A stretch of 64,000 nt of DNA, taken from positions 2,513,648-2,577,647 of the forward strand of contig OZ251509.1 of the NCBI GenBank assembly GCA_965242855.1. The letters are read 5' to 3'. Origin of the DNA: Alphaproteobacteria bacterium (GTDB lineage Bacteria > Pseudomonadota > Alphaproteobacteria > UBA828). The notes below the pieces were generated by a model. The model was not told the origin of the DNA. It was given only the letters and a program-made list of their open reading frames with translations, and searched no databases. The position numbers and the translations under genes were made by a program. Shown here piece by piece: positions 1-64,000 of this stretch. Every line of letters begins with the position of its first letter. The first letter of the stretch is position 1.

Positions 1-672
1 TCCGAACCCGAGATCGTGAAGAAGGGCACGTTGGCCTCGCCCGCGATGGCGCGCGCCAGCAGCGTCTTGCCGGTGCCGGGCGGGCCGACCAACAGCACGC
101 CCTTGGGAATCTTGCCGCCGAGTCGCTGGAACTTCTGCGGGTCGCGCAGATATTCGACGATCTCCTCCAGCTCCTGCTTGGCCTCGTCGATGCCCGCCAC
201 GTCGTCGAAGGTCACCCGGCCCTGGCGCTCCGTCAGCAGGCGCGCCCGCGACTTGCCGAAGCCCATCGCCTTGCCGCCGCCCGACTGCATCTGGCGCATC
301 ATGAATATCCAGACGCCGATGAAGAGCAGAAGCGGGAACCAGGATATGAGAATGCCGACGATGCTGAGCCCGCCCTCCTCGACCGGGACGGCGGCGATCT
401 GCACACCGTGCCGCCGCAGCGTCTTGACCAGATCCGGATCGTCCGGCGCGTAGGTGTTGAAGGCGGCACCGTTGGTGTAGTGGCCGGTGATGGTGTTGCC
501 CTGGATCGTCACGTCCTGGACCTGCCCGGACTCGACTTCGGCCATAAATTGGGAGAACGCCAGATCGGTGGAGGTCTGCCGCGAGGACGACCCCTGGAAG
601 ACCTGGAAGAGCGCGACCAGCACCAGCCCGATGATGATCCAAAGCGCCAGATTCTTGCCGAAATTACCCACC
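1..672 (-). CDS. ftsH: ATP-dependent zinc metalloprotease FtsH, N-terminal part. The gene continues beyond the window start.
   Basis: The reverse complement encodes a transmembrane N-terminus followed by an AAA Walker A region ([31 protein letters not shown]). The start codon is GTG at 672 with a GGAGG ribosome-binding site. The six-frame ORF track does not list this gene. Confidence 0.88.
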
Positions 673-782
673 GCTCGGCCTCCGGTTGTCTCCCCGACGG
701 CTGCCGCCCGGCAACGCCGCCGTTATCGGCCGCGCCGGCGCGCGGGATGCCCCGCCGCACGCCAGTCTACACGACATTCGCC

Positions 783-2210
783 TCATGAGCGACCGCTCGT
801 TCCGGCCCCGTCGCCGCCGACGCGAAGGGTCGCCGGCAGCCCCGGCGCCAGCGGCCGCGGCGGGCGGAACGCCGCCTCGAAGCGCACGGGCGCGGCGCGG
901 CGCGCCTCCCGCCCGAATCCCAGATGGGGGACCGCCAGCGGCTCGTCAAGGCCGAACAGGGCGGGCAGGGACGGACGCGCCGGGGCAGGAACGCGGTCGG
1001 TGTGGAGTGACCTGCCCACCTCCCGCGCCAGCGCGCGAATCCGGGCTAGGCCGTCCACGCCCAGCCGGCGCACGCGGAACGGCCCGCGCCCCTCCGCGGG
1101 CCCCAGGGAGACGACGAAGCGGCGGTCCCAGAGCGCGCGTTCGCCGGGAGCCAGGGAACGGACATCGGACGCCGCCGCCGGCTCCCGGCAAACGACGATG
1201 CCGCCGCCCTGCGGGACCAGACGACATCCGCCGAGCGTCGCCGCCTGCGGGTCGGTGCCCAGCAACCGGGGCGCGAGCCGCTCCAGCCGTTCCTGCCGCG
1301 GCGGATGGAGCGCGCCGCCGACCGTGGCGATGGTGCGGGCCAGCGCGCGCAACGCGAGCGCCGACGGCGCCGCCCGCAACGCGCGCCGCTCCAGGACCAC
1401 GAAGCCGGCCGGCGACGGGCGGGCGCAGCGGGCCAGCAGAGCGCCGCAGAGCCGGTCCAGAGCGGCGCGGTCCGCCGCCGCGCGGCCGGCGGTGCGCGCC
1501 AGCCGGGCCGCGCTCATCCCCTCGGCTTCGAGCAGGGCCTCGACGCGCGCCAGGCGCGGGCGTGCATGGCGCGCGTCGCGGTTGGAGCGGTCGTCGATCC
1601 ACGGCTGGCCCCACAGGCGGAGGGTCGCGGTCAGCGCCTCCCGAGGCACCGCGAGGAGCGGCCGCAGCAGGCGGACGCCGCCGCCGTCGGCCTCCAGCGC
1701 GAGGCGGACCGGGGCCATCGCCGCGAGCCCGTCGACGCCGCTGCCATGCGCGAGGCGTTGCAGCACCGTCCCGGCCTGATCCTCCCGCTGATGGCCGAGG
1801 AAGAGATGGAGGACGCGCGCGCGCCGGCACCAGTCGGCCAGGAGGGAGAGGCGGGCGGCGCGCGCCCTTTCCTGGAGCCGGCCGCCGGGCCGGGCGCCGG
1901 ACCAACGCAGCGTCTGGTGGGCGATGTCGCGCGCCGCGAGCCAGCACCGGACCTGGACGGCTTCCGCGCCCGATTCGGGACGCAGGCGGTGATCGACGGT
2001 CAGCCCGTACACCACGCCGCCGCGGGCCCGGGCCCAGCGCGCGGCGAGCAGGCACAACGCCAAGCTATCCGGGCCGCCCGAGACCGCGACGGCGATGCGC
2101 GGCGCCGGTTCGAACGGGCCGAGCGGCGCCAGCAACGCCTCGAAGGAACGCGCATCGACCGGAGCGCCCGTCCCCGCCCCGTCGGGCGCGACGATGCGAG
2201 GCTTGGCCAT
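783..2210 (-). CDS. tilS: tRNA(Ile)-lysidine synthetase
   Basis: PP-loop SGGxDS motif (AVSGGPDSLAL). The ATG at 2210 gives MAKPRIVAPDG. The 297-aa stretch upstream in the track ORF is a GC-driven artefact. The gene sits in the conserved ybgF-tilS-ftsH arrangement. Confidence 0.82.
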   Translation of the reverse strand: MAKPRIVAPDGAGTGAPVDARSFEALLAPLGPFEPAPRIAVAVSGGPDSLALCLLAARWARARGGVVYGLTVDHRLRPESGAEAVQVRCWLAARDIAHQTLRWSGARPGGRLQERARAARLSLLADWCRRARVLHLFLGHQREDQAGTVLQRLAHGSGVDGLAAMAPVRLALEADGGGVRLLRPLLAVPREALTATLRLWGQPWIDDRSNRDARHARPRLARVEALLEAEGMSAARLARTAGRAAADRAALDRLCGALLARCARPSPAGFVVLERRALRAAPSALALRALARTIATVGGALHPPRQERLERLAPRLLGTDPQAATLGGCRLVPQGGGIVVCREPAAASDVRSLAPGERALWDRRFVVSLGPAEGRGPFRVRRLGVDGLARIRALAREVGRSLHTDRVPAPARPSLPALFGLDEPLAVPHLGFGREARRAAPVRFEAAFRPPRPLAPGLPATLRVGGDGAGTSGRS

Positions 2211-2230
2211 GCGCGGCGGCCTCGCCGGGC

Positions 2231-3172
2231 TCAGGAGCAGCCGGCTTGCGTCTGCCCCTGCCGTGCCGCCCGTCGAATGTTGACGGGCATTTCGGGGAAG
2301 GTCTGATCGAGCTGGGCGAAGGTCCGGCACGCCTCCGCGGCGCGCCCGTCCTTGAGCAGCGCCAAACCGAGCTTGACCATGTTGTCGGGCGCCTTGCGCC
2401 CCTCCTGCCCGAAGCGTCGGATGTTGAGCGCGTAGGCGCGCGCCGCGTCGGCGAACATCTGTCTGGCGTAGAAGGTCTCGCTGCGCCAATAGGCCGCGTC
2501 TTCCGCGAGCGGGTGTTCGGGATTCTCCTCGACGAAGCGCGCCAGCAGGTCGTGGGCTTCCTCGTACCGCGCCTCCTGGAGCAGGCCGAACGCCCGGTCG
2601 TATCGCTCCTCCGGCGTTCCCGTCGTCGACGCGGCGCTCCGCGCGGACGGCGCGGCCTCCGCGCCTCCCTCCTCCGGCGGCGGCGCGCCGGGATCGCGGG
2701 ACGCGGCGGAGGGCGCGGTGCCTGCCTCCGGCGCGTCCGTCCCGACCGGCGCTTCCGGCGCCCGCTCGAGCGCGGACAGCCTCACGTCGACGTCGGCAAC
2801 CAGGCGCTCGATACGGCCTTCGAGGCGGCGGATCATGTTTTCGAGCTCGTCGAAGCGGCCGGCCGCGTGCCGCCGCCATTCCTCCGCTCGGTCGCTCGCC
2901 GTCTCGGCCACAGCCAAGCGCCGGCTCAACCGTTCGTAGCGCCCGTCGGGCGGCCCTTCGCCGGAGGCGGCGCGGGGCGGTAGATCCGCGTCGCGGTAGA
3001 TCACCCGTTCCACGTCGACGAGCCGCTCGCGCAGGCCGTCGATCTGGTTTTTGAGGTCGTCGTCCAGATCGGACGCCAGCCCCGCCCCGGCGGTGGCGCA
3101 TGTCAGAGCCGCCGCCAGCACCGCGACCGCCCTCCGCGCCCGCGCGCCGACCGTCGCTCCGCCGCGCATCAC
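2231..3172 (-). CDS. cpoB: Tol-Pal system protein CpoB/YbgF (coiled-coil plus TPR)
   Basis: Signal peptide, a coiled-coil region and a C-terminal TPR-like segment. The gene lies immediately downstream of pal. Confidence 0.75.
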   Translation of the reverse strand: MMRGGATVGARARRAVAVLAAALTCATAGAGLASDLDDDLKNQIDGLRERLVDVERVIYRDADLPPRAASGEGPPDGRYERLSRRLAVAETASDRAEEWRRHAAGRFDELENMIRRLEGRIERLVADVDVRLSALERAPEAPVGTDAPEAGTAPSAASRDPGAPPPEEGGAEAAPSARSAASTTGTPEERYDRAFGLLQEARYEEAHDLLARFVEENPEHPLAEDAAYWRSETFYARQMFADAARAYALNIRRFGQEGRKAPDNMVKLGLALLKDGRAAEACRTFAQLDQTFPEMPVNIRRAARQGQTQAGCS

Positions 3173-3197
3173 ACCCCCGGCCGCGGGCGCCCCGCCC

Positions 3198-3794
3198 CTA
3201 TTCGATGACGGACACGGCGCGCCGGTTGAGCGCCCATGCCTCTTCGTCGTGGCCCAGGGCGTAGGGCCGCTCCTTGCCGTAGGAGATCGTCCGCAACCGC
3301 GACGGCGCGATTCCGTACGTGATCAGATATTCGCGCACCGCGTTGGCGCGCCGCTCGCCCAACGCCAAGTTGTATTCGCGCGTTCCGCGTTCGTCACAAT
3401 GGCCCTCGATGACGAGTCGAAGCTCGGGGTAGAGCCCGAGCCATTCGGCCTGCCGCTCCAGCGTCTGGCGGGCGTCCGGCAGGAGGACGGCGCTGTCGAG
3501 GTCGAAGAAGATCCGGTCGCCGACGTTATGGACCAGCTCTTCCTGCGTTCCCGGCGGTGGCCGGCTCGGGTCGAGGGCCGCGACCTGTTCGGACTCGACG
3601 CCCGGCTCCCCCGCCGTCCCCTCCTGGCCCGTCGCGGCGCCGCCCTCCATGTCGGAGATGGACGCGCCCGCGTCCCCGGTGGCACCGTCGGGGCGCGGGG
3701 AGCCGCTCGGCGCGCTTTGGCAGGCGGCCAGCGCAAGAGCCGCCAGAAGCGGCAGGATCAGTCCTCGTGACATTCGCTCGCTCCCTTTCGTCAA
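3198..3794 (-). CDS. pal: Peptidoglycan-associated lipoprotein Pal (OmpA-like domain)
   Basis: Lipobox LALAAC and an OmpA C-terminal motif (EGHCDERGTREYNLALGERRANAV). An alternative start lies at 3773. Confidence 0.9.
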   Translation of the reverse strand: MTKGSERMSRGLILPLLAALALAACQSAPSGSPRPDGATGDAGASISDMEGGAATGQEGTAGEPGVESEQVAALDPSRPPPGTQEELVHNVGDRIFFDLDSAVLLPDARQTLERQAEWLGLYPELRLVIEGHCDERGTREYNLALGERRANAVREYLITYGIAPSRLRTISYGKERPYALGHDEEAWALNRRAVSVIE

Positions 3795-3831
3795 GAGAGA
3801 ACCGGCATCCGACAGCTATAACTTTGCGCCG

Positions 3832-5181
3832 TCACGGTATCAAGGGCGACCAGGCCGGGTCCGACGCGGCGGTCGTCGTGAAGAGGATGCGTTCGTTGCG
3901 CCCGGTCACGTCGATGGTCACCAGCTCGGCGCTGTCGGGAGAACGGGAGCTCTGCCGGAAGAACATGAGAACCCGCCCGTTCGGCGCCCAGGTGGGGCCT
4001 TCGACCAGATAATCCTGCGAGAGGATGCGCTCGCCAGAACCGTCCGGTTCGATGACCCCGATCGAGAACACACCGCGGTGGCTCTTGGTGAAGGCGATGA
4101 GGTCGCCGCGCGGAGACCAGACCGGGGTTCCGTACCGCCCTTCGCCGAAGGTGATGCGCCGGGCGTCCGTCCCGTCGCGCCGCATCACGTAGATCTGCTG
4201 GCTGCCGCCCCGGTCCGATTCGAACACGATGAATGCGCCGTCGGGCGCGTAGGACGGCGCGGTCTCGATCGCCGGGTTGTCCGTGAGCCGCGAGACGTTT
4301 CGCGACCGCAGATCCATCTCGTAGATCTCGGAATTGCCGTCCCGCGCCATGGTCATGACGACGCTGTTGCCGTCCGGCGAAAAGCGCGGCGCGAAGGTCA
4401 TGCCCGGGAAATCGCCCAGAAGCTCCTGCTGGCCGGTGTCGATATCGCGCAGATAGACCTTGGGAACGCCGCGCTCGTAGGAGAGATAGGTGATCTCCTG
4501 GGCGGTCGGCGAAAACCGGGGCGTCAGCACCAAATGGTCGCCGTTCGACAGGAAGCGCAGATCGTCGCCGTCCTGATCCATGATCGCGAGCCGCTTGATC
4601 CGCCGGTCGAGCGGCCCAGTTTCGGCGACATAGACGATGCGGGTGTCGAAATAACCGGTCTCGCCGGTCAGCCGCTCGTAGATCGCGTCGGACATCTTGT
4701 GGGCGATGCGCCGCCACGCTTCCGCCGCGCCGCTCAGGCGGAGCCCCAGCAGGTGCTGCTCGGCGAACACGTCCCACAGGCGGAACTCGACGGAGAGCCC
4801 TCCGGCCTCGCCGCCCTGGACTTGGCCGGTCACGAGCGCCTGCGCGTTGACGAGACGCCAATCCGAGAATCCCGGCCGACGCGCCGGGTCGTTTTCCTCC
4901 CGGAGGAAGGCGGCCGGATCGAGCGGGCGGAAAAGGCCGGAGCGCTCGAGGTTGCGCGCGACCACCTCCGCGATCCTGCGGCCCGTCTCCGCCTCGGCGA
5001 GACCGGTGATCGCGATGGGCAGGGGCTCCACGTGGCCGCGCGTGATGTCGATCGTCAGATCGGCGCGAGCATCGGCGGCGAACCCGGCGAGGAGCAGCGG
5101 CAAGGCAAGGGCGGCCGCACGCGGCATGCGGCAGCCGGTCGCGCCGGCGAAAGACCGGATCATCTTCGGCAGTGGTTTCAT
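3832..5181 (-). CDS. tolB: Tol-Pal system beta-propeller protein TolB
   Basis: The ATG at 5181 gives [10 protein letters not shown] plus a signal peptide, followed by TolB N-terminal and WD40-like repeats. The 116-aa upstream extension in the track is an artefact. Confidence 0.9.
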
Positions 5182-5228
5182 CGTCGGACCATCATTCCTT
5201 CTTCGGGTCGAACCGGGAGCGGCGCTCG

Positions 5229-6303
5229 TCATACCGGTGGCTCGAACGTCATCGTGATGTCGCTCCACTGTTCGTAGTCGTCGCCGTGCGGTGTCAGGAC
5301 TTCGAACGGGCTGGCCGTCAGCACCGCGCGCCGGGCGCTCTCGGCCATGATGCGGAAACTGCCGCCGGCGGCGCGGCCGTCCTCCACGATCTCGGTGCTG
5401 AGAACGGTGCCGTCCCGGGCGAGCTGGATGCGCAGCGTCACCACCATCCGGGCGGCGTCGCGCACGCCCGCGGGCACGCTCCAACTCGCCTCGACCTTCC
5501 GCTTGATGGCGCCGGCCAGGGTCTGCCACAATTGTAGGTCGTCACCGGGCGTCGCCTGTTTCGGGACGGCGTCGGCCTCTCCTTCCCCTGGCAAGGCGAC
5601 CTCTTCGAGGAGTTCTTCGAAAGACGAGTCCTCGTCCAGCGGCGGCGCGGCGGGCGCCTCGGCGTCTTCCTCGGCGATGCTCTTGAGCAGCGTGTCGAAC
5701 GGCGCGGGCGGCTTGGCGGACGGCGGGAGCGGCGGCGGCGCGACGGGCGGAGGCTCCGCTTCCGGTTCCGCAGCCGGCGCGGGCGCCGGTTCCGGTGCGG
5801 GCGCGGGAACGGGCGGCTGCGGTTCGGGCTCCGACGGGAGCGCCGCCATCTGGGGCGGCGGCTCGGGAAGAGATGTCGGTTCCGGTTCGGGCGCGGGTTC
5901 CGGTGTCGCGACCGGCGCCGGTTCGGGGACGGGCGCAGGCTCGGGGGCCGACGCCGCAACCGATTCGGGAGCAGGTTCGGGCTCGGGGGCTGGCTCCGTG
6001 ACAGGCTCGGGCACCGGCGCAGGCTCGGGGACGGGCTCCGCGACCAGCTCGGGAACAGGCGTGGGTTCAGGGGCCGGCTCCACGATCGGTTCGGGCATCG
6101 GCGCGGGTTCCTCGGCCGGCGGCGGTTCCGGCGTCGCGCGCGACTCCGGTTCGAGCTCCGGCGGCGACGCTTCATCGACGATCGCGACCACGCTGACGAC
6201 GATCGGCTCGTCGAGCGCGTCGCTCTCGAAGAGACTCGGCAGGCCAAGCACGACGGCGAGCACGACGCCGACATGCAGGAGGACGGAAAAGAACCAGCCG
6301 CCC

Positions 6304-6311
<8 letters not shown>
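5229..6311 (-). CDS. tolA: Cell envelope integrity protein TolA with a proline-rich spacer
   Basis: N-terminal transmembrane anchor, a long PEPAPEPxP repeat region, and a C-terminal TolA domain III-like segment. Its position between tolR and tolB fits the conserved operon. Confidence 0.75.
5666..6161 (-). repeat. In-frame low-complexity PEPAPEP-encoding repeats within tolA
   Basis: Reiterated ccg-gag-ccc / gcg-ccc-gaa codon units encoding more than 150 aa of P/E/A-rich sequence. Confidence 0.7.
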
Positions 6312-6743
<432 letters not shown>

Positions 6744-6744
<1 letters not shown>

Positions 6745-7478
6745 CAGACGGCGCGCTCCTCGAGCTGGCGGCCGAGAAGCGCGCGGAACTCGGTGCCGAA
6801 CGCTTCGAGCCGGGTGGTGTAGCGATCGAGATCGCCGCTGAGCTTGTTATAGGCGACGACCGCCGGGATCGCGGCGACCAGGCCGAGGGCGGTCGCGAAC
6901 AGCGCCTCGGCGATGCCCGGCGCGACCACGGCGAGCGAGGTGTCCTTGCTCGCCGCGATCGACTGGAAGCTGTTCATGATTCCCCAGACCGTCCCGAACA
7001 GGCCGACGAACGGCGCGGTCGAGCCGACCGTCGCGAGGAAGCCGAGATAGCGCTCGAGCCGATCCACCTCGCGGTTGAGCGCCACGTCCATGGCGTGGCC
7101 GATGCGGCGCTGCAAGCTCTCTAGCCGGTCCGCCGACATCCGCGTACCCCGGCTCGCGAACCGCCGCCACTCGCCCATCGCGGAGGCGAAGAGCATGGTC
7201 ATCGGGTGGCTGCGCCGCCCGACGATGCTCTCGTAAAGCTGCTCCAGGGAGCCGCCGGACCAGAAATCGCGCTCGAACTCCTCCGCCAGCCGGCGCGCCC
7301 GGCGGTAGCGGAGGGACTTGTCGAAGATGATCGCCCAACTCCACAGGGACGCGAGCAGAAGGGCGACGATGACGGCCTTCACGACGACGTCGGCCTGCAT
7401 GAACAGGCTCCACAGCGACAGGCTGTCGGCCATGGCGCCGGCGCCGATTTCGACGGCGCGCACAAAATCGGATTCCAT
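6744..7478 (-). CDS. tolQ: Tol-Pal system protein TolQ (MotA/TolQ/ExbB proton channel)
   Basis: Three transmembrane segments and TolQ signature residues. The likely true start is the ATG at 7433, giving MADSLSLWSLF. Confidence 0.85.
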
Positions 7479-7488
7479 CGTCTCCCCG

Positions 7489-7971
7489 CTAATGCCGGTC
7501 CGCTCGTTCCAGTCGCGACAACGCGCCGCGCACCGACGCCGGCAGCCGAACCGCCCGACCCCGGCGATCGACGCAGCCGAGCTTCAGGCCGATCGCGACC
7601 AGCAGAGCGCCGCCACGCACCACGTGCTGATCGGCGTCGATGTGCGCGCCCGCCACCTTGCCGATGGTGGTGCGCACCTGGATCGCGTCGTCCAACACCG
7701 CCGGCGCGCGATAGTCGGCGACGCAGCGCCTGACGACGAAGGCCACGCCGCTCTCGTCGCGAAGCGCGCCGTGCGCGACGTTCGCCGCGCGCATCATCTC
7801 GGTCCGCGCGCGCTCGGCGAATTTGAGGTAGTTGGCGTAATAGACGATGCCGCCGGCATCGGTGTCCTCGTGATAGACGCGGAGCGGATAGACGTGCTGG
7901 GCGCCCTCGAACCAGCCGGCACTCCCGGCGCCCCGCGCGGCCGCCGCGCCCGCTTCAATCGCCCGCGTCAT
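7489..7971 (-). CDS. ybgC: Tol-Pal-associated acyl-CoA thioesterase YbgC (4HBT fold)
   Basis: Hot-dog thioesterase motif ([16 protein letters not shown]). The gene sits first in the tol operon. Confidence 0.8.
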
Positions 7972-9001
7972 GGGCTTCCCCGAGCAGCGCGAGCTGGCCT
8001 GCCGCCGGCGGCGCCGACAGCCCCAGATGGCCGAAGCCGTGCAGGGTCAGCTGCCGGCCGCGCGGCGTACGCTGCACGAAACCGAGCTGGATCAGGAACG
8101 GCTCGACCACCTCCTCCAGCGCGTCGCGCTGTTCCGAAAGCGCCGCGGCGATCGTCTCGATCCCCACCGGGCCGCCGTCGTAGTTTTCCGCGATGCAGGC
8201 GAGATAGCGCCGGTCCATCGAATCGAGGCCCCGCCCATCGACCTCGAGTCGGTCGAGTGTCCGGTCGGCAAGGGCGGAATCGATCCTTTCGGTTCCGGCG
8301 ACCGCCGCGAAGTCGCGCACGCGCCGCAGGAGTCGGCCGGCGATGCGCGGCGTGCCGCGCGACCGCGCGGCGATTTCCGCCGCCCCGTCCGCGCTCAGCG
8401 ACACGCCGAGAAGGCGCGCGTTGCGCGTCACGATCTCGACCAGATCCTCCACGTCGTAGAAATCGAGCCTGAACGGGATGCCGAACCGCTCGCGGAGCGG
8501 CGTCGTGACCAGGCCCGTCCGCGTCGTCGCACCCACGAGGGTGAACGGCGGCAGGTCGATCCGCACCGAGCGCGCGCCCGGCCCTTCGCCGATGATCAGG
8601 TCGAGCTGCGCATCCTCCATGGCGGGATAGAGGATCTCCTCCACCGCCGGGTTGAGCCGGTGGATCTCGTCGACGAACAAGACGTCCCGATCGCCCAGGT
8701 TGGTCAGGATCGCCGCCAAGTCGCCGGCGCGGGCGACGACCGGCCCGGAGGTGACCCGCAGGCCGACGCCGAGCTCGCGGGCGATGATCTGCGCCAGCGT
8801 AGTCTTGCCGAGGCCAGGCGGCCCGTGGAACAGGACATGGTCGAGGGCTTCCCCGCGCTCCACGGCGGCGGCGATGAAGACCCGCAGGTTCTCGCGAACC
8901 GGCCGCTGCCCGATGAAATCGTCCAGCTTCTGCGGTCGCAGGCCGACATCGAACCGGTCGTCGGGCTCGGCGGCGCCGGCCACGATCCGGGATTCGCTCA
9001 T
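7955..9001 (-). CDS. ruvB: Holliday junction branch migration helicase RuvB
   Basis: Walker [12 protein letters not shown], Walker [11 protein letters not shown], and a RuvB C-terminal winged helix. The ATG at 9001 gives MSESRIV. The 231-aa upstream extension in the track is an artefact. Confidence 0.9.
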
Positions 9002-9600
9002 TGCGCGAGCTCCTTGAGCCCGGCCCTGATCAGCGCCTCGACCGGCGTGGCGCCGTCGAGCTTGCGGGCGGCTTCGGCAACCGCGCCCTGGGCCTCGCTC
9101 GGGCGGTAGCCGAGATTGACCAGCGCGGCGACCGCGTCCGCGCCGGACGCGCCGGCAGGCGAGGCGCCGGCGGCCGACGCACCCGGCGCAGCCGGCTGCG
9201 CCGGCACCTTGTCCCTGAGCTCGGCGAGGATGCGGGCCGCGAGCTTGGGCCCGACCCCAGGCGCGCGCGCCATGCCCGCCCTGTCCTGCGCGGCGATGCA
9301 ATGGGCCAATTCCTGAGCGGGGAGAGCACCCAGAATCGCGAGGGCTAGGCGCGCGCCGACGCTCTGCACCGTCTGCAACAGCCGGAACCACGCGCGCTCC
9401 TGCTCGCTCGAGAAGCCGTAGAGGTGGATGTGGTCCGCGCGGACCACGGTCTCGACGGTCAGGCTCACCGTCTGTCCGGGCGCCGGCAGTTCGGCTAAGG
9501 TGCCGCTGGAGCAATAGGCGAGATAACCCACCCCGCCCACGTCCACCACGGCCCAGCCGTCGCCGATGCTGTCGAGGACCCCGCGCAGCTTCGCGATCAT
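8998..9600 (-). CDS. ruvA: Holliday junction DNA-binding protein RuvA
   Basis: MIAKLRGVL start, helix-hairpin-helix motifs, and an ATGA overlap with ruvB. Confidence 0.9.
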
Positions 9601-10130
9601 CCGTCCGCCTCCGCGGCGGCGGCCAGCGCGGCCGCGTTCCAGCGCACCTGCGTGCCGGCCAGATGCGCATGGCAGATCGCGGCGGCCAGCGCATCGGTCG
9701 CGTCCGCCGGCGCTTCGCCGAGACCGGCCAGCAGACGGCGGACCATGAGCGCGACCTGCGCCTTGTCAGCGTGCCCGGCGCCGACCAGCGCCTTCTTGAT
9801 CCGGTTGGCGGCGTATTCGTAGACCGGCACGCCCGCGAGCGCCGGGACGAGGAGGACCACTCCTCGCGCGAGTCCGAGCTTGAGGGCCGATTGGGGGTTC
9901 CGGTTGACGAACGTCTCCTCGATCGCGGCTTCGTCGGGCGCGTAGCGGGCCACGACCCGGGTCAGGTCGTCGTGCAGCGCCCGCAGGCACTCGGGCACGC
10001 TCTCCGCGCCCTCCGTCGCCACCACGCCGTGGCCGACGTGCCGCAGGCGGTTGCCGGCGGTCTCGATCACGCCCCAGCCGGTCCGGCGGAGGCCCGGATC
10101 GAGGCCGATGAGACGCCGCGCGTCGCTCAT
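9597..10130 (-). CDS. ruvC: Crossover junction endodeoxyribonuclease RuvC
   Basis: RNase H-like fold with [15 protein letters not shown]. The probable start is at 10130. Confidence 0.85.
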
Positions 10131-10137
10131 CCCCGGC

Positions 10138-10890
10138 TCAGGCCGAGAGCCTGTGCAGGACATCCTCGGCCACGTCGTAGTTCGCCGATACCCGCTGGAC
10201 GTCGTCGCTGTCGTCGAGCGCCTCGAGCAGCTTGAAGACGTCCGCCGCCCGGGCCTCGTCGATGGGCACCGTCGTCTGCGGGCGCCAGCCGATCTCGACG
10301 CGCTCGGGCGCGCCGAACCGCGCGGACAGCGCCTCGCCGATCTCGCCCAGCGAATCCGGCGCGCAGGTGATCTCGTGCCCTTCCGGATCCAGTTCGCAAT
10401 CGTCCGCGCCGGCCTCCAGGGCGGCCTCGAACATGGCGTCCCCGCTCGCCGCCTCGAGCGGATAGCGGATCGTGCCGACGCGCCGGAACAGGTAGTTGAC
10501 GGAGCCCGACTCGCCCAGCGAGCCGCCGTGCCTGCCGAAGATCGAGCGTAGCGCGGCGGCGGTCCGGTTGCGGTTGTCGGTCAGCGCATCGACGATGACG
10601 GCGACTCCGCCCGGCGCAAAGCCCTCGTAGCTCAACGAGGCGAGGCGCGCGTGTTCGGAGTCCCCGCCCGCGGCCTTCTTGAGCGCGCGCTCGATGTTGC
10701 CCCTGGGCACGCTCTGCGCCTTCGCCGTGGCGACCGCCGCGCGCAGCCGGGGATTGTGCTCGGGGTCGGGCGCGCCTTCCCTGGCGGCGACGACGATCTC
10801 GCGAACCAGCTTGGTGAACCGCCGGGCCCGCTTCGCGTCCTGCGCGCCCTTGCGGTACATGATGTTCGCCCATTTGGAATGGCCGGCCAT
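10138..10890 (-). CDS. yebC: YebC/PmpR family DNA-binding transcriptional regulator
   Basis: MAGHSKWANI N-terminus, which is highly conserved in this family. Confidence 0.9.
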   Translation of the reverse strand: MAGHSKWANIMYRKGAQDAKRARRFTKLVREIVVAAREGAPDPEHNPRLRAAVATAKAQSVPRGNIERALKKAAGGDSEHARLASLSYEGFAPGGVAVIVDALTDNRNRTAAALRSIFGRHGGSLGESGSVNYLFRRVGTIRYPLEAASGDAMFEAALEAGADDCELDPEGHEITCAPDSLGEIGEALSARFGAPERVEIGWRPQTTVPIDEARAADVFKLLEALDDSDDVQRVSANYDVAEDVLHRLSA

Positions 10891-11070
10891 GGGGCGTCAC
10901 TCCGCCGGGGTGGGGAACGGCCGCAGGTATGGCGACTCGACGGTGCCTCGCATCGCTCCGTATAGGACGGTCATTGTGGCCGGAATAGGGCGATTCGCCC
11001 GAAGGGTTACACCGGCGTCCCCACCGCCGTCACCCCAAAACCGCACCGCCGCCATTCCGGCGCGCGGGTC

Positions 11071-11877
11071 TCAGGCGCCGTCGGCCTTCACGGCGACGAA
11101 GCGAAGCCGCGTGTAGTCGGCGATCCAGCGACCCGCCGGACAGAGTCGGGCGCGGCTCAGCGCGACCGTGCGCGCGACCACCGCCCGGGCCCGCCCCGCC
11201 GGCGCCGCGTCGGTGAAATTCCGGCCAAACATGGCGATCCAGTCGGCGAGCCCGTTCGGGCAATCGTCGAGCGGCGTCGGGCGGGCGAAGTAGCGCATGT
11301 AGGCCACCTCGAAGCCGCCGTCCTCCAATTGGCGCGCATAGCGGCCGGGACTCGGGAAATACCAGGGAAAACCCACCGCCTCGGCCGCCACTCCCTCCTC
11401 GGCCAGCGCCTTGTAGAGCGCGTCCGTGATGGTCTTGACGTTCTTGTAAGCGCCCATTTCGGCGACGAACCGCCCGCCCGGCCGGAGCGCCCGGGCCACG
11501 CGGGCGATCACCCGTCGGGGCTTCTTCATCCAGTGCAGCGCGGCGTTGGAGAAGACCGCGTCGGCGCGGCCGTCGATGGCGAAATCCCGCCCGTCGGCAT
11601 ACGCGAAGGCGAGACCGGGATGGCGGGCGCGGGCGCGGGCGATCATCGCCGCGTCACCGTCGATGCCGGTCACCGACGCGCCGCGCGCGGCGATCGCCGC
11701 GGTCAGCGCGCCGGTTCCGCAGCCCAGGTCGACGACGCGCTCGCCCGCCTTGGGCGCGAGCAGATCGACCATGTCGGTGCTCATGGCCGAGACGAAGCCG
11801 AACGAGCGGTCGTAGAGGGCGGCGTCCCACGCCGCGCCCGCCTCCGCACGGGCCCGCCTGTCGGCCAACGCCGTCAT
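11071..11877 (-). CDS. Class I SAM-dependent methyltransferase
   Basis: SAM-binding motif I (VVDLGCGTG). Confidence 0.65.
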   Translation of the reverse strand: MTALADRRARAEAGAAWDAALYDRSFGFVSAMSTDMVDLLAPKAGERVVDLGCGTGALTAAIAARGASVTGIDGDAAMIARARARHPGLAFAYADGRDFAIDGRADAVFSNAALHWMKKPRRVIARVARALRPGGRFVAEMGAYKNVKTITDALYKALAEEGVAAEAVGFPWYFPSPGRYARQLEDGGFEVAYMRYFARPTPLDDCPNGLADWIAMFGRNFTDAAPAGRARAVVARTVALSRARLCPAGRWIADYTRLRFVAVKADGA

Positions 11878-12042
11878 CGCCGCGAGGCAGCCCGCCCGGA
11901 CGACGCCGCGTCGGAATTACGGCCTGCTTCGCACCGTTCGCCCGCCGCCCGGTTCCGCGCCGGTTTCTTCATCGGCATCGCGCAGTCCCGCTCGCTCTCC
12001 CGGCGGAAGCTCCCGGTCACGCGCGCCGCCTTCCCGGGCCGC

Positions 12043-12837
12043 TCACTCGTCCGCGTCCTGATGCGCGCGGGCGGCGTCCATCATGGCGTGGATCATCCGG
12101 GGGCGGGGCAGCGCCGGCCGGGGATGGGCCACCGGGCTGTGGCGGTGGCCCAGGCCCAGCACCGTCTCCACCATCTTGAGGGCGAGCGGGCCCGGATTGA
12201 CCACCGGCACCGGCAGGTTCTGCGAGAGATAAGGCCCCGCCTGCGAGAGCGTCGTCGAACCCAGGACGATCACGTCGGCGCCCTTGGCGAGGCCGTTCTC
12301 GCAGGCCGTCTTCATCTTCGGGAAGACTTCCGCCTCGCGGCCGGTGAACAGCGCCTTCATGTCCGACCTGGCCTCGAACAGCTCGATCGAGGCGCAGAAC
12401 TGCGAGACCTCGAACTTCTTCATGAGGTTCTTGTAGAAGGCCAGCCCGGCATCCGTGTACTGGGGATAGGCGGGGTCGGTCTGCACGATCACCGAGAACC
12501 GGCTGCCAAGGGTGAGCGCGTAGAGAAACGACGCCTTGCCGTTCGAGACCACGGGGATGTCCAGCACCGCGCGCAATTCGGCGATCCCGGAATCGCTCAG
12601 CGTGTTGACCGTGATGGCGTCGTATCCCTCCTCGGCCAGGGCGATCCCGGCCTCGAAGATCGCGAACTCGATGAGCATCTCGTCGTGGCGGCCGAGGAAG
12701 TGCTTCGGCCCCGCCTTGAGCGGCTTGTAGTCGAAGGTGATGTCCGGCGAAAGCCGGACTTGCGCCATCTCGGCGCGCCTGTAGTCGAGGCCCTCCTCGT
12801 CGAACGGAAACGGCACGATCACCGCGGCGCGTGGCAT
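12043..12837 (-). CDS. Asp/Glu/hydantoin racemase family protein
   Basis: The ATG at 12837 gives MPRAAVIVPFP, and the sequence resembles the Asp_Glu_race fold. Assignment is by family-level similarity only. Confidence 0.55.
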   Translation of the reverse strand: MPRAAVIVPFPFDEEGLDYRRAEMAQVRLSPDITFDYKPLKAGPKHFLGRHDEMLIEFAIFEAGIALAEEGYDAITVNTLSDSGIAELRAVLDIPVVSNGKASFLYALTLGSRFSVIVQTDPAYPQYTDAGLAFYKNLMKKFEVSQFCASIELFEARSDMKALFTGREAEVFPKMKTACENGLAKGADVIVLGSTTLSQAGPYLSQNLPVPVVNPGPLALKMVETVLGLGHRHSPVAHPRPALPRPRMIHAMMDAARAHQDADE

Positions 12838-12886
12838 GGCTGAACCCTCCCTCTGGCCGTTCTCCCCGGCGCGCCGGCGCAGGCGG

Positions 12887-13807
12887 CTACACGGGATGCT
12901 CCGCGAGCCAGCGCGCATAGCCGCGGAGGCCCTCGGCGAAGCCGATCCGGGGCCGCCAGCCCAAGGCGCGCGCGGCCGCGGAGATGTCGAACCGCCCGTG
13001 GCTCTGATCCTCCGGGTCCGCGCCCGCGCCGAGTTCGATGCGGGCCTCGGGCAGCACGGCGCGCACCGTCTCCGCGATCTCGGCGAAATCCAGCCGCGCG
13101 CCCCCGGTGACGTTGAACGCCCGCGACGGCCCCACCTCGCCGGCGTCGAGGGCCGCGATCACGGCGCCCGCCGCGTCGTCGATATGGACGTACTGGCGGG
13201 TGAATCCGCGGCCGTAGGGAAGGCGGGTCGGCCGCCCGGCCCGCGCGTCCCCGATCATCCGGCGCAGCACGCAGGGCGTCCGTCGGCGCGGGCCATAGAC
13301 CCACGAGAAGCGCAGCACGATGGCGTCGAGGCCGGTCTGCGCCGCGTAGGCGCGGGCCAGGATGTCCCCGGCCGCCTTGGTGGCGCCGTAGATGTCCGCG
13401 CCCGCCAGCGGCGCTTCTTCCGGCACCGGATCGAGGCCCGCCGGCGTGTCGCCGTAGGCCGAGGTGGACGAGCAGAACACCAGACGCGCGCCTCTCTGGC
13501 GGGCGATTTCAAGCAGGTTGGCGGTGCCGGCGACGTTGGTCTCGATCACCGCGCGCGGGTTGTCGCGCCCGAGCATCGGACCGGAGACCGCCCCGCAATG
13601 GACGATCGCCGCGACGTCGCCGGCGCAGATTTCGTGGAGCTTGTGAACGTCCGTGAGCGCGGCCTCGATCGACCGGAAGCCGCCTTCTTCCCGCGGCGCG
13701 ATGCAATCGGTGCCGATCGCCGCGCGTCCGGCGCGGGCGAGGCGTGCGGCGACGGCGAACCCGATCAGCCCCGCCGCCCCGGTCACCACGACCGCCGCCT
13801 GCGCCAT
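12887..13807 (-). CDS. NAD-dependent epimerase/dehydratase (SDR family)
   Basis: Rossmann motif VVVTGAAGLIGFAV and the catalytic YGATK motif. Confidence 0.75.
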   Translation of the reverse strand: MAQAAVVVTGAAGLIGFAVAARLARAGRAAIGTDCIAPREEGGFRSIEAALTDVHKLHEICAGDVAAIVHCGAVSGPMLGRDNPRAVIETNVAGTANLLEIARQRGARLVFCSSTSAYGDTPAGLDPVPEEAPLAGADIYGATKAAGDILARAYAAQTGLDAIVLRFSWVYGPRRRTPCVLRRMIGDARAGRPTRLPYGRGFTRQYVHIDDAAGAVIAALDAGEVGPSRAFNVTGGARLDFAEIAETVRAVLPEARIELGAGADPEDQSHGRFDISAAARALGWRPRIGFAEGLRGYARWLAEHPV

Positions 13808-13981
13808 GCCGCCCTCCCATGCTCCGGCGCGCGCCAGCCTGCGGCGCGGCGGGCGGGCGCGTCAAGGCTGCGGCGCCCGTTGTCCCCGATTTCCAAAACG
13901 GAATTTTCGATCACGGGCGCCCGCCCGCGCAGCGCAAAGCGGCGCCTTCGCTTCTCGCGGGCGGCGGACTACAATCCGCTC

Positions 13982-14311
13982 ATGCGCGGTGAGGAGAAGA
14001 TCAGGCGGCGCCTTCAGCGGGAGCGCGACGCGCTGCTCGCCCTCAGCGATTCGGCGGCTGACGAGCGCCGGCCAGTCGAACTCGATCAACAGAGCGTCGG
14101 CCGACTCTCGCGCATGGACGCCATGCAGGTCCAGGCGATGGCGCAGTCGGTCGAGGCGCGCCGCCGCGCGCGGCTGCCCCTCATCGCGGCGGCGCTGCGC
14201 CGCCTGGACGAGGGCGCATACGGCGTTTGCGCCGATTGCGGCGAGCGCATCCCGGCCAGGCGCCTCGCCATCGACCCGACCATCGACCGCTGCGTCGACT
14301 GCGCCGGCTGA
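13982..14311 (+). CDS. DksA/TraR family C4-type zinc-finger protein
   Basis: C-terminal CxxC...CxxC motif (CADCGERI...CVDCAG). The 110-aa size fits the TraR subgroup. Confidence 0.7.
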   Translation: MRGEEKIRRRLQRERDALLALSDSAADERRPVELDQQSVGRLSRMDAMQVQAMAQSVEARRRARLPLIAAALRRLDEGAYGVCADCGERIPARRLAIDPTIDRCVDCAG

Positions 14312-14318
14312 CCCGGCC

Positions 14319-15104
14319 TCAGCCGCCGACCGAGATGCGGGCGTCCATGTAGAGCACCGCCCGGCCGGCGATGGAAACCCGCTCCCCGCGATCTTCGCAG
14401 ACCATCCTCCCGCCGCGCGCGGAAAGCTGGCGCACCGAGAGCCGCCGCTTGCCGAGCCGGCGGGCCCAATAGGGCGCAAGCGCGGTTTGCACGTTGCCCG
14501 TGACCGGGTCTTCCGGCACCGCGTTCTTGGGCGCGAAGAAGCGCAGGACGTAATCGGCGTCCTCGCCCGGTGCGGTCGCCACGACCCCGCGCAGGTCGAG
14601 CCGCGTCAAGATGCCGGAATCGGGGCGAAGCCCGGCCACCGCCGCCGCGTCGTCGAACACCGCGATGTAGTCGGCGCCGGCGAGCACCGCGGCCGGCGCC
14701 GCGCCGAGGCCGCGCGCGAGCGCCGGCGCCGCCGCCGCCGGCCGCGCCGGTTGGGCGGGGAAATCCATGACCAGATCGGCGCCCGCGCGGGCCACCGAGA
14801 GCCGCCCGCTCCGGGTCTCGAAGGCGACCCGCTCGCTGCCCGGCCGCAACTCCTCGAACACGACGAAGCCGGCGGCGAGGGTGGCGTGGCCGCAGAGATC
14901 GACCTCGACGTTGGGCGTGAACCAGCGCAGCCCGTAGCCCTCCCCCGCGGGCACGAGAAAGGCCGTTTCCGACAGGTTGTTCTCGGCCGCGATGGCCTGC
15001 ATCGTGGCGTCGTCCAGCCAGGAGTCGAGAGGACAGACCGCCGCCGGATTGCCGCCGAGCACCCGGTCGGTGAAGGTGTCGACCTGGAGCAGCCGGAGGG
15101 TCAC
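14319..15104 (-). CDS. PhzF family phenazine-biosynthesis-like isomerase
   Basis: PhzF/YHI9-like sequence over the full length. Confidence 0.7.
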   Translation of the reverse strand: MTLRLLQVDTFTDRVLGGNPAAVCPLDSWLDDATMQAIAAENNLSETAFLVPAGEGYGLRWFTPNVEVDLCGHATLAAGFVVFEELRPGSERVAFETRSGRLSVARAGADLVMDFPAQPARPAAAAPALARGLGAAPAAVLAGADYIAVFDDAAAVAGLRPDSGILTRLDLRGVVATAPGEDADYVLRFFAPKNAVPEDPVTGNVQTALAPYWARRLGKRRLSVRQLSARGGRMVCEDRGERVSIAGRAVLYMDARISVGG

Positions 15105-15159
15105 GATCCCTCCCCGGCGGCAGGCGACGGCGCCTGCCCGAGGCGGGCCCGGCCCGCTT

Positions 15160-15642
15160 CTACCACTCCGCGTGCTTGTACCGGCCGGCCCAGTCGACGC
15201 CCTGCCAGGTGAGTCGCTTCTCCGGGCGCATGAAGAGGAGCCAGCGCGGCTCCACCAGGGTCGGCTCCAGATATTTCGGCCCGTTCTCGCCCAGATAGCG
15301 GAGGGACATCGCGGTGGCGATCTCCACCCAGCGGCCGCCGGTGTTGGGTTCCTCGACGACCTCGGCGCGTCCCCTGGCCATCACCTTCTGCATCGTCTCC
15401 CAGATGTCGATGCAGAGATGGACCCGCGGGTCCCGCTGGATGTGTCTGGCCCAGACGGAGCGGGCGCGCGGGACGATGTAGAAGCCGCCGTCGCGATACT
15501 CGTACCAGACCGGCACGATATAGGGCCAACCCTCCTCGTCCAGGCAGGCGAGCCGGCAAAGGTGGGGCTCCTTGAGGAACGCCTCGACCTCCGCGTCGCT
15601 CATTCCGCCGACCTTGCCGCGCCATGCGTCGCCTTCCGCCAT
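15160..15642 (-). CDS. PPOX-class (pyridoxamine 5'-phosphate oxidase-like) F420/FMN-binding protein
   Basis: Split-barrel PNPOx-like sequence. The start at 15642 is uncertain, with an alternative at 15603. Confidence 0.55.
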   Translation of the reverse strand: MAEGDAWRGKVGGMSDAEVEAFLKEPHLCRLACLDEEGWPYIVPVWYEYRDGGFYIVPRARSVWARHIQRDPRVHLCIDIWETMQKVMARGRAEVVEEPNTGGRWVEIATAMSLRYLGENGPKYLEPTLVEPRWLLFMRPEKRLTWQGVDWAGRYKHAEW

Positions 15643-15762
15643 GTCTCCCTCCCCCGACGCTGGAATCGCCGCGGCCCGGCCGGCCGCGCCTGCACTGCCC
15701 ATGATAGCATGAATGGTTGGGAGAAGCGCCCGACCGACTCACGGGAAAGCGGAAGCGATTCC

Positions 15763-16428
15763 ATGCCTGCAAGCGGCCGCGCCGCCATCGCCTTCCTCTG
15801 CGCCCTCGCCCTCGCACCGCCGTCGGCGCTGGCGGCGGGCGCGGGCGCATCCCCGGAGCCCGGCCCCGCCCGCGCGTCCGCCGCCACCCCGCGCCTCGCC
15901 CAGGCGGAGGCCGCGCCGTCCCGCGCTCTCGTGCGCGCGGTGCAGGTGGGGCTGGCCGCGCTCGGTTACGATCCGGGCCCCATCGACGGCGTGGCCGGGC
16001 CGCAGACGCGGGCCGCCATCGGCGACTTCCAGGCAGCAGTCGGGCTCGCGCCCAACGGCGGCGCCTCCCCGGCGCTCCTCGCGCGCCTGAACGCGGCCCT
16101 GGAGGAGGTCGAGACGGAAGCCACCGAAGCCGCCGCTCCGCGCGCGGAAGAGACGGCTTTCGTCGCCGCGTGGCTCCTCGGAACCTGGCGCACGGATTGC
16201 GCGCGCGACGACCCCGGGCTGGTGTTCGACCGCGTCGCTTACGACAAGACTTGGTCGGAGGAATGGACCGTGACCGTCGACGGCGCCGAGGTCGCCGTCT
16301 GCCGCGAGACGGGGGGCCGTTTCTGCTACCATTACCGGCGGCTCGGTGATTCGCGGCTGCTCTACGACGGCTATGTCGGGCGGACGAGCCGCGGCGCGCG
16401 TAATATCGAGGTCGAGAAATGCGGCTGA
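15763..16428 (+). CDS. Secreted protein with a peptidoglycan-binding (PG_binding_1) domain
   Basis: Signal peptide (AIAFLCALALAPPSALAAGA) plus a PG_binding_1 signature (LGYDPGPIDGVAGPQTRAAIGDFQ). Confidence 0.6.
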   Translation: MPASGRAAIAFLCALALAPPSALAAGAGASPEPGPARASAATPRLAQAEAAPSRALVRAVQVGLAALGYDPGPIDGVAGPQTRAAIGDFQAAVGLAPNGGASPALLARLNAALEEVETEATEAAAPRAEETAFVAAWLLGTWRTDCARDDPGLVFDRVAYDKTWSEEWTVTVDGAEVAVCRETGGRFCYHYRRLGDSRLLYDGYVGRTSRGARNIEVEKCG

Positions 16429-16477
16429 GCGCCGCGGGCCGGCGGCGGCGCGCGGCACCGGCCGAGGGAGGCTCCGC

Positions 16478-17344
16478 ATGCGTCTGGGCGTCGTCTATCC
16501 GCAGACCGAGATCGGCAACGACCCCGCGCTGGTGCGCGATTACGCACAGGCCGCCGAGGGGCTGGGCTACCGCCACGTCCTCGCCTTCGACCACGTGCTG
16601 GGCGGCAACGCCGCCACGCACACGCTGCGCGGCCCCTACAAGCACACCGACGCGTTCCACGAGCCGTTCGTGCTGTTCGGCTTCCTCGCCGCCGCCGCCC
16701 CGCGGCTCGAATTCGTCACCGGCATCGTCATCCTGCCGCAGCGGCAGACGGCGCTGGTCGCCAAGCAGGCGGCGACCCTCGACGTCCTGTGCGGCGGCAA
16801 GCTCAGGCTGGGCGTCGCCGTCGGCTGGAACCACGTCGAATACGAGGCCCTCGGCATGGACTTCCGCGACCGCGGGCGCCGGATCGAGGAGCAGGTCGCG
16901 GTCCTGCGCGCGCTCTGGACCAGTGAACTCGTGACCTTCGACGGGCGCGACCACAGGATCACCGACGCCGGCCTGAACCCGCTGCCGGTCCAGCGCCCGA
17001 TTCCGCTCTGGTTCGGCGGCCACGCGGAGGCCGGCCTGCGGCGCATCGCGCGGCTGGGCGACGGCTGGTTCCCGCTCTTCGCGCCGGACGACGCGGGCGC
17101 GGCGGAGGTGGAGAAGTTCCGCGGCTACGTCCGCGAAGCCGGCCGCGAACCTTCCTCCGTCGGGATCGAGTCGTGGCTGAACGTGGGCGGCAAGACGCCC
17201 GAGCGCTGGCAGGCCGAGGCGACGGGCTGGCAGGCGCTGGGCGCCACCCACTACTCGGTCAACACGATGGGCGCCGGCCTCGACTCGCCGCGCGCCCACA
17301 TCGCCTGCATCGAGCGGGTCAAGAACGCCCTCGCGGACCTCTGA
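16478..17344 (+). CDS. LLM-class F420-dependent oxidoreductase (luciferase-like)
   Basis: The ATG at 16478 sits behind a GGGAGG ribosome-binding site. The sequence resembles the luciferase-like monooxygenase family. The 44-aa upstream extension in the track is an artefact. Confidence 0.72.
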   Translation: MRLGVVYPQTEIGNDPALVRDYAQAAEGLGYRHVLAFDHVLGGNAATHTLRGPYKHTDAFHEPFVLFGFLAAAAPRLEFVTGIVILPQRQTALVAKQAATLDVLCGGKLRLGVAVGWNHVEYEALGMDFRDRGRRIEEQVAVLRALWTSELVTFDGRDHRITDAGLNPLPVQRPIPLWFGGHAEAGLRRIARLGDGWFPLFAPDDAGAAEVEKFRGYVREAGREPSSVGIESWLNVGGKTPERWQAEATGWQALGATHYSVNTMGAGLDSPRAHIACIERVKNALADL

Positions 17345-17363
17345 TCGCCGGCGCGACGGGCCC

Positions 17364-17822
17364 ATGGGCGCGGCCGGCGCAGGTCCCCTGGGCGCAGGCC
17401 CCCTGGATGATCGCGCGCGCGCCTTCCTGCGCCGCCGCCGCGTCGCGCATCTGGCGACCGCCGACGCAGCCGGCGTGCCCCATGTCGTGCCGGTCTGCTT
17501 CGCCCTCGCCGACGAGACCGTCTATATCGCCATCGACCGGAAACCGAAGAGCGGCGCGCCGCTCAAGCGCCTGCGCAACATCGCGGAGAATCCATCCGTG
17601 GCCCTCGTCGCCGACCGTTACGACGACTCCGACTGGAGCGCGCTCCGCTGGGTCATGGTGCGCGGGCGGGCGGAGACACTCGAGAGCGGCCCGGAACGCG
17701 ACGACGCGCAGCGGCGGCTTCGCGCCAAGCACCGGCAGCTCGCGGCGATGGACCTGGCCGCGCTCCCCGTGATCGCGATCCGCATCGAGCGGATCATCGG
17801 CTGGAGCGCGCGGGCGCCATGA
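17364..17822 (+). CDS. PPOX-class F420-dependent enzyme (pyridoxamine 5'-phosphate oxidase family)
   Basis: Split-barrel sequence. The gene lies immediately upstream of cofE and overlaps its start. Confidence 0.6.
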   Translation: MGAAGAGPLGAGPLDDRARAFLRRRRVAHLATADAAGVPHVVPVCFALADETVYIAIDRKPKSGAPLKRLRNIAENPSVALVADRYDDSDWSALRWVMVRGRAETLESGPERDDAQRRLRAKHRQLAAMDLAALPVIAIRIERIIGWSARAP

Positions 17823-18628
17823 GCGCCGCCGCCGCGCGCCCGCTCTCCCTCTTCGCGTTGCCGGGCATTCCCATGGTTCGGCCGGGCGACGATCTGGCCG
17901 CCCTCGTCGCCGACGGCTTCGCCCGCGCCGGCGCGGCGGCGGAAGCGGGCGACGTCCTGGTGGTCGCGCAGAAGATCGTCTCCAAGAGCGAGGGGCGCTA
18001 CGCCGATCTGGCCTCGGTCGTGCCCGGCGCCCGCGCCCGCGCCCTCGCCGCGCGCACGGAGAAGGACCCGCGCCTGGTCGAATTGATCCTGCGCGAATCG
18101 CGGCGCGTCCTGCGCCATCGCCCGGGGGTGATCGTCGTCGAGCACCGCCTCGGCTTCGTCATGGCGAACGCCGGGATCGACGGTTCCAACGTGGAGCCGG
18201 CGGGCGCCGACGAGCGGGTGCTGCTGCTGCCGCGCGACCCGGACGAAAGCGCGCGGCGCCTGCGGCGGGCGCTGGCGGCGCGGCTGGGCGCCGCCTGCGC
18301 CGTCATCGTCAACGACAGCGTGGGCCGCGCCTGGCGGGTGGGCACGGTGGGCCTCGCGCTGGGCGCCGCCGGCCTGCCGGCGCTGCTCGACCTGCGCGGC
18401 CGCGACGATCTCTTCGGCCGCCCGCTGGCGGTGACCCAGGTCGCCCTCGCCGACGAACTGGCCGCCGCCGCCTCGCTGCTCCAGGGGGAGGCGGACGAGG
18501 GCACGCCGGCGGTGGTGGTCCGCGGCCTTGCCGCTCGCGGTCTCGCCGCTCGCGGCCTCGCCGACGCCGGCCCCGACGCCGCCGGCGCCGCCCTGATCCG
18601 CGCCGAAGCCGATGACCTCTTCCGTTAG
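17819..18628 (+). CDS. cofE: Coenzyme F420-0:L-glutamate ligase
   Basis: CofE-like motifs (VVAQKIVSKSEGR and VIVVEHRLGFVMANAGIDGSNV). The gene overlaps cofD. Confidence 0.78.
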   Translation: MSAAAARPLSLFALPGIPMVRPGDDLAALVADGFARAGAAAEAGDVLVVAQKIVSKSEGRYADLASVVPGARARALAARTEKDPRLVELILRESRRVLRHRPGVIVVEHRLGFVMANAGIDGSNVEPAGADERVLLLPRDPDESARRLRRALAARLGAACAVIVNDSVGRAWRVGTVGLALGAAGLPALLDLRGRDDLFGRPLAVTQVALADELAAAASLLQGEADEGTPAVVVRGLAARGLAARGLADAGPDAAGAALIRAEADDLFR

Positions 18629-19706
18629 CCGCCGCTCCGCCCGCGGCGAGGCGGCGCGACCGCGAGACCGCGAGCGGCGAGACGGCGGGACCGAGCGGGC
18701 CACGAGCGGGCGCATCGTCGCGCTGTCCGGCGGCGTCGGCGGCGCCAAGCTGGCGCTCGGGCTCGGCGCCGCGCTGGAGGATGCGGACGGCCTCGCCATC
18801 GTCGCCAACACCGGCGACGATTTCGACCATCTCGGCCTGACGATCTGCCCGGACATCGACACCCTGCTCTACACGCTCGCCGGCCTCGCCTGCCCGGAGA
18901 CCGGCTGGGGGCGGGCCGGCGACAGCCGCGCCTTCATGGACGCGCTGGCCGCGCTCGGCGGCGAGACGTGGTTCTTCCTCGGCGACAAGGACCTGGCCCT
19001 CCACGTGGAGCGCACCCGCCGGCTGCGGGCCGGCGAGAGCCTGAGCGCGGTCACCGCGGCGTTCCGCGCGCGCCTCGGCATCCGCCCGCGCATCCTCCCC
19101 ATGAGCGACGATCCGGCGCCCACCGTCGTCGAGACGCCGGACGGCCCGCTCGCGTTCCAGCATTATTTCGTGCGGCAGCGCTGCGCGCCGCCGGCGCTGG
19201 GCTTTCGCTACCACGGCGCCGGGCCGGCGCGGGCCGGCGCGGCGTTCCTCGACGCCCTGGCGGCGCCCGGCCTCGCGGCCGTCGTCCTCTGCCCGTCGAA
19301 CCCCTACATCAGCATCGACCCGATCCTGGCGCTCCCCGGCGTGCGCGCCGCCCTCGCCGCCTGCCGGGCGCCGGTGGTCGCGGTCTCGCCCATCGTGGGC
19401 GGGCGGGCGCTCAAGGGGCCCACCGCGAAGATGATGCGGGAGCGCGGGATCGAGCCGGGCGCGGCGGCGGTCGCCCGCCACTACGCCGGCCTGCTCGACG
19501 GCTTCGTGATCGACGAGGAGGATCGCGCGCAGGCGCCGGCCATCGAGGCCGGCGGCCCCGCCGTCGCCGTCGCGCGGACGGTGATGACCACGCGACCGGA
19601 GAAGGAAGCCCTCGCCCGCGCCGTGCTCGCCTTCGCGCGGCGCCTCGCTTCCCGCGCCGGGGCCAGGCGCGCGGTCAGTCCTCCGCCTTGTTGTAATCCC
19701 AGGTGA
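18612..19706 (+). CDS. cofD: 2-phospho-L-lactate transferase
   Basis: CofD signature IVALSGGVGGAKLALGL. The only in-frame start codon is the ATG at 18612, and it overlaps the cofE 3' end by 17 nt. Confidence 0.78.
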   Translation: MTSSVSRRSARGEAARPRDRERRDGGTERATSGRIVALSGGVGGAKLALGLGAALEDADGLAIVANTGDDFDHLGLTICPDIDTLLYTLAGLACPETGWGRAGDSRAFMDALAALGGETWFFLGDKDLALHVERTRRLRAGESLSAVTAAFRARLGIRPRILPMSDDPAPTVVETPDGPLAFQHYFVRQRCAPPALGFRYHGAGPARAGAAFLDALAAPGLAAVVLCPSNPYISIDPILALPGVRAALAACRAPVVAVSPIVGGRALKGPTAKMMRERGIEPGAAAVARHYAGLLDGFVIDEEDRAQAPAIEAGGPAVAVARTVMTTRPEKEALARAVLAFARRLASRAGARRAVSPPPCCNPR

Positions 19707-20160
19707 GCCAGTCCCGCGGCGTGATGGTCACGATGGTGCGGCCTTCCGCCATGACGGGTTCGGCGTATTTGTCGGCGTCCGCCGGGCCCAGCGCCTTCTT
19801 CAGGACGGCGAGGGTGACCTCGCGGATCAACGCCTCGTCGCGGGAGAGCGTGGCCGTGCCGCGGCACATGATCGCCCAGGCGCCCGCCGCCAGCCCCCGG
19901 GCTCCCTCGTCGACGCGCGGGTCCCGGTCGATCAGGATGGAGACGCGCGGGTCCCGCGCCAGGTTCTTCAGGTGGATGCGGCCGGCGCCGAGCGTGAGAC
20001 GGAACGCGCGGCCGTTCCAGTCGAACCAGATCGGCGTGAGATGGATCATCCCGTCTTCGCGATAGCTCGCGAGCCGGGCCAGCGTGCTCGCCGCCAACCG
20101 CTCGTCGATCTCCTCCCTGGAAAGGGCGTTCTCCGGCGTCGCGGTGGTCTTCGAACTCAT
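19675..20160 (-). CDS. PPOX-class F420-dependent enzyme (pyridoxamine 5'-phosphate oxidase family)
   Basis: The ATG at 20160 gives MSSKTTATPE. The gene is the C-terminal part of a 1472-aa track ORF whose remainder is an artefact. Confidence 0.62.
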   Translation of the reverse strand: MSSKTTATPENALSREEIDERLAASTLARLASYREDGMIHLTPIWFDWNGRAFRLTLGAGRIHLKNLARDPRVSILIDRDPRVDEGARGLAAGAWAIMCRGTATLSRDEALIREVTLAVLKKALGPADADKYAEPVMAEGRTIVTITPRDWLTWDYNKAED

Positions 20161-20226
20161 GGCGTCCCCTCGGGCAAGGCGTGGCGGCTGCGCCCGCATG
20201 ATAGCCGTTTTCCGGCGCGCGGATAG

Positions 20227-23200
20227 ATGTACTTCGACCGTCGGCTGTGGGCGTTCACCGAGGGGCTGCGGCGGCGCATCGCCTGGAGCGCCCTGCTCGC
20301 CCTCGCGTCGGCCGCGGCGGGGGTCGCGCGGCTGGCGGCGCTCGGCTGGCTGCTGGCGCGGGTTTTCCGCGGCGAGGGGCCGGACGGCCTGGTCGTTCCG
20401 CTGGCGGCCGTGGCCGCGCTCATGCTCGCCCGCGGCGCCCTCGAATATCTCTGCGCCATGGCTGCGCATCGCACCGCCGCCCTGGTGCAGCGCCGGCTCC
20501 ATGCGCGTCTCCACGACAAGATCGTCTCCCTCGGGCCCGCGCATTTCGACGAGCGGCGCTCGGGCGAGACCCTCCTCGCGCTGGTCGACGGCGTGGAGCA
20601 GCTGGAGACCTGGTTCGGCGCGTATCTTCCGCGGCTCTTCGTCGCCGCGGCCACCCCGTTCGGCATCTTCGCCTTCGTGGCCTTCCTCGATCTGCCGCTG
20701 GCCGGCCTCCTGCTCGGCTTCGCCCTGCTGACTCTCGTCGCCCCGGCCGCGTTCCACCGGTGGGACCGCAAATCGGCGGCGGCGCGGCAGGCGGCCTACG
20801 CCGCCTACGGCGCGGAGCTTCTGGATTCCGTGCAGGGGCTGGCGACCCTCAAGGCGTTCGGCCAGAGCGCCGCGCGCGGGCGCCTCCTCGCCGACAAGGC
20901 GCAGGCGCTCTTCCGCAGCACGATGTGGGTGCTGGCGAGCAACTCCGCGTCGCGGGGAATCGTCGACACGGGCATCGCCGTCGGCGCGGCGGCGGCCCTC
21001 GGCCTGGGCGCGGCGCGCGTCGCCGACGGGAGCATCGGCATCGAGGTCCTGCTCGTCGTCCTCATGATGGGGGTCGAGGTCTTCCGCCCCATGCGCGACC
21101 TGCGCGCGCTCCTGCATCAGGGGATGCACGGGCGCTCGGCGGCCGCGAGCCTGTTCCGCCTTCTCGACGCGGCGCCCGCCGTGGCGGACGCGCCCGGCGC
21201 CGCGGACGATCCCGGCCTCGCGCCGGCCCTCGCCTTCCAGGGCGTGCGCTTCGCCTATCCGGGCGGTCGGCGCCCGGCCCATGACGGCCTCTCCTTCGCG
21301 ATCGCGGCCGGGGAGCGGGTGGGCGTGGTGGGCGCGAGCGGCGCCGGCAAGTCGACGATCCTGCGCCTGCTGCTGCGGCTCGACGATCCGCAGGCGGGCC
21401 GCGTCCTGCTCGGCGGGCGCGATCTGCGCACGCTCCCGCGCGCCGCGCTGCGCGCCCGCTTCGGCGTCGTCAACCAGGACGCCTGCCTGTTCCACGGCAC
21501 GGCGGCGGAGAACATCCGCTTCGGCAAGCCGGACGCGCGCGCGGGCGAAGTGGAGGCGGCGGCGCGCGCGGCCAACGCCCATGAATTCATCCGCCGCCTG
21601 CCGCAAGGCTACGACACCGTGATCGGCGAGCGCGGGATACGCCTCTCGGGCGGCCAGCGGCAGCGCATCGCCATCGCCCGCGCCCTGCTCCGGGACGCGC
21701 CGATCCTGCTCCTCGACGAAGCCCTCTCCTCGGTGGACGCGGAGAACGAGGCGGCGATCCGGGAAGCTCTGGACCGGCTGATGAAAGGCCGGACGGTCCT
21801 GATCCTGGCGCATCGCCTGTCGAGCGTGATCGACGCCGACCGCATCCTCGTGCTCGCCGGCGGGCGCGTGGTCGAGAGCGGCCCCCACGACGCGCTGATG
21901 GCGGCGGACGGGGCCTACCGCCGGCTGATGGCGGAGCAGGCGCGGGACGGGCCGGTCGCGCCGCCGCCCGCCGCGCCCGCCGCGCCCGCCGCCCCGCCGC
22001 CCGAGGACGAAACGCCCGAGGACGAAACACCCGAGGGCGAAACACCCGCGCCCGCACCGCCTGCGCCCCGCGACGAGCTGCTGCGCGCCGCCGGCCTCGG
22101 CTGGTGGAGCGCGTGGGGCCGCCTGCTCCGCCTGGCCCGTCCCTTCCGCGGGCGCGTCGCCCTGGCCTTCCTGCTCGGCGTGGCGCGGGTGACGGCCTTC
22201 GTCGGCGTCGGCGCGGCGAGCGCGCTGGTGGTCGCCGGCATCAAGCAGCAGGCGCCGGTCGGCGAACTCCTGATCGCGCTCTACGCGCTGGCGCCGCTGG
22301 CCGGCCTCCTGCACTGGCTCGAATCCTGGGTCGCCCACGACATGGCCTTCCGCCTGCTGACCGACATGCGCATCGCCCTCTACGACAGGCTGGACTCCCT
22401 CGCACCGGCCTACCTCCTGCGCCGGCGCACCGGCGACGTCGTGAGCGTGGCGACCCAGGACGTGGAGCTGGTCGAATACTTCTTCGCCCACACGATGGCG
22501 CCGGCGCTGGTCGCCCTGCTGGTCCCGACGGCGGTCATGGCCGTGCTGCTGGTCCACGGCTGGCCGCTGGCGGCGGCGCTCGCCCCCTTCGTCGCCCTGG
22601 TGGGGCTGAGCCCGTTCCTCATGCGCAGGCGCCTGGACCGGCTGGCCGGCCGGGCGCGCGAGATGCTGGGCCTGCTCAACGCCCACGCGGTGGACACGCT
22701 CCAGGGCCTGACCGAGATTCTCGCCTTCCGCCAGGAGGCGGCGCGGCGGGCGGCGTTCCTCGCCGCCGTGGCGGCGCACCACCGCGCGCGGCTGCCCTAT
22801 TACCGCGACCTCACCCTCCAGACCGCCCTGATCGAGGCGGCGACGGGGCTGGGCGGCCTCGCCGTGGTGGCGGCCGGCGCCCACTGGAGCGCCGCCGGGC
22901 GGCTCGACGCGGCCCTGCTTCCCCTCCTCGCCATGCTGGCCATGGCCTCGTTCCTGCCGGTCTCCGAGATCGCCCATATCGGCCGCCAGCTCGCCGACAC
23001 CCTGGGCGCGACGCGGCGCCTCCACGCCGTGCACGACGCCCGCCCGGCGGTCGTCGACGGCCCGGGCGCACGCGGCGATGCGGACGCGCCGGCGCTCGAA
23101 ATGACCGACGTCGGCTTCACCTACGAGGGCGCCGCGCGGCCGGCGCTGCGCGGCGTCACCCTCTCCGTCGCCGCCGGGCGGGCGCTCGCGCTGGTGGGCC

Positions 23201-23835
23201 CCTCGGGCGCCGGCAAGACGACCGTCGCCCATCTCCTCATGCGGTTCTGGGACCCGTCCGAGGGAGCGGTCCGCCTCGAAGGCGTCGACATGCGCCGCTG
23301 GAGGCTCGACGACCTGCGCGCGCGGATCGCCCTGGTGTCCCAGGACACCTGGCTCTTCAACGACACGCTGCGCGCCAACATCCTGATCGCGCGCCCCGGC
23401 GCCTCCGAGCGGGCGCTCGCGGAAGCGGTCCGCCGCGCCGCCCTCGAGGAGTTCGTCGCATCCCTGCCGCAGGGCCTGGACACGCCGGTGGGCGAACGGG
23501 GGACCCGGCTCTCCGGCGGGCAGCGCCAGCGCGTCGCCGTGGCCCGCGCCTTCCTCAAGAACGCGCCGATCCTGATCCTGGACGAAGCGACCTCGCATCT
23601 GGACGCGGTGAACGAGGCCCAGGTGCGCCGCGCCCTGGCGGCGCTCATGGCGGACCGCGCCACCGTCGTCATCGCCCACAGGCTTTCGGCCGTCCGCGAC
23701 GCCGACCGCATCGTCGTTCTCGCCGACGGCCGCGTCGTCGAGGCCGGGACGCACGCGGCGCTGCTGGCGCGCGGCGGCCTCTACGCCCGCCTCGCCGCCC
23801 GCCAGCGCGGCGTCGCCGCCGGGCGCGGCCCGTGA
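20227..23835 (+). CDS. Fused ABC exporter (TMD-NBD-TMD-NBD, type I exporter), CydDC-like
   Basis: Two six-helix transmembrane domains, each followed by a nucleotide-binding domain. The first carries Walker A GASGAGKST and signature LSGGQRQR. The second carries Walker A GPSGAGKTT and signature LSGGQRQR. The halves are joined by an acidic PEDETPEDETPEGETP linker. Confidence 0.85.
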   Translation: MYFDRRLWAFTEGLRRRIAWSALLALASAAAGVARLAALGWLLARVFRGEGPDGLVVPLAAVAALMLARGALEYLCAMAAHRTAALVQRRLHARLHDKIVSLGPAHFDERRSGETLLALVDGVEQLETWFGAYLPRLFVAAATPFGIFAFVAFLDLPLAGLLLGFALLTLVAPAAFHRWDRKSAAARQAAYAAYGAELLDSVQGLATLKAFGQSAARGRLLADKAQALFRSTMWVLASNSASRGIVDTGIAVGAAAALGLGAARVADGSIGIEVLLVVLMMGVEVFRPMRDLRALLHQGMHGRSAAASLFRLLDAAPAVADAPGAADDPGLAPALAFQGVRFAYPGGRRPAHDGLSFAIAAGERVGVVGASGAGKSTILRLLLRLDDPQAGRVLLGGRDLRTLPRAALRARFGVVNQDACLFHGTAAENIRFGKPDARAGEVEAAARAANAHEFIRRLPQGYDTVIGERGIRLSGGQRQRIAIARALLRDAPILLLDEALSSVDAENEAAIREALDRLMKGRTVLILAHRLSSVIDADRILVLAGGRVVESGPHDALMAADGAYRRLMAEQARDGPVAPPPAAPAAPAAPPPEDETPEDETPEGETPAPAPPAPRDELLRAAGLGWWSAWGRLLRLARPFRGRVALAFLLGVARVTAFVGVGAASALVVAGIKQQAPVGELLIALYALAPLAGLLHWLESWVAHDMAFRLLTDMRIALYDRLDSLAPAYLLRRRTGDVVSVATQDVELVEYFFAHTMAPALVALLVPTAVMAVLLVHGWPLAAALAPFVALVGLSPFLMRRRLDRLAGRAREMLGLLNAHAVDTLQGLTEILAFRQEAARRAAFLAAVAAHHRARLPYYRDLTLQTALIEAATGLGGLAVVAAGAHWSAAGRLDAALLPLLAMLAMASFLPVSEIAHIGRQLADTLGATRRLHAVHDARPAVVDGPGARGDADAPALEMTDVGFTYEGAARPALRGVTLSVAAGRALALVGPSGAGKTTVAHLLMRFWDPSEGAVRLEGVDMRRWRLDDLRARIALVSQDTWLFNDTLRANILIARPGASERALAEAVRRAALEEFVASLPQGLDTPVGERGTRLSGGQRQRVAVARAFLKNAPILILDEATSHLDAVNEAQVRRALAALMADRATVVIAHRLSAVRDADRIVVLADGRVVEAGTHAALLARGGLYARLAARQRGVAAGRGP

Positions 23836-23968
23836 CGCCGCTCCCGCCGCCCGCGCTTGCGGGCAGGGCCGCGCCGGCGCAAGGAACTTGCGCCGGTCGA
23901 TCGCGCCGTCGATGAGCCGCGCGCGGTAGAGGCTGCGGATTTCCGGGGGTTTGGCGGGAGACAAGGCC

Positions 23969-24056
23969 GGTGCCCGCGCCCGGATTCGAACCGGGACGAC
24001 TTCGAGAAGTCGGCGGATTTTAAGTCCGCTGCGTCTGCCACTTCCGCCACGCGGGC
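23969..24056 (-). tRNA. tRNA-Leu (anticodon TAA)
   Basis: The reverse complement folds as follows. The acceptor stem pairs GCCCGCG with CGCGGGC. The anticodon arm pairs GCGGA with TCCGC around a loop of CTTAAAA. The long variable arm pairs CGACTTC with GAAGTCG. The T-arm carries GGTTCGAATCC. No CCA is encoded. Confidence 0.85.
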
Positions 24057-24096
24057 CCGGCGGACGATAGAAGCGCCCGCCCGCCACGGGCAAGAG

Positions 24097-24858
24097 TCAC
24101 CGGCGGGGCGGCGTCTCCGGCGCGCCGCCGAGTTCCCGCAAGGCGGCGCAAAGCTCGGAGGCGGCGCGGGCGAGCGCGTCTTCGTCCGTCCCGCGCAGGA
24201 CGAGCGTCGTGCCGAACGCGCCGTCGCGCACGAAGGGGTAGCTGCCGATCTCCAGCGCCGGGTAACGCGCCTGCAAGGCGGCGAGACGGGCCGCGACGTC
24301 GCCCTCGCCGAGCAACACCGCGACCTCGCGGGAGGCGACCCTGGCGCCCCCTTCCAGAGTCGGCGCGAGGGCGGCGAACATGCCGCGCATCACCGCCGGG
24401 ATGCCGGCCAGCACGTGGACGTTCTCGACGCGGAAGCCCGGCGCCCGGCTCACCGGGTTGTCGATCAGCTCGGCGCCCTCCGGCGTGAAGGCCATGCGCA
24501 TCCGGGCCTCGTTCAACGCCCGGCCGGAGCCGTCGTAATACGCCTCGAGGATGCGCCGCGCCTCGGGATTCAACGCACAGGCGCGGCCGAACGCCCTGGC
24601 CACCGCCTCGCAGGTGACGTCGTCATGGGTGGGGCCGATGCCGCCGGTCGTGAACACGTAGTCGTGGGCCGCGCGCAGCGCGTTCACCGCCGCCACGATC
24701 GCCGCCTCCTCGTCCCGCACCATGCGGACCTCGGCGAGGACGATGCCGAGCGCGGTGAGCCGGCGCGCGAGCCAGGTCACGTTCGCGTCTTCCGTGCGGC
24801 CCGACAGGATCTCGTTGCCGATGACGATCACGGCGGCGGTGACGGCGGCTTCCGGCAT
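24097..24858 (-). CDS. CinA-like molybdopterin-binding (MoCF_biosynth) domain protein
   Basis: Motifs IVIGNEILSGRTEDAN and GGIGPTHDD. The start at 24858 gives MPEAAVT. Confidence 0.7.
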   Translation of the reverse strand: MPEAAVTAAVIVIGNEILSGRTEDANVTWLARRLTALGIVLAEVRMVRDEEAAIVAAVNALRAAHDYVFTTGGIGPTHDDVTCEAVARAFGRACALNPEARRILEAYYDGSGRALNEARMRMAFTPEGAELIDNPVSRAPGFRVENVHVLAGIPAVMRGMFAALAPTLEGGARVASREVAVLLGEGDVAARLAALQARYPALEIGSYPFVRDGAFGTTLVLRGTDEDALARAASELCAALRELGGAPETPPRR

Positions 24859-25013
24859 GGCGCGGCTCTCGCTCGACGGCGGCGGGCGCGAAGGATAGAC
24901 CGCCCCGCCCGCCGCCACCACCGCTTGCGGCGAAGGCCGAAGCATGGCAGGCACGCTTCATGGACGAACGGCCTCCTTCCGCCGCGCGGGCGCACCGCCC
25001 CGGCCCGTGAATC

Positions 25014-25721
25014 GTGCGTTTCCCCGCCCCTCTGCGCCGCGCGACCCTGCTGCGGCGCTACAAGCGCTTCCTGAGCGACCACCGCCTGGCCGAGGGCGGC
25101 GGCGCCGTGACCGCCCATTGCGCGAACCCCGGCGCCATGACCGGCCTCGTCGATCCGGGGCTGGAAACCTGGCTCGCGCCGGCCGCCGACCCCCGGCGCA
25201 AGCTCCCTTACGGCTGGAAGCTGGTGCGGGCCGGCGGCGGCCTGGTCGGAGTCGATACGGCGCTGCCGAACCGGCTCGCGGAGGAGGCGATCGCCGGCGG
25301 CGCGATCCCGGCGCTCGCGGGCTATGACGGCATCCGGCGGGAGGTCCCCTTCGGCGCCCGCACCCGCATCGACCTTCTGCTCGAGGCCCGCGACCGCGCG
25401 CCCTGCTACGTGGAGGTCAAGAACGTCCATCTCGAACGGGACGGCGCGGCCGCCTTCCCGGACAGCGTCACCGCGCGCGGCGCGAAGCACCTGCGCGCAC
25501 TGGCGGCGGCGGCCGAAGGCGGCGCCCGCGCCGTGATGCTCTACGTCGTGCAGCGCGCGGACTGCGACCGCTTCACCCTCGCCGCGGACATCGACCCGGC
25601 CTATGCCGCCGCCTTCGCCGATGCGCGCGGGCGCGGCATCGAGGCGCTTTGCTACGCCTGCCGGCTGAACACGACGGAGATCGTCGTGGACCGCGCGCTC
25701 CCGATCGAATGGGAGCCGTGA
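25014..25721 (+). CDS. sfsA: Sugar fermentation stimulation protein SfsA
   Basis: Conserved SfsA N-terminus (ATLLRRYKRFLSD) and the expected length. Confidence 0.8.
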   Translation: MRFPAPLRRATLLRRYKRFLSDHRLAEGGGAVTAHCANPGAMTGLVDPGLETWLAPAADPRRKLPYGWKLVRAGGGLVGVDTALPNRLAEEAIAGGAIPALAGYDGIRREVPFGARTRIDLLLEARDRAPCYVEVKNVHLERDGAAAFPDSVTARGAKHLRALAAAAEGGARAVMLYVVQRADCDRFTLAADIDPAYAAAFADARGRGIEALCYACRLNTTEIVVDRALPIEWEP

Positions 25722-25816
25722 CCGCGCGCCTTGGAACGCCGGCCGATATGCGTAGAGTGCCGCGCGGCGGGCGCGCCTTCGGGCGCGCGCCGCCCCTGGC
25801 GAAACGGACGAGGCCG

Positions 25817-26668
25817 ATGGAGAGCGATCCGAGGCGCCCGCCTGCGCATCTCTCCGCCGCCGCGAGCGGGGCGCGCGGGCCCGAGCGGAGCGTCAAGCTC
25901 CACGGGCCGGACGCCTTCGCGGCGATGCGCCGGGCCGGGCGCCTGGCGGCGGAGGTGCTCGACGCGCTGACCCCGATGGTGGAGCCCGGCGTCGCCACCG
26001 AAGCCCTCGACCGCTTCTGCCACGACTACATCGTCGCGCGCGGCGCGGTGCCGGCGCCGCTCGGCTATCGCGGCTTCCCCAAATCGATCTGCACGTCGGT
26101 GAACCACGTCGTCTGCCACGGCATCCCCGGCGGCAAGCGCCTGCGGCGGGGCGACGTGCTGAACGTCGACGTGACGGTGATCCTCGACGGCTGGCACGGC
26201 GACACCAGCCGCATGTTCCACGTCGGCGCGCCGGGCGTGAAGGCGCGCCGCCTGGTCGACCTCACCTACGACGCCATGATGCGCGGCATCGCGGCGGCCC
26301 GCCCGGGCGCGCGGCTGGGCGACGTGGGCCACGCCATCCAGAGCCACGCCGAGGCCGCCCGCTGCGCGGTGGTGCGCGACTTCTGCGGCCACGGCATCGG
26401 CCGCATCTTCCACGACGCGCCGAACGTGCTGCACTACGGAACCCCCGGCACCGGCCTCGAGCTCCGCCCCGGCATGTTCTTCACCGTCGAGCCGATGATC
26501 AATCTGGGGACGCGGGAGGTCAAACTGCTCAAGGACGGCTGGACCGCCGTGACGAAGGACCGCTCCCTTTCCGCCCAGTTCGAGCACACCGTGGGCGTGA
26601 CCGAGGAGGGCCCGGAGATCTTCACGCTCTCGCCGCGCGGGCTGACGAAGCCGCCCTACGCCCTCTGA
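25817..26668 (+). CDS. map: Type I methionyl aminopeptidase
   Basis: Metal-binding and HGIG motifs (DFCGHGIGRIFHD). The ATG at 25817 gives MESDPRR. Confidence 0.9.
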   Translation: MESDPRRPPAHLSAAASGARGPERSVKLHGPDAFAAMRRAGRLAAEVLDALTPMVEPGVATEALDRFCHDYIVARGAVPAPLGYRGFPKSICTSVNHVVCHGIPGGKRLRRGDVLNVDVTVILDGWHGDTSRMFHVGAPGVKARRLVDLTYDAMMRGIAAARPGARLGDVGHAIQSHAEAARCAVVRDFCGHGIGRIFHDAPNVLHYGTPGTGLELRPGMFFTVEPMINLGTREVKLLKDGWTAVTKDRSLSAQFEHTVGVTEEGPEIFTLSPRGLTKPPYAL

Positions 26669-26679
26669 CCGCCGACGCG

Positions 26680-27369
26680 ATGACGGAGAAGCCCCACTAC
26701 CACGGCCATCGCGAGCGCCTGCGGCGGCGCTTCGCCAAATCGGGCGCCGACGCGCTGGAGGACCACGAGCTGCTCGAACTGCTGCTGTTCGGCGCGCGCC
26801 CGCGCGGCGACATGAAGCCTCTGGCGAAGAAGCTGCTCGCGCGCTTCGGCGGCGTCGGCGCGGTGCTGGGCGCCGACCGGACGGCCCTGAAGGAGGTGGA
26901 CGGCGCCGGCGAGGCGGTGGTCCACACGCTCAAGCTCGCCGAGGCGCTCGCGGTGAAGACCCTCGAGGACAAGGTGATGGAACGCCCGGTCATCGCTTCG
27001 TGGCAGGCGCTTCTGGATTACTGCCGGCTGCGCCTGGCGCACCGCCCGACGGAGCATTTCCGCGTGCTCTACCTGAACAACCGCAACGCCCTGATCGCCG
27101 ACGAGGAACAGCAGCGCGGCACCATCGACCGCGTGCAGCTCTACCCGCGCGAGGTCATCAAGCGGGCGCTCGAACTCGGCGCCGCCGCCGTGATCCTGGT
27201 GCACAACCACCCGTCGGGGGACCCGCAGCCCTCCCGCGCCGACGTCGACATGACGCGGGAGGTCGCCGCCGCCGGCGCCAAGCTCGGCGTCGCCGTCCAC
27301 GACCATCTGGTGATCGGCCGCGCGGGCCACGTCTCGTTCCGCAGCAAGGGCCTGCTGCCCGGCGGCTGA
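26680..27369 (+). CDS. radC: RadC-family JAB-domain protein (UPF0758)
   Basis: HhH N-terminal region and the JAMM motif HNHPSGDPQPS. Confidence 0.8.
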   Translation: MTEKPHYHGHRERLRRRFAKSGADALEDHELLELLLFGARPRGDMKPLAKKLLARFGGVGAVLGADRTALKEVDGAGEAVVHTLKLAEALAVKTLEDKVMERPVIASWQALLDYCRLRLAHRPTEHFRVLYLNNRNALIADEEQQRGTIDRVQLYPREVIKRALELGAAAVILVHNHPSGDPQPSRADVDMTREVAAAGAKLGVAVHDHLVIGRAGHVSFRSKGLLPGG

Positions 27370-27383
27370 CGGCGGCCAGCCCC

Positions 27384-28331
27384 CTACTCCGACCGGAACG
27401 CTTCGCGCAGGGCGGCGACGGCCTTCGCGTGGGCGCGGGCGGCGGCGTCCATGCGCGCGGTGGCGGTCCAGAAGCCGTGGATCTGGCCTTCGTATTCGAC
27501 GTATTCGGTGGGCACGCCGGCGGCCGCGAGCCTCTCAGCATAGGCGCGGCCTTCGCCCACGAGCGGGTCGTGGCTCGCGGTGACGACCAGCGCCGGCGGC
27601 AGGCCGCCGAGAGCGGCGGCGCGGAGCGGCGCGGCCGCCACGTCCGCCCGCTCTTCCGCGTCGTTGAAGTAGCAATCGAAGAACCACGCCATGGCCTCGG
27701 TCGTGAGAACGTAGCCCTCGCCGAAGGCCCTGTAGGAGTCCCCGTCCAGGCGGGTGTCGGTGACGGGATAGACCAGCAGCTGGAAGACGAGCGGCGGCCC
27801 GCCCTCGCGCCGGGCCCGCTGCGCCGTCACGGCGGCGAGGCAGCCGCCTGCGGAATCGCCGCCCACCGCGACGCGCGCCCGGTCGCCGCCGATGCGGGCG
27901 CAATTGTCGGCGACCCAGAGCAGCGACGCCCAGGCGTCGTCGGTCGGCTTGGGGAACTTGTTCTCGGGCGCCTTGCGGTAATCCACGGCGACGACGATGC
28001 ACCCGGCGCCCTTGCACAACGCGCGGCACACGTTGTCGTGGGTGTCGATGCTCAGCACGACGTAGCCGCTGCCGTGGAAATTGACGTAGACCGGGAGGGG
28101 AACCGCCGGGTCCGCGCCTTCCGGCCAGTAGAGCCGGAGCGGGATCGGCCCGTGCGGCCCGGCGACGGCGCGGTCTTCGACCCGCCCGACCTCAGGCCCC
28201 GGCGCCTGGAGCGCCATGACCTGCTCATGGAAGCCCGCCCGCACCTTGGCGAGCGGCAACGCCGCGAGCGGCGGCTTCTCCGCCGCGTTCATCTCGTCGA
28301 CGTATTCCCGAACCTGCGGATGCAAATCCAT
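27384..28331 (-). CDS. Alpha/beta hydrolase (esterase/lipase, HSL family)
   Basis: Oxyanion HGSGY motif and a GDSAGG nucleophile elbow. Confidence 0.75.
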   Translation of the reverse strand: MDLHPQVREYVDEMNAAEKPPLAALPLAKVRAGFHEQVMALQAPGPEVGRVEDRAVAGPHGPIPLRLYWPEGADPAVPLPVYVNFHGSGYVVLSIDTHDNVCRALCKGAGCIVVAVDYRKAPENKFPKPTDDAWASLLWVADNCARIGGDRARVAVGGDSAGGCLAAVTAQRARREGGPPLVFQLLVYPVTDTRLDGDSYRAFGEGYVLTTEAMAWFFDCYFNDAEERADVAAAPLRAAALGGLPPALVVTASHDPLVGEGRAYAERLAAAGVPTEYVEYEGQIHGFWTATARMDAAARAHAKAVAALREAFRSE

Positions 28332-28384
28332 CCCCCATCCTATCGCATACGGCGCGCGCCCGCGCGGGGCGCGAAAACATCTGA

Positions 28385-28600
28385 CATGGATTCCCGCTTT
28401 CGCGGGAATGACGGGGGAGGAGGTAGGAGCGACGGGGAAGGAGGCGGGAAGGACGGGGAAGGAGGCGCCGCGTCTCCTCGCGTCGATGGCCTTCCTCGGA
28501 CCGCCATTCCCCGCTTTCGCGGCGGCAGGCTCCGCGGGCGCGGGCCGTCGTCATTCCCGCCCTCTACATCCGTCATTCCCGCGCAAGCGGGAATCCAGGC
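28385..28600. repeat. Cluster of REP/MITE-like palindromic units and purine-rich direct repeats
   Basis: A first 20-nt palindrome ATTCCCGC-TTTC-GCGGGAAT lies at about 28389-28409. A second palindrome ATTCCCGCGCAAGCGGGAAT lies at about 28580-28599. GTCATTCCCGC occurs twice. The direct repeat GACGGGGAAGGAGGCG occurs twice. Confidence 0.55.
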
Positions 28601-28690
28601 GGCGCCCCGGTTTGCAACCGTCCTGGTTTGCAACATGGCGCTTCGGGCGTGGCGGGGGTATGGAACGGGCTCCCTCCCGCCGGAGCGCGC

Positions 28691-31600
28691 ATGGAGAACC
28701 TTTCCCGCGGCGGCCTGTTCGCCGACGACTTCCTGTGCGGCACCATCGCCGAATCGGCGGATTGGCAGGCGCTCGACGACGCGGCGCTCGACTCCCTCGA
28801 ACGCGACCTCGGCGCGCTCCTCGCGTGCTTCCCCATCGAGGGCGCGCCCAACGAGAGCCAGACCGAGGACGACCTGATCTGGCCCGTGCTCGCCTGCCTC
28901 GGCTGGACGCAGAGCCTGCGGCAGCAGAACCTGAGCGCCCGCGGCCGCGCCGACGTGCCGGACGGCCTGCTGTTCGCCGACGAAGAGGCGAAGGCCCGCG
29001 CCAACGCCCTGCCCGAGGAGTGGAAGCGCTACGGGCTGGGCGCGGCGCTGGTCGAATCCAAGCGCTGGCGGCGCCCGCTCGACCGCCGCTCGGACAGGCG
29101 CGGCGAGGAGACCGCGCCCTCGACCCAGATGCTCCGCTACCTGCGGCGGGTGGAGGACCTGACGGAAGGCAGCCTGCGCTGGGGCATCCTCACCAACGGC
29201 GCCTGCTGGCGGCTCTACTGGCAAGGCGCGCGCTCCGTCTCCGAGCAGTTCTTCGAGCTCGATCTGGCGGCGCTCTTCGATCTGCCGGGCGCGCCGGGCG
29301 CGGTCGGCGACCTGCTCGCCCCCGCGCCGGAGGACCGCCGCCACTGGCTCAAGGTCTTCGCGCTGGTGTTCCGGCGCGCGGCCTTCCTGCCCGGCGCAGA
29401 AAGGCCGGCGAGCTTCCACCTTTACGCCATCGACGAAGGCCGCTTCCACGAGGAGCGCGTCGCCGGCGATCTCTCCGCCAAGGTGTTCGAGCGGGTCTTC
29501 CCGCAGCTCGCCCGCGCCATCGCCGCCGCCGCGCCGGACGCGCCGCTGGCGGAGGTGCGCGAGGCCGCGCTGATCCTGCTCTACCGCCTGCTCTTCATCC
29601 TCTACGCCGAGGACCGCGACCTGCTGCCCGTCCGCGACAGGCGCTACGACGATTACGCCCTGCGCGAGAAGGTGCGCGGCGACGTCGGGCGGCGCATGGA
29701 CGAGGGCGACGTCTTCTCCGAGAGCGCCGCCCGCTACTGGTCGGCGGTCGACGATCTCTGCCGGGCCATCGACGCCGGCGACCCCTCCATCGGCCTGCCG
29801 CCCTACAACGGCGGCCTGTTCGACCGGGCCCGCACGCCGCTGCTCGGCCGCGTCCGGCTGGGCGATGCGGTCATGGCCGACGTCATCGACGCGCTCTCCT
29901 TCGAACGGACGGCGGACGGGCGCCGCAAGTACATCAACTACCGCGATCTCGGCGTCCGCCAGCTGGGCTCCGTTTACGAACGCCTGCTGGAGCGCGCGCT
30001 GGCGGCGGAGGGCGAAGGCGTCGTCGTCCGCCCCGACGTCTTCGCGCGCAAGGAGTCCGGCAGCTACTACACGCCGGACGATCTGGTCGGCCTGATCCTC
30101 GAGGAGACGCTGGGGCCGCTCGCCGCCGCGCCCATGGAGGCGTTCCGCGCCCGCGCCGAGACGCTGGCGAAGGATCGGCGCGACGCCGCGCCTCGCATCG
30201 CCGAATTGCGCAAGATCGATCCGGCCGAACGCCTGCTGGCGCTCAAGGTCTGCGACCCGGCCATGGGCTCCGGGCATTTCCTGGTCAACCTGGTGGACCG
30301 GCTCGCCGACCGGACCATCGCCGCCATGGCCGAAGCGGAGGCGGCGGTCGACTGGGGCGCATACCGTTCGCCGCTCGCCGACCGCATCGAGGCCATCCGC
30401 GACACCATCCGCGCCAACGCCGAGGCGCACGGCTGGAGCGTCGCGCCCGAACGCCTCGACGACCGCCACGTCGTGCGGCGCATGGTGCTCAAGCGCTGCG
30501 TCTTCGGCGTGGACAAGAACCCGATGGCGGTGGAGCTCGCCAAGGTCTCGCTCTGGCTGCACACCTTCACCGTCGGCGCGCCGCTCTCCTTCCTGGATCA
30601 TCATCTGCGCTGCGGCGACAGCCTGTTCGGCGCCTGGGTGCGCGCCGGCGTCGACAAGGCGGTCGAATACGGCACGCCGCTGCTGCTGCACGATTCGATC
30701 GCCCGCGCCGACGGCGCGGCGCGGGGCATGGCGGAGATCGAGGCGCTGACGGACGCGGAGATCGCCGAGGCGCACCGCTCCGCCAAAACCTTCGCCGAGG
30801 TCGAAGCGAAGACCGGGCCGCTCGACCGGATTCTCGCCCTGGTCCACGCCTTCGACTGGCTCGGCCTGCGCGCGCCCGAAGACCGGACGGCGCTCCAATC
30901 CTTCTTCGCGGGCCGCTTCGGCGACCCCGTCGCCATCGCCGCCGGAACGGCGGACCCGCTGCCGGAACGCGCCGAGGGCAGGCGCTTCGCCGAATTGCTG
31001 GACCGGGCGCGGGCGCTGGCCGCGGAGGAGCGCTTCCTGAACTGGCAGGTGGCCTTCCCCGGCGTCTGGTCGCGATGGGAGGGCGCCGAACCGCAAGGCG
31101 GCTTCGACGCCGTGATCGGCAACCCGCCCTGGGACAGGGTGAAGCTGCAACAGGTCGAGTGGTTCGCGGCCCGCCGCCCGGAGATCGCCCGCGCGCGGAG
31201 CGCCGCCGACCGCCGGCGCATGGTCGCCGCGCTGGAGAGGGGCCCGCGGGCCGAGGACCCGCGGGCCGAGGCCCCGCTCGCCCGCGATTTCGCGCGGGCC
31301 GGCGCGCGGGCGGCGGACAGGGCCCGCATGGCGCGGGCCTGCGGCGACTATCCGCTGCTCTCCGGCGGCGACGTGAACCTCTACAGCCTGTTCGTCGAGC
31401 GCGCCCTGGCGCTGGCGAAGCCGGAGGGCGTGGTCGGCCTGCTGGTGCCCTCCGGCATCGCCTCGGACAAGACCGCCGCCCGCTTCTTCAGAGGCGTGGC
31501 GACGGGAGGCCGGCTGCGGGCGCTCTACGATTTCGAGAACCGGCGCGCACGCCACAAGGCGCCGCCGTTCTTCCCGGATGTGCACAACAGCTTCAAGTTC

Positions 31601-32815
31601 TGCGCCTTCGTCGCCGGGCGGGCGCCGGCGCCCGCGCCTGCGCGCTGCGCCTTCTTCCTGCAAGCCGTGACCGAAATCGAGGAGCCTGAGCGGCGCTTCC
31701 CGCTGGCGGCGGCGGATTTCGCCCGCGTCAACCCCAACACCGGCACCGCGCCCGTCTTCCGCAGCCGCCGCGACGCCGAACTGACCGTGGCCATCTACGG
31801 CCGCTTGCCGGTGCTGGTCGACCGCTCGGCAGGCAAGGAGGCGAAGGCGTGGCCGGTGCGCTACACGACCATGTTCCACATGGCCAACGACTCCGGCCTC
31901 TTCCGCACCCGCGCGCAGCTGGAGGAGGAGGAAGGCGCGTGGCCGGTCGGCGGCAACCGCTTCGCCAGCCCCGCCGGGGAATGGGCGCCGCTCTACGAAG
32001 GCAAGATGGTGCAAGCCTTCGACCACCGCGCCGCCGGCATCGTCGTGAAGGAACGGAACCTGTTTCGCCCCGGCCAACAGGAAGCCGCCGAAGCCTCCCG
32101 GAAACGAAACCCCGCCTATTTCCCGACCCCCCGCTACTGGGTCATCGACGATCCCAAGCGATGGAATTGGAGCGACCGGTGGGTTGTCGCCTTCAAGGAC
32201 ATCACCGCCGCCACCAACATGCGCACCATGATCGCGGCAATCGTGCCACGCGCCGGAGCCGGACACACCCTTCCCTTGCTACCGCTGGAAGACGGCGCGA
32301 CGGATCGGGCCTCTCTGGCTTGTTCGATCGTCGCGAACCTGAACGCCGTGGCGTTCGATTTCGTCGCCAGACAGAAGGTTCCGACGACACACTTCACCTG
32401 GTACGTTCTGGAGCAACTTCCCGTGGTCCCGCCCGCGCGCTACGAAGCCGTCCGCTTCGGGCCGAAGACGGCGGGCGCGATCGTCCGCGAATCGGTGCTG
32501 GAACTCACCTACACCGCCCACGACATGGCCCCCTTCGCCCGCGCCCTGGGCCACGTGGACGACTCCGGCGCCCCGCCGCCGCCCTTCCCCTGGGACGAAG
32601 ACCGCCGCCTGGCGCTGCGCGCCCGCCTCGACGCGCTCTTCTTCCACCTCTACGGCGTGACCGATCGCGACGACGTGCGCCACGTCTATTCCACCTTCCC
32701 CATCGTCGAACGCCAGGAGCGCGCGGCGCACGGCCGCTACCGCTCCCGCGACCTCTGCCTCGCCTGGCTCAACGCCCTCGCCGCCGGCGCCCCGGACGCG
32801 GCGATCGAGGGGTGA
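28691..32815 (+). CDS. Single-chain Type IIG/IIL restriction-modification enzyme (PD-ExK nuclease plus gamma-class N6-adenine methyltransferase plus target-recognition domain)
   Basis: N-terminal PD-(D/E)xK-like motif (ADVPDGLLFADEE...ALVESKRW). Methyltransferase motif X (GSYYTPDDLV), motif I (VCDPAMGSGHFLV) and motif IV (IGNPPWDR), followed by a roughly 550-aa C-terminal region. The first in-frame ATG is at 28691. The track's start at 28628 is a TTG. Confidence 0.75.
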   Translation: MENLSRGGLFADDFLCGTIAESADWQALDDAALDSLERDLGALLACFPIEGAPNESQTEDDLIWPVLACLGWTQSLRQQNLSARGRADVPDGLLFADEEAKARANALPEEWKRYGLGAALVESKRWRRPLDRRSDRRGEETAPSTQMLRYLRRVEDLTEGSLRWGILTNGACWRLYWQGARSVSEQFFELDLAALFDLPGAPGAVGDLLAPAPEDRRHWLKVFALVFRRAAFLPGAERPASFHLYAIDEGRFHEERVAGDLSAKVFERVFPQLARAIAAAAPDAPLAEVREAALILLYRLLFILYAEDRDLLPVRDRRYDDYALREKVRGDVGRRMDEGDVFSESAARYWSAVDDLCRAIDAGDPSIGLPPYNGGLFDRARTPLLGRVRLGDAVMADVIDALSFERTADGRRKYINYRDLGVRQLGSVYERLLERALAAEGEGVVVRPDVFARKESGSYYTPDDLVGLILEETLGPLAAAPMEAFRARAETLAKDRRDAAPRIAELRKIDPAERLLALKVCDPAMGSGHFLVNLVDRLADRTIAAMAEAEAAVDWGAYRSPLADRIEAIRDTIRANAEAHGWSVAPERLDDRHVVRRMVLKRCVFGVDKNPMAVELAKVSLWLHTFTVGAPLSFLDHHLRCGDSLFGAWVRAGVDKAVEYGTPLLLHDSIARADGAARGMAEIEALTDAEIAEAHRSAKTFAEVEAKTGPLDRILALVHAFDWLGLRAPEDRTALQSFFAGRFGDPVAIAAGTADPLPERAEGRRFAELLDRARALAAEERFLNWQVAFPGVWSRWEGAEPQGGFDAVIGNPPWDRVKLQQVEWFAARRPEIARARSAADRRRMVAALERGPRAEDPRAEAPLARDFARAGARAADRARMARACGDYPLLSGGDVNLYSLFVERALALAKPEGVVGLLVPSGIASDKTAARFFRGVATGGRLRALYDFENRRARHKAPPFFPDVHNSFKFCAFVAGRAPAPAPARCAFFLQAVTEIEEPERRFPLAAADFARVNPNTGTAPVFRSRRDAELTVAIYGRLPVLVDRSAGKEAKAWPVRYTTMFHMANDSGLFRTRAQLEEEEGAWPVGGNRFASPAGEWAPLYEGKMVQAFDHRAAGIVVKERNLFRPGQQEAAEASRKRNPAYFPTPRYWVIDDPKRWNWSDRWVVAFKDITAATNMRTMIAAIVPRAGAGHTLPLLPLEDGATDRASLACSIVANLNAVAFDFVARQKVPTTHFTWYVLEQLPVVPPARYEAVRFGPKTAGAIVRESVLELTYTAHDMAPFARALGHVDDSGAPPPPFPWDEDRRLALRARLDALFFHLYGVTDRDDVRHVYSTFPIVERQERAAHGRYRSRDLCLAWLNALAAGAPDAAIEG

Positions 32816-32940
32816 CGGGCCGCGCCGGCCGGGAAGCGAGATTTGACTTCCGATTCGCCGTGTGATGGACTGAGAACGTCCGCGCCGCGCGCCATCGGCC
32901 ACCGTCAGCGCGGACGCTTCCTTCCGGTGGAGGCCAGACG

Positions 32941-34047
32941 GTGAGCGCGCACGAGACGACAGGGGGCGGCGCCCCGTCGGAGGAAATCGAGGACCTGGAT
33001 CCCGAGAGCGGATCGTGGGGCGAGTATCCCATCGACGAGCTTCTGATCCGGCAGGAAAACCGGACGATCCACGGCGTCATGCGGCGGATCGACCGGGACG
33101 CCTACATCCTGGATCCCGATTTCCAGCGTGAATTTCTCTGGGACGACGCCAAACAGAGCAAGCTGATCGAATCCGTCATCATGCGTATTCCGCTGCCGGT
33201 GTTCTACATGGCGGAGGACGAAGAAGGGCGGATGGTGGTGGTGGACGGTTTGCAACGCCTGTCCACGTTTCGGCGGTTCGTGAAGGACGAATTGCCGTTG
33301 CGTCTTCCGGATCGACACGAACTGAATCAGAAACGATTCTCGGATTTACCGCCCAAGCTCAAGAACCGCGTCGAGGATTGCAACCTCACGTTCTACATCA
33401 TCGACTCGAAGGCACCGGAGCGCGCCCGCCTGGATATCTTCGAACGGGTGAACGGCGGTGTGCCGCTCACGAGGCAGCAGATGCGCAATTGCCTGTTCAT
33501 GGGCGCGGCAACCAAGTTTCTCAAGGAGGAATCGCAAACCGAAATTTTCATACTGTCGACCGGTAGAAGCCTGGACAGTAAGACCATGCGCGACCGGGAG
33601 TTCGTCAACCGCTTTTGCGCCTTTCGACTTCTTGATCTCGACGACTATAGCGGCTACATGGATGATTTTCTCGCCAAATGCCTGCGTTGTATGAACGAAA
33701 TGGACGAAACCGGACTCTCTCGGCTGTCCGGGCAATTCCGCCGAAGCCTCGCCAGCAATCACAGGCTATTTGGACGACACGCCTTCAGGAGATCCAGGGA
33801 GCCTGACCGGCGCAGCTTTCTCAACGCCTCGTTCTGGGACGTGATGTCCACCGGCCTGTGCCGGTACACCCAGGACCGGGTCGAAGCGCGCGCCGACGAT
33901 CTTCGCGATGCCGTCCACCGGCTTCTCGACGACGAGGAGTTCAACACCGCAATCACCTACAGCCCCAACGACTCCAGGAAGGTGAAGCATCGCTTTCAGA
34001 TGGCCCGAAACATGTTCGAGGAGATCTTGGGTGCTCACACGGATTGA
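32941..34047 (+). CDS. DUF262 (GmrS/ParB-like NTPase-nuclease fold) domain protein
   Basis: DUF262 hallmarks LDPDFQREFLWD and VVDGLQRLSTF (a DGQQR-type motif). GC content is clearly lower than the flanks. Confidence 0.75.
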   Translation: MSAHETTGGGAPSEEIEDLDPESGSWGEYPIDELLIRQENRTIHGVMRRIDRDAYILDPDFQREFLWDDAKQSKLIESVIMRIPLPVFYMAEDEEGRMVVVDGLQRLSTFRRFVKDELPLRLPDRHELNQKRFSDLPPKLKNRVEDCNLTFYIIDSKAPERARLDIFERVNGGVPLTRQQMRNCLFMGAATKFLKEESQTEIFILSTGRSLDSKTMRDREFVNRFCAFRLLDLDDYSGYMDDFLAKCLRCMNEMDETGLSRLSGQFRRSLASNHRLFGRHAFRRSREPDRRSFLNASFWDVMSTGLCRYTQDRVEARADDLRDAVHRLLDDEEFNTAITYSPNDSRKVKHRFQMARNMFEEILGAHTD

Positions 34048-35173
34048 TCTTCGACATTTCAAGTGTTTCGGCGAATTGAAGCTGCCCCTTCGACCGCTCA
34101 CGCTTCTTTCCGGCACCAATGCTTCGGGGAAATCGACGGTTTTGCAGGGGCTGGCGCTTATTCACCAGACGATGCGGGAACATGAATGGTCGCCGCGGCT
34201 GATGCTGAACGGCACGGCCGTCCGCCTCGGCACCGTCGCCGACGTGATCGATCAAGTCCAGGGGCGCCGCGAATGCGAAATCGGCCTGCTGGATGGCGAT
34301 ACGGTCTTTCGATGGACGTTTACGGGTGAACGCGAAGACATGTCGATGGACGTCGCCCGCCTCGTCGCCGCCGACACCGAGCATGACCGTCCGACCGGTC
34401 TTCGCCACTTGTTGCCACCTCCGCACGAGGATGGCCGGTTGGCGCAACGGCTTCGGACGCTGACCTACCTGACGGCGGAACGGCTGGGTCCGCGCGAAAC
34501 TTATCCTTTGGAAGATCCGCAAGGCGCGCCGGTCGTCGGCTCGCGAGGAGAGCATACCGTCAGCGTTCTCCATGCCGGCCGCGACGCCGACGTGCCGGAC
34601 CGCCTGCGGCTTCCGGACATGCCCGGCACCCGGTTGCGACAGGTCGAGGCGCGGATGGCCCGGTTCTTCCCCGGTTGTGGACTGGAGGTCAGGGAAGTCG
34701 TCGGCGCCAATGCGGCGATGTTGGGGCTTCGCACGTCCAGCGATATGGATTTCCACCGCCCGGCTCACACCGGCTTCGGCCTCACCCAGGTGCTTCCCAT
34801 CGTCGTCGCGGCCTTGTCCGCGGACCAGGACGGCCTGCTGCTGATCGAGAACCCGGAAGTGCATCTCCACCCCGCCGGACAGGCGGCGATGGGGAAGTTC
34901 CTGGCCGAAGTCGCGGCGGCCGGCGTTCAGGTTCTTCTTGAGACGCACAGCGACCACGTCCTGAACGGCATTCGCCGGGCGGTCAAAGACGAGACGCTGT
35001 CCGCCGGCGCCGCCGCGGTGCATTTCTTCCGGCCGTATCGCGACGACGGCCGGGGCGGCGTGGCCCAAGCGCAGAGCCTGGCCCTGGACGAGGCCGGCAA
35101 CGTCGACTCCTGGCCCGACGGATTCTTCGACCAGTTCGACAAGGACATGAACTACTTCGCCGGCTGGAGTTGA
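34031..35173 (+). CDS. ABC-type AAA ATPase (AAA_21-like) with a DUF3696-like C-terminus
   Basis: Walker A LLSGTNASGKST, Walker B/D-loop LLLIENPEVHLHP, and a C-terminal WPDGFFDQFDKD motif. The start overlaps the DUF262 gene by 17 nt. Confidence 0.75.
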   Translation: MLTRIDLRHFKCFGELKLPLRPLTLLSGTNASGKSTVLQGLALIHQTMREHEWSPRLMLNGTAVRLGTVADVIDQVQGRRECEIGLLDGDTVFRWTFTGEREDMSMDVARLVAADTEHDRPTGLRHLLPPPHEDGRLAQRLRTLTYLTAERLGPRETYPLEDPQGAPVVGSRGEHTVSVLHAGRDADVPDRLRLPDMPGTRLRQVEARMARFFPGCGLEVREVVGANAAMLGLRTSSDMDFHRPAHTGFGLTQVLPIVVAALSADQDGLLLIENPEVHLHPAGQAAMGKFLAEVAAAGVQVLLETHSDHVLNGIRRAVKDETLSAGAAAVHFFRPYRDDGRGGVAQAQSLALDEAGNVDSWPDGFFDQFDKDMNYFAGWS

Positions 35174-35174
35174 C

Positions 35175-36134
35175 GTGGAGCTTTTCGTCAACGACAAGTC
35201 GATCCACGGGCAATTCCACGACCTGCAATCGTTTCGCGGCGCTTTCGGCAGGCTGATGGTGCTGCACGCGGCCGCCCGGCGCCACGAGCGTGATATTCAT
35301 TGCCCCCGCGCGCTGTTGGCCGTCGAACCGTTGCCGGGCGTTTCGATGCAGCAGACGATCGGGCATCTGTCGGAAAGCGAACGCCGTTCCGCGATGCGCT
35401 GGCTGACGCAAGGCGGTCCGTTCTGGGACGATCTGCGCCGGCATGGGCCCGACGACTGGCTGGAGTGTCGAGGCGACGTCGTCACCGACTCCGCCGTCGG
35501 CGAAGCCGCGTACCGGAAACTTCACGGCGTCGAATGCGGTCTCGTCAGTGTCGTCCCTTCCGACTGGGACTTCTCGCCCGTGGAGGTGGCGTGGCAGCGG
35601 GAGGCCGAGGGACTGGCTGATCGACGGACGGACCTCGAAAACTGGCGCGACCCCGCCGCCTTGGAAAACGGGCTGCGCGCCGCGGCGCCGCCGGTCCAAT
35701 CGTGGGGAGATTTGCGGAACGTCTCGGTGCGCCGTTTCACGCGCCTGACCTTCGCCGACGACGCCTTCCAACCCCTCGACGGGACTCCGTTCTCCGCGAG
35801 CGCGTCGGAGCGCATCGTGGTGCTGCTGGACATCCTGGACCGTCTTGCGCGGGCGTTCGATCCATCCGGCAAGCGGACGCCAGAAGGAAACCGCCTCCAT
35901 CAGGACCACTTCAGGGGCCGCAACGCACTGTTTTCCGATTCGTCCCCCACGGAGAGGCACGATTTCCGCAACGAATTGACGTTCCCCGATCCCGGTGGTT
36001 CCGGTAGTTCCTTGTTCTGCCCGTGGCACGGCAAGGTACGAAGATCGGTCTTGCGCCTGCACTTCTCGTGGTCGTTTCGCTCCGGAGAGCCGGTCTGCAT
36101 CGTCTACGTTGGGCCGAAGATCACTCGCCGCTGA
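35175..36134 (+). CDS. Hypothetical protein, third gene of the DUF262-ATPase cassette
   Basis: The ATG lies 2 nt after the ATPase stop. No recognisable motif was found. The ORF is 319 aa. Confidence 0.5.
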   Translation: MELFVNDKSIHGQFHDLQSFRGAFGRLMVLHAAARRHERDIHCPRALLAVEPLPGVSMQQTIGHLSESERRSAMRWLTQGGPFWDDLRRHGPDDWLECRGDVVTDSAVGEAAYRKLHGVECGLVSVVPSDWDFSPVEVAWQREAEGLADRRTDLENWRDPAALENGLRAAAPPVQSWGDLRNVSVRRFTRLTFADDAFQPLDGTPFSASASERIVVLLDILDRLARAFDPSGKRTPEGNRLHQDHFRGRNALFSDSSPTERHDFRNELTFPDPGGSGSSLFCPWHGKVRRSVLRLHFSWSFRSGEPVCIVYVGPKITRR

Positions 36135-36213
36135 GGTCGAAGCGGCCCTCACCACGCCTTGCCGGGCGGGGGCGGGGCGCACACAATCGGGCGCAGGGAA
36201 ACCGGCTCCGCCC

Positions 36214-37212
36214 ATGCTGACCTTCCTCGTCCGGCGCCTGCTGATCATGATCCCGACGCTGCTCGCGATCAGCATCCTCGTCTTCATCATCATCCAGCTG
36301 CCGCCCGGCGACTATCTCAGCGTCCACATCGCCGAGCTCGAGGCCCAGGGCGAAGGCGCGAACGCCGAGAAGATCGAGTTCCTGCGCCGGCAGTACGGCC
36401 TCGACCGCCCCCTGGTCGAGCAATACGGCATCTGGCTGTTCGGCCTGCTCCAGGGGGACATGGGCTATTCCTTCGAATACAACCTGCCGGTGAACGAGGT
36501 GGTCGAGGACCGCCTGCTGCTCACCTTCATCGTCTCCTTCGTGACGATCCTCTTCACCTGGGCGGTGTCCTTCCCCATCGGCGTCTATTCGGCGACCCAT
36601 CAGTACAGCTGGGGCGACCACGGGCTCACCTTCCTCGGCTTCCTGGGCCTGGCGACGCCGAACTTCCTGCTCGCCCTCGTCCTCCTCTACGTCGCCAACG
36701 TCGCCTTCGGCACCTCCATCGGCGGCCTGATGGACCCGGAATATCTGGGCCAGCCCTGGAGCGGCGGCAAGCTGCTCTCGGTGCTCGAACATCTGTGGGT
36801 GCCGGTGGTGGTGATCGGCACCTCCGGCACCGCCGGCATGATTCGCCGGCTGCGCGCCAACCTGCTGGACGAGTTGCAGAAGCAATACGTCGTCACGGCG
36901 CGGGCGAAGGGGCTGCCGCCCGGACGGCTGCTGTTCAAATACCCGCTGCGCATGGCGCTCAACCCGTTCATCGGCGACATCGGCAACCTGCTGCCGCAGG
37001 TGATCTCCGGCGCGGCGATCGTCTCCGTCGTGCTGTCCCTGCCGACTACCGGGCCGATGCTGCTGGACGCGCTGCGCACGCAAGACATGTATCTCGCGGG
37101 CTCGTTCCTGATGTTCCTGGCCTTCCTGACGGTGATCGGCGTCTTCGTCTCCGACATCGCGCTGGCCGCCCTCGACCCGCGCATCCGGCTGAGCGGCGGC
37201 GTGACCCGATGA
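36214..37212 (+). CDS. ABC transporter permease (DppB/OppB/YejB family)
   Basis: Six transmembrane segments and the binding-protein-dependent transport EAA-like loop. The ATG at 36214 gives MLTFLVRR. Confidence 0.85.
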   Translation: MLTFLVRRLLIMIPTLLAISILVFIIIQLPPGDYLSVHIAELEAQGEGANAEKIEFLRRQYGLDRPLVEQYGIWLFGLLQGDMGYSFEYNLPVNEVVEDRLLLTFIVSFVTILFTWAVSFPIGVYSATHQYSWGDHGLTFLGFLGLATPNFLLALVLLYVANVAFGTSIGGLMDPEYLGQPWSGGKLLSVLEHLWVPVVVIGTSGTAGMIRRLRANLLDELQKQYVVTARAKGLPPGRLLFKYPLRMALNPFIGDIGNLLPQVISGAAIVSVVLSLPTTGPMLLDALRTQDMYLAGSFLMFLAFLTVIGVFVSDIALAALDPRIRLSGGVTR

Positions 37213-38375
37213 CGGAGCGGGAGGGGGGGCGGCTCCGGCACTACGTCTCGCGGGAGCCGTTCGACCCCGGCGCGGCGGAAGCCCTGACGCCGGAGCAGGA
37301 GCGATTCTACATGGCGTCCCAGTGGCGCATGATGTGGTGGAAGCTCAAGCGCCACCGCGTCGCCGTCGCCGCCGGGATCTTCCTGCTCGCCCTCTACGCC
37401 TCCATCCTGGTCAGCGAGTTCCTGGCGCCCTACGGCCTCCATTCCCGCCACACGGATTCGATCTACGCCCCGCCGCAGGCCGTCCAGCTCTTCCACGACG
37501 GCGAATTGCGCGCGCCCTTCGTTTACGGCTTCAAGTACAAGCTCGACATGGACACGCTGAAACGGGTGTACGTCCGGGACGAAAGCCGCATCCACACCAT
37601 CCGCTGGTTCTGCTTGGGGGACGCCTACGAATTCTGGGGCCTCGTGGAGATGCGCTTCCACATCGTCTGCCCGGCGGAGGACGGGACGCTCTTCCTGCTG
37701 GGGACGGACAGGCTCGGCCGCGACATCCTCTCGCGCATCATCTACGGCGCGCGCATCTCGCTCACGGTGGGGCTGTTCGGCATCGCCATCAGCTTCCTTC
37801 TCGGCCTCGTGTTGGGCGGCCTCTCCGGCTATTACGGCGGCTGGGTGGACGCGATCGTGCAGCGCGTCATCGAGGTGATCCGCTCCTTCCCCGAACTGCC
37901 GCTGTGGATGGCGCTGTCGGCGGCCCTGCCCGTCACCTGGTCGCCGATCGTGGTCTATTTCGGGATCACCATCATCCTCGGGCTGATCGACTGGACCGGC
38001 CTCGCCCGCGCCGTGCGCTCGAAGCTGCTGGCGCTGCGCGAGGAGGATTTCGCGACCGCCGCGATGCTCATGGGCGCCCGCCCCGGGCGCATCGTCGCGC
38101 GCCATCTGGTGCCGAGCTTCATGAGCCACCTCATCGCCTCGGCTACGCTTTCCATCCCCTCGATGATCCTGGGAGAGACGGCGCTTTCCTTCCTCGGGCT
38201 CGGCCTGCGCCCACCGATCACCAGCTGGGGGGTGCTGCTGAACGAGGCGCAGAACATCAACGCCGTCGCGCTCTACCCGTGGCTCATGCTGCCCGTGGTT
38301 CCGGTGATCCTGGTGGTCCTCGCCTTCAACTTCCTGGGCGACGGGTTGCGCGACGCGGCGGACCCGTACAAATGA
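37209..38375 (+). CDS. ABC transporter permease (DppC/OppC/YejE family)
   Basis: Transmembrane topology and conserved loop (LGTDRLGRDILSR). The start shows an ATGA overlap with the upstream permease. Confidence 0.85.
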   Translation: MTEREGGRLRHYVSREPFDPGAAEALTPEQERFYMASQWRMMWWKLKRHRVAVAAGIFLLALYASILVSEFLAPYGLHSRHTDSIYAPPQAVQLFHDGELRAPFVYGFKYKLDMDTLKRVYVRDESRIHTIRWFCLGDAYEFWGLVEMRFHIVCPAEDGTLFLLGTDRLGRDILSRIIYGARISLTVGLFGIAISFLLGLVLGGLSGYYGGWVDAIVQRVIEVIRSFPELPLWMALSAALPVTWSPIVVYFGITIILGLIDWTGLARAVRSKLLALREEDFATAAMLMGARPGRIVARHLVPSFMSHLIASATLSIPSMILGETALSFLGLGLRPPITSWGVLLNEAQNINAVALYPWLMLPVVPVILVVLAFNFLGDGLRDAADPYK

Positions 38376-38409
38376 CGGCGGCATGGCAGAGACGGCGGCG
38401 GAGGAAGGC

Positions 38410-39753
38410 ATGAACAAGCGGCGCATGGTCCTGGTGGGCTTCCTCCAGGCGCAGAACTGCTCCAACTACACCGCCTCCTGGCGCCATCCGGAGGCGGCCG
38501 GCGACTTCCTCTCCGCCGACTACTACCGGCGGATCGCCAGGATCCTCGAGGCCGGCAAGTTCCATCTCGCCTTCTTCGACGACAGGCTGGCGCTGCCGGA
38601 CATCTACGGCGGCGACCACGCGGACGCGGTGCGGAACGGCGTGCGGGTGGTGAAGATGGACCCGATCCCGGTGCTGTCGATCATGGCCGCCGCGACCGCG
38701 CGCATCGGGCTCGGCGCCACCTGCTCCACCACCTACTACCCGCCGTTCCACGTCGCCCGCACCTTCTCGACCCTCGACCACATGAGCGGCGGGCGGGCGG
38801 CCTGGAACGTCGTCACCTCGCTCAACGATTCCGAGGCCGCGAATTACGGCGCCGAATCGACGGTCGAACACGACGAACGCTACGACCGCGCCGACGAGTT
38901 CATGGAGGTGGTGCTGGGCCACTGGGATTCGTGGGACGACGACGCGATCCTTCTCGACAGGGAGGGCGGGGTCTTCGCCGATTCGGCCAAGGTGCGCCGC
39001 CTCGACCATCGGGGCCGCTTCCTGCGCTCGCGCGGGCCGTTCACCGTGCCGCGCACGCCCCAGGGGCGGCCGGTCGTGATCCAGGCGGGCCAGAGCGGGC
39101 GGGGGCGGCGCTTCGCGGCGCGCTGGGCCGAGGTGATCTTCGCGATCTTCCCGACCCTCGAATTCGGCCAACGCGCCTACGCGGCGACCCGCGCGGCCGC
39201 CGTGGAGGCCGGGCGCGACCCCGACGGCTACCGCCTGACTCCGGCGATCTACGTGACGGTGGCGGAGACGCAGGCGGCGGCCGAGGACAAGGCCGCGTTC
39301 GTCGCCGGCCTGGCGCGCCCGATCGACACCCTGGCGCTGCTGTCCGAGGCGCTCAACTACGACTTCGCGGCCAAGCCGGCGGGCGCGCCCTTCACCGACG
39401 CGGAGATGGCGTCCATCGGCGGCCTCCAGGCGATCCGCGACCGCGTCGTCGCGCTGAGCGGCAACCCTCACCCGACGGTCGAGGATTTCGTGGCCTACAG
39501 CCGCCGCGGCACGGTCGACGAGATGCCCCATTTCGTGGGCACGCCGGAGGCCGTCGCCGACCGCATGGCCGAATGGTTCGAAGGCGGAGCCTGCGACGGC
39601 TTCGTCGTCGCCGCGACCCACGTGCCGGGTTCCTATGAGGACGCCGCGCGCCTCGTCGTCCCCGAACTCCAACGCCGCGGCCTCTTCCACCACGACTACG
39701 CCGGCCCCACCCTGCGGGAGAATCTCGGCTTCCCACCCCTCCGCCCCCGCTAG
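38410..39753 (+). CDS. LLM-class flavin-dependent monooxygenase (NtaA/SnaA/DszA-like)
   Basis: Family-typical N-terminus (VLVGFLQAQNCSNYTASWRHPE). An alternative start lies at 38383. Confidence 0.75.
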   Translation: MNKRRMVLVGFLQAQNCSNYTASWRHPEAAGDFLSADYYRRIARILEAGKFHLAFFDDRLALPDIYGGDHADAVRNGVRVVKMDPIPVLSIMAAATARIGLGATCSTTYYPPFHVARTFSTLDHMSGGRAAWNVVTSLNDSEAANYGAESTVEHDERYDRADEFMEVVLGHWDSWDDDAILLDREGGVFADSAKVRRLDHRGRFLRSRGPFTVPRTPQGRPVVIQAGQSGRGRRFAARWAEVIFAIFPTLEFGQRAYAATRAAAVEAGRDPDGYRLTPAIYVTVAETQAAAEDKAAFVAGLARPIDTLALLSEALNYDFAAKPAGAPFTDAEMASIGGLQAIRDRVVALSGNPHPTVEDFVAYSRRGTVDEMPHFVGTPEAVADRMAEWFEGGACDGFVVAATHVPGSYEDAARLVVPELQRRGLFHHDYAGPTLRENLGFPPLRPR

Positions 39754-39793
39754 CGCCAATCGGATGGAGCAGAGAGGCGCCGCCTGCACGACA

Positions 39794-39831
39794 CAAATCA
39801 GTTGTCAACGAAAAGGTTGACAACTGATTTG
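39794..39831. terminator. Perfect 16-bp inverted repeat with a 6-nt loop in an AT-rich spacer. It could be a terminator or an operator.
   Basis: The repeat reads CAAATCAGTTGTCAAC-GAAAAG-GTTGACAACTGATTTG. It lies just after the stop of the monooxygenase gene and 47 nt before the next start. TTGACA occurs twice, at 39817 and 39832. Confidence 0.45.
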
Positions 39832-39877
39832 TTGACACCCATCATACGACAAATCCGTTGGTATTGAGAGGCGGGCC

Positions 39878-41104
39878 ATGAAACCGGCTACCGGCCGTTG
39901 GGTGAGCGGCGACGACTTCTGCGGCCGCGAAACCGAATTGGGCATTTTGGAAACGCGGGCCCGTGAGGGCAACCATACGCTGCTCACCGGGCAGCGGCGC
40001 ATGGGGAAGACCAGTATCGCCCGCGAGCTCGGGCGGAGGCTGGAGGGTGCCGGCTGGACCGCGCTCTTCGCCGACGTCGAGGATGCGGCGTGCGCGGAAG
40101 ACGCGATCGCCGAGATCGCCCGGGCCGCGTACCCGGTTCGCTCCATCGTGGCGCGCGTCGCCGCCAGCGTAGCGCGCGTCCGGGACATCCGCGGGAAGGT
40201 CGAGGTCGGAGCACTCGACTTTCGCGTGAAGTTCCGCGCCCGCCTGGACGCCGGAAACTGGCGGCGCCACGGGGACAGCCTGATCCGCGCCTGCGCCAAG
40301 CACGAACAACCGGTTCTCCTCGTCGTCGACGAACTGCCGATCCTCCTCACGCGCATGCTTCGCGAAGAAGACGGCGCGCGGCATGTCGACGACTTCCTGA
40401 GCTGGCTGCGGCGCGCGCTCCAGGGGCTGGAAGGCGGCTCTCCGGTCGTCATCCTCTCCGGCAGCATCGGCCTCATGCCCCTGGTGGCCCGGCTCGGCAT
40501 TCCCGACCGAGTCAACTACCTTGATTCCTTCCGCCTGGGACCCTGGAGCCACGACGAGAGCATCGCCTGTTTCGAGCGGCTCGCCGCGCGTTGCGGCTTG
40601 CAGGTCGAGGACGGCGTTGCCGGCGCCGTTTACGACACCCTCGGCATCGGCATTCCCCACCACGTGCAGTCCTTCTTTGCGCGTTTGCGGGAAGCCGCCG
40701 CGATGCGGGGGCGCGACCGGATGACGAAGGCGGACGTTGGCGAGGTCTACCGCACGGGGCTCCTCGGACCATCGGGGCAGAGTGATCTCCTGCATTACGA
40801 GACCCGCCTCGCGGATGCGCTGGACGACGAAAGCCGCAGGATCGCGATGGAGATCCTCGCCGAGGCCGCGGTCCAGGGTGTGTTCGGCGCCGATGCGCGG
40901 CGCGCCATCGAACGGTCTTACACGCCGTTGTTCCCGGATGCGCCCGCCCGCGTCGTTGCGGCGCTCGACGTGCTGGGGCACGACGGCTATCTCGAACCCG
41001 GCGCCGACGGTTATCGCTTCCCGTCGCGCCTGCTGAAGGACTGGTGGGCGACACGCTTTCGCGATCACCATATGCCGCTCGCGGAGCGGGGCGCCCGGCC
41101 ATGA
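39878..41104 (+). CDS. Arch_ATPase/ORC-like P-loop NTPase (ATP-binding protein)
   Basis: N-terminal FCGRETEL followed by Walker A LLTGQRRMGKTS, and Walker B LLVVDELP. Confidence 0.7.
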   Translation: MKPATGRWVSGDDFCGRETELGILETRAREGNHTLLTGQRRMGKTSIARELGRRLEGAGWTALFADVEDAACAEDAIAEIARAAYPVRSIVARVAASVARVRDIRGKVEVGALDFRVKFRARLDAGNWRRHGDSLIRACAKHEQPVLLVVDELPILLTRMLREEDGARHVDDFLSWLRRALQGLEGGSPVVILSGSIGLMPLVARLGIPDRVNYLDSFRLGPWSHDESIACFERLAARCGLQVEDGVAGAVYDTLGIGIPHHVQSFFARLREAAAMRGRDRMTKADVGEVYRTGLLGPSGQSDLLHYETRLADALDDESRRIAMEILAEAAVQGVFGADARRAIERSYTPLFPDAPARVVAALDVLGHDGYLEPGADGYRFPSRLLKDWWATRFRDHHMPLAERGARP

Positions 41105-43575
41105 CCGCCCCGAACGCCCGGACGCTCCGCAAGTTCAATCCCGGGCTGTTCCAGTCCGACCGCGAGGTGATCGAACAATTTGTCGTCCGGCACCGCGAGC
41201 TCGAGAGGGTGCTCGAGATCCTCCGGGGAAACGTCGACTCGCCGTCCTGCCAGCACGTCCTGGTCGTCGCGCCGCGCGGCCGGGGCAAGACCATGCTGCT
41301 GGCGCGCGTCGCCGCCGAGCTCCGGACCGACGAAGCGCTCTCCCGGCGCCTGTTGCCGGTGCGGTTCATGGAGGAAAGTCATGAGATCCTCGGTCTCGCC
41401 GACTTCTGGCTCGAAGCGCTGTTTCACTTGGCGCGGGAGACCGATGTCCCGGCTCTCTCGCGGGAGTTGCGTGACACCCATGCCGACCTGAAATCCCGCT
41501 GGCGCGAGCGCGAACTGCCCGACCGCGCCCGCGCCGCCGTCGTCGAAGCGGCGGAACTCCTCGACAGGCGGCTGGTCCTCATGGTCGAGAACCTTCAGGC
41601 ACTCTGCGACTCCGTGGACGACGATTTCGGCTGGGGGCTTCGCCAAGCGTTGCAGTCGGAGCCCCGGATCGTGCTGCTGGCCACCGCCACCAGCCGCTTC
41701 GCGGCGCTGGACGATGCGCGCCAGCCCTTCTTCGAACTGTTCTGGCAAGTCTCTCTGGAGCCGCTGGACAGGGAGGCATGCCGGCGCCTGTGGCGCGCGG
41801 TCGCCGGGGACGGCAGGAGCGATGGCGAAATCAGGGCCTTGCAAATCCTCACCGGCGGCAGCCCCCGCCTGCTGGTCATCGTCGCGGAATTCGCGCGGCA
41901 TCGCTCCCTGCGCCGCCTGATGGACGAACTGGTGACCCTGATCGACGACCACACGGAGTATTTTCGCGGCCACCTGGAGAGCCTGGCCAGGACCGAGCGC
42001 CGGGTCTATCTGGCGGCAGTCGATCTCTGGCGGCCGTCGAGCACCGGCGAGATTGCGGCGCGTTCCGCGATGGACGTGCGCCCCGTCTCGACCATGCTCG
42101 GCAGGCTCGTCGACCGCGGCGCGATCGCCGTAGAAGGAACCGGCCGCAAGCGGCGCTACGCCGCCGCCGAGCGCCTCTATTGCATCTACTACAAGCTGCG
42201 GCGCGAACGCGACGAAGCGGCCGTCGTGCAAAACCTGATCCGCTTCATGGCGGTCTTCTACGGCCGCGACGAACTGGCGGACCTGTCCGGCCTGCTCCGC
42301 GCCGAAGCGATGCAGTCGGCAATCATTCGCGAGGGGATCGAACGCGCGATCGCCGAAGCGCCGGAAATCGGAAGCATCTTCCCCGGCGAGACATGGCCGA
42401 ACATCGCCCGGCCGGCCGGCTTGGCCGAAACAAGCGAGATCGACCTCGCGGCACTCGTGAAGAAGGCGGCCTCGCACGTGGAGCGCGGCGAATCCGAGGC
42501 AGCGGTCACAACATGCGACCAAGTGATCGAACGCTTCGGCGACGACGACACGCCGGAAATCCGAGCGCAGGTCGCCTGGGCGTTGACCTGCAAGGGTATT
42601 ACGCAAGGCAAGCTTGGCGAGACTGAGGCAGCGATCGCAACATGCGACCAAGCGATTGAACGCTTCGGTGACGACGACACGCCAGAAGTACGGCCGGCGG
42701 TTGTCATAGCGCTGGTCCTCAAGGGTATTACGCAAGGCAAGCTTGGCGAGGCTGAAGCGGAGATCAAAACATACGATCAAGCGATCGAACGCTTTGGCGA
42801 TGACGACACGCCAGAAGTACGGCCGGCGGTTGTCGTAGCACTGGTCCTCAAGGGTATTACGCAAGGCAAGTTCGGCGAGGCTGAAGCGGAGATCAAAACA
42901 TACGATCGAGCGATCGAACGCTTCGGCAATGACGGCACGCCGGAAGTTCGGGCGCTGGTCGCCAGGGTGCTGGTCAACAAGGGCATTGCCCAAGGACAGC
43001 TTGGCGAGTCCAGGGCGGAGATCACGACATACGATCAAGCGATCGAACGCTTCAGCGACGACGGCACGCCGGAAGTTCGAGCGCTGGTCGCCTGGGCGCT
43101 GGTCCGCAAGGGCATCGCGCAAGGGCGGCTTGGCGAGTTCGAGGCGGCAATCGCGACCTACAACCAAGTGATCGAACGCTTCGGCGGTGACGGCACGCCG
43201 GAAGTCCGGGCGCCGGTCGCCGATGCGTTGGCCAACAAGTGTGCGGTGCAAATGAGAATCGGCCGCGCGGAAGATGCTCTGGATACCTTTCGCCTCGCGT
43301 ATGCCGCATTCGCTCCCGACGATCAGGCGATGCTGGGTGCCATGCAGGAAACCGTACCGGCGTTGATCGCCGGCGGCCTCCTCGAGCGCGGCCTCATCGA
43401 GATACTCGAGGAGGACCGCGAGAAAGCGGACGCTCTGGCGCCGCTCATCGTGGCCCTGCAACAGCGCGCCGGCGACAGCGTCCGCGCGCCGGCCGAGGTG
43501 CTCGAAGTCGCGGCCGACATCCTGGAACAAATCGAGGGGAAAAGCACGGTGCCGGCCGCTCTCCCGGATTCGTGA
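41101..43575 (+). CDS. STAND-like P-loop NTPase with a winged helix-turn-helix (wHTH) and 43-aa TPR-like tandem repeats
   Basis: Walker A VVAPRGRGKTML, Walker B LVLMVENLQ, a MarR-like wHTH (RRVYLAAVDLWRPSSTGEIAARS), then six 43-aa repeats of the form TxDQAIERFGDDDTPEVRxxVxxALVxKGITQGKLGExEAxIx. The start shows an ATGA overlap with the upstream ATPase. Confidence 0.7.
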   Translation: MTAPNARTLRKFNPGLFQSDREVIEQFVVRHRELERVLEILRGNVDSPSCQHVLVVAPRGRGKTMLLARVAAELRTDEALSRRLLPVRFMEESHEILGLADFWLEALFHLARETDVPALSRELRDTHADLKSRWRERELPDRARAAVVEAAELLDRRLVLMVENLQALCDSVDDDFGWGLRQALQSEPRIVLLATATSRFAALDDARQPFFELFWQVSLEPLDREACRRLWRAVAGDGRSDGEIRALQILTGGSPRLLVIVAEFARHRSLRRLMDELVTLIDDHTEYFRGHLESLARTERRVYLAAVDLWRPSSTGEIAARSAMDVRPVSTMLGRLVDRGAIAVEGTGRKRRYAAAERLYCIYYKLRRERDEAAVVQNLIRFMAVFYGRDELADLSGLLRAEAMQSAIIREGIERAIAEAPEIGSIFPGETWPNIARPAGLAETSEIDLAALVKKAASHVERGESEAAVTTCDQVIERFGDDDTPEIRAQVAWALTCKGITQGKLGETEAAIATCDQAIERFGDDDTPEVRPAVVIALVLKGITQGKLGEAEAEIKTYDQAIERFGDDDTPEVRPAVVVALVLKGITQGKFGEAEAEIKTYDRAIERFGNDGTPEVRALVARVLVNKGIAQGQLGESRAEITTYDQAIERFSDDGTPEVRALVAWALVRKGIAQGRLGEFEAAIATYNQVIERFGGDGTPEVRAPVADALANKCAVQMRIGRAEDALDTFRLAYAAFAPDDQAMLGAMQETVPALIAGGLLERGLIEILEEDREKADALAPLIVALQQRAGDSVRAPAEVLEVAADILEQIEGKSTVPAALPDS
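42508..43281 (+). repeat. Six in-frame tandem 129-bp repeats, near-identical at the DNA level
   Basis: Unit starts fall at about 42508, 42637, 42766, 42895, 43024 and 43153. Units 2 and 3 differ at only a few nucleotides. Confidence 0.75.
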
Positions 43576-43682
43576 TCGCGGACGATCGGGCAACCGCCCG
43601 GCGGGCGTTGGCAATCATGCGCCGATTGGCCTAGGGTGCGGGGCGAGTGGAGGTCGAACGTCGAGGCCGGTGGCGATGGGCC

Positions 43683-44126
43683 ATGGCTGATCCCGGATCC
43701 CGAGAAAACCCCTCGATGGAGGAAATCCTGGCCTCCATCCGCCGGATCGTCGTGGAGGAAAGCGGCGCTCCCGCCAGGGACGGCGACATCCTCGACCTGA
43801 CCGACGTCGTGGACGAGGAAGGCAACGTCGTCGCGCGGGAAAGCGCCGCGAGCGGCCCGCTTCCAAGCGCCGGGCCGCCGCCCCCCTGTCTGGACACGCC
43901 GCTGGTGTCGCCCTCCGTCGAGGCCGAGGTCGCCCGAGCGCTCCGGCGCGCGGGCCCGGACGCGCCGCCACCGGCCGGCGCGGACGACCGGGCCATCGAG
44001 GACCACCTGCGCGCGATGCTGCGACCGATGCTCCAGGAATGGCTGGACAAGCACCTGCCGGGGATCGTCGAACGCCTCGTGCAAGGCGAAATCGCGCGCA
44101 TCGCGCGCCGCTCCGGCCCCGGATAG
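43683..44126 (+). CDS. popZ: PopZ-like polar organizing protein (DUF2497 C-terminal domain)
   Basis: N-terminal [15 protein letters not shown] motif, an acidic proline-rich linker, and a C-terminal segment [28 protein letters not shown]. Confidence 0.6.
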
Positions 44127-44181
44127 GGCGCCGGGCACCGGCGCGCCGGCCCCACCCCACGGAAAGAACCCCCGGACGACG

Positions 44182-46845
44182 ATGCTGGACAAGACCTATC
44201 GGCCCGCCGAGTTCGAAGGCCGACTCTACGAGGCCTGGGAACGCGGCGGCGCGTTCGCCGCGCGTCCCGGCGGGGCGGGCGGGGCGCAGCCTTATTGCGT
44301 CATGATGCCGCCGCCCAACGTCACGGGCAGCCTCCATATGGGCCACGCGCTCAACAACACCTTGCAGGACGTGCTGACCCGCTACCGGCGCAAGACCGGT
44401 CGCCGCGCGCTCTGGCAGCCCGGCATGGACCACGCCGGGATCGCGACCCAGATGGTCGTCGAGCGCCAGCTGGCGGAGGAAGGAAGCGACCGCCGGCGCA
44501 TGGGCCGCGAGGCGTTCATCGAGCGGGTTTGGGCCTGGAAGGCGGAATCGGGAGGCGCGATCCAGCACCAGCTGCGCCGCCTCGGCGCCTCGCCCGACTG
44601 GACGCGCGATCGCTTCACCATGGACGAAGGCTTGAGCCGGGCCGTGGTCGAGGTCTTCGTCGCCCTCCATCGGCAGGGCCTGATCTACCGGGACAAGCGC
44701 CTCGTCAATTGGGACCCGGCGCTGCGCACCGCGATCTCTGACCTGGAGGTCGTCCAGCGCGAAGCGGCGGACGGCAGGCTCTGGCACATCCGCTATCCCC
44801 TCGCGGACCGGCCGGGTGCCCATGTCGTGGTCGCCACCACCCGGCCCGAAACCATGCTGGGCGATACCGCCGTGGCCGTCCACCCGGAAGACCCGCGCCA
44901 CCGCAGCCTCGTCGGCGCCGAGGCCGTCCTGCCGCTGGTCGGCCGCCGCCTGCCGATCGTCGCCGACGCCCATGCCGACCCGGAGCAGGGATCGGGTGCG
45001 GTGAAGATCACCCCCGCCCACGACTTCAACGATTTCGAGGTGGGCCGCCGGCACGGCCTCGAGGTCGTCAACCTGTTCGACGAGAACGCCCGGCTCAACG
45101 AGAACGTGCCCGAAGCCTATCGCGGCCTCGACCGCTTCGCCGCGCGTGAGCGGATCGTCGCCGATCTTCAGGGCCTCGGCCTGATCGAGAAGATCGAGCC
45201 CCATGCCCATGCGGTGCCCGTCGGCGACCGTTCGGGCTCGGTCATCGAGCCCTGGCTCACCGATCAGTGGTATGTCGACGCCGCGACCCTCGCCGGCCCC
45301 GCGATCGAGGCCGTCGAATCCGGCCGCATCCGTTTCGTCCCGGAGCGGTGGGCGAACACCTATTTTGAATGGATGCGCAACATCCAGCCCTGGTGTATCT
45401 CCCGCCAGCTCTGGTGGGGCCATCGCATTCCGGCCTGGTACGGCCCCGACGGCCAGGCGTTCGTCGCCGCCGACGAGGCCGGCGCGCGGGAAGCAGCGGC
45501 GCGCCATTATGGCGAGCCCGTGGCGCTCACCCGCGATCCCGACGTGCTGGACACCTGGTTCAGTTCCGCCCTCTGGCCTTTCTCCACCCTCGGCTGGCCG
45601 GAGCGCACGGAGACGCTGGCGACCTACTATCCCAACGACGACATGATCACCGGCTTCGACATCATCTTCTTCTGGGTCGCGCGGATGGTCATGCTCGGCA
45701 TCCACTTCATGGGCGGGGTCCCCTTCCGCACCGTCTATATCCACGCGCTGGTGCGGGACGAGACGGGGCGGAAGATGTCCAAGAGCCAGGGCAACGTCAT
45801 CGACCCGCTGGCGCTCATGGACGAATACGGCGCCGACGCGCTGCGCTTCACCCTCGCCGCGATGGAGGCGCAAGGCCGCGACATCAAGCTCTCCGAGAGC
45901 CGCGTCGCCGGCTACCGCAACTTCGCGACCAAGCTGTGGAACGCCGCGCGGTTCTGCGAGGCGAACGAATGCCGGCCCGCTCCCGGCTTCGCTCCGGCGG
46001 GATGCCGGAGCGTCGTCAACCGGTGGATCGTCGGCGAGGCGGCGCGGACGGCGGAGGCCGTTACCGCCGCGCTCGATGCCTACCGCTTCAACGAAGCGGC
46101 GGGCGCGGTCTATCGCTTCGCCTGGGGCGTGTTCTGCGATTGGTACCTGGAGTTCGCGAAGGCGCCGCTGGGCGGCACCGACGGGCCGGAGAGGCGGGAA
46201 ACCCGCGCCGTCGCCGGCTGGGTGCTGGACACCGTCCTCGGCCTGCTCCATCCGTTCATGCCGTTCGTCACCGAGGAGCTGTGGGGCAGGCTCGACGAGA
46301 GCCGGGCCGGTGGTCTGATCGCGGCCCCCTGGCCGGCGCCCGGCGCGGACGTCGCCGATCCCGCGGCCGATCGGGAGATGGATTGGGTGGTGCGACTGAT
46401 CTCGGCGGTCCGCGCCGTGCGCGCCGAGATGAACGTGCCGGCGGGAGCGCGAATCACCCTCGGCCTGCGCGGCGCGGCGCCGGAGACGCTGGACCGGCTG
46501 CGGCGGCACCGCGCGGCCGTCACGCGACTCGCCCGACTGAGCGAGGCCGCGGCGCTGGAAGGCGCCGTGCCGCGCGGCGCCGTCCAGGCCGTGCTGGACG
46601 AGACGACCGTCGTCCTGCCGCTCGCCGGCGTGGTCGCGTTTGAGAAGGAGCGTGCGCGCCTCGAGAAGGAGATCGGCCGGCTCGAGGGGAGAATGGCCGG
46701 CATCGAGAGGAAGCTCGGCGACGAACGCTTCCTCGAGCGGGCGCCGGCCCATGTCGTGGACGAGCAGCGGGGACGCCTGCAAGAGGCACGGGACGCGCGG
46801 GCGCGCCTGGAGGAGGCGCTGGCGCGAATCGCCGCGTCTTCGTGA
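44182..46845 (+). CDS. valS: Valine--tRNA ligase
   Basis: HIGH motif (SLHMGHAL), KMSKS motif, and a C-terminal coiled coil. Confidence 0.95.
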
Positions 46846-46919
46846 GACGGCCCGCGCGCGGCTTGACCGGGACCGGCCGGGGCGGGTAAGCGGAGCGGCG
46901 CGGGCCGGGGGAGATCGCG

Positions 46920-48641
46920 ATGAGCGCGAAGTTCGACAAGTCGAAGCTGCCGAGCAGGCATATCACCGAGGGGCCGAAGAGCGCCGCTCACCGGTCGTTC
47001 TTCTATGCGATGGGGGTCTCCCGGCAAGCGATGAGCCGGCCCATCGTGGGCGTCGCGACGACCTGGAACGAAACCGCCCCCTGCAACATCACGCTGCGCC
47101 GGCAGGCGCAGGCGGCGAAGGCGGGGGTCGAGGAAGCCGGTGGCACGCCGCGCGAATTCACCACGATCACCGTGACCGACGGCATCGCCATGGGCCATCA
47201 GGGGATGAAGTCCTCGCTGGTCTCGCGCGACGTGATCGCCGATTCCGTCGAGCTCACCATGCGCGGGCATTCCTACGACGCCCTGGTCGGCATCGCCGGC
47301 TGCGACAAATCGCTGCCGGGCATGATGATGGCGCTGGTGCGGCTCAACGTGCCCGGAGTCTTCCTCTACGGCGGTTCGATCCTGCCCGGCCGTTTCCGCG
47401 GCCGCGACGTGACGGTCATGGACGTCTACGAGTATTACGGCAAGCTCAGCGAGGGTGCGGTCAGCGAGGCCGATCTCGCCGAGCTCGAAGCGGTGGCCTG
47501 CCCCTCCGGCGGCTCCTGCGGCGGCCAGTTCACCGCCAACACCATGGCCTGCGTCTCGGAGGCGATCGGCCTCGCCTTGCCGCATTCGGCGGGAGCGCCC
47601 GCGGTGTACGAATCCCGCGACGAGTTCGCCGTGGCCTCCGGCAACCGCGTCATGGCGCTGATCGAGAACGACATCCGCCCCAGGGACATCGTGACGCGCA
47701 AGGCGCTGGAAAACGCCGCGACGGTGGTGGCCGCCACCGGCGGCTCGACCAACGCGGGGCTCCACCTTCCGGCGATCGCCAGCGAGGCCGGCATCGATTT
47801 CGACCTGTCGGCGGTCGCCGAAGTGTTCGGGCGCACGCCCTATATCGCCGATCTCAAGCCCGGCGGCCGCTACGTCGCCAAGGACCTGTTCGAGGCGGGC
47901 GGCGTGCCGATCGTGCTCAAGGCGCTGCTCGACGGCGGCTACCTGCACGGCGACTGCCTCACCGTCACCGGGCGCACTCTCGCCGAGAATCTGGCCGACG
48001 TGGCGTTCCCACGCGAGCAGGACGTCGTGCTGCCCACCTCGGCGCCGCTCTCGCCGACCGGCGGCGTGGTGGGGTTGAAGGGCAATCTCGCGCCCGAGGG
48101 GGCGATCGTGAAGGTCGCCGGCCTCTCCCGCCTGCGCCACGTGGGCCCCGCCCGCTGCTTCGATAACGAGGAGGAAGCGATGAAGGCCGTGGTCGGGCGC
48201 GATTATCGCTCGGGCGACGTGATCGTGATCCGCTACGAGGGGCCGAAGGGCGGGCCGGGGATGCGCGAGATGCTCGCGGTGACCTCGCAGATCTACGGCC
48301 AGGGCAAAGGCGAGGAGGTCGCGCTGATCACCGACGGGCGCTTCTCGGGCGCAACGCGCGGGTTCTGCATCGGCCATGTCGGGCCGGAGGCCGCGGTCGG
48401 CGGCCCCATTGCGCTGATCCGGGACGGCGACGAGGTGACCATCGACGCGACGCGCGGCGCGCTCGGCGTCGCGGTCTCCGAGGCCGAGCTGGCGAAACGC
48501 CGCAAGAGCTGGAAACCGCGCCCGACGGATTATCAGTCCGGCGTGCTCTGGAAATACGCGGCGACCGTCGGGCCGGCCTATCGGGGCGCCGTGACGCATC
48601 CGGGCGGCGCGGCCGAAACCCACGTTTACGCCGACATATAG
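46920..48641 (+). CDS. ilvD: Dihydroxy-acid dehydratase (IlvD/EDD family, short form)
   Basis: Cysteine Fe-S ligand motifs (CDKSLPG and GGSCGGQFTANTMA) and a length of 573 aa. Confidence 0.82.
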   Translation: MSAKFDKSKLPSRHITEGPKSAAHRSFFYAMGVSRQAMSRPIVGVATTWNETAPCNITLRRQAQAAKAGVEEAGGTPREFTTITVTDGIAMGHQGMKSSLVSRDVIADSVELTMRGHSYDALVGIAGCDKSLPGMMMALVRLNVPGVFLYGGSILPGRFRGRDVTVMDVYEYYGKLSEGAVSEADLAELEAVACPSGGSCGGQFTANTMACVSEAIGLALPHSAGAPAVYESRDEFAVASGNRVMALIENDIRPRDIVTRKALENAATVVAATGGSTNAGLHLPAIASEAGIDFDLSAVAEVFGRTPYIADLKPGGRYVAKDLFEAGGVPIVLKALLDGGYLHGDCLTVTGRTLAENLADVAFPREQDVVLPTSAPLSPTGGVVGLKGNLAPEGAIVKVAGLSRLRHVGPARCFDNEEEAMKAVVGRDYRSGDVIVIRYEGPKGGPGMREMLAVTSQIYGQGKGEEVALITDGRFSGATRGFCIGHVGPEAAVGGPIALIRDGDEVTIDATRGALGVAVSEAELAKRRKSWKPRPTDYQSGVLWKYAATVGPAYRGAVTHPGGAAETHVYADI

Positions 48642-48644
48642 CCC

Positions 48645-49865
48645 GTGGCCATGGCGAAGGAGGAAGACGCGCCGGCGCCTTACCGGGCCGACACCCTGCT
48701 CTCCGTCCTCGGGCGGGACCCGGCGGCCAATCACGGGGTGGTGAACCCGCCCGTCTATCACGCCTCGACGGTCCTCTACGAATCCACCGCCGCGCTTGAA
48801 GCGGCGACGACCGGCCCGCGCGAATACGGGAAGACCTATTACGGGCGGTTCGGCACGCCGACGACGTTCGCCCTGCAAGACGCGCTCGCGGCGCTCGAAC
48901 GCGGACACCGGACGTATCTCTTCGGCTCCGGTAAAGCGGCGATCGTGGCCGCGCTGCTGGCCTTCGCGAAGAGCGGCGACCACGTCCTGATCAGCGACAG
49001 CGCCTACGGCCCGACGCGGGCGCTCGCCCGCGGGCTCCTGGCCCGTATCGGTGTCGAAGCTACGTTCTACGACCCGCGCGCCGGCGCGGGCGTCGCAGAG
49101 GAGATACGGGCCCGCACCAGCGTCGTGTTCGCCGAATCGCCCGGTTCTCTCACCTTCGAGGTCCAGGACCTGCCGGCCCTCGCCGAGGCCGCCCACGCGG
49201 CGGGCGCGGTGCTGATCGTCGACAACACCTGGGCGTCGCCGCTCCTCTGCCAGCCCCTGGCACTGGGGGCCGACGTTTCCATCCAGGCGGCGACCAAATA
49301 CATCGTGGGTCATTCAGACGCCATGCTCGGCGCGGTCACCGCGGCGGAGGCCCGCGTCGAGCCGGTGCGGCGCGTCTTCGAGGAACTCGGCGCCGCGCCC
49401 GGGCCCGACGATTGCTATCTCGCGCTGCGGGGGCTGCGCACCCTCGGCGTGCGGCTGCGCCGGCACGAGGAGACGGGCCGCCGGCTCGCCCGCTGGCTGC
49501 GCGCGCGGCCCGAAGTTCGCCGGGTGCTCCATCCCGCGCTCGAGGACGATCCGGGCCACGCCCTCTGGAAGCGGGATTTCGCGGGCGCCTCGGGCCTGTT
49601 CGGCGTCGTCCTGGAGCCGGCTTCCGAAGCGGCCGTCGCCGCCTTCCTGGACGGTCTTGCGCTCTTCGGACTCGGCTATTCGTGGGGTGGCTACGAAAGT
49701 CTCGCCCTGCCGACCCATCCCCACCGCATCCGCGACGCGACGGCCTGGGACCCGTCCTGCCCCACGCTCCGCCTGCACGCCGGCCTGGAGGACGCGGAGG
49801 ACCTCGTCGCCGACCTCGACCGGGGCTTCGCCCGCATGGCCCGGACGCACGCCGGCGGCGCTTGA
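48645..49865 (+). CDS. metC: PLP-dependent Cys/Met-metabolism enzyme, probably cystathionine beta-lyase
   Basis: PLP-lysine region ([14 protein letters not shown]) with family-level similarity. Confidence 0.7.
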
Positions 49866-49910
49866 AAACACCCCCGCGCAGGCCTGGAGATCCGCGCACC
49901 GTGGCGGTTC

Positions 49911-49992
49911 CATTGACAGCGAGCGGGCGGCTGCTGTAGAGGATCGTCGCCTGTGGCCACGGGCGACGCGCGGCGGGAGCCGGGGGCGAGAC
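49911..49992 (+). promoter_or_regulatory. Putative rpmH promoter and leader hairpin
   Basis: A TTGACA at 49911 is followed after 16-18 nt by TGTAGAGGAT. It is followed by a hairpin CGTCGCC-TGTGGCCAC-GGCGACG before the GTG start. Confidence 0.3.
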
Positions 49993-50127
49993 GTGAAACG
50001 GACCTATCAGCCGAGCAACATCGTCCGCAAGAGGCGGCACGGCTTCCGGCAGCGCATGAAGAGCGTCGCCGGCCGCCGCGTGCTGGCGCGGCGGCGCGCC
50101 AAGGGGCGCAAGCGTCTGACGGTCTAG
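49993..50127 (+). CDS. rpmH: 50S ribosomal protein L34
   Basis: GTG start giving [44 protein letters not shown]. Confidence 0.88.
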
Positions 50128-50138
50128 GGGCGGTGCCG

Positions 50139-50510
50139 ATGCGCATCGCCATCCTCAAGAAGCGGCGGGACTTCCTGCGGGTGCGCGCGGCGCGCCGCCG
50201 CTGGGCGGCGCCGGGGCTGGTCCTCCAGGCGGCGCCCGCGGCGGAGGCCGAGCCCGGGCGCGTCCGCGTCGGCTATACGGCCAGCAAGAAGATCGGCAAC
50301 GCGCCGGCGCGCAACCGCGCCAAGCGCCGATTGCGCGCGGCGGTGGCCCATGTTATGCCGGAACGTGCGCGGCAGGATCGCGACTATGTGGTCATCGCGC
50401 GTGTCGCCACGTTGACCCGACCGTTCGACGCACTGATCGGCGATCTGGTCGCCTCCCTCGCGCGAGTCGACGCGAAAGCGGGCGGACGACGGCGCGCGGA
50501 GCGCGTTTGA
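50139..50510 (+). CDS. rnpA: Ribonuclease P protein component
   Basis: [10 protein letters not shown] motif and a basic composition. The gene sits in the classic rpmH-rnpA-yidD-yidC order. Confidence 0.8.
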
Positions 50511-50523
50511 GGACCGGAGAAGC

Positions 50524-50784
50524 ATGAAACCGATCGCGTCGCTGACCGTCGGCTTGATTCGCGGCTACCAACTGTTCGTCTCACCCTTCCTGCCGCCGGG
50601 CTGCCGGTTCGAGCCGACCTGTTCGCACTACGCCGCGACCGCGGTGCGGCGCCATGGCGCGCTCGTGGGTCTCGCCTTCGCTGCCTGGCGCATCGCCCGC
50701 TGCAACCCGTTCTTTTCCGGCGGCGTGGATCCCGTTCCCGACCGGCCGTTCCGACGCCCGCGGAACGGCCCCGCCCTCCCCTGA
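50524..50784 (+). CDS. yidD: Membrane protein insertion efficiency factor YidD
   Basis: [23 protein letters not shown] motif. Confidence 0.88.
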
Positions 50785-50799
50785 ACGCGCGAACGGCGC

Positions 50800-53265
50800 A
50801 TGTTCGGCGAAGACAAACGCAATCTCATCATCGCGATCGCCGCGATCTTCGTGATCCTGGTGGGCTGGCAGTTCCTGATGCCGGTGCTGTTCCCGCCCGC
50901 CGAGCGGACGGCGCGCGTCGCCGAAGCGCCGGCCCTGGACGCGCTCCCGGCGGAGCGGGTCACGGTCGAAGTCGTGGCGGGCGACGGGCCGGGAGCACCC
51001 ACCCAAGCCCGGCAAGCCGGCATCGGCAGCCCGCGGGTCGCGATCGACTCGCCGCGCATCCGGGGCTCGATCTCCCGGCTCGGCGGGCGGATCGATTCGG
51101 TCACGCTGCGAGACTATCACGAGACCGCCGCCGAGGAGAGTCCGGAGATCGTCCTGCTCTCGCCACGCGACGCGGCGCGGCCCTACTTCGCCGATTTCGG
51201 CTGGGCGAGCACCGGCGACGACATCGCGCTCCCCCGCGCCGACACCCTGTGGGAAGCCGACCGCGTCGTCATCGACGCCGGGAGGCCGGTCACCCTGCGT
51301 TGGAACAACGGCGCCGGACTGTCGTTCACGCGCCGCATCGCGATCGACGACGGGTTCGTCTTCACCGTGACCCAGTCGGTCCGCAACGAGACCGACGCGC
51401 CGCTCACGCTCGTTCCGTTCTCGCGCATCGCGCGGTTCAGCACCTCGTCTGAATCGATGCTGCCCTTCAAGCCGCTCTTCCTCTTCCAGGACGGCGCCCT
51501 CGGCGTGTTCGGCGGGGATTACCACGAGGCCGACTACGAGGACATGCTGGACGCCTACGACGCCTTGGGGCGCAACCCCCGCGCGCTCGACGAATACCGC
51601 TACCGGGCCTCCGGCGGCTGGCTCGGGATGACCGACAAATACTGGCTGGTGGCGCTGATCCCGGACCAGGAGACGCCGTTCCAGGGCAGCTTCGAATACG
51701 TCCCCGTGGACGACGGCGAGACCGATTCCTTCCAGACCATCTACGAGGCGGCGCCGTTCACGGTGAATCCGGGCCAGACGGTCTCGCTCACCTCGCACCT
51801 CTTCGCCGGCGCCAAGGAGATCAACCTCCTCGACCGCTACGAGGAGACGCTGGGCGCGGAACGCCTGGACTTGGCCGTGGATTTCGGGCCGACGTGGTTC
51901 CTCTCGAAGCCGCTGTTCTACGTCATCGACTTCTTCAACCGGGCGACGGGGAACTTCGGCGTCGCCATCCTGCTGCTCACGATCTGCGTGCGCGTGCTGC
52001 TGTTCCCGCTGGCCAACAAGGCCTACGCCTCCATGAGCCGGATGCGGAAATTGCAGCCGGAGATGATCCGTCTGCGCGAGCGTTTCAAGGACGACAAGCA
52101 GCGGATGAACAGCGAGCTGATGAAGCTCTACCGCGAGCAGAAGGCGAACCCGGTCGCCGGCTGCCTGCCGCTGCTGGCCCAGATCCCGGTGTTCTTCGCG
52201 CTCTACTACATGCTGTTCGTCACCATCGAAATGCGCCACGCGCCGTTCTTCGGCTGGATCGATGATCTTTCGGCGCCCGATCCGATGACCTTCATCACCG
52301 GTTTCGGCCTGCTGGAGTGGCCGGCGCCGGAATTCCTGCTGATCGGCATCTGGCCGCTCCTCTTCGGCGCCACGATGTGGCTCCAGATGAAGCTCAACCC
52401 GCAGCCGATGGAGCCGATCCAGCAGAAGATCCTGATGGCCCTGCCCATCGTGTTCCTGTTCCTGTTCGCGCGGTTCCCGGCCGGGCTGGTGGTGTACTGG
52501 ACCTGGAACAACGTGCTCTCCATCGGCCAGCAATGGCTGATCATGCGCCGCATGGGCATCACCCGGCAGAGCCTCGCCGAGGACGCCGAGAAGATCCGCA
52601 AGATCAAGGAGGCAGCCGAAAAGGGCACGCTGGTCAAGCCGAGCCGCTCGCCCCGGAAGGAGCGCGCGCGCGCGGGCGAGCCCGACACCGCGCCGCGCCG
52701 TGCCCGCAAGCCGGCCGCGCGCCGCAAGACCGCCGCACCGGAGCCGGACGCTGCCGCCCGCGCGCCGACGAGCGAACGGAAGGGCCCGCGCCGCGCCGCT
52801 GCGGCGGGCGGCGGCGCGCGACGCGAGAGGACCAGCGCCAAGCGCACGGCGGCGGCGCGCGACGAGGCGGCCGATGCCGCGCGCGGGCCGGCGAAGCGCA
52901 AGGCGCCCGCGCACCGCAAGCCCGCGCCGCGAAAACCGGCCGCCGCGCCCCGCGGGCGAAAGCCCGGGACCCGGCGCAAGGCGGCTCCGCCGGGCGCGGC
53001 GCAGGTGAGCCTGCTCGAGCGCGTGAAGGCCGGCTTCGGCGGGAGCACTCCCCCGCCGAAGCCGGAACCGAAGGAACCGCCCCGGAAATCGCGCAGGCAA
53101 CGCAAGGCAGAGCGCGCCGCCGCGCAGGCCGAAGGAGCCGGCGAGAGCGCGACGGCGGAACGGGACGCCCCCCGGGACGAACACACCGACGACGGCGAAT
53201 GGGCGGGACAGAGATCGGCCGGGCCGAGGCGGACGAAGGCGCGGAAGCGCGCGAGGCCGCGCTAG
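50800..53265 (+). CDS. yidC: Membrane protein insertase YidC with a long basic C-terminal tail
   Basis: N-terminal transmembrane helix, periplasmic domain, and the conserved 60-kDa-IMP core ([26 protein letters not shown]). The last roughly 230 aa are R/K/A/P-rich and low in complexity. Confidence 0.85.
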
Positions 53266-53885
53266 AAGCCGGGCGCCGGCTGTTCGCCCAGCCCTGCCGC
53301 TTCGTTTCAGGCGCCGCCGTCCTCGCCGCACTGCCCGCGCCCGCCCTGCCGGAAATCGCCTTCGCCGGGCGCTCCAACGTGGGCAAGTCGAGCCTCGTCA
53401 ACGCCCTCACCGGCCGTCGCGCACTCGCCCGCATCTCGAACACGCCGGGACGCACGCGGGAGCTGAATTTCTTCGACCTGGCCGGCCGCCTGATGCTCGT
53501 GGACCTGCCGGGCTACGGCTACGCCGCCGCATCCAAGCGGAAGGTCGCCGCGTGGACCCGCCTCGCGGACGCCTATCTCCGCGGCCGGCCGACTCTGAGA
53601 CGGGTCTGCCTGCTGCTCGACGCGCGGCGGGGCATCGCGGAGGCGGACGCGCCGCTCATGGCCGCGTTCGACCGGAACGCCGTGCCCTTCCTCGCCGTGC
53701 TCACCAAATGCGACAAGCTGGAGCCGGCGGCGCTGGCGGCCACGGCGGAGGTGCTGGAAGCGGCGCTCGCCAAGCACGTCGCCGCCTATCCTTCGCTGAT
53801 CGCCACCAGCGCCCGCACCGGCACGGGCGTAGCCCAACTCAGGGCCCATCTCGCGGCGCTGGCCAAGGCCGAGGGAATCGGTTAG
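53199..53885 (+). CDS. engB: Ribosome biogenesis GTP-binding protein YihA/EngB
   Basis: G1 motif [10 protein letters not shown] and G4 motif TKCDKL. The ATG at 53199 overlaps the 3' tail of yidC in another frame. Confidence 0.78.
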
Positions 53886-53947
53886 TGATCCGCCGCCGGC
53901 GGGCGCGAGACTCCGCCGGGCAGGCGCCTCCCCGAGCGATCCGGCAC

Positions 53948-54850
53948 ATGCCGAACATCGGCGACACCAAGCACTGGCTGCGCACGGCGGCCACGATCTC
54001 CGAGGCGCTGCCCTACATGCGGCGCTTCGCGGGCCGGAGCTTCGTCATCAAATACGGCGGCCACGCCATGGGCGATTCGGCGCTCGCCCACGGTTTCGCA
54101 CGCGACGTGGTGCTGCTGAAGCAGGTCGGCATCAATCCCGTCGTGGTGCATGGCGGCGGCCCGCAGATCGCCCGCATGCTGTCGAAGCTCGACATCGAGA
54201 GCGATTTCGTCGACGGCCTGCGGGTGACGGACGAAGCGACGGTCGAGGTCGTTGAAATGGTGTTGGCCGGCAGCATCAACAAGCGCATCGTCACGACGAT
54301 CAACGAGGTGGGCGGCACGGCGGTCGGCCTCAGCGGCAAGGACGGCAGGCTCATCGAGGCGACCCGGCTCGCGCGCCGGACGCGGGATCCGGAGACCGGC
54401 GGCGAGCGGACGGTCGATCTCGGTTTCGTCGGCGAGCCCAGGCGCGTCAACGTCGATCTGCTGAATCATTTCTGCGCGTCCGACATCATCCCCGTCGTCG
54501 CACCGACAGGCGTGGGCGCGGACGGCGAGACCTACAACATCAACGCCGACACGGCCGCCGGCGCCATCGCCGCCGCGCTTTCGGCCGCCAAGCTTCTCCT
54601 GCTGACCGACGTGGCCGGCGTGCTTGACGAATCGGGCACGCTCATCAGCCGCATGACCGCGGACGAGGCGCGCGCCCTCCTGGCCAGCGGGGCGGTCGGC
54701 GGCGGCATGATCCCGAAGCTCGAGACCTGCCTCGCGGCGCTCGAGCACTCGACGGCCGCCGCCCACGTCCTGGACGGCCGCGTGCCGCACGTGCTCCTGC
54801 TCGAAGTGTTCACCGAACACGGCACCGGCACCATGATCGTGCCGGCGTAA
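53948..54850 (+). CDS. argB: Acetylglutamate kinase
   Basis: VIKYGGHAM and [10 protein letters not shown] motifs. Confidence 0.9.
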
Positions 54851-54880
54851 GGCCCGCGCGCGGCTCCGCACAGGCGGGCG

Positions 54881-55327
54881 TCACAGTCCGGTCCGCCGCC
54901 CGCCTTCTTGCGGGCTTCCGTGAATACCGCTCACGACAGACGCTCTCTGCCTGAGTCGGGTGGAAATCCGACGAACGAGATCGTCCTTGGGAGGCAATCT
55001 CGTATTCGTCATCCCCAGGTTCCTGGCCAAAATCGCCAGTTCTTTCTTGACCGTCATGCGCCGGAGCTCGCTTTCGATCTGTTCGCCGCCTTTGGCTCGC
55101 TCCGTCAATCGATCGACCATGCGCCGCGCGGCGGTTTCATCCATGGGGGAGCTGCGGTCGGTCTTCGTGGTTTGCCTGGACGGCGGCAGTGCCGCCTTCA
55201 CACGCCTTTCGATCCGCGACACCTGCCGGGACAGCTCACGCAGAACGTTCCTGAATTCCGATATTTCAAGCGCGAGAAGCTCCAGTTCATCCGCATTTTC
55301 AGCACGCATGTCTTCATCGATGTTCAC
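54881..55327 (-). CDS. Hypothetical protein (148 aa, predicted coiled coil)
   Basis: The ORF lies in a low-GC patch. Its GTG start overlaps the stop of the upstream small ORF (GTGA). No recognisable motif was found. Confidence 0.4.
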   Translation of the reverse strand: MNIDEDMRAENADELELLALEISEFRNVLRELSRQVSRIERRVKAALPPSRQTTKTDRSSPMDETAARRMVDRLTERAKGGEQIESELRRMTVKKELAILARNLGMTNTRLPPKDDLVRRISTRLRQRASVVSGIHGSPQEGGRRTGL

Positions 55328-55635
55328 AGCACCCCCCTCGCTTCACTCCAAAGTGACTTGAAGCTCTGTTCAAGTTCCAATGGCGTACTTTGATTGGTTA
55401 TTGCGTCGCGCAGGGAAGCACGGTCGGGAATCCACGTGTCCATGAAGTGAATATGTAGATTGTGATCCTTACTCGCCTGTTCACACGCCAATCGAACGTC
55501 GTTTATCCAGCCCTGTGCTACCCGCGTAGGCCGACCGCCATCGTCTTCATCACCGAACGCTAACCCTTCTCGCCCAGGGGATGTCCCCGTCGCGCCCATG
55601 CGGAAGAGCATTGGTACTTCTGTACAGGACGTCAT
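55324..55635 (-). CDS. Hypothetical protein (103 aa)
   Basis: The ORF lies in a low-GC patch and is translationally coupled to the downstream 148-aa ORF. Confidence 0.4.
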   Translation of the reverse strand: MTSCTEVPMLFRMGATGTSPGREGLAFGDEDDGGRPTRVAQGWINDVRLACEQASKDHNLHIHFMDTWIPDRASLRDAITNQSTPLELEQSFKSLWSEARGVL

Positions 55636-55819
55636 CGCAGGCGAAGCATGGCGGGTAGGGTGTCACACATACGGCCGCTTGTGGAGCGGTGGTCGCGCGT
55701 TGACGTCGGCACCATCCGCCTCCGGCTTGGCAGCGCCGCCAAGCGGGCGTCGGAGGAGACCGGGTATTCGGCTGACTGCTGGCTGCGGATCGTGCTCAGC
55801 CTCAATATGCTTCAGGCTC

Positions 55820-56563
55820 TCAGAGGCCGAGATAGGTGGCCTTTACCGCCGGGTTGTCCTGGAGTTCCGCCGCCGTGCCTTCGAGGCCGATGCGGCCATT
55901 CTCCAGGATGTAGCCGTAGCCGGCCGTGGCGAGGGCCATGTTGGCGTTCTGCTCGGCAAGGAGGACAGTCACCCCCTCCTCTTCATTGAGCCGCCGGACC
56001 GTCTCGAAAATACGGGCCACGACCTGGGGCGCGAGACCCATCGACGGCTCGTCCAGGAGCATCATGGCCGGCCGCGACATCAGCGCCCGCCCGATAGCGA
56101 GCATCTGCTGCTCGCCGCCGGAGATGAACCCGGCCTGGAGCCGGCGCCGGTCGGCGAGCGAGGGGAAGTGGGCGTAAACCCGTTCGAGGTCGTCGCGCAC
56201 CCGCGCTTTGCCGTCCGTCCTGGTGTGGGCGCCGGTCAGCAGGTTCTCGTGCACCGTGAGATGGGCGAAGCAGCGGCGCCCTTCCATGACCTGGACGATG
56301 CCGCGCCTCACCAGAGCCGACGGCGCCAACCGGTCGATGCGCTCTTCCCGGAAACGGATCGTGCCCGCGGTGACATCGCCCCGCTCCACCCGCAGCAGGT
56401 TGGAGATCGCCTTCAGCGTGGTGGTCTTGCCGGCGCCGTTCGGCCCGAGGAGGGCGACGATGGCTCCCTCGGGCACGGCGACGGTGACGCCGCGCAGGAC
56501 GGAGATCACATGGTCGTAGACGACCTCGACCCCGTCCAGTCGGAGGAGCGTCGGGACGGTCAC
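55820..56563 (-). CDS. livF: Branched-chain amino-acid ABC transporter ATP-binding protein (LivF-like)
   Basis: Walker A GPNGAGKTT and signature ISGGEQQML. The GTG start overlaps the stop of the substrate-binding protein gene (ATGTGA). Confidence 0.8.
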   Translation of the reverse strand: MTVPTLLRLDGVEVVYDHVISVLRGVTVAVPEGAIVALLGPNGAGKTTTLKAISNLLRVERGDVTAGTIRFREERIDRLAPSALVRRGIVQVMEGRRCFAHLTVHENLLTGAHTRTDGKARVRDDLERVYAHFPSLADRRRLQAGFISGGEQQMLAIGRALMSRPAMMLLDEPSMGLAPQVVARIFETVRRLNEEEGVTVLLAEQNANMALATAGYGYILENGRIGLEGTAAELQDNPAVKATYLGL

Positions 56564-57927
56564 ATCTCCTTCGCGCAGTCGCGCGGCGTGATGCCGTTCT
56601 CTTCCGCGAACTTGGCGGCCGCCGCCTCGATCATCGGGCGCACGACGTCGCGCATGGGCGCGATCCAGTCGCTGACGACGTTCCAGGCGCCGCCGTCCCA
56701 CTGCTGGATGATCACCGGCCCGCTGCCCTCGTGATCCTCGCAGGTGACCTTGATCGGCTTGGTGAAGCCGGCGAGGCCCAGTTCCGCGAGCCGCTCTTCC
56801 GTCAGATCGAGGTTCTCGAGGCCCCAGCGGACTTCCACGCCCGTCAGCGACCGGTTGCCGTATTTGCCCATGGCCGTGCGGATCGCCTCGACGTTCAGAA
56901 CGGCCTGGAAGACACCGCGATTGTAGAGGACCTCGCCGAAATTGTTCTCGGCCGCGGCTGCGCTGTCGCCGCCGTAAAGGTGCTGGAGGATGTCGTCGTG
57001 GAGGGAGAATCCCGCGCCCGGCGAGTGGAACGACGCGCCCTTGTAGCCCTTGGCGTCTTCGCCCGTCGGCACGACGTCCGATTCGCTCGCCGACCACCAG
57101 ACGCCAATCAGGCGGTCCATCTGATAGCCGATTCCGGCGGCCTCCTTGATCGCGACCTGGTTCATCACGCCCCAGCCCCAGAGGAACGTCCAGTCGGGCT
57201 TGAGCCTGCGGATCTGCAACCATGTCGCCTTCTGCTCCTGGCCCGGATGGTCGACCGGCAGCAGCTCCAGGGCATAGCCGTATTTCTCCGCCAGCACCTG
57301 GAGGACGGGGATCGGCTCCTTGCCGTAGGGGCTGTTGTGATAGACGAGGGCGATGGTCTGGCCCTGGAGCTTGTCCATGCCGCCCGACTGCGCACCGACA
57401 TATTTGATGAAGGCCGAGGCTTGGCTCCAGTAGGAGGTGGGGTAGGTGAAGGTCCACGGGAACACGCGCCCGTCGGACGCCGCCGTCTGCCCGTAGCCCA
57501 TCGAGTGCACGGGAACCTCGTCCACCGGCGCCCTGGGATTGAGCTGGTAGGTCACCCCGGTCGAGAGGGGATTGACCACCGATGCCCCCGTGGGCCCCTT
57601 GTTCTTGAGCCGCTCGTAGCACTCGACGCCCGCCTTGGTGTCATAGCGGAACTCGCATTCCTCGAAGGTGAGCACGACGCCATTGATGCCGCCGTCCCGT
57701 TCGTTGACCAGCTTGTAGTAGTCCAGGGCGCCGTTCGCCGCCGGGATGCCGTTCGGGGCGTAGGGCCCCGTCCGGTAGACGAGCAGCGGGATGAACTGCT
57801 CGTCGGCCGCGCGGGCCTCGCTACCCGCGAGCCCGGCCGTCGCCGCCGCCGCGGCGAGGCCGCCGGCGACGAGCGCCGCGGCGAGCGCGCCGTTGATACC
57901 GTGACGAAGACTCCTCCTGAACGCCAT
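56560..57927 (-). CDS. ABC transporter substrate-binding protein (PBP type I, Liv/amide family)
   Basis: The ATG at 57927 gives MAFRRSLRHG followed by a signal peptide and a periplasmic-binding-protein fold. Confidence 0.78.
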   Translation of the reverse strand: MAFRRSLRHGINGALAAALVAGGLAAAAATAGLAGSEARAADEQFIPLLVYRTGPYAPNGIPAANGALDYYKLVNERDGGINGVVLTFEECEFRYDTKAGVECYERLKNKGPTGASVVNPLSTGVTYQLNPRAPVDEVPVHSMGYGQTAASDGRVFPWTFTYPTSYWSQASAFIKYVGAQSGGMDKLQGQTIALVYHNSPYGKEPIPVLQVLAEKYGYALELLPVDHPGQEQKATWLQIRRLKPDWTFLWGWGVMNQVAIKEAAGIGYQMDRLIGVWWSASESDVVPTGEDAKGYKGASFHSPGAGFSLHDDILQHLYGGDSAAAAENNFGEVLYNRGVFQAVLNVEAIRTAMGKYGNRSLTGVEVRWGLENLDLTEERLAELGLAGFTKPIKVTCEDHEGSGPVIIQQWDGGAWNVVSDWIAPMRDVVRPMIEAAAAKFAEENGITPRDCAKEM

Positions 57928-58040
57928 GTCCGTCCTCCCGTCATGCAGCCGCGCCGGCAAGGCGCGCGCCGCTCTCTCTTCCCCCGAGCCTAGCACGGCG
58001 CGCCGCCCTCGGTCACACCGAATCGGAGCGCCGGGATAAC

Positions 58041-58304
58041 TTACGGCTCGGTCTTGCGCGGGGCTGAACGGAGGCGGTCGAAATCGGCGTCTTCACCCAT
58101 ATCCGGCATGGCGAGCAGGTGATCGACGAAGCCGGCACCCTCCTCCGACAATTCCCAGACGCCGCGCGGCGAATCGTCCCGGAGGTAGCCTTCCTCCTTC
58201 AAAGCGTTCCGTTCAAAGCAAACGAGGTTCCACCATCGCGGCTGGCCCGAATTCACGGACCCCAGATCGACAGGAGGCAGACGGGGCTCCATACGCTTCT
58301 CCAT
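58041..58304 (-). CDS. Small hypothetical protein, possibly a winged-helix (Mrr_N-like) protein
   Basis: An 87-aa ORF in the 500-nt gap between livM and the substrate-binding protein gene. It carries a weak wH-like segment (NALKEEGYLRDDSPRGVWELSEEG). Confidence 0.3.
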   Translation of the reverse strand: MEKRMEPRLPPVDLGSVNSGQPRWWNLVCFERNALKEEGYLRDDSPRGVWELSEEGAGFVDHLLAMPDMGEDADFDRLRSAPRKTEP

Positions 58305-58427
58305 GGCCGAGCGCAGATCGCGAACATGCGCCCTCCCCCCATGTCGCGGAGAACCTCCAGGAGGGGTCGGCGGTATTCCTTCTGAAGAAGCCTGCCCCGT
58401 GGAAGTCCAGCCGAAACCGTGTACACC

Positions 58428-59477
58428 CTAGAGCCCGAGTCGCTCCCGCGTGAGGCGGATGAGGCGGGCGAGGCCCAGGGGCTCGACGATCAGGAACAGG
58501 ATGATCATGCCGCCGAAGATGATCACTTCGATGTGCTTGGCGAGGTCGGAGGCGATGTCGATGCCGGTGAGAGAGGGAATGTTGGTGAGGAAAATCGGCA
58601 CGATCGTGATGAAGGCGGCGCCCAGGATCGAGCCGGCGATCGAGCCGAGGCCGCCGACGATGATCATGAAGAGCACGAGGAAGGAGACGTTGACATCGAA
58701 AGCCAGGGTCTCCGCGCTCCCCAGATAGAGGAAGACCAGGAGCGCGCCGGCGACGCCGCACAGGTAGGAACTCACGGCGAAGGCGAGGAGCTTCGTGCGC
58801 AGCAGCGGGATGCCGACGATCTCCGCCGCCACGTCCATGTCGCGCACCGCCATCCAGGCGCGCCCGAAGCGGCTCCGCACCAGATTGCGTGCGACGAAGA
58901 CGAAGAGTGCGACGAAGGCGAGGGCCGCGAGATAGCGCACCTCGGCCGTGGCCTCGGGACCGGTGACCATCACCCCCGCGAAGGTGCGCGGCGGTGCGGA
59001 GATCGTGCCGGAGGGATTGTGATTGTAGAACCAGGGCACCCGGTTGAACAACCAGATCAGGAAGAACTGGGCGGCCAGCGTCGCCACCGCCAGATAGAAG
59101 CCCTTGATGCGCAGGCTCGGCAGCCCGAACAGGATGCCGACTCCGGCCGCGAAGAAGCCGGAGAGAAAGAAGACGGCGATGACGTTGAGCTCGGGCCAGC
59201 CGGTCGCCATCTTGTAGGCGGCATAGGCGCCGACCGCCATGAAGCCGCCGGTGCCGAGTGACAGCTGCCCGGCGAAGCCGGTGAGCAGGTTCAGGCCGAG
59301 GGCCGCCACCGAGAAGACCAGGAACGGGATCAGGATGGCCTGGAGCCAGTACTCGTTCGCGACCAGAGGCACCGCGACGAAGGCGAGCACCGCGACCAGA
59401 CCCACGAAGCCCATGTCGATCGCCCGCGAGCGGCCGGCGAAGAGCGAGCCGAAAAGCGCGGAAGCCGCGGCGCGCAT
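58428..59477 (-). CDS. livM: Branched-chain amino-acid ABC transporter permease (LivM-like)
   Basis: Multi-transmembrane LivM-family sequence. The ATG at 59477 gives MRAAASALFG. Confidence 0.85.
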   Translation of the reverse strand: MRAAASALFGSLFAGRSRAIDMGFVGLVAVLAFVAVPLVANEYWLQAILIPFLVFSVAALGLNLLTGFAGQLSLGTGGFMAVGAYAAYKMATGWPELNVIAVFFLSGFFAAGVGILFGLPSLRIKGFYLAVATLAAQFFLIWLFNRVPWFYNHNPSGTISAPPRTFAGVMVTGPEATAEVRYLAALAFVALFVFVARNLVRSRFGRAWMAVRDMDVAAEIVGIPLLRTKLLAFAVSSYLCGVAGALLVFLYLGSAETLAFDVNVSFLVLFMIIVGGLGSIAGSILGAAFITIVPIFLTNIPSLTGIDIASDLAKHIEVIIFGGMIILFLIVEPLGLARLIRLTRERLGL

Positions 59478-59485
59478 GGCCGGCT

Positions 59486-60421
59486 TCACACCCGCTCGAT
59501 GAGCTTTTCGCCGAACAGGCCCTGGGGCCGGAACAGCAACGCCACCATGGCGATCATGTAGGCGAACCAGTTCTCGATCGCGCCGCCGATCACCGGCCCC
59601 CAATAGATCTCGGCGATCTTCTCGCCGCAGCCGATGATCAGACCGCCGACGATGGCACCGGGCACCGAGGTGAGGCCGCCCAGGATCAACACCGGCAACG
59701 CCTTGAGGGCGATCAACGACAGGCTGAACTGCACGCCGCTCTTGGCCCCCCACATGACGCCCGCCACGATGGCGACGATGCCGGCGACCGACCAGACGAC
59801 GATCCAGATGGTCCGCAGCGAGATGCCGATCGAGAGCGCCGCCTGCGGATCATCGGCCACGGCGCGCAGGGCGCGGCCGATCGGCGTGTGCTGGAAGAGG
59901 AGCGCCAGGGTCGCGACGAGCGCCGCCGCCACGGCCGCTGCGATCAGGTCGAACTCGTTCAGCAGCATCCCCGCGATCTCGACCGGCCCGTCCGGAATCC
60001 CGATGTCGAGCGCCTTCACGTTGGCGCCCCATGCCCATTCGCCGGCACCTTCCAGAAGGAAGCTCAGGCCGATGGTCGCCATGAACAGCGTGATCGGCGG
60101 CTGATTGATCAGCGGGCGCAGGACCCCGCGCTCGATGCCGACGGCAAGTGCCACCATGACGGCGGCCGTGGCCGGCACCGCCGCCCACACCGGAAGGCCG
60201 TATTCCATCAGCCCGACGAGGGTGAGCGCCGCGAAGAGCACCATGGCGCCCTGGGCGAAGTTGAAGACCTGGGACGCCTTGAAGATGAGGACGAAGCCGA
60301 GCGCTACCAGGGAATACATCACGCCGGTCAGCAGCCCGGTGAGCGCGACCTCTCCGAAGAACATCGGATAGGCGATCATGTCGAGGAAGGGCGCGACGAA
60401 GAAGGCCTCGAGCGCCCCCAT
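59486..60421 (-). CDS. livH: Branched-chain amino-acid ABC transporter permease (LivH-like)
   Basis: Transmembrane profile. The ATG at 60421 gives MGALEAFFV and shows an ATGA overlap with livG. Confidence 0.85.
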   Translation of the reverse strand: MGALEAFFVAPFLDMIAYPMFFGEVALTGLLTGVMYSLVALGFVLIFKASQVFNFAQGAMVLFAALTLVGLMEYGLPVWAAVPATAAVMVALAVGIERGVLRPLINQPPITLFMATIGLSFLLEGAGEWAWGANVKALDIGIPDGPVEIAGMLLNEFDLIAAAVAAALVATLALLFQHTPIGRALRAVADDPQAALSIGISLRTIWIVVWSVAGIVAIVAGVMWGAKSGVQFSLSLIALKALPVLILGGLTSVPGAIVGGLIIGCGEKIAEIYWGPVIGGAIENWFAYMIAMVALLFRPQGLFGEKLIERV

Positions 60422-61236
60422 CACGCGCCCCCTTCGTGCACCACCCCGAGATAGGCGTCGATCACGGCTTGGTTCGCGCGCACTTCGTCGGGGCTTCCGT
60501 CCGCGATCTTGCGGCCGTAGTCGAGCACGACGATGTGGTCGGAGAGCTCCATGACGACGCCCATGTCGTGCTCGATCAGGGCGATGGTCGTCCCGAACCG
60601 CGCCTTGGTATCGAGGATGAAGCGACACATCTCCGCCTTCTCGCCGGCGTTCATCCCCGCCATGGGTTCGTCGAGCAACAGCAGGTCGGGCTCCGCCGCC
60701 AGCGCGCGGGCGAGCTCGACCCGCTTTTGCAGGCCGTAGGGCAGGCGGCCCACCGGGGTGTCGCGGATCGAATCGATCTCGAGGAAGCGGACGACCTCCT
60801 CGGCCGCCGCGCGGTGGCGCGCCTCCTCCGCCCACGCCGGGCCCGCCGGCAACATGCAGGCGAGGAAATTGCTCCGCATCTTGAGGTTGCGCCCGGCCAT
60901 GACGTTGTCGAGCGTGCTCATGCCCTTGAACAGCGCGACGTTCTGGAAGGTGCGTGCGATGCCCGAGGCGGCAGCCTCGCGCGGGCGCATCCGCCGGCGT
61001 GTGCGCCCCTTGAAGACGATGACGCCGCCAGTCGGCTGGTAGGCGCCGTTCAGGACGTTGAGCATGGAGGTCTTGCCAGCACCGTTGGGGCCGATGATGG
61101 CGCAGATTTCGCCGCTGGCGATGGTGAAGCCGACTCCGGCCAAGGCCTGGACGCCGCCGAAGCGGAGGGTGACGTTCTCGACGGTGAGCAGCGGCTCTCC
61201 CGGCGCGGGGCGGTCCGGCACCCCCCCCTTCGTCAT
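60421..61236 (-). CDS. livG: Branched-chain amino-acid ABC transporter ATP-binding protein (LivG-like)
   Basis: The ATG at 61236 gives MTKGGV. Walker A GPNGAGKTS and signature LPYGLQKRVE. Confidence 0.85.
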   Translation of the reverse strand: MTKGGVPDRPAPGEPLLTVENVTLRFGGVQALAGVGFTIASGEICAIIGPNGAGKTSMLNVLNGAYQPTGGVIVFKGRTRRRMRPREAAASGIARTFQNVALFKGMSTLDNVMAGRNLKMRSNFLACMLPAGPAWAEEARHRAAAEEVVRFLEIDSIRDTPVGRLPYGLQKRVELARALAAEPDLLLLDEPMAGMNAGEKAEMCRFILDTKARFGTTIALIEHDMGVVMELSDHIVVLDYGRKIADGSPDEVRANQAVIDAYLGVVHEGGA

Positions 61237-61376
61237 CCCGCCGAGGGCGGCGCGGACCGAGGTCCAGGCGCCGGCGGCGCTCCCCGTCACGCGCCTTCCT
61301 CCGCTGCGCGGATGCGCGCTCGCCGTGCCGACGTGTTCCCTTCTCCGCTCGGCCGGCGTCGCGTCAAAGGCGCGGC

Positions 61377-62489
61377 TCAGGCGTCGGGCAGATCGAAATT
61401 GTAAAAGCGCGCGCAATTGTCGCAGGTGATGTCGCGGCGCGTCCGTTCGTCGAGATGGCCGAACACGCGGTCGATGACGGCCCGAGTGTCGGGATAGGTG
61501 CAGCGCGCGTGGGGGAAGTCCGATCCCCACATGATGGTCTTCGGGTCGATCACGTCCAGCACCTTGTCCAGATAGGGGTCGTCGATCAGCCCATGGTAGA
61601 TCTGCCGGAGATACTCTTCGACCGGCTTCCTGATCTTCGGGATGTCCAGCGCCGGGCCGAAGTCGTTCTGGATTTGCCTGGCGCGGAACAGCCAGTAGGG
61701 AAGCCAGGACACCTCGTATTCCGACAGGACCAGCTTCAGCCGTTCGAAGCGGTCGAGAATGCCGCCGAAGATGAACTCGTTGGCGAGCACGGGGCCGGCC
61801 TCGGCGAGCACGCCGATGGTGCGCCGCGCCATGTCGATGCGGTCCGGCCCGTGCAGGGTGAAAGGGTCGACCTCGTTGCCGGTGATGATGTGGAGCGTCA
61901 CCGGCTGCTCCAGCTCCTGGGCCCGCGCCCAGAAGGGATCGTAGCGCCGATCCTGGAAGCGCGGCCATTCGGGGCGGGCGTCGCAGTTGATGATGACGCT
62001 CTTGAGGCCGCGCTTCGCGGTGCGCTCCAGCTCCCGGCAGGCCCAGTCCACGTCCGCCAGATGGATCATCGAGGTGCCGTAGAGCCGCTTCGGTGCGTGG
62101 CCGCAATATTCGGCGAGCCAGTCGTTGAACACTTGGCAGAGGTCCTGGACGAGGCGGTCGTCGCGCGCCCGCATGGCGTAGAGCATCCAGGTGGAGTTGA
62201 CGATCTCGCCGTGGACGCCGTCCTCGTCCATGCAGCCCAGGCGGATCGCGGGGTCGGTGCCCGAGCCGACCAGCTTCTTCTGCAACTCCTCGTCGCCTTC
62301 GACGATCTCGTCCACGCGGACGTATTCGATGCCGGTGAAGAAGTGGTCGGCCCGGACGCCGGCATGTTCGCTCACCATGCGCGGCACGGCGTCGCCGTAG
62401 CGGGCGCCCAGCGGCCTGGTCCAGAGGTCCGCAGGCTCGATGACGTGCGAATCGCCGGAAATGACGAAGGAGGCGCCGTTCCCTGCCAT
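61377..62489 (-). CDS. Amidohydrolase-2 family metal-dependent hydrolase
   Basis: N-terminal ISGDSHVIEP and metal-binding His/Asp residues typical of PF04909 (ACMSD-like). Confidence 0.72.
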   Translation of the reverse strand: MAGNGASFVISGDSHVIEPADLWTRPLGARYGDAVPRMVSEHAGVRADHFFTGIEYVRVDEIVEGDEELQKKLVGSGTDPAIRLGCMDEDGVHGEIVNSTWMLYAMRARDDRLVQDLCQVFNDWLAEYCGHAPKRLYGTSMIHLADVDWACRELERTAKRGLKSVIINCDARPEWPRFQDRRYDPFWARAQELEQPVTLHIITGNEVDPFTLHGPDRIDMARRTIGVLAEAGPVLANEFIFGGILDRFERLKLVLSEYEVSWLPYWLFRARQIQNDFGPALDIPKIRKPVEEYLRQIYHGLIDDPYLDKVLDVIDPKTIMWGSDFPHARCTYPDTRAVIDRVFGHLDERTRRDITCDNCARFYNFDLPDA

Positions 62490-62493
62490 GTTC

Positions 62494-63528
62494 CTAGTCC
62501 CTGAGCATGAGGAGCAGTTTCTGCCGGTAGTTGTCGGCGATCACCGCAAGGATCAACAGGATGCCGACCACTACCATCTGCAGATAGGAACTCATGCGCA
62601 GCAGGTTCATGCCGTTCTGAACGAGGATGATGAAGATCGCGCCCAGGACGACGTTGGGCAGGCGCCCGGTGCCGCCGAACAGGCTGACGCCGCCGATCAC
62701 GCAGGCGGCGATCGAGAGCAGGGGATATTCCTTGCCGATGTTGCCCTCGCCGCTTTCGAGGCGGGCCGTCAGCATGAGCGCCCCGATGGTGGTGATGCCG
62801 GCGCACACGACATAGGCCATGAAGAGATAGAAGCGCGTGCTGATGCCGGAAAGCTGCGAGGCCTTGAGGTTGCCGCCGAGCGCGTAGAGGTAGCGCCCCA
62901 TCCGCGTCCAGTTGAGGAAGACGTACATCAGGATGATGAAGCCGATGGTGATCCACACCGGAACCGGGAGCATCAGCTTGCCCGGCCAGATGCCGTATCC
63001 GAGGAAGTTCGCGAATTCGTCCGGCATTCCGTAAACGGGCGTCCCGCCCGTGATCATGAGGGCGATGCCGAACACGATGGACGACATGGCGAGCGTCATC
63101 ATGAAGGGCGGGACCCGGAAAACCGCCACCCCGATGCCGTTCAGCACCCCGATTCCCGTGCCGGCCCCGAGCCCGGCCAGACAGCCCACGATGATCGCGA
63201 CCGTGGCCGCGCTCTCGCCGTCCCACATGCCGACCATGGCCATGGAGGTGATCACCGAGACCATGGCGAACATGACGCCGACGGAAAGATCGAGGCCCGC
63301 CGTGAGCAGCACCACCATCTGCCCCATGGACACCATCACCAGATAGGTCGCCTGGCGGACGACGTTGATGAGGTTCCGCTCGCTGAAGAAGTTGTCGGTG
63401 CTGATGGCGAAGAAGATGATCGCGACGACCAGGAACCACGGCAGCACGCCGGCGCGCACGAACACGAGCGTCGCCAGATGCTCCGCCCTCTCCAGCGGCG
63501 TCGGCTGGTCCCGCGTGACGTCGGCCAT
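62494..63528 (-). CDS. Sugar ABC transporter permease (RbsC/AraH family)
   Basis: Roughly ten transmembrane segments and family-conserved loops. Confidence 0.85.
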   Translation of the reverse strand: MADVTRDQPTPLERAEHLATLVFVRAGVLPWFLVVAIIFFAISTDNFFSERNLINVVRQATYLVMVSMGQMVVLLTAGLDLSVGVMFAMVSVITSMAMVGMWDGESAATVAIIVGCLAGLGAGTGIGVLNGIGVAVFRVPPFMMTLAMSSIVFGIALMITGGTPVYGMPDEFANFLGYGIWPGKLMLPVPVWITIGFIILMYVFLNWTRMGRYLYALGGNLKASQLSGISTRFYLFMAYVVCAGITTIGALMLTARLESGEGNIGKEYPLLSIAACVIGGVSLFGGTGRLPNVVLGAIFIILVQNGMNLLRMSSYLQMVVVGILLILAVIADNYRQKLLLMLRD

Positions 63529-63544
63529 TATCTCCCTCCCCCGC

Positions 63545-64000
63545 TCACGCTGCGGCCTCCTTCTCGAAGAAGTGGCTCAACACCGTCTGTTCGGAAATTT
63601 CCGCTTGGTCGAGCTCGGCGCGCAGCTCACCCCGGTACATCACATAAGCGCGATGCGTGAGGTGCAGGATCTCCGGCAGGTCCGAGGAGATCAGCAGGAT
63701 GCCCGCGCCGGCCTCGCAGAGGTCGCGAATGAACTCGTAGATCGCCACGCGCGCGCCGACGTCGACGCCGACCGTCGGCTCGTCGAAGACGAACAGCTTG
63801 ACGTCGCGCACCAGGGATTTCCCTACCAGCACCTTCTGCTGGTTGCCGCCCGAAAAGTGCTCGAGATCCCGTTCGATGTTGAGCGGCATGAGGTCCAGGT
63901 CGCGCGCGATGTCCTTGACGATCTTCCGCTCGCTGGCCCGGCGCAGGAAGGCGCGGTTGGAGAACTTGGAGAGGCCGAGCGACGGCAGCGCCACATTCTC
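63545..64000 (-). CDS. Sugar ABC transporter ATP-binding protein, C-terminal second NBD. The gene runs past the window end.
   Basis: LSGGNQQKV signature and Walker B LFVFDEPTVGVD. Confidence 0.8.
   Translation of the reverse strand, partial: ENVALPSLGLSKFSNRAFLRRASERKIVKDIARDLDLMPLNIERDLEHFSGGNQQKVLVGKSLVRDVKLFVFDEPTVGVDVGARVAIYEFIRDLCEAGAGILLISSDLPEILHLTHRAYVMYRGELRAELDQAEISEQTVLSHFFEKEAAA

Follow-up and report, generated by a model that had tools for sequence, protein, structure and literature searches.

The three-gene cassette at positions 32,941 to 36,134 of the window, i.e., of the whole 64,000-nucleotide stretch of DNA analysed, is very likely a complete anti-phage system of Menshen Type I (nsnA-nsnB-nsnC) with intact genes, which lies beside a Type IIG restriction-modification (R-M) gene and was probably acquired by horizontal transfer. 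Each of the three predicted proteins matched a Menshen model of PADLOC over its full length and far above the model of any other system. The initial annotation had proposed a defense cassette and regarded it as a new three-gene version with a novel third component. The defense assignment is upheld by these matches; the claim of novelty is not, as the architecture is that of published Menshen and the PADLOC Nsn models all matched with E <= 1e-100. Since all three proteins match Menshen models, the “unknown” third gene codes for the known effector subunit and not for a new component. The locus is of a kind already known, which standard tools such as PADLOC recognise, and the significance of the analysis lies mainly in its correct annotation as Menshen Type I (nsnABC) instead of a candidate new system.

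The discovery of Menshen is due to Millman et al. (2022), and Li et al. (NAR 2025; PMC12065111) later analysed its components in detail. The system comprises a DUF262 protein, an ABC ATPase with a DUF3696 domain and a variable third protein, NsnC, whose published diversity extends to 35 inPIN and 15 effector families (PMC12065111). Type II Menshen carries an extra globular sensor domain N-terminal to DUF262, whereas Type I harbours none, or only a loop. Anti-phage activity has been shown only for the Menshen system of Solibacillus silvestris, which protects against the phages T2, T4, T6 and Fado (work of Millman 2022, cited in PMC12065111); the defense disappeared when the DUF262 gene was mutated or deleted (PMC10952713). 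A literature search brought up no publication that establishes how Menshen works biochemically. The cassette described here shares with Type I Menshen the gene content and gene order, the DUF262 motifs I-III, the C-terminal helical domain, the lack of an extra sensor domain and a two-domain NsnC, whose C-terminal part is BECR/RelE-like and whose N-terminal part may be PIN-like. It differs in nothing essential: the host is uncultured, high in GC and probably alphaproteobacterial, and its NsnC belongs to subfamily PDLC03896 rather than PDLC03879. The features of the locus are as follows:

28691..32815, + strand: Type IIG R-M gene, outside Menshen; Eco57I domain, host-like codon composition (GC3 0.92).
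32816..32940, + strand: intergenic region 5' of nsnA, 125 nt; the cassette promoter is presumed to lie here, and a GGAGG ribosome-binding site stands 8 nt ahead of the GTG start codon.
32941..34047, + strand: nsnA, 368-aa predicted sensor; ParB-like DUF262 domain, then a helical region of the ParBDB type at the C-terminus.
34031..35173, + strand: nsnB, ABC-type ATPase of 380 aa whose C-terminal tail is DUF3696; predicted to transduce the signal and to hold NsnC.
35175..36134, + strand: nsnC, 319-aa predicted effector with two domains; starts 1 nt past the nsnB stop.

A mechanism taken from the literature is likely to apply by analogy. According to the published model, NsnA, a ParB-like NTPase of the DUF262 family whose C-terminal domain would bind DNA, would recognise invading phage DNA, and recognition would stimulate the NsnB ABC ATPase, a predicted tetramer. 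The DUF3696 tails of NsnB would clamp the N-terminal PIN-like domain of NsnC, and ATP binding or hydrolysis by NsnB might then release or activate NsnC. Its BECR-type RNase domain would cut RNA, either phage transcripts or, by abortive infection, host RNA, and thereby stop phage multiplication. How a DUF262 sensor communicates with an ABC ATPase and a RelE-like putative RNase is of interest for biochemistry, and the present clade is a reasonable source of proteins for such work, since it is well conserved and widely transferred, comprises more than 1000 NsnC homologues and yields a confident NsnC structure model.

The three open reading frames are tightly packed on the + strand at exactly the coordinates first given for them, and translational coupling, as originally proposed, is borne out by the spacing of the genes. 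nsnA and nsnB overlap by 17 nt (34031-34047), while the TGA stop codon of nsnB ends at 35173 and is separated by one spacer base from the start of nsnC at 35175. All three genes start with GTG, and a Shine-Dalgarno-like GGAG/GAGG sequence is located 7-14 nt 5' of each start. The reading frames are intact, and the catalytic and nucleotide-binding motifs are conserved in comparison with 82 sequences. A scan for the sigma-70 consensus gave no promoter match at the cassette, and a promoter at 32816..32940 is thus presumed. The two terminator-like hits of a terminator scan were no more than shuffled controls gave.

The composition of the cassette is foreign. The low GC content noted earlier for the DUF262 gene was confirmed (58.5% for nsnA, compared to 70.5% for the window) and extends to the whole cassette, as nsnB and nsnC have a GC content of 65.4%. 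Moreover, GC3 ranges from 0.76 to 0.79 in the three cassette genes, in contrast to 0.92-0.94 in the neighbouring genes, which points to a recent acquisition; we consider horizontal transfer probable. Scans with Rfam and for tRNA genes matched only a distant tRNA-Leu, and hence there is no tRNA-linked island boundary.

A survey of gene order, which the initial annotation had called for, revealed that the A-B-C arrangement is kept in all 81 related loci with enough flanking sequence, across many phyla. The 17-nt overlap of nsnA and nsnB recurs in 72 of these loci and the 1-nt gap between nsnB and nsnC in 57. Given this recurrent order and geometry and the more than 1000 homologues of the third protein, the reading frames are not chance products of a GC-rich genome. 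The flanking genes vary among the loci, and therefore the three genes travel as one module.

The gene directly upstream of the cassette was correctly recognised from the start as a Type IIG R-M gene: the enzyme harbours an Eco57I domain (Pfam, 3e-19) and matches the PADLOC models DrmMI (6e-77) and REase_MTase_IIG (1.5e-56). Its true start is probably the ATG at 28691 rather than 28628. Despite the top match to DrmMI, the gene was rejected as a member of DISARM, as no DISARM model was matched by the scanned neighbouring ORFs. Neither the STAND-like ORFs at 39878-43575 nor a 1202-aa ABC transporter was accepted as a defense gene; the PADLOC matches of the transporter to mad3 and mad8 reflect generic ATPase similarity.

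The surroundings of the related loci invite a tentative and on balance improbable reading, namely that this Menshen clade with its own Pfam-less NsnC subfamily is a horizontally exchanged “plug-in”, which inserts by or in methylase-based defense systems (Type IIG; DUF499/DUF7680/DUF1156 Hma-like), maybe via short-homology recombination, and whose NsnA may read a methylation state set by the neighbour and not a phage-specific modification. In approximately one quarter of the clade, DUF499/DUF7680 genes are found upstream and a DUF1156 methylase gene downstream of the cassette. A possible trace of short-homology recombination is present in the closest related locus (L004), where a duplicate of about 47 bp of the IIG gene 3' end follows nsnC. 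If true, such embedded cassettes would provide a tractable case for studying the movement of defense genes and their cooperation with R-M-like systems.

An even closer partnership, in which Menshen is an accessory of the adjacent IIG system, NsnA senses DNA without host methylation, and the IIG gene and nsnABC form one unit, is unlikely. The cassette does follow immediately after the IIG gene in the same orientation, 27.9% of Menshen operons in the published survey have BREX, R-M or methylase genes next to them, and the Menshen paper suggests that unmodified DNA might be the target of DUF262; the methylase genes that flank part of the clade agree with such a role. However, the IIG gene adjoins Menshen in only 2 of 83 related loci, which are both the closest relatives, and a conserved IIG-Menshen unit was rejected on this ground. 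Furthermore, GC3 differs sharply between the IIG gene (0.92) and the cassette (0.76-0.79), a gap of 125 nt with its own ribosome-binding site separates the two, and the flanks vary widely from locus to locus.

The first protein had been assigned to the DUF262 family, and this holds: NsnA matches GmrSD_N/DUF262 in Pfam (7e-22) and contains motif I FQREFLW (aa 61-67, nt 33121-33141), motif II DGLQR (aa 102-106, nt 33244-33258) and motif III FERVN (aa 167-171, nt 33439-33453), which are at least 95% conserved across 82 sequences. The PADLOC NsnA model matched with 7e-115 and 382 bits, aligning profile positions 38-384 of 385 with aa 30-364. The match to position 384 spans the predicted C-terminal ParBDB helical region, and Pfam detected no DUF1524 domain. 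Since the conserved core is preceded solely by a loop of about 30 acidic, poorly conserved residues, the system is classified as Type I. A sequence search found no relatives of NsnA with a solved structure. PD-T4-2_A, the DUF262 protein of the PD-T4-2 system (Vassallo et al. 2022), is related to NsnA over the full length (3.2e-35), but with 120 instead of 382 bits, and the partner proteins of the cassette match NsnB and NsnC, not PD-T4-2.

The DUF262 domain might also suggest a Type IV restriction system of the GmrSD or TgvAB kind, where the DUF262 protein recognises modified DNA, e.g., DNA containing glucosyl-hmC, and the system cleaves that DNA. T-even phage DNA carries this glucosyl-hmC modification. 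The ParB-like DUF262 NTPase sensor domain with a DGxQR motif is common to the cassette and to GmrSD, BrxU, SspE and TgvAB, NsnA weakly matches the PADLOC models HEC-05, HEC-06 and SspE, and protection against T-even phages is cited for a validated Menshen (in PMC12065111). Nevertheless, such an identity is very unlikely. In the known systems DUF262 works together with a DNA nuclease of the DUF1524 His-Me type, which is either fused or part of a second DUF262-containing protein, while the cassette has an ABC ATPase and an RNase-like effector in its place. No DUF1524 or HNH nuclease domain was detected in any of the three proteins (Pfam, E <= 0.1), and the sole nuclease-like domain of the cassette is RNase-like. 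GmrSD-like models reached at most 34 bits with NsnA, against the 382 bits of the NsnA model. The TgvAB-like module considered initially fails for the same reason: it consists of two DUF262 proteins, TgvA and TgvB, the latter with DUF1524, and includes no ABC ATPase. As it lacks a DUF1524 nuclease, the cassette is neither TgvAB- nor GmrSD-like.

What this evidence speaks against is that the cassette belongs to these families and that it cleaves DNA; NsnA may nevertheless sense DNA in a modification-dependent way.

The third protein had been described as devoid of any recognisable domain, which is accurate with respect to Pfam, where NsnC matches no family, but not with respect to structure: its C-terminal domain resembles RelE/YafQ-type RNase toxins, as described for NsnC. 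The PADLOC NsnC model PDLC03896 matched positions 1-319 of 319 (1e-105), whereas PDLC03879, the model whose number comes next after those of NsnA and NsnB, matched with 3e-14 only. A profile search against PDB sequences found nothing for NsnC, and NCBIfam assigned none of the three proteins to a specific family, generic ABC ATPase matches being far under the cut-off. In the structure model an alpha/beta domain, PIN-like or Rossmann-like, is predicted at about aa 1-170, followed by a RelE/YafQ-like (BECR-fold) putative RNase domain at about aa 200-319 (nt 35772-36131). The best structural matches of the latter are the mRNA interferases RelE, YafQ, YoeB and HigB, although the fold similarity is modest; a Foldseek search of the NsnC model against the PDB gave nothing significant (E > 1). 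Residues H285, K287, R294, H296, K315 and T317 are invariant, and H285, R294 and H296 fit the H-R-H triad described for PB-BECR1, which is the most frequent effector domain of NsnC. On the strands of its beta-sheet NsnC carries conserved basic and His residues, at positions that probably correspond to the active sites of RelE, YafQ, YoeB and HigB. However, NsnC shows no detectable sequence similarity to these toxins and has no antitoxin, and its RelE-like domain is joined to a putative PIN-like one and predicted to be controlled by an ATPase.

The likeness to RelE-family toxins, together with the foreign composition, is what might be expected of a selfish, toxin-antitoxin-like addiction module or of a decayed, non-functional cassette without a role in phage defense. 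Either is extremely unlikely, as the three ORFs are intact with all catalytic motifs conserved, no antitoxin-like small gene is present, and anti-phage activity of the family has been shown experimentally (as cited in PMC12065111).

Within the Menshen system, NsnB is an ABC-type ATPase with a DUF3696-like tail, just as the initial annotation had stated. Pfam matches comprise AAA_15 (5e-21), AAA_21 (6e-18) and DUF3696 (3e-11; aa 327-373), and the C-terminal tail reads WPDGFFDQF. The protein contains a Walker A motif GTNASGKS (aa 28-35, G28-S35, nt 34112-34135), a signature-like GFG motif (aa 248-250), a Walker B variant LLLIEN (aa 269-274, E273-N274), a His switch (H306) and an ETHSDH motif, and these motifs are conserved in 82 sequences. 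The PADLOC NsnB model matched over the full length (2.6e-100, 334 bits). PARIS (AriAB), Septu (PtuAB), Gabija (GajA) and HEC-03 likewise rely on an OLD/AAA_15-type ABC ATPase predicted to hold and regulate a separate toxic nuclease; however, these systems lack a sensor of the DUF262 family, and as effectors they use Toprim, HNH or PIN nucleases and not a BECR-fold domain. The cassette falls outside PARIS, Septu and Gabija, as the DUF262 subunit is always present and the effector is neither Toprim nor HNH.

That nsnB and nsnC form a two-gene ATPase/effector system similar to PARIS, Septu or HEC-03 next to an unrelated DUF262 gene has a negligible probability: NsnB does give secondary PADLOC matches to PDC-M55A, HEC-03B, AriA, PtuA and GajA, and its nearest solved structures are an OLD-family ATPase and PtuA, but other systems reach at most 125 bits (AriA, PtuA and GajA at most 82) against the 334 bits of NsnB, nsnA accompanies nsnB in every one of the 81 loci, mostly with the identical overlap, and Menshen defense was lost once the DUF262 gene had been mutated or deleted (PMC10952713). 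The substitution of EN for DE in Walker B and of GxG for SGG in the signature agrees with the published description of NsnB (PMC12065111).

On sequence grounds, the three-gene cassette on the forward strand is assigned to an already known anti-phage defence system, Menshen (NsnA-NsnB-NsnC). The initial annotation had made a real observation, and the three open reading frames (ORFs) lie exactly where it had placed them:

32941-34047, plus strand, nsnA, 368 aa, GTG start
34031-35173, plus strand, nsnB, 380 aa, GTG start
35175-36134, plus strand, nsnC, 319 aa, GTG start

The nsnB start lies 17 nt within nsnA, an overlap already noticed at first reading, a single spacer base separates the nsnB stop from the nsnC start, and a GGAG/GAGG-type ribosome-binding site precedes all three GTG starts. 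The cassette is foreign in composition: the GC content is 58.5% in nsnA, in line with the low GC noted initially for the first gene, and 65.4% in both nsnB and nsnC, compared to 70.5% for the window, while GC3 is 0.76-0.79 in the cassette genes versus 0.92-0.94 in the flanking genes, including a Type IIG restriction-modification gene.

Menshen was discovered by Millman et al. 2022; its version from Solibacillus silvestris confers protection against phages T2, T4, T6 and Fado (PMC12065111). In the in-depth analysis by Li et al., NAR 2025 (PMC12065111), which uses the gene name Nsn, the system comprises a DUF262 plus ParBDB protein (NsnA), an ABC ATPase with a DUF3696 tail (NsnB) and the highly polymorphic NsnC, which comes “almost always” after NsnB and usually lacks a Pfam domain. 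NsnC combines an N-terminal inactive-PIN-like domain with a nuclease domain at its C-terminus, for which the BECR RNase fold is the commonest (PMC12065111). The motifs quoted for the first two proteins are all present (FQREFLW and DGLQR in NsnA, GTNASGKS and the WPDGFFDQF tail in NsnB). Pfam assigns the proteins as anticipated, NsnA to GmrSD_N/DUF262 (7e-22) and NsnB to AAA_15, AAA_21 and DUF3696, and matched no family to NsnC. A PADLOC search, likewise proposed at the outset, returned three models of one named system: the NsnA (7e-115) and NsnB (2.6e-100) models cover essentially the whole proteins, and the NsnC model PDLC03896 (1e-105) is matched at positions 1-319 of 319. Runner-up models are far weaker (PD-T4-2_A, 3e-35; PDC-M55A, HEC-03B and AriA, between 1e-37 and 1e-23). 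The cassette had been proposed as a new three-gene system with a novel third component; PADLOC finds all three genes as Menshen, at E values of about 1e-100 or below, and since the published definition includes a third protein usually without a Pfam domain, protein 3 is the known subunit NsnC. NsnB also shares the published replacements of Walker-B DE by EN (LLLIEN) and of SGG by GxG (GFG). Because NsnA has only a leader of ~30 residues, acidic and poorly conserved, ahead of its conserved core, the cassette is classified from sequence as Type I Menshen, the majority form.

NsnC has more than 1000 homologues, none with a Pfam annotation. A confident AlphaFold2 model (62 sequences; pLDDT 89, pTM 0.86) predicts an alpha/beta domain at residues ~1-170, followed by helices and then by C-terminal helices with an antiparallel sheet. 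Residues H285, K287, R294, H296, K315 and T317 are invariant family-wide and lie on predicted strands; H285, R294 and H296 agree with the H-R-H triad of PB-BECR1, the effector domain that NsnC proteins carry most often (PMC12065111). The modelled effector domain is of a predicted RelE/YafQ type, which suggests mRNA cleavage by NsnC.

Scanning a single genome for each species yielded 364 loci with relatives of the window NsnC, of which the best 80 were analysed together with three others. The genes flanking nsnABC differ among related loci, and the cassette is a self-contained mobile unit. The Type IIG gene indeed lies directly upstream, as initially described; it encodes an Eco57I-type methylase domain, matches the PADLOC Type IIG and DrmMI models, probably starts at the ATG at 28691, and adjoins the cassette only in the two closest relatives. 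That Menshen function depends on this neighbouring methyltransferase is conceivable at best.

The order nsnA-nsnB-nsnC, for which a genome survey had been suggested, is kept without interruption in 81 of 81 loci with enough upstream sequence, the other two being truncated contigs. As the 17-nt nsnA/nsnB overlap (72/81) and the 1-nt nsnB/nsnC spacer (57/81) recur, translational coupling is a conserved property of the module. A PARIS/Septu-like two-gene system is contradicted by the invariant nsnA, which overlaps nsnB, and by the published requirement of the DUF262 gene for Menshen defence (PMC10952713). GmrSD/TgvAB-type Type IV restriction, raised in the initial annotation as a TgvAB-like module, is excluded as the family assignment by its architecture, since Pfam finds no DUF1524 in the cassette and both TgvAB components are DUF262 proteins, with no ATPase.

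For a Menshen cassette, the published model is the best-supported mechanism; the literature search found no experimental test of it. NsnA would sense phage DNA via its DUF262 NTPase and DNA-binding domains, and NsnB is predicted to form a GajA-like tetramer, in which two DUF3696 tails would hold the NsnC N-terminal domain between them. ATP binding or hydrolysis by NsnB would then activate or release NsnC, and the RNase domain of the latter would cleave phage or host RNA. All motifs needed by this model are intact at the window locus and conserved.

The hosts of this Menshen clade are metagenome-assembled genomes (MAGs) from many phyla, and the between-phyla identity of about 50-65% indicates horizontal spread. 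Almost all hosts (L004-L083) are uncultured, and include Latescibacterota, Binatia, Vicinamibacterales, Bryobacterales, Nitrospirales, Gemmatimonadota, Spirochaetia, Dehalococcoidia and Alpha/Gammaproteobacteria. Several of the isolate names look like those used in sponge-microbiome binning projects. The identity of about 50-65% across phyla suggests frequent horizontal transfer inside one habitat. In about 17-24 of 79 related loci, genes for a DUF499 ATPase and a DUF7680 protein precede Menshen and one for a DUF1156 DNA methylase follows it; in one of them, L002, DUF7680 ORFs flank the cassette on both sides (flanking sites in L002/L006, 5222-5698 and 8994-9260). By gene content, about a quarter of related loci thus appear to have the cassette inside an Hma-like helicase-methylase-ATPase system, an arrangement of which Payne et al. 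2024 give a general description.

In L004, the genome locus closest to the window (Alphaproteobacteria MAG OZ241738.1), ~47 bp of the Type IIG 3' end, stop codon included, recur 10 bp past the nsnC stop:

4602-4648 and 7971-8017 in L004, repeat copies of the Type IIG 3' end
32773-32819 and 36134-36201 in the window, corresponding sites

The second copy differs very little from the Type IIG end of the window and precedes a 210-aa ORF (L004 8079-8711). The ~1055-bp stretch with this repeat and ORF is missing from the window and from the related locus L001, both of which retain just ~9 bases from the start of the repeat. The pattern resembles a scar left where the cassette inserted into the end of the Type IIG gene, with a later deletion. 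Moreover, 77 bp of the window Type IIG gene (32511-32587) are absent from L004 (~4415); this length is not divisible by three, so the L004 copy may carry a frameshift close to the 3' end of the gene.

Downstream of the cassette (36214-38375) lie two ABC-transporter permease genes of the BPD_transp_1 and OppC_N types, near which no substrate-binding or ATPase gene was found in the window or L001. Further features of the window are:

39878-41104, plus strand, STAND-like AAA_16 NTPase ORF
41044-43575, plus strand, STAND-like AAA_16 NTPase ORF with HEAT and TPR repeats
23969-24056, minus strand, tRNA-Leu(UAA), the sole RNA gene found
26680-27369, plus strand, RadC-like JAB-domain gene, about 1.3 kb upstream of the Type IIG gene

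Neither STAND-like ORF had a PADLOC match; the two adjacent genes may have a regulatory role or form an undescribed NLR-like pair. Finally, a ~210-bp stretch (28387-28597), with an esterase gene on one side and the Type IIG gene on the other, resembles a MITE or REP-like element. It carries terminal inverted repeats of 37 nt (TGGATTCCCGC...GCGGGAATGACGG; 86% complementary) as well as three tandem repeats of 21 nt (GGAAxGACGGGGxAGGAGG), and its palindromic core occurs in the window only at its own two sites.

Follow-up and report, generated by a model that had tools for sequence, protein, structure and literature searches.

Two overlapping genes in the 64-kb stretch of DNA analysed here (the window) each encode an NTPase, and their arrangement raises the question of whether they form a genuine unit and, if so, what that unit does.

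Architecture of the two-gene pair

The original prediction described two genes of 408 and 824 codons sharing an ATGA overlap, and all of its sequence-level statements, including the motifs it named, hold (Table 1). The overlap would imply translational coupling of the two genes. A longer frame opening with GTG at 41044 is also present for gene 2; homologues begin at the ATG at 41101. Both products are NTPases of the AAA_16/ATPase_2 type: both pass the gathering score of Pfam AAA_16 (34.9 for gene 1 and 33.4 for gene 2, against 32.6), whereas PF01637 gave matches below threshold only. The further suggestion that the two ATPases are paralogues was not established, since comparison of their NTPase domains gave a BLASTP E of 0.07 and an hhalign probability of 35% confined to the P-loop; on sequence, the domains are not demonstrably paralogous.

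Table 1. Features of the cassette, by position in the window
Feature	Positions	Strand	Remarks
Perfect AT-rich palindrome, 17-bp arms, ACAAATCAGTTGTCAAC-gaaaag-GTTGACAACTGATTTGT	39793..39833	+	sequence; extended form specific to the window
Putative operator array TCAAC-N6-GTTGACAAC-N6-GTTGA, two abutting 16-bp palindromes	39805..39835	+	exact match
Predicted sigma-70-type promoter, -35 TTGACA (39817-39822), 17-nt spacer, -10 CATCAT (39840-39845)	39817..39845	+	promoter scan, 10/12 matches
Gene 1 Shine-Dalgarno-like GAGAGG	39866..39871	+	6 nt 5' of the gene 1 ATG; invariant among close relatives
Gene 1, ATPase_2/AAA_16-type (ORC/Cdc6-like) NTPase with C-terminal winged helix, 408 aa	39878..41104	+	
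Gene 1 Walker A GQRRMGKTS, residues 38-46	39989..40015	+	almost invariant across alignment
Gene 1 Walker B LLVVDELP, residues 147-154, canonical D151 E152	40316..40339	+	both invariant in alignment; model strand 146-151
Gene 1 C-terminal winged helix, residues ~336-395, HDGYL...F.S.LL.DWW	40883..41062	+	structure model and alignment
ATGA start/stop overlap, gene 1/gene 2	41101..41104	+	sequence; 4-bp overlap in most related loci
Gene 2, STAND-like, 824 aa: NTPase, helical GxP domain, winged helix, linker, six TPR-like repeats, conserved helical tail	41101..43575	+	
Gene 2 Walker A APRGRGKTM, residues 57-65	41269..41295	+	almost invariant across alignment
Gene 2 atypical Walker B LVLMVEN, residues 158-164	41572..41592	+	invariant E163 N164 replace D-[DE]
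Gene 2 winged helix, MarR/TrmB-like, residues 297-360	41989..42180	+	profile matches and model
Gene 2 six 43-aa (129-nt) TPR-like repeats, hypervariable putative sensor array, residues 465-722	42493..43266	+	in-register units at 465, 508, 551, 594, 637, 680
Gene 2 C-terminal tail, residues 723-824, helical, non-repeated	43267..43572	+	conserved block in 27/28 homologues

Gene 1 is conserved (77% mean column identity) and carries FCGRETEL at residues 14-21. Its winged helix is modelled as helices 338-348 and 355-368, a β-hairpin at 373-380 and a helix at 384-394, with H368, D369, G370, Y371, L372, F381, D388 and W389 invariant in the alignment. By structure comparison its closest folds are the DNA-acting AAA+ proteins ORC, Cdc6, TnsC, MuB and DnaA. 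ATPase_2 (PF01637, COG1672) is the 'archaeal ATPase' family, often fused to DUF234, with Pyrococcus PAB2304 (2qen) and Sulfolobus SSO1545 (2fna) as members of solved structure; gene 1 has in common with it the F.GRE.EL start, the GG.P motif and a winged helix whose wing motif, Y.i.D.l.r.W, recurs in distant relatives, some of which also have the same upstream operator. Gene 1 differs in its PF01637 score (18.1 against a gathering threshold of 33.2), in lacking the C-terminal DUF234 domain and in its partner, known ATPase_2 members being stand-alone proteins with no paired TPR sensor. To our knowledge the family has no established function. DUF234 itself was classed as PD-(D/E)XK by Steczkiewicz et al. 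2012 (PMC3424549).

Gene 2 follows the predicted STAND order, and its MarR-like winged helix and exactly six 43-aa helical units were likewise recovered. In its Walker B region the columns V159, M161, E163 and N164 are invariant, on a model strand at 157-162, and the E-N pair suggests a poorly hydrolysing switch. The winged helix gave weak profile matches (about 3e-3 to 7e-3) to DUF7342 (E 3.1e-3), TrmB (E 4.8e-3) and Penicillinase_R, and an E of 1e-3 against the MarR structure 2fa5; the model places helices at 297-338 and strands at 342-355, in a helix/β-hairpin topology. The tail is all-helical in the model and is found in no other protein architecture. By eye, neither the sequence nor the alignment shows a hydrophobic N-terminus of the signal-peptide kind. 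As had been foreseen, the Pfam search detected no effector domain in either protein, nor a LuxR HTH, a SARP domain or any other DNA-binding output domain known from STAND regulators, and the PADLOC models matched the pair to neither Avs nor any other system, yielding only weak P-loop matches to mad8.

The upstream promoter and putative operator

The AT-rich palindromic spacer reported ahead of gene 1 is real (the tract has 42% GC, against 62% in the flanks) and appears to be a conserved promoter/operator belonging to the cassette. In close relatives the right arm of the extended palindrome is invariant and the left arm pairs at the inner 6-8 bp only. The operator pattern is unique within the 64-kb window (0.00 expected from 100 shuffles), and the -35 box and spacer of the near-consensus promoter sit within it. 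GTTGACA is present at ~76 of 82 related loci, and the operator 9-mer occurs 77 times within 200 nt 5' of gene 1 versus 5 times elsewhere in 1.69 Mb of flanks. Further copies in these flanks and the window together lie only ahead of extra sensor paralogues, and a second sensor paralogue has one of its own. The -10 element is TATCAT in relatives versus CATCAT here; TTGACA with TAnnnT at 17-nt spacing is kept across phyla, and one locus (L045) has a perfect TTGACA-17-TATAAT. When the 31-bp pattern was sought in metagenomes, 41 of 101 assessable hits lay ~70 nt 5' of ATPase-family genes, 16 of these being distant ATPase_2/DUF234-type genes; 60 of the 101 had no ATPase gene downstream. On six contigs an ArsR-type gene was preceded by the pattern.

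Inheritance of the pair and turnover of the repeats

Gene 1 and gene 2 occur together at 86 of 86 related loci. The second ATPase, which the original prediction considered unusual, is therefore present as described but is an obligate partner everywhere rather than an oddity of this locus. Neighbourhood profiling across 82 loci left the pair as the sole conserved unit, with no third conserved gene and with flanking genes randomly oriented. The carriers, every one a MAG, come from nine or more phyla. Their taxonomic composition is that of sponge microbiomes, some have a documented sponge source, and most are apparently sponge symbionts. Median identity is 68% within and 67% between phyla, and cross-phylum identity reaches 86%, which points to extensive horizontal transfer. 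Between loci, identity in gene 1 tracks identity in the N-region of gene 2 (matrix correlation r = 0.79), and across these phyla the two genes move as a single unit, by descent and by horizontal exchange. The proposal of horizontal acquisition is thus upheld for the family but not as a recent event in this lineage, given that the cassette is syntenic and chromosomal in close relatives and matches the host in GC. A search of 2.9 million viral contigs found no relatives and a plasmid collection gave one remote relative only; no conserved element or repeat marks the 3' boundary, and no terminal repeats surround the cassette. Together, the promoter/operator, gene 1 and gene 2 are a self-contained cassette, genuine and previously uncharacterised.

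The adjoining genes are mostly housekeeping or metabolic, with HsdS at 2 loci and HsdM at 5. Across the 82 loci no integrase, transposase, relaxase or replication gene is conserved nearby, and IS copies are occasional and unrelated. At 12 of 82 loci a gene for an HsdM-like type I methylase is found no more than 5 kb away, and at 7 of these the distance is ~200 bp or less. This gives a binomial P of 5e-9 at a null of 0.0153, the value adopted by Lee et al. 2026 (PMC13581612), and of 8e-4 at a null of 0.05, for an association with one gene type among loci that are not phylogenetically independent and in RM-rich sponge symbionts, whose actual null is therefore higher. Within the window itself, a Menshen system (NsnABC) and a type IIG RM system lie upstream, ending 3.7 kb from the cassette.

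The array of gene 2 is tandem at the DNA level (TRF period 129, 5.6 copies, 83% matches), and its units share on average 66% amino-acid and 76% nucleotide identity (maximum 86-88%). Homologues carry 4-15 units. Variability falls at positions 25, 26, 29, 32, 33, 36, 37, 39 and 40, on one face of the long helix (i, i+3/4, i+7), and packing positions are fixed. Beside an identical gene 1, gene 2 measures 823, 1125, 1252 or 1295 aa in different strains; in a second lineage, again with identical gene 1, it measures 968, 1054 or 1140 aa. The length gaps are exact multiples of 43 aa in the P0029 series and the 1252/1295 pair, and elsewhere are at most 1-2 residues off such a multiple. Between units, dN/dS is 1.0-1.6 at variable codons versus 0.24-0.31 elsewhere, a contrast that is partly circular as the variable sites were picked by amino-acid variability. 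The repeats of this TPR-like array are gained, lost and diversified within populations.

Candidate functions of the cassette

Our preferred reading, which we hold tentatively and at slightly less than an even chance, is that the cassette is an autoregulated NLR-like sensor with an ORC/Cdc6-like partner, acting in conflict or defence. In its favour are the architecture and obligate pairing of the two proteins, their co-inheritance and transfer between phyla, the receptor-like dynamics of the repeats, the promoter and operator, the HsdM-like and Menshen neighbours, and the DNA-acting AAA+ folds nearest to gene 1. Avs and related bacterial NLR-like proteins have the same order of P-loop NTPase, helical/winged-helix module and C-terminal TPR-like sensor, are horizontally transferred and are to some extent associated with defence genes; certain Avs proteins, such as KpAvs8, also have a degenerate Walker B (PMC13581612). 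The cassette, however, has no N-terminal or other effector domain and no Avs HMM match, its NTPase is nearer ATPase_2/AAA_16 than the known Avs clades, it adds an obligate second ATPase gene and a conserved operator, and its sensor is a short, regular, near-identical array rather than a large irregular TPR domain. In plants, paired sensor/helper NLRs are encoded by two adjacent genes with related NTPases, one with variable recognition repeats and the other conserved. The division between gene 2 and gene 1 is similar, but gene 1 has neither repeats nor a signalling domain, and homology of the two NTPases is not demonstrable. The array also matches the pattern of fungal and other NLRs whose repeats show high internal conservation (PMC13449251), with tandem near-identical repeats, copy-number polymorphism between strains, few hypervariable positions and a short conserved non-repeated C-terminal end; it differs in its lower internal identity, in its 43-aa TPR variant and in the lack of an N-terminal cell-death domain. 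Counted against the preferred reading are the absent effector domain and Avs/PADLOC match, the viral contigs without relatives and near-empty plasmids, the housekeeping neighbours, the ArsR-type operator hits and the pattern hits lacking an ATPase gene.

Less probable, at about one chance in four, is a non-immune, ligand-sensing transcription regulator with MalT/AfsR-type STAND logic. Here the ligand of the TPR array would be either a small molecule or a protein from the host or the community, and ATP-dependent assembly would shift winged-helix occupancy of the GTTGA palindromes, controlling the cassette and unlinked targets. The conserved operator over a strong promoter, the two winged helices of the pair, the missing effector domain and the mostly housekeeping neighbours suit this explanation, as does the finding that many STAND clades are non-defence regulators (PMC13581612). 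Yet the output domains of known STAND regulators are absent, no conserved target gene accompanies the cassette at the 82 loci, other operator copies precede only extra sensor paralogues, and fast repeat turnover with cross-phylum transfer would be unusual for a system tied to host metabolism. MalT/LAL regulators (large ATP-binding LuxR-family proteins) do likewise place a helical repeat sensor on a STAND NTPase, and binding to DNA is a plausible output in both; the cassette has no LuxR-type HTH or linked target operon and is organised as two genes. A MalT/LuxR-type activator with a cognate operon, which the original prediction had named as grounds for its refutation, was rejected, since the LuxR HTH is absent and neighbours are unconserved across the 82 loci.

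Archaeal Orc1/Cdc6 binds ORB elements beside its own gene, and the fold of gene 1, closest to ORC/Cdc6 (TnsC, MuB and DnaA being also similar), the inverted half-sites repeated in an AT-rich tract directly 5' of it and the extensive cross-phylum transfer could suggest that the cassette serves an integrated or degraded mobile element as an ORC-like module for replication or maintenance, with gene 1 as an initiator-type AAA+ protein on iteron-like repeats. We consider this improbable. The orc1/cdc6 model TIGR02928 gives no significant match (gene 1 none, gene 2 E 0.047), mobility and replication genes are not conserved nearby, the 3' boundary is unmarked, and the cassette is bacterial, absent from viral contigs, almost absent from plasmids, and chromosomal and syntenic among close relatives, at varied non-origin positions. 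The half-sites overlap the promoter, coinciding exactly with the -35 box and spacer, and so fit an operator better than an origin.

Sponge-symbiont TPR-rich proteins are usually read as 'eukaryote-like' mediators of interaction with the host, and both the carriers' taxon mix, with some documented sponge sources, and the enrichment of TPR and other repeat proteins in such genomes (PMC8163846) would allow this; we regard it as very unlikely for repeats fused to a cytoplasmic-type P-loop NTPase and winged helix, with no visible signal-peptide-like N-terminus, an obligate ATPase partner and a predicted autoregulatory operator. Least likely, to the point of being negligible, is a TnsC-, MuB- or IstB-type ATPase that selects targets for a transposon or regulates it, as no conserved transposase lies nearby (only occasional unrelated IS copies), terminal repeats are absent and relatives keep the cassette in a stable, syntenic position.

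Under the preferred reading of an NLR-like sensor, a winged helix would at rest bind the two palindromes over the -35 box and spacer and keep expression low, a step suggested by the conserved cis element; that of gene 1 is the likelier binder, because distant stand-alone relatives have the same operator. The steps that follow are drawn by analogy. The variable face presented by the repeats of gene 2 would bind a non-self ligand, for which a protein of a phage or mobile element is the likeliest candidate; gene 2 would then take up and retain ATP before oligomerising. The oligomer may engage gene 1 in the manner of a sensor NLR with its helper, or of ORC/Cdc6, and the output would come from ATP-driven action of gene 1 on DNA, by derepression and/or by polymerisation that arrests replication or transcription. 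Overall, the cassette has the look of a sensor that detects foreign molecules inside the cell.

Structure of the cassette and its two ATPases

The cassette comprises a promoter/operator followed by gene 1, encoding a small ATPase, and gene 2, encoding a STAND-like repeat protein. As the original prediction had described, two overlapping ORFs of 408 and 824 residues with an ATGA junction are present in the ORF table, where the gene 2 ATG and the gene 1 stop share the overlap; alignment shows that this ATG is the start used by gene 2 homologues (M..RKFNPG). The motifs quoted there, FCGRETEL and GQRRMGKTS in gene 1 and APRGRGKTM in gene 2, are also present as written, and the six 43-aa helical repeats of gene 2 lie in register at residues 465-722. 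The ATPase families suggested for the two proteins held in part: both slightly exceed the Pfam gathering score of AAA_16, but PF01637, like nSTAND1 and nSTAND5, gives matches below threshold only. The idea that the second ATPase is a paralogue of the first was not borne out, as comparison of the NTPase domains gave a BLASTP E of 0.07 and an hhalign probability of 35%, confined to the P-loop.

Features of the window at and around the cassette
Feature	Position	Strand	Description
Type IIG restriction-methyltransferase / DrmMI-like gene	28628-32815	+	1395 aa; PADLOC E 6e-77; Pfam Eco57I
Menshen NsnABC	32941-36134	+	complete anti-phage system; PADLOC
NsnA	32941-34047	+	PADLOC E 7e-115
NsnB	34031-35173	+	PADLOC E 2.6e-100
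NsnC	35175-36134	+	PADLOC E 1e-105
Exact operator pattern	39805-39835		unique in 64 kb, none expected
-35 box	39817-39822		
-10 box	39840-39845		
Gene 1	39878-41104	+	408 aa; ORF table
Gene 2	41101-43575	+	824 aa; ATG at 41101
DUF2497	43647-44126	+	conserved alphaproteobacterial block, directly downstream of gene 2
valS	44182-46845	+	same block
ilvD	46920-48641	+	same block

Searches with Pfam, NCBIfam and PADLOC detected no effector domain in either protein and no system-level match to a named defence system; NCBIfam gave no relevant match and PADLOC only weak P-loop matches to mad8. NCBI annotates the homologues merely as 'ATP-binding protein'. A sequence search of the PDB for solved relatives returned 2qen and 2fna only, both weakly, and otherwise just weak P-loop, TPR and MarR matches.

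Gene 1 has a canonical hhhhDE Walker B motif in the alignment (D151, E152). In its structure model (the models were built from alignments of only 24 and 28 sequences) the protein is predicted to share the fold of solved ATPase_2/COG1672 members, with an AAA+ core, helical lid and C-terminal winged helix, and beyond residue 250 is all-helical apart from one hairpin. Fold matches include plant NB-ARC (16.9), TnsC (16.4) and CED-4 (16.4). The predicted fold is that of ATPase_2 and ORC/Cdc6 proteins. The PF01637 threshold is not reached (18.1 bits against a gathering score of 33.2); some homologues have a precomputed PF01637 match. Unlike many ATPase_2/COG1672 members, gene 1 has no C-terminal DUF234 (PD-(D/E)XK) domain (no PF03008 match in Pfam) and stops at residue 408, right after the winged helix.

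The NTPase of gene 2 starts at about residue 22. Its Walker A motif, APRGRGKTM at residues 57-65, is nearly invariant and fits GxxxxGK[ST], and its Walker B motif is an invariant LVLMVEN (hhhhEN). Whereas the STAND consensus hhhhD[DE] has two acidic residues, gene 2 keeps one, E163, and has Asn (N164) at the second position. Walker B Glu-to-Gln trap mutants offer an analogy, by which ATP would be bound but poorly hydrolysed. A GxP helical domain follows, with an invariant TGG.PRLL at 251-258 in the alignment, and then, at 297-356 of the model, a winged-helix topology; the profile matches at 297-360 are weak (TrmB, MarR). TPR-family matches are strong. Gene 2 has the STAND order of P-loop NTPase, GxP helical domain, winged helix and C-terminal repeats, and by analogy the module may work like a STAND/NLR receptor. 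In contrast to Avs proteins it carries no fused effector (nuclease, protease, SIR2, TIR or other) and matches none of the Avs profile HMMs, PADLOC giving mad8 and PDC-S01 P-loop matches at E 8e-4 or weaker. The competing identity raised in the original prediction, a LuxR/MalT-type activator with a cognate operon, does not describe the pair, since the C-terminal LuxR-type HTH of MalT/LAL regulators is absent (Pfam), as is a cognate operon, with no conserved neighbour across 82 loci. Looked for outside this architecture, the C-terminal tail of gene 2 turned up in short proteins only (60-147 aa), none of which shows another domain architecture.

Obligate pairing, co-transfer and repeat turnover

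The gene 2 N-region lies directly after gene 1 in 86 of 86 loci, at 57-77% identity, and the 4-bp overlap, a sign of translational coupling, is kept in most of them. All-against-all clustering of flanking ORFs from 82 loci recovered only the pair and shadow ORFs, with no third conserved gene, and among the adjoining genes Pfam and PADLOC searches found no recurrent partner that might be a third gene or effector of the operon. The flanking genes, taken from naive ORF calls in high-GC DNA, are randomly oriented and mostly of housekeeping function.

Relatives number 1632 for gene 1 and 3534 for gene 2 among 90%-identity clusters. Gene 1 is strongly conserved (65% identity at rank 120; 77% mean column identity), and its family is small, given 203 matches at E <= 1e-30 among 1.84 billion 50%-identity representatives; at >=55% identity the clade is essentially one cluster. 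A relative is encoded at 297 loci in GTDB species genomes. The best 80 of these 297 are all in MAGs and fall in Latescibacterota (14), Gammaproteobacteria (12), Alphaproteobacteria, Vicinamibacterales, Bryobacterales and Spirochaetia (7 each), Binatia (6), Nitrospirales and Caldilineaceae (4 each), other Acidobacteriota (3), Gemmatimonadota and Thermodesulfobacteriota (2 each), with 5 unclassified. The same taxon mix has been reported for demosponge microbiomes (PMC8163846), and a sponge source is documented for MPMP01 (L044) and for the MKWU01 contigs from Aplysina aerophoba (PMC5649159). For the other loci we infer a sponge origin from isolate names, of which COS1, IRC1 and RHO resemble Coscinoderma, Ircinia and Rhopaloeides names (PMC8163846). 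At least one carrier MAG, MFD03804, may not come from a sponge. Isolates named 'Langseth' and 'PANK22' are presumably sponge-derived.

Gene 1 sequences of Latescibacterota and Nitrospirales are up to 86% identical, and the median gene 1 identity is 68% within phyla vs 67% between them. The identity matrices of gene 1 and the gene 2 N-region correlate (r = 0.79), which argues that the pair moves horizontally as one unit, and judging from these comparisons horizontal transfer of the cassette is extensive. Most transfers are not recent, since cassette GC follows host GC (r = 0.67) and, in the lineage of the window, the cassette is syntenic in relatives at 86-91% identity. Carriage by phages or plasmids was not borne out: IMG/VR viral contigs held no relatives and PLSDB plasmids a single remote one (24% identity). 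One Spirochaetia contig, CBDCDL010000002.1, carries two cassette copies about 2.2 Mb apart (L020 and L077).

The repeat array turns over: strains with an identical gene 1 differ in array length. In the window it is a 129-bp tandem DNA repeat (83% matches, TRF), and across 121 homologues it has 4-15 units of 43 aa, with a median of 11. In P0013 strains, whose gene 1 is 100% identical and whose cassette holds one syntenic position, the gene 2 proteins are 823, 823, 1252 and 1295 aa long; P0004, with a gene 1 91% identical to that lineage, has one of 1125 aa, and the second lineage, P0029, has 968, 1054 or 1140 aa. The 1252/1295 pair and the P0029 series differ by whole multiples of 43 aa (1295-1252 = 43; 1140-1054 = 1054-968 = 86), and the remaining differences are at most 1-2 residues off one. 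Some short-read alleles may have collapsed in assembly. Collapse cannot account for all of the variation, because it is seen between long-read contigs and the 6-unit allele of the window sits on a 3.56-Mb contig. In three P0029 metagenome strains (L002, L004, L006) gene 2 is split in or near the repeats into two ORFs of 584+297, 600+381 and 547+338 aa; the split reflects either genuine frameshift alleles or indel errors of long-read sequencing.

Within the unit, positions 25, 26, 29, 32, 33, 36, 37, 39 and 40, together with 1 and 4, are the most variable, and in the model and alignment the variable positions map to a single face of the unit's long second helix; near-fixed are positions 27, 28, 30, 31, 34, 35 and 42. 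Between units, dN/dS is 1.0-1.6 at variable codons and 0.24-0.31 at others, which is supportive rather than decisive because the variable sites were picked by amino-acid variability. The array behaves like a putative receptor surface. A parallel is found in the 'high internal conservation' (HIC) repeats of fungal and other NLRs (PMC13449251), with which gene 2 shares strain-to-strain repeat-number polymorphism and a few hypervariable positions. HIC units are 80-100% identical; those of the window average 66% at the amino-acid level (53-86%) and 76% at the nucleotide level (66-88%), with 83% matches by TRF.

A conserved promoter and operator

The upstream palindrome first noted in the window proved to be the local form of an element common across phyla. 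In 76 of 82 loci GTTGACA lies no more than 160 nt upstream of gene 1, and of the copies of GTTGACAAC, 77 fall in the 200 nt upstream (16 kb altogether) vs 5 elsewhere in 1.69 Mb. The aligned consensus is TCAAC-N6-GTTGACAAC-N6-GTTGA, in which TTGACA forms the -35 box, followed by a 17-nt spacer and TAnnnT. Many loci have an extra TTCAAC-N6-GTTGAA palindrome past the -10 box. The long 17-bp palindrome arms are specific to the window; close relatives keep the inner half-sites alone. Downstream of gene 2, no conserved sequence or hairpin marks the end of the cassette. In three Latescibacterota loci (L013, at 14073-16532, L023 and L025) a second gene 2 paralogue directly follows the pair, with its own promoter between two GTCAAC-N6-GTTGAC palindromes, so that one gene 1 accompanies two sensors.

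Metagenome contigs were scanned for the 19 specified bases of the operator, with at least 120 matches; 101 of the matches listed were assessable. An ATPase-family gene begins about 70 nt downstream in 41 of these 101 (24 gene 1-like, 1 gene 2-like and 16 distant relatives). The distant relatives, a set that came from searching the motif itself, comprise among others a 36%-identical pair (L184), ATPases that stand alone (about 395 aa; L100, L121) and genes of the ATPase_2/DUF234 type (about 470 aa; L098, L105, L131, L159, L200). As the ATPase family is the sole component common to these hosts, the most economical reading is that its own winged helix would mediate autoregulation. No ATPase lies downstream in the other 60 of the 101 assessable matches listed, and in six metagenome contigs (L127, L130, L150, L161, L163, L188) the 31-bp motif stands upstream of an ArsR/SmtB-type HTH gene; the motif is thus not exclusive to the ATPase family.

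Nor is the operator a universal ATPase_2 trait. The GTTGA motif is absent upstream of six DUF234-type plasmid genes picked by protein similarity, which makes it subfamily-specific. Three of the six, from Vescimonas (L216), Rhizobium (L217) and Cetobacterium (L218), share ATAATT-N2-AATTAT, a site about 40-90 nt upstream of ATP-binding protein genes on plasmids of three phyla, and the B. ovatus plasmid gene has a partial match to it. Conserved self-operators may be general in the COG1672 superfamily. On the Methylomonas sp. AM2-LC plasmid CP157006.1 a gene 1-like ATPase of 407 aa (L215, 3905-5128; 24% identity) stands alone, with no TPR partner. Related (A)CAAC-N6-GTT(G/A)T sites lie upstream of it, and it adjoins genes resembling type I restriction HsdR and a metalloprotease.

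Genomic context and possible role

The type IIG and Menshen genes make up a defence island whose end is 3.7 kb upstream of gene 1 and which is syntenic in relatives (L087-L093); GC falls to 0.58-0.62 at 33000-34500, within the Menshen region. Between Menshen and gene 1 lie two genes for ABC permeases and one for an LLM oxidoreductase, and the DUF2497-valS-ilvD block is kept in all close relatives. Of 82 loci, 12 have an HsdM-like gene no more than 5 kb away, and in 7 the distance is about 200 bp or less. Among the immediate neighbours are HsdS (2 loci) and HsdM (5 loci). With the null of 0.0153 that Lee et al. 2026 (PMC13581612) applied to STAND clades, the HsdM proximity has P = 5e-9, and at a null of 0.05 P = 8e-4, for one defence gene type and non-independent loci. 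The 12 of 82 is a lower bound on defence genes, as one gene type was counted, and P is an upper bound on significance, as several of the loci have a common ancestry and restriction-modification is abundant in sponge symbionts. The apparent defence association of the cassette is modest.

We consider a role as a conflict or immune sensor to be plausible, at somewhat short of an even chance. A winged helix would repress the cassette's own promoter until a ligand was captured on the variable helix face of the repeats; gene 2 would then assemble in an ATP-locked form and engage gene 1, with output through the action of gene 1 on DNA. A ligand-sensing regulator outside immunity is fairly unlikely, being weakened by the lack of target genes travelling with the cassette and of other operator copies in the sequence examined. 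Small weight goes to an ORC-like maintenance module: with regard to Orc1/Cdc6 initiators (TIGR02928), gene 1 has no NCBIfam match and gene 2 an E of 0.047, and the cassette sits at varied chromosomal positions rather than at an origin. A host-interaction TPR protein carries similarly little weight, as does a transposon ATPase of the TnsC/MuB/IstB kind, for which neither adjacent transposase nor element ends were found at cassette loci.

The most specific form of the immune reading, which we regard as distinctly unlikely in its entirety, is an effector-less two-component bacterial NLR: an ATP-locked hypervariable TPR sensor ATPase would recruit a conserved ORC/Cdc6-like helper, whose action on DNA would be the immune output, by derepression together with an arrest of replication or transcription, the whole under a portable cross-phylum promoter/operator and circulating mainly in sponge-symbiont communities. 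The searchable literature yielded no earlier description of the pair, in sponge symbionts or elsewhere, of the operator motif, of ATPase_2 autoregulation or of DUF234/COG1672 function.

If the two-component reading were true, the ATPase_2/COG1672 superfamily would consist of sequence-specific, autoregulated DNA-binding ATPases, and the 31-bp operator is the first cis-regulatory handle on this uncharacterised superfamily. The module would extend bacterial NLR-like receptors to a paired sensor-plus-partner form without an enzymatic effector, and would offer a tractable bacterial case of receptor diversification by repeat shuffling. Sponge-microbiome studies class TPR proteins as 'eukaryote-like' host-interaction factors; the cassette family indicates that at least some such proteins would be cytoplasmic NTPase-coupled sensors. 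The cassette is also a clean marker of gene flow among at least nine phyla, apparently in one host habitat.
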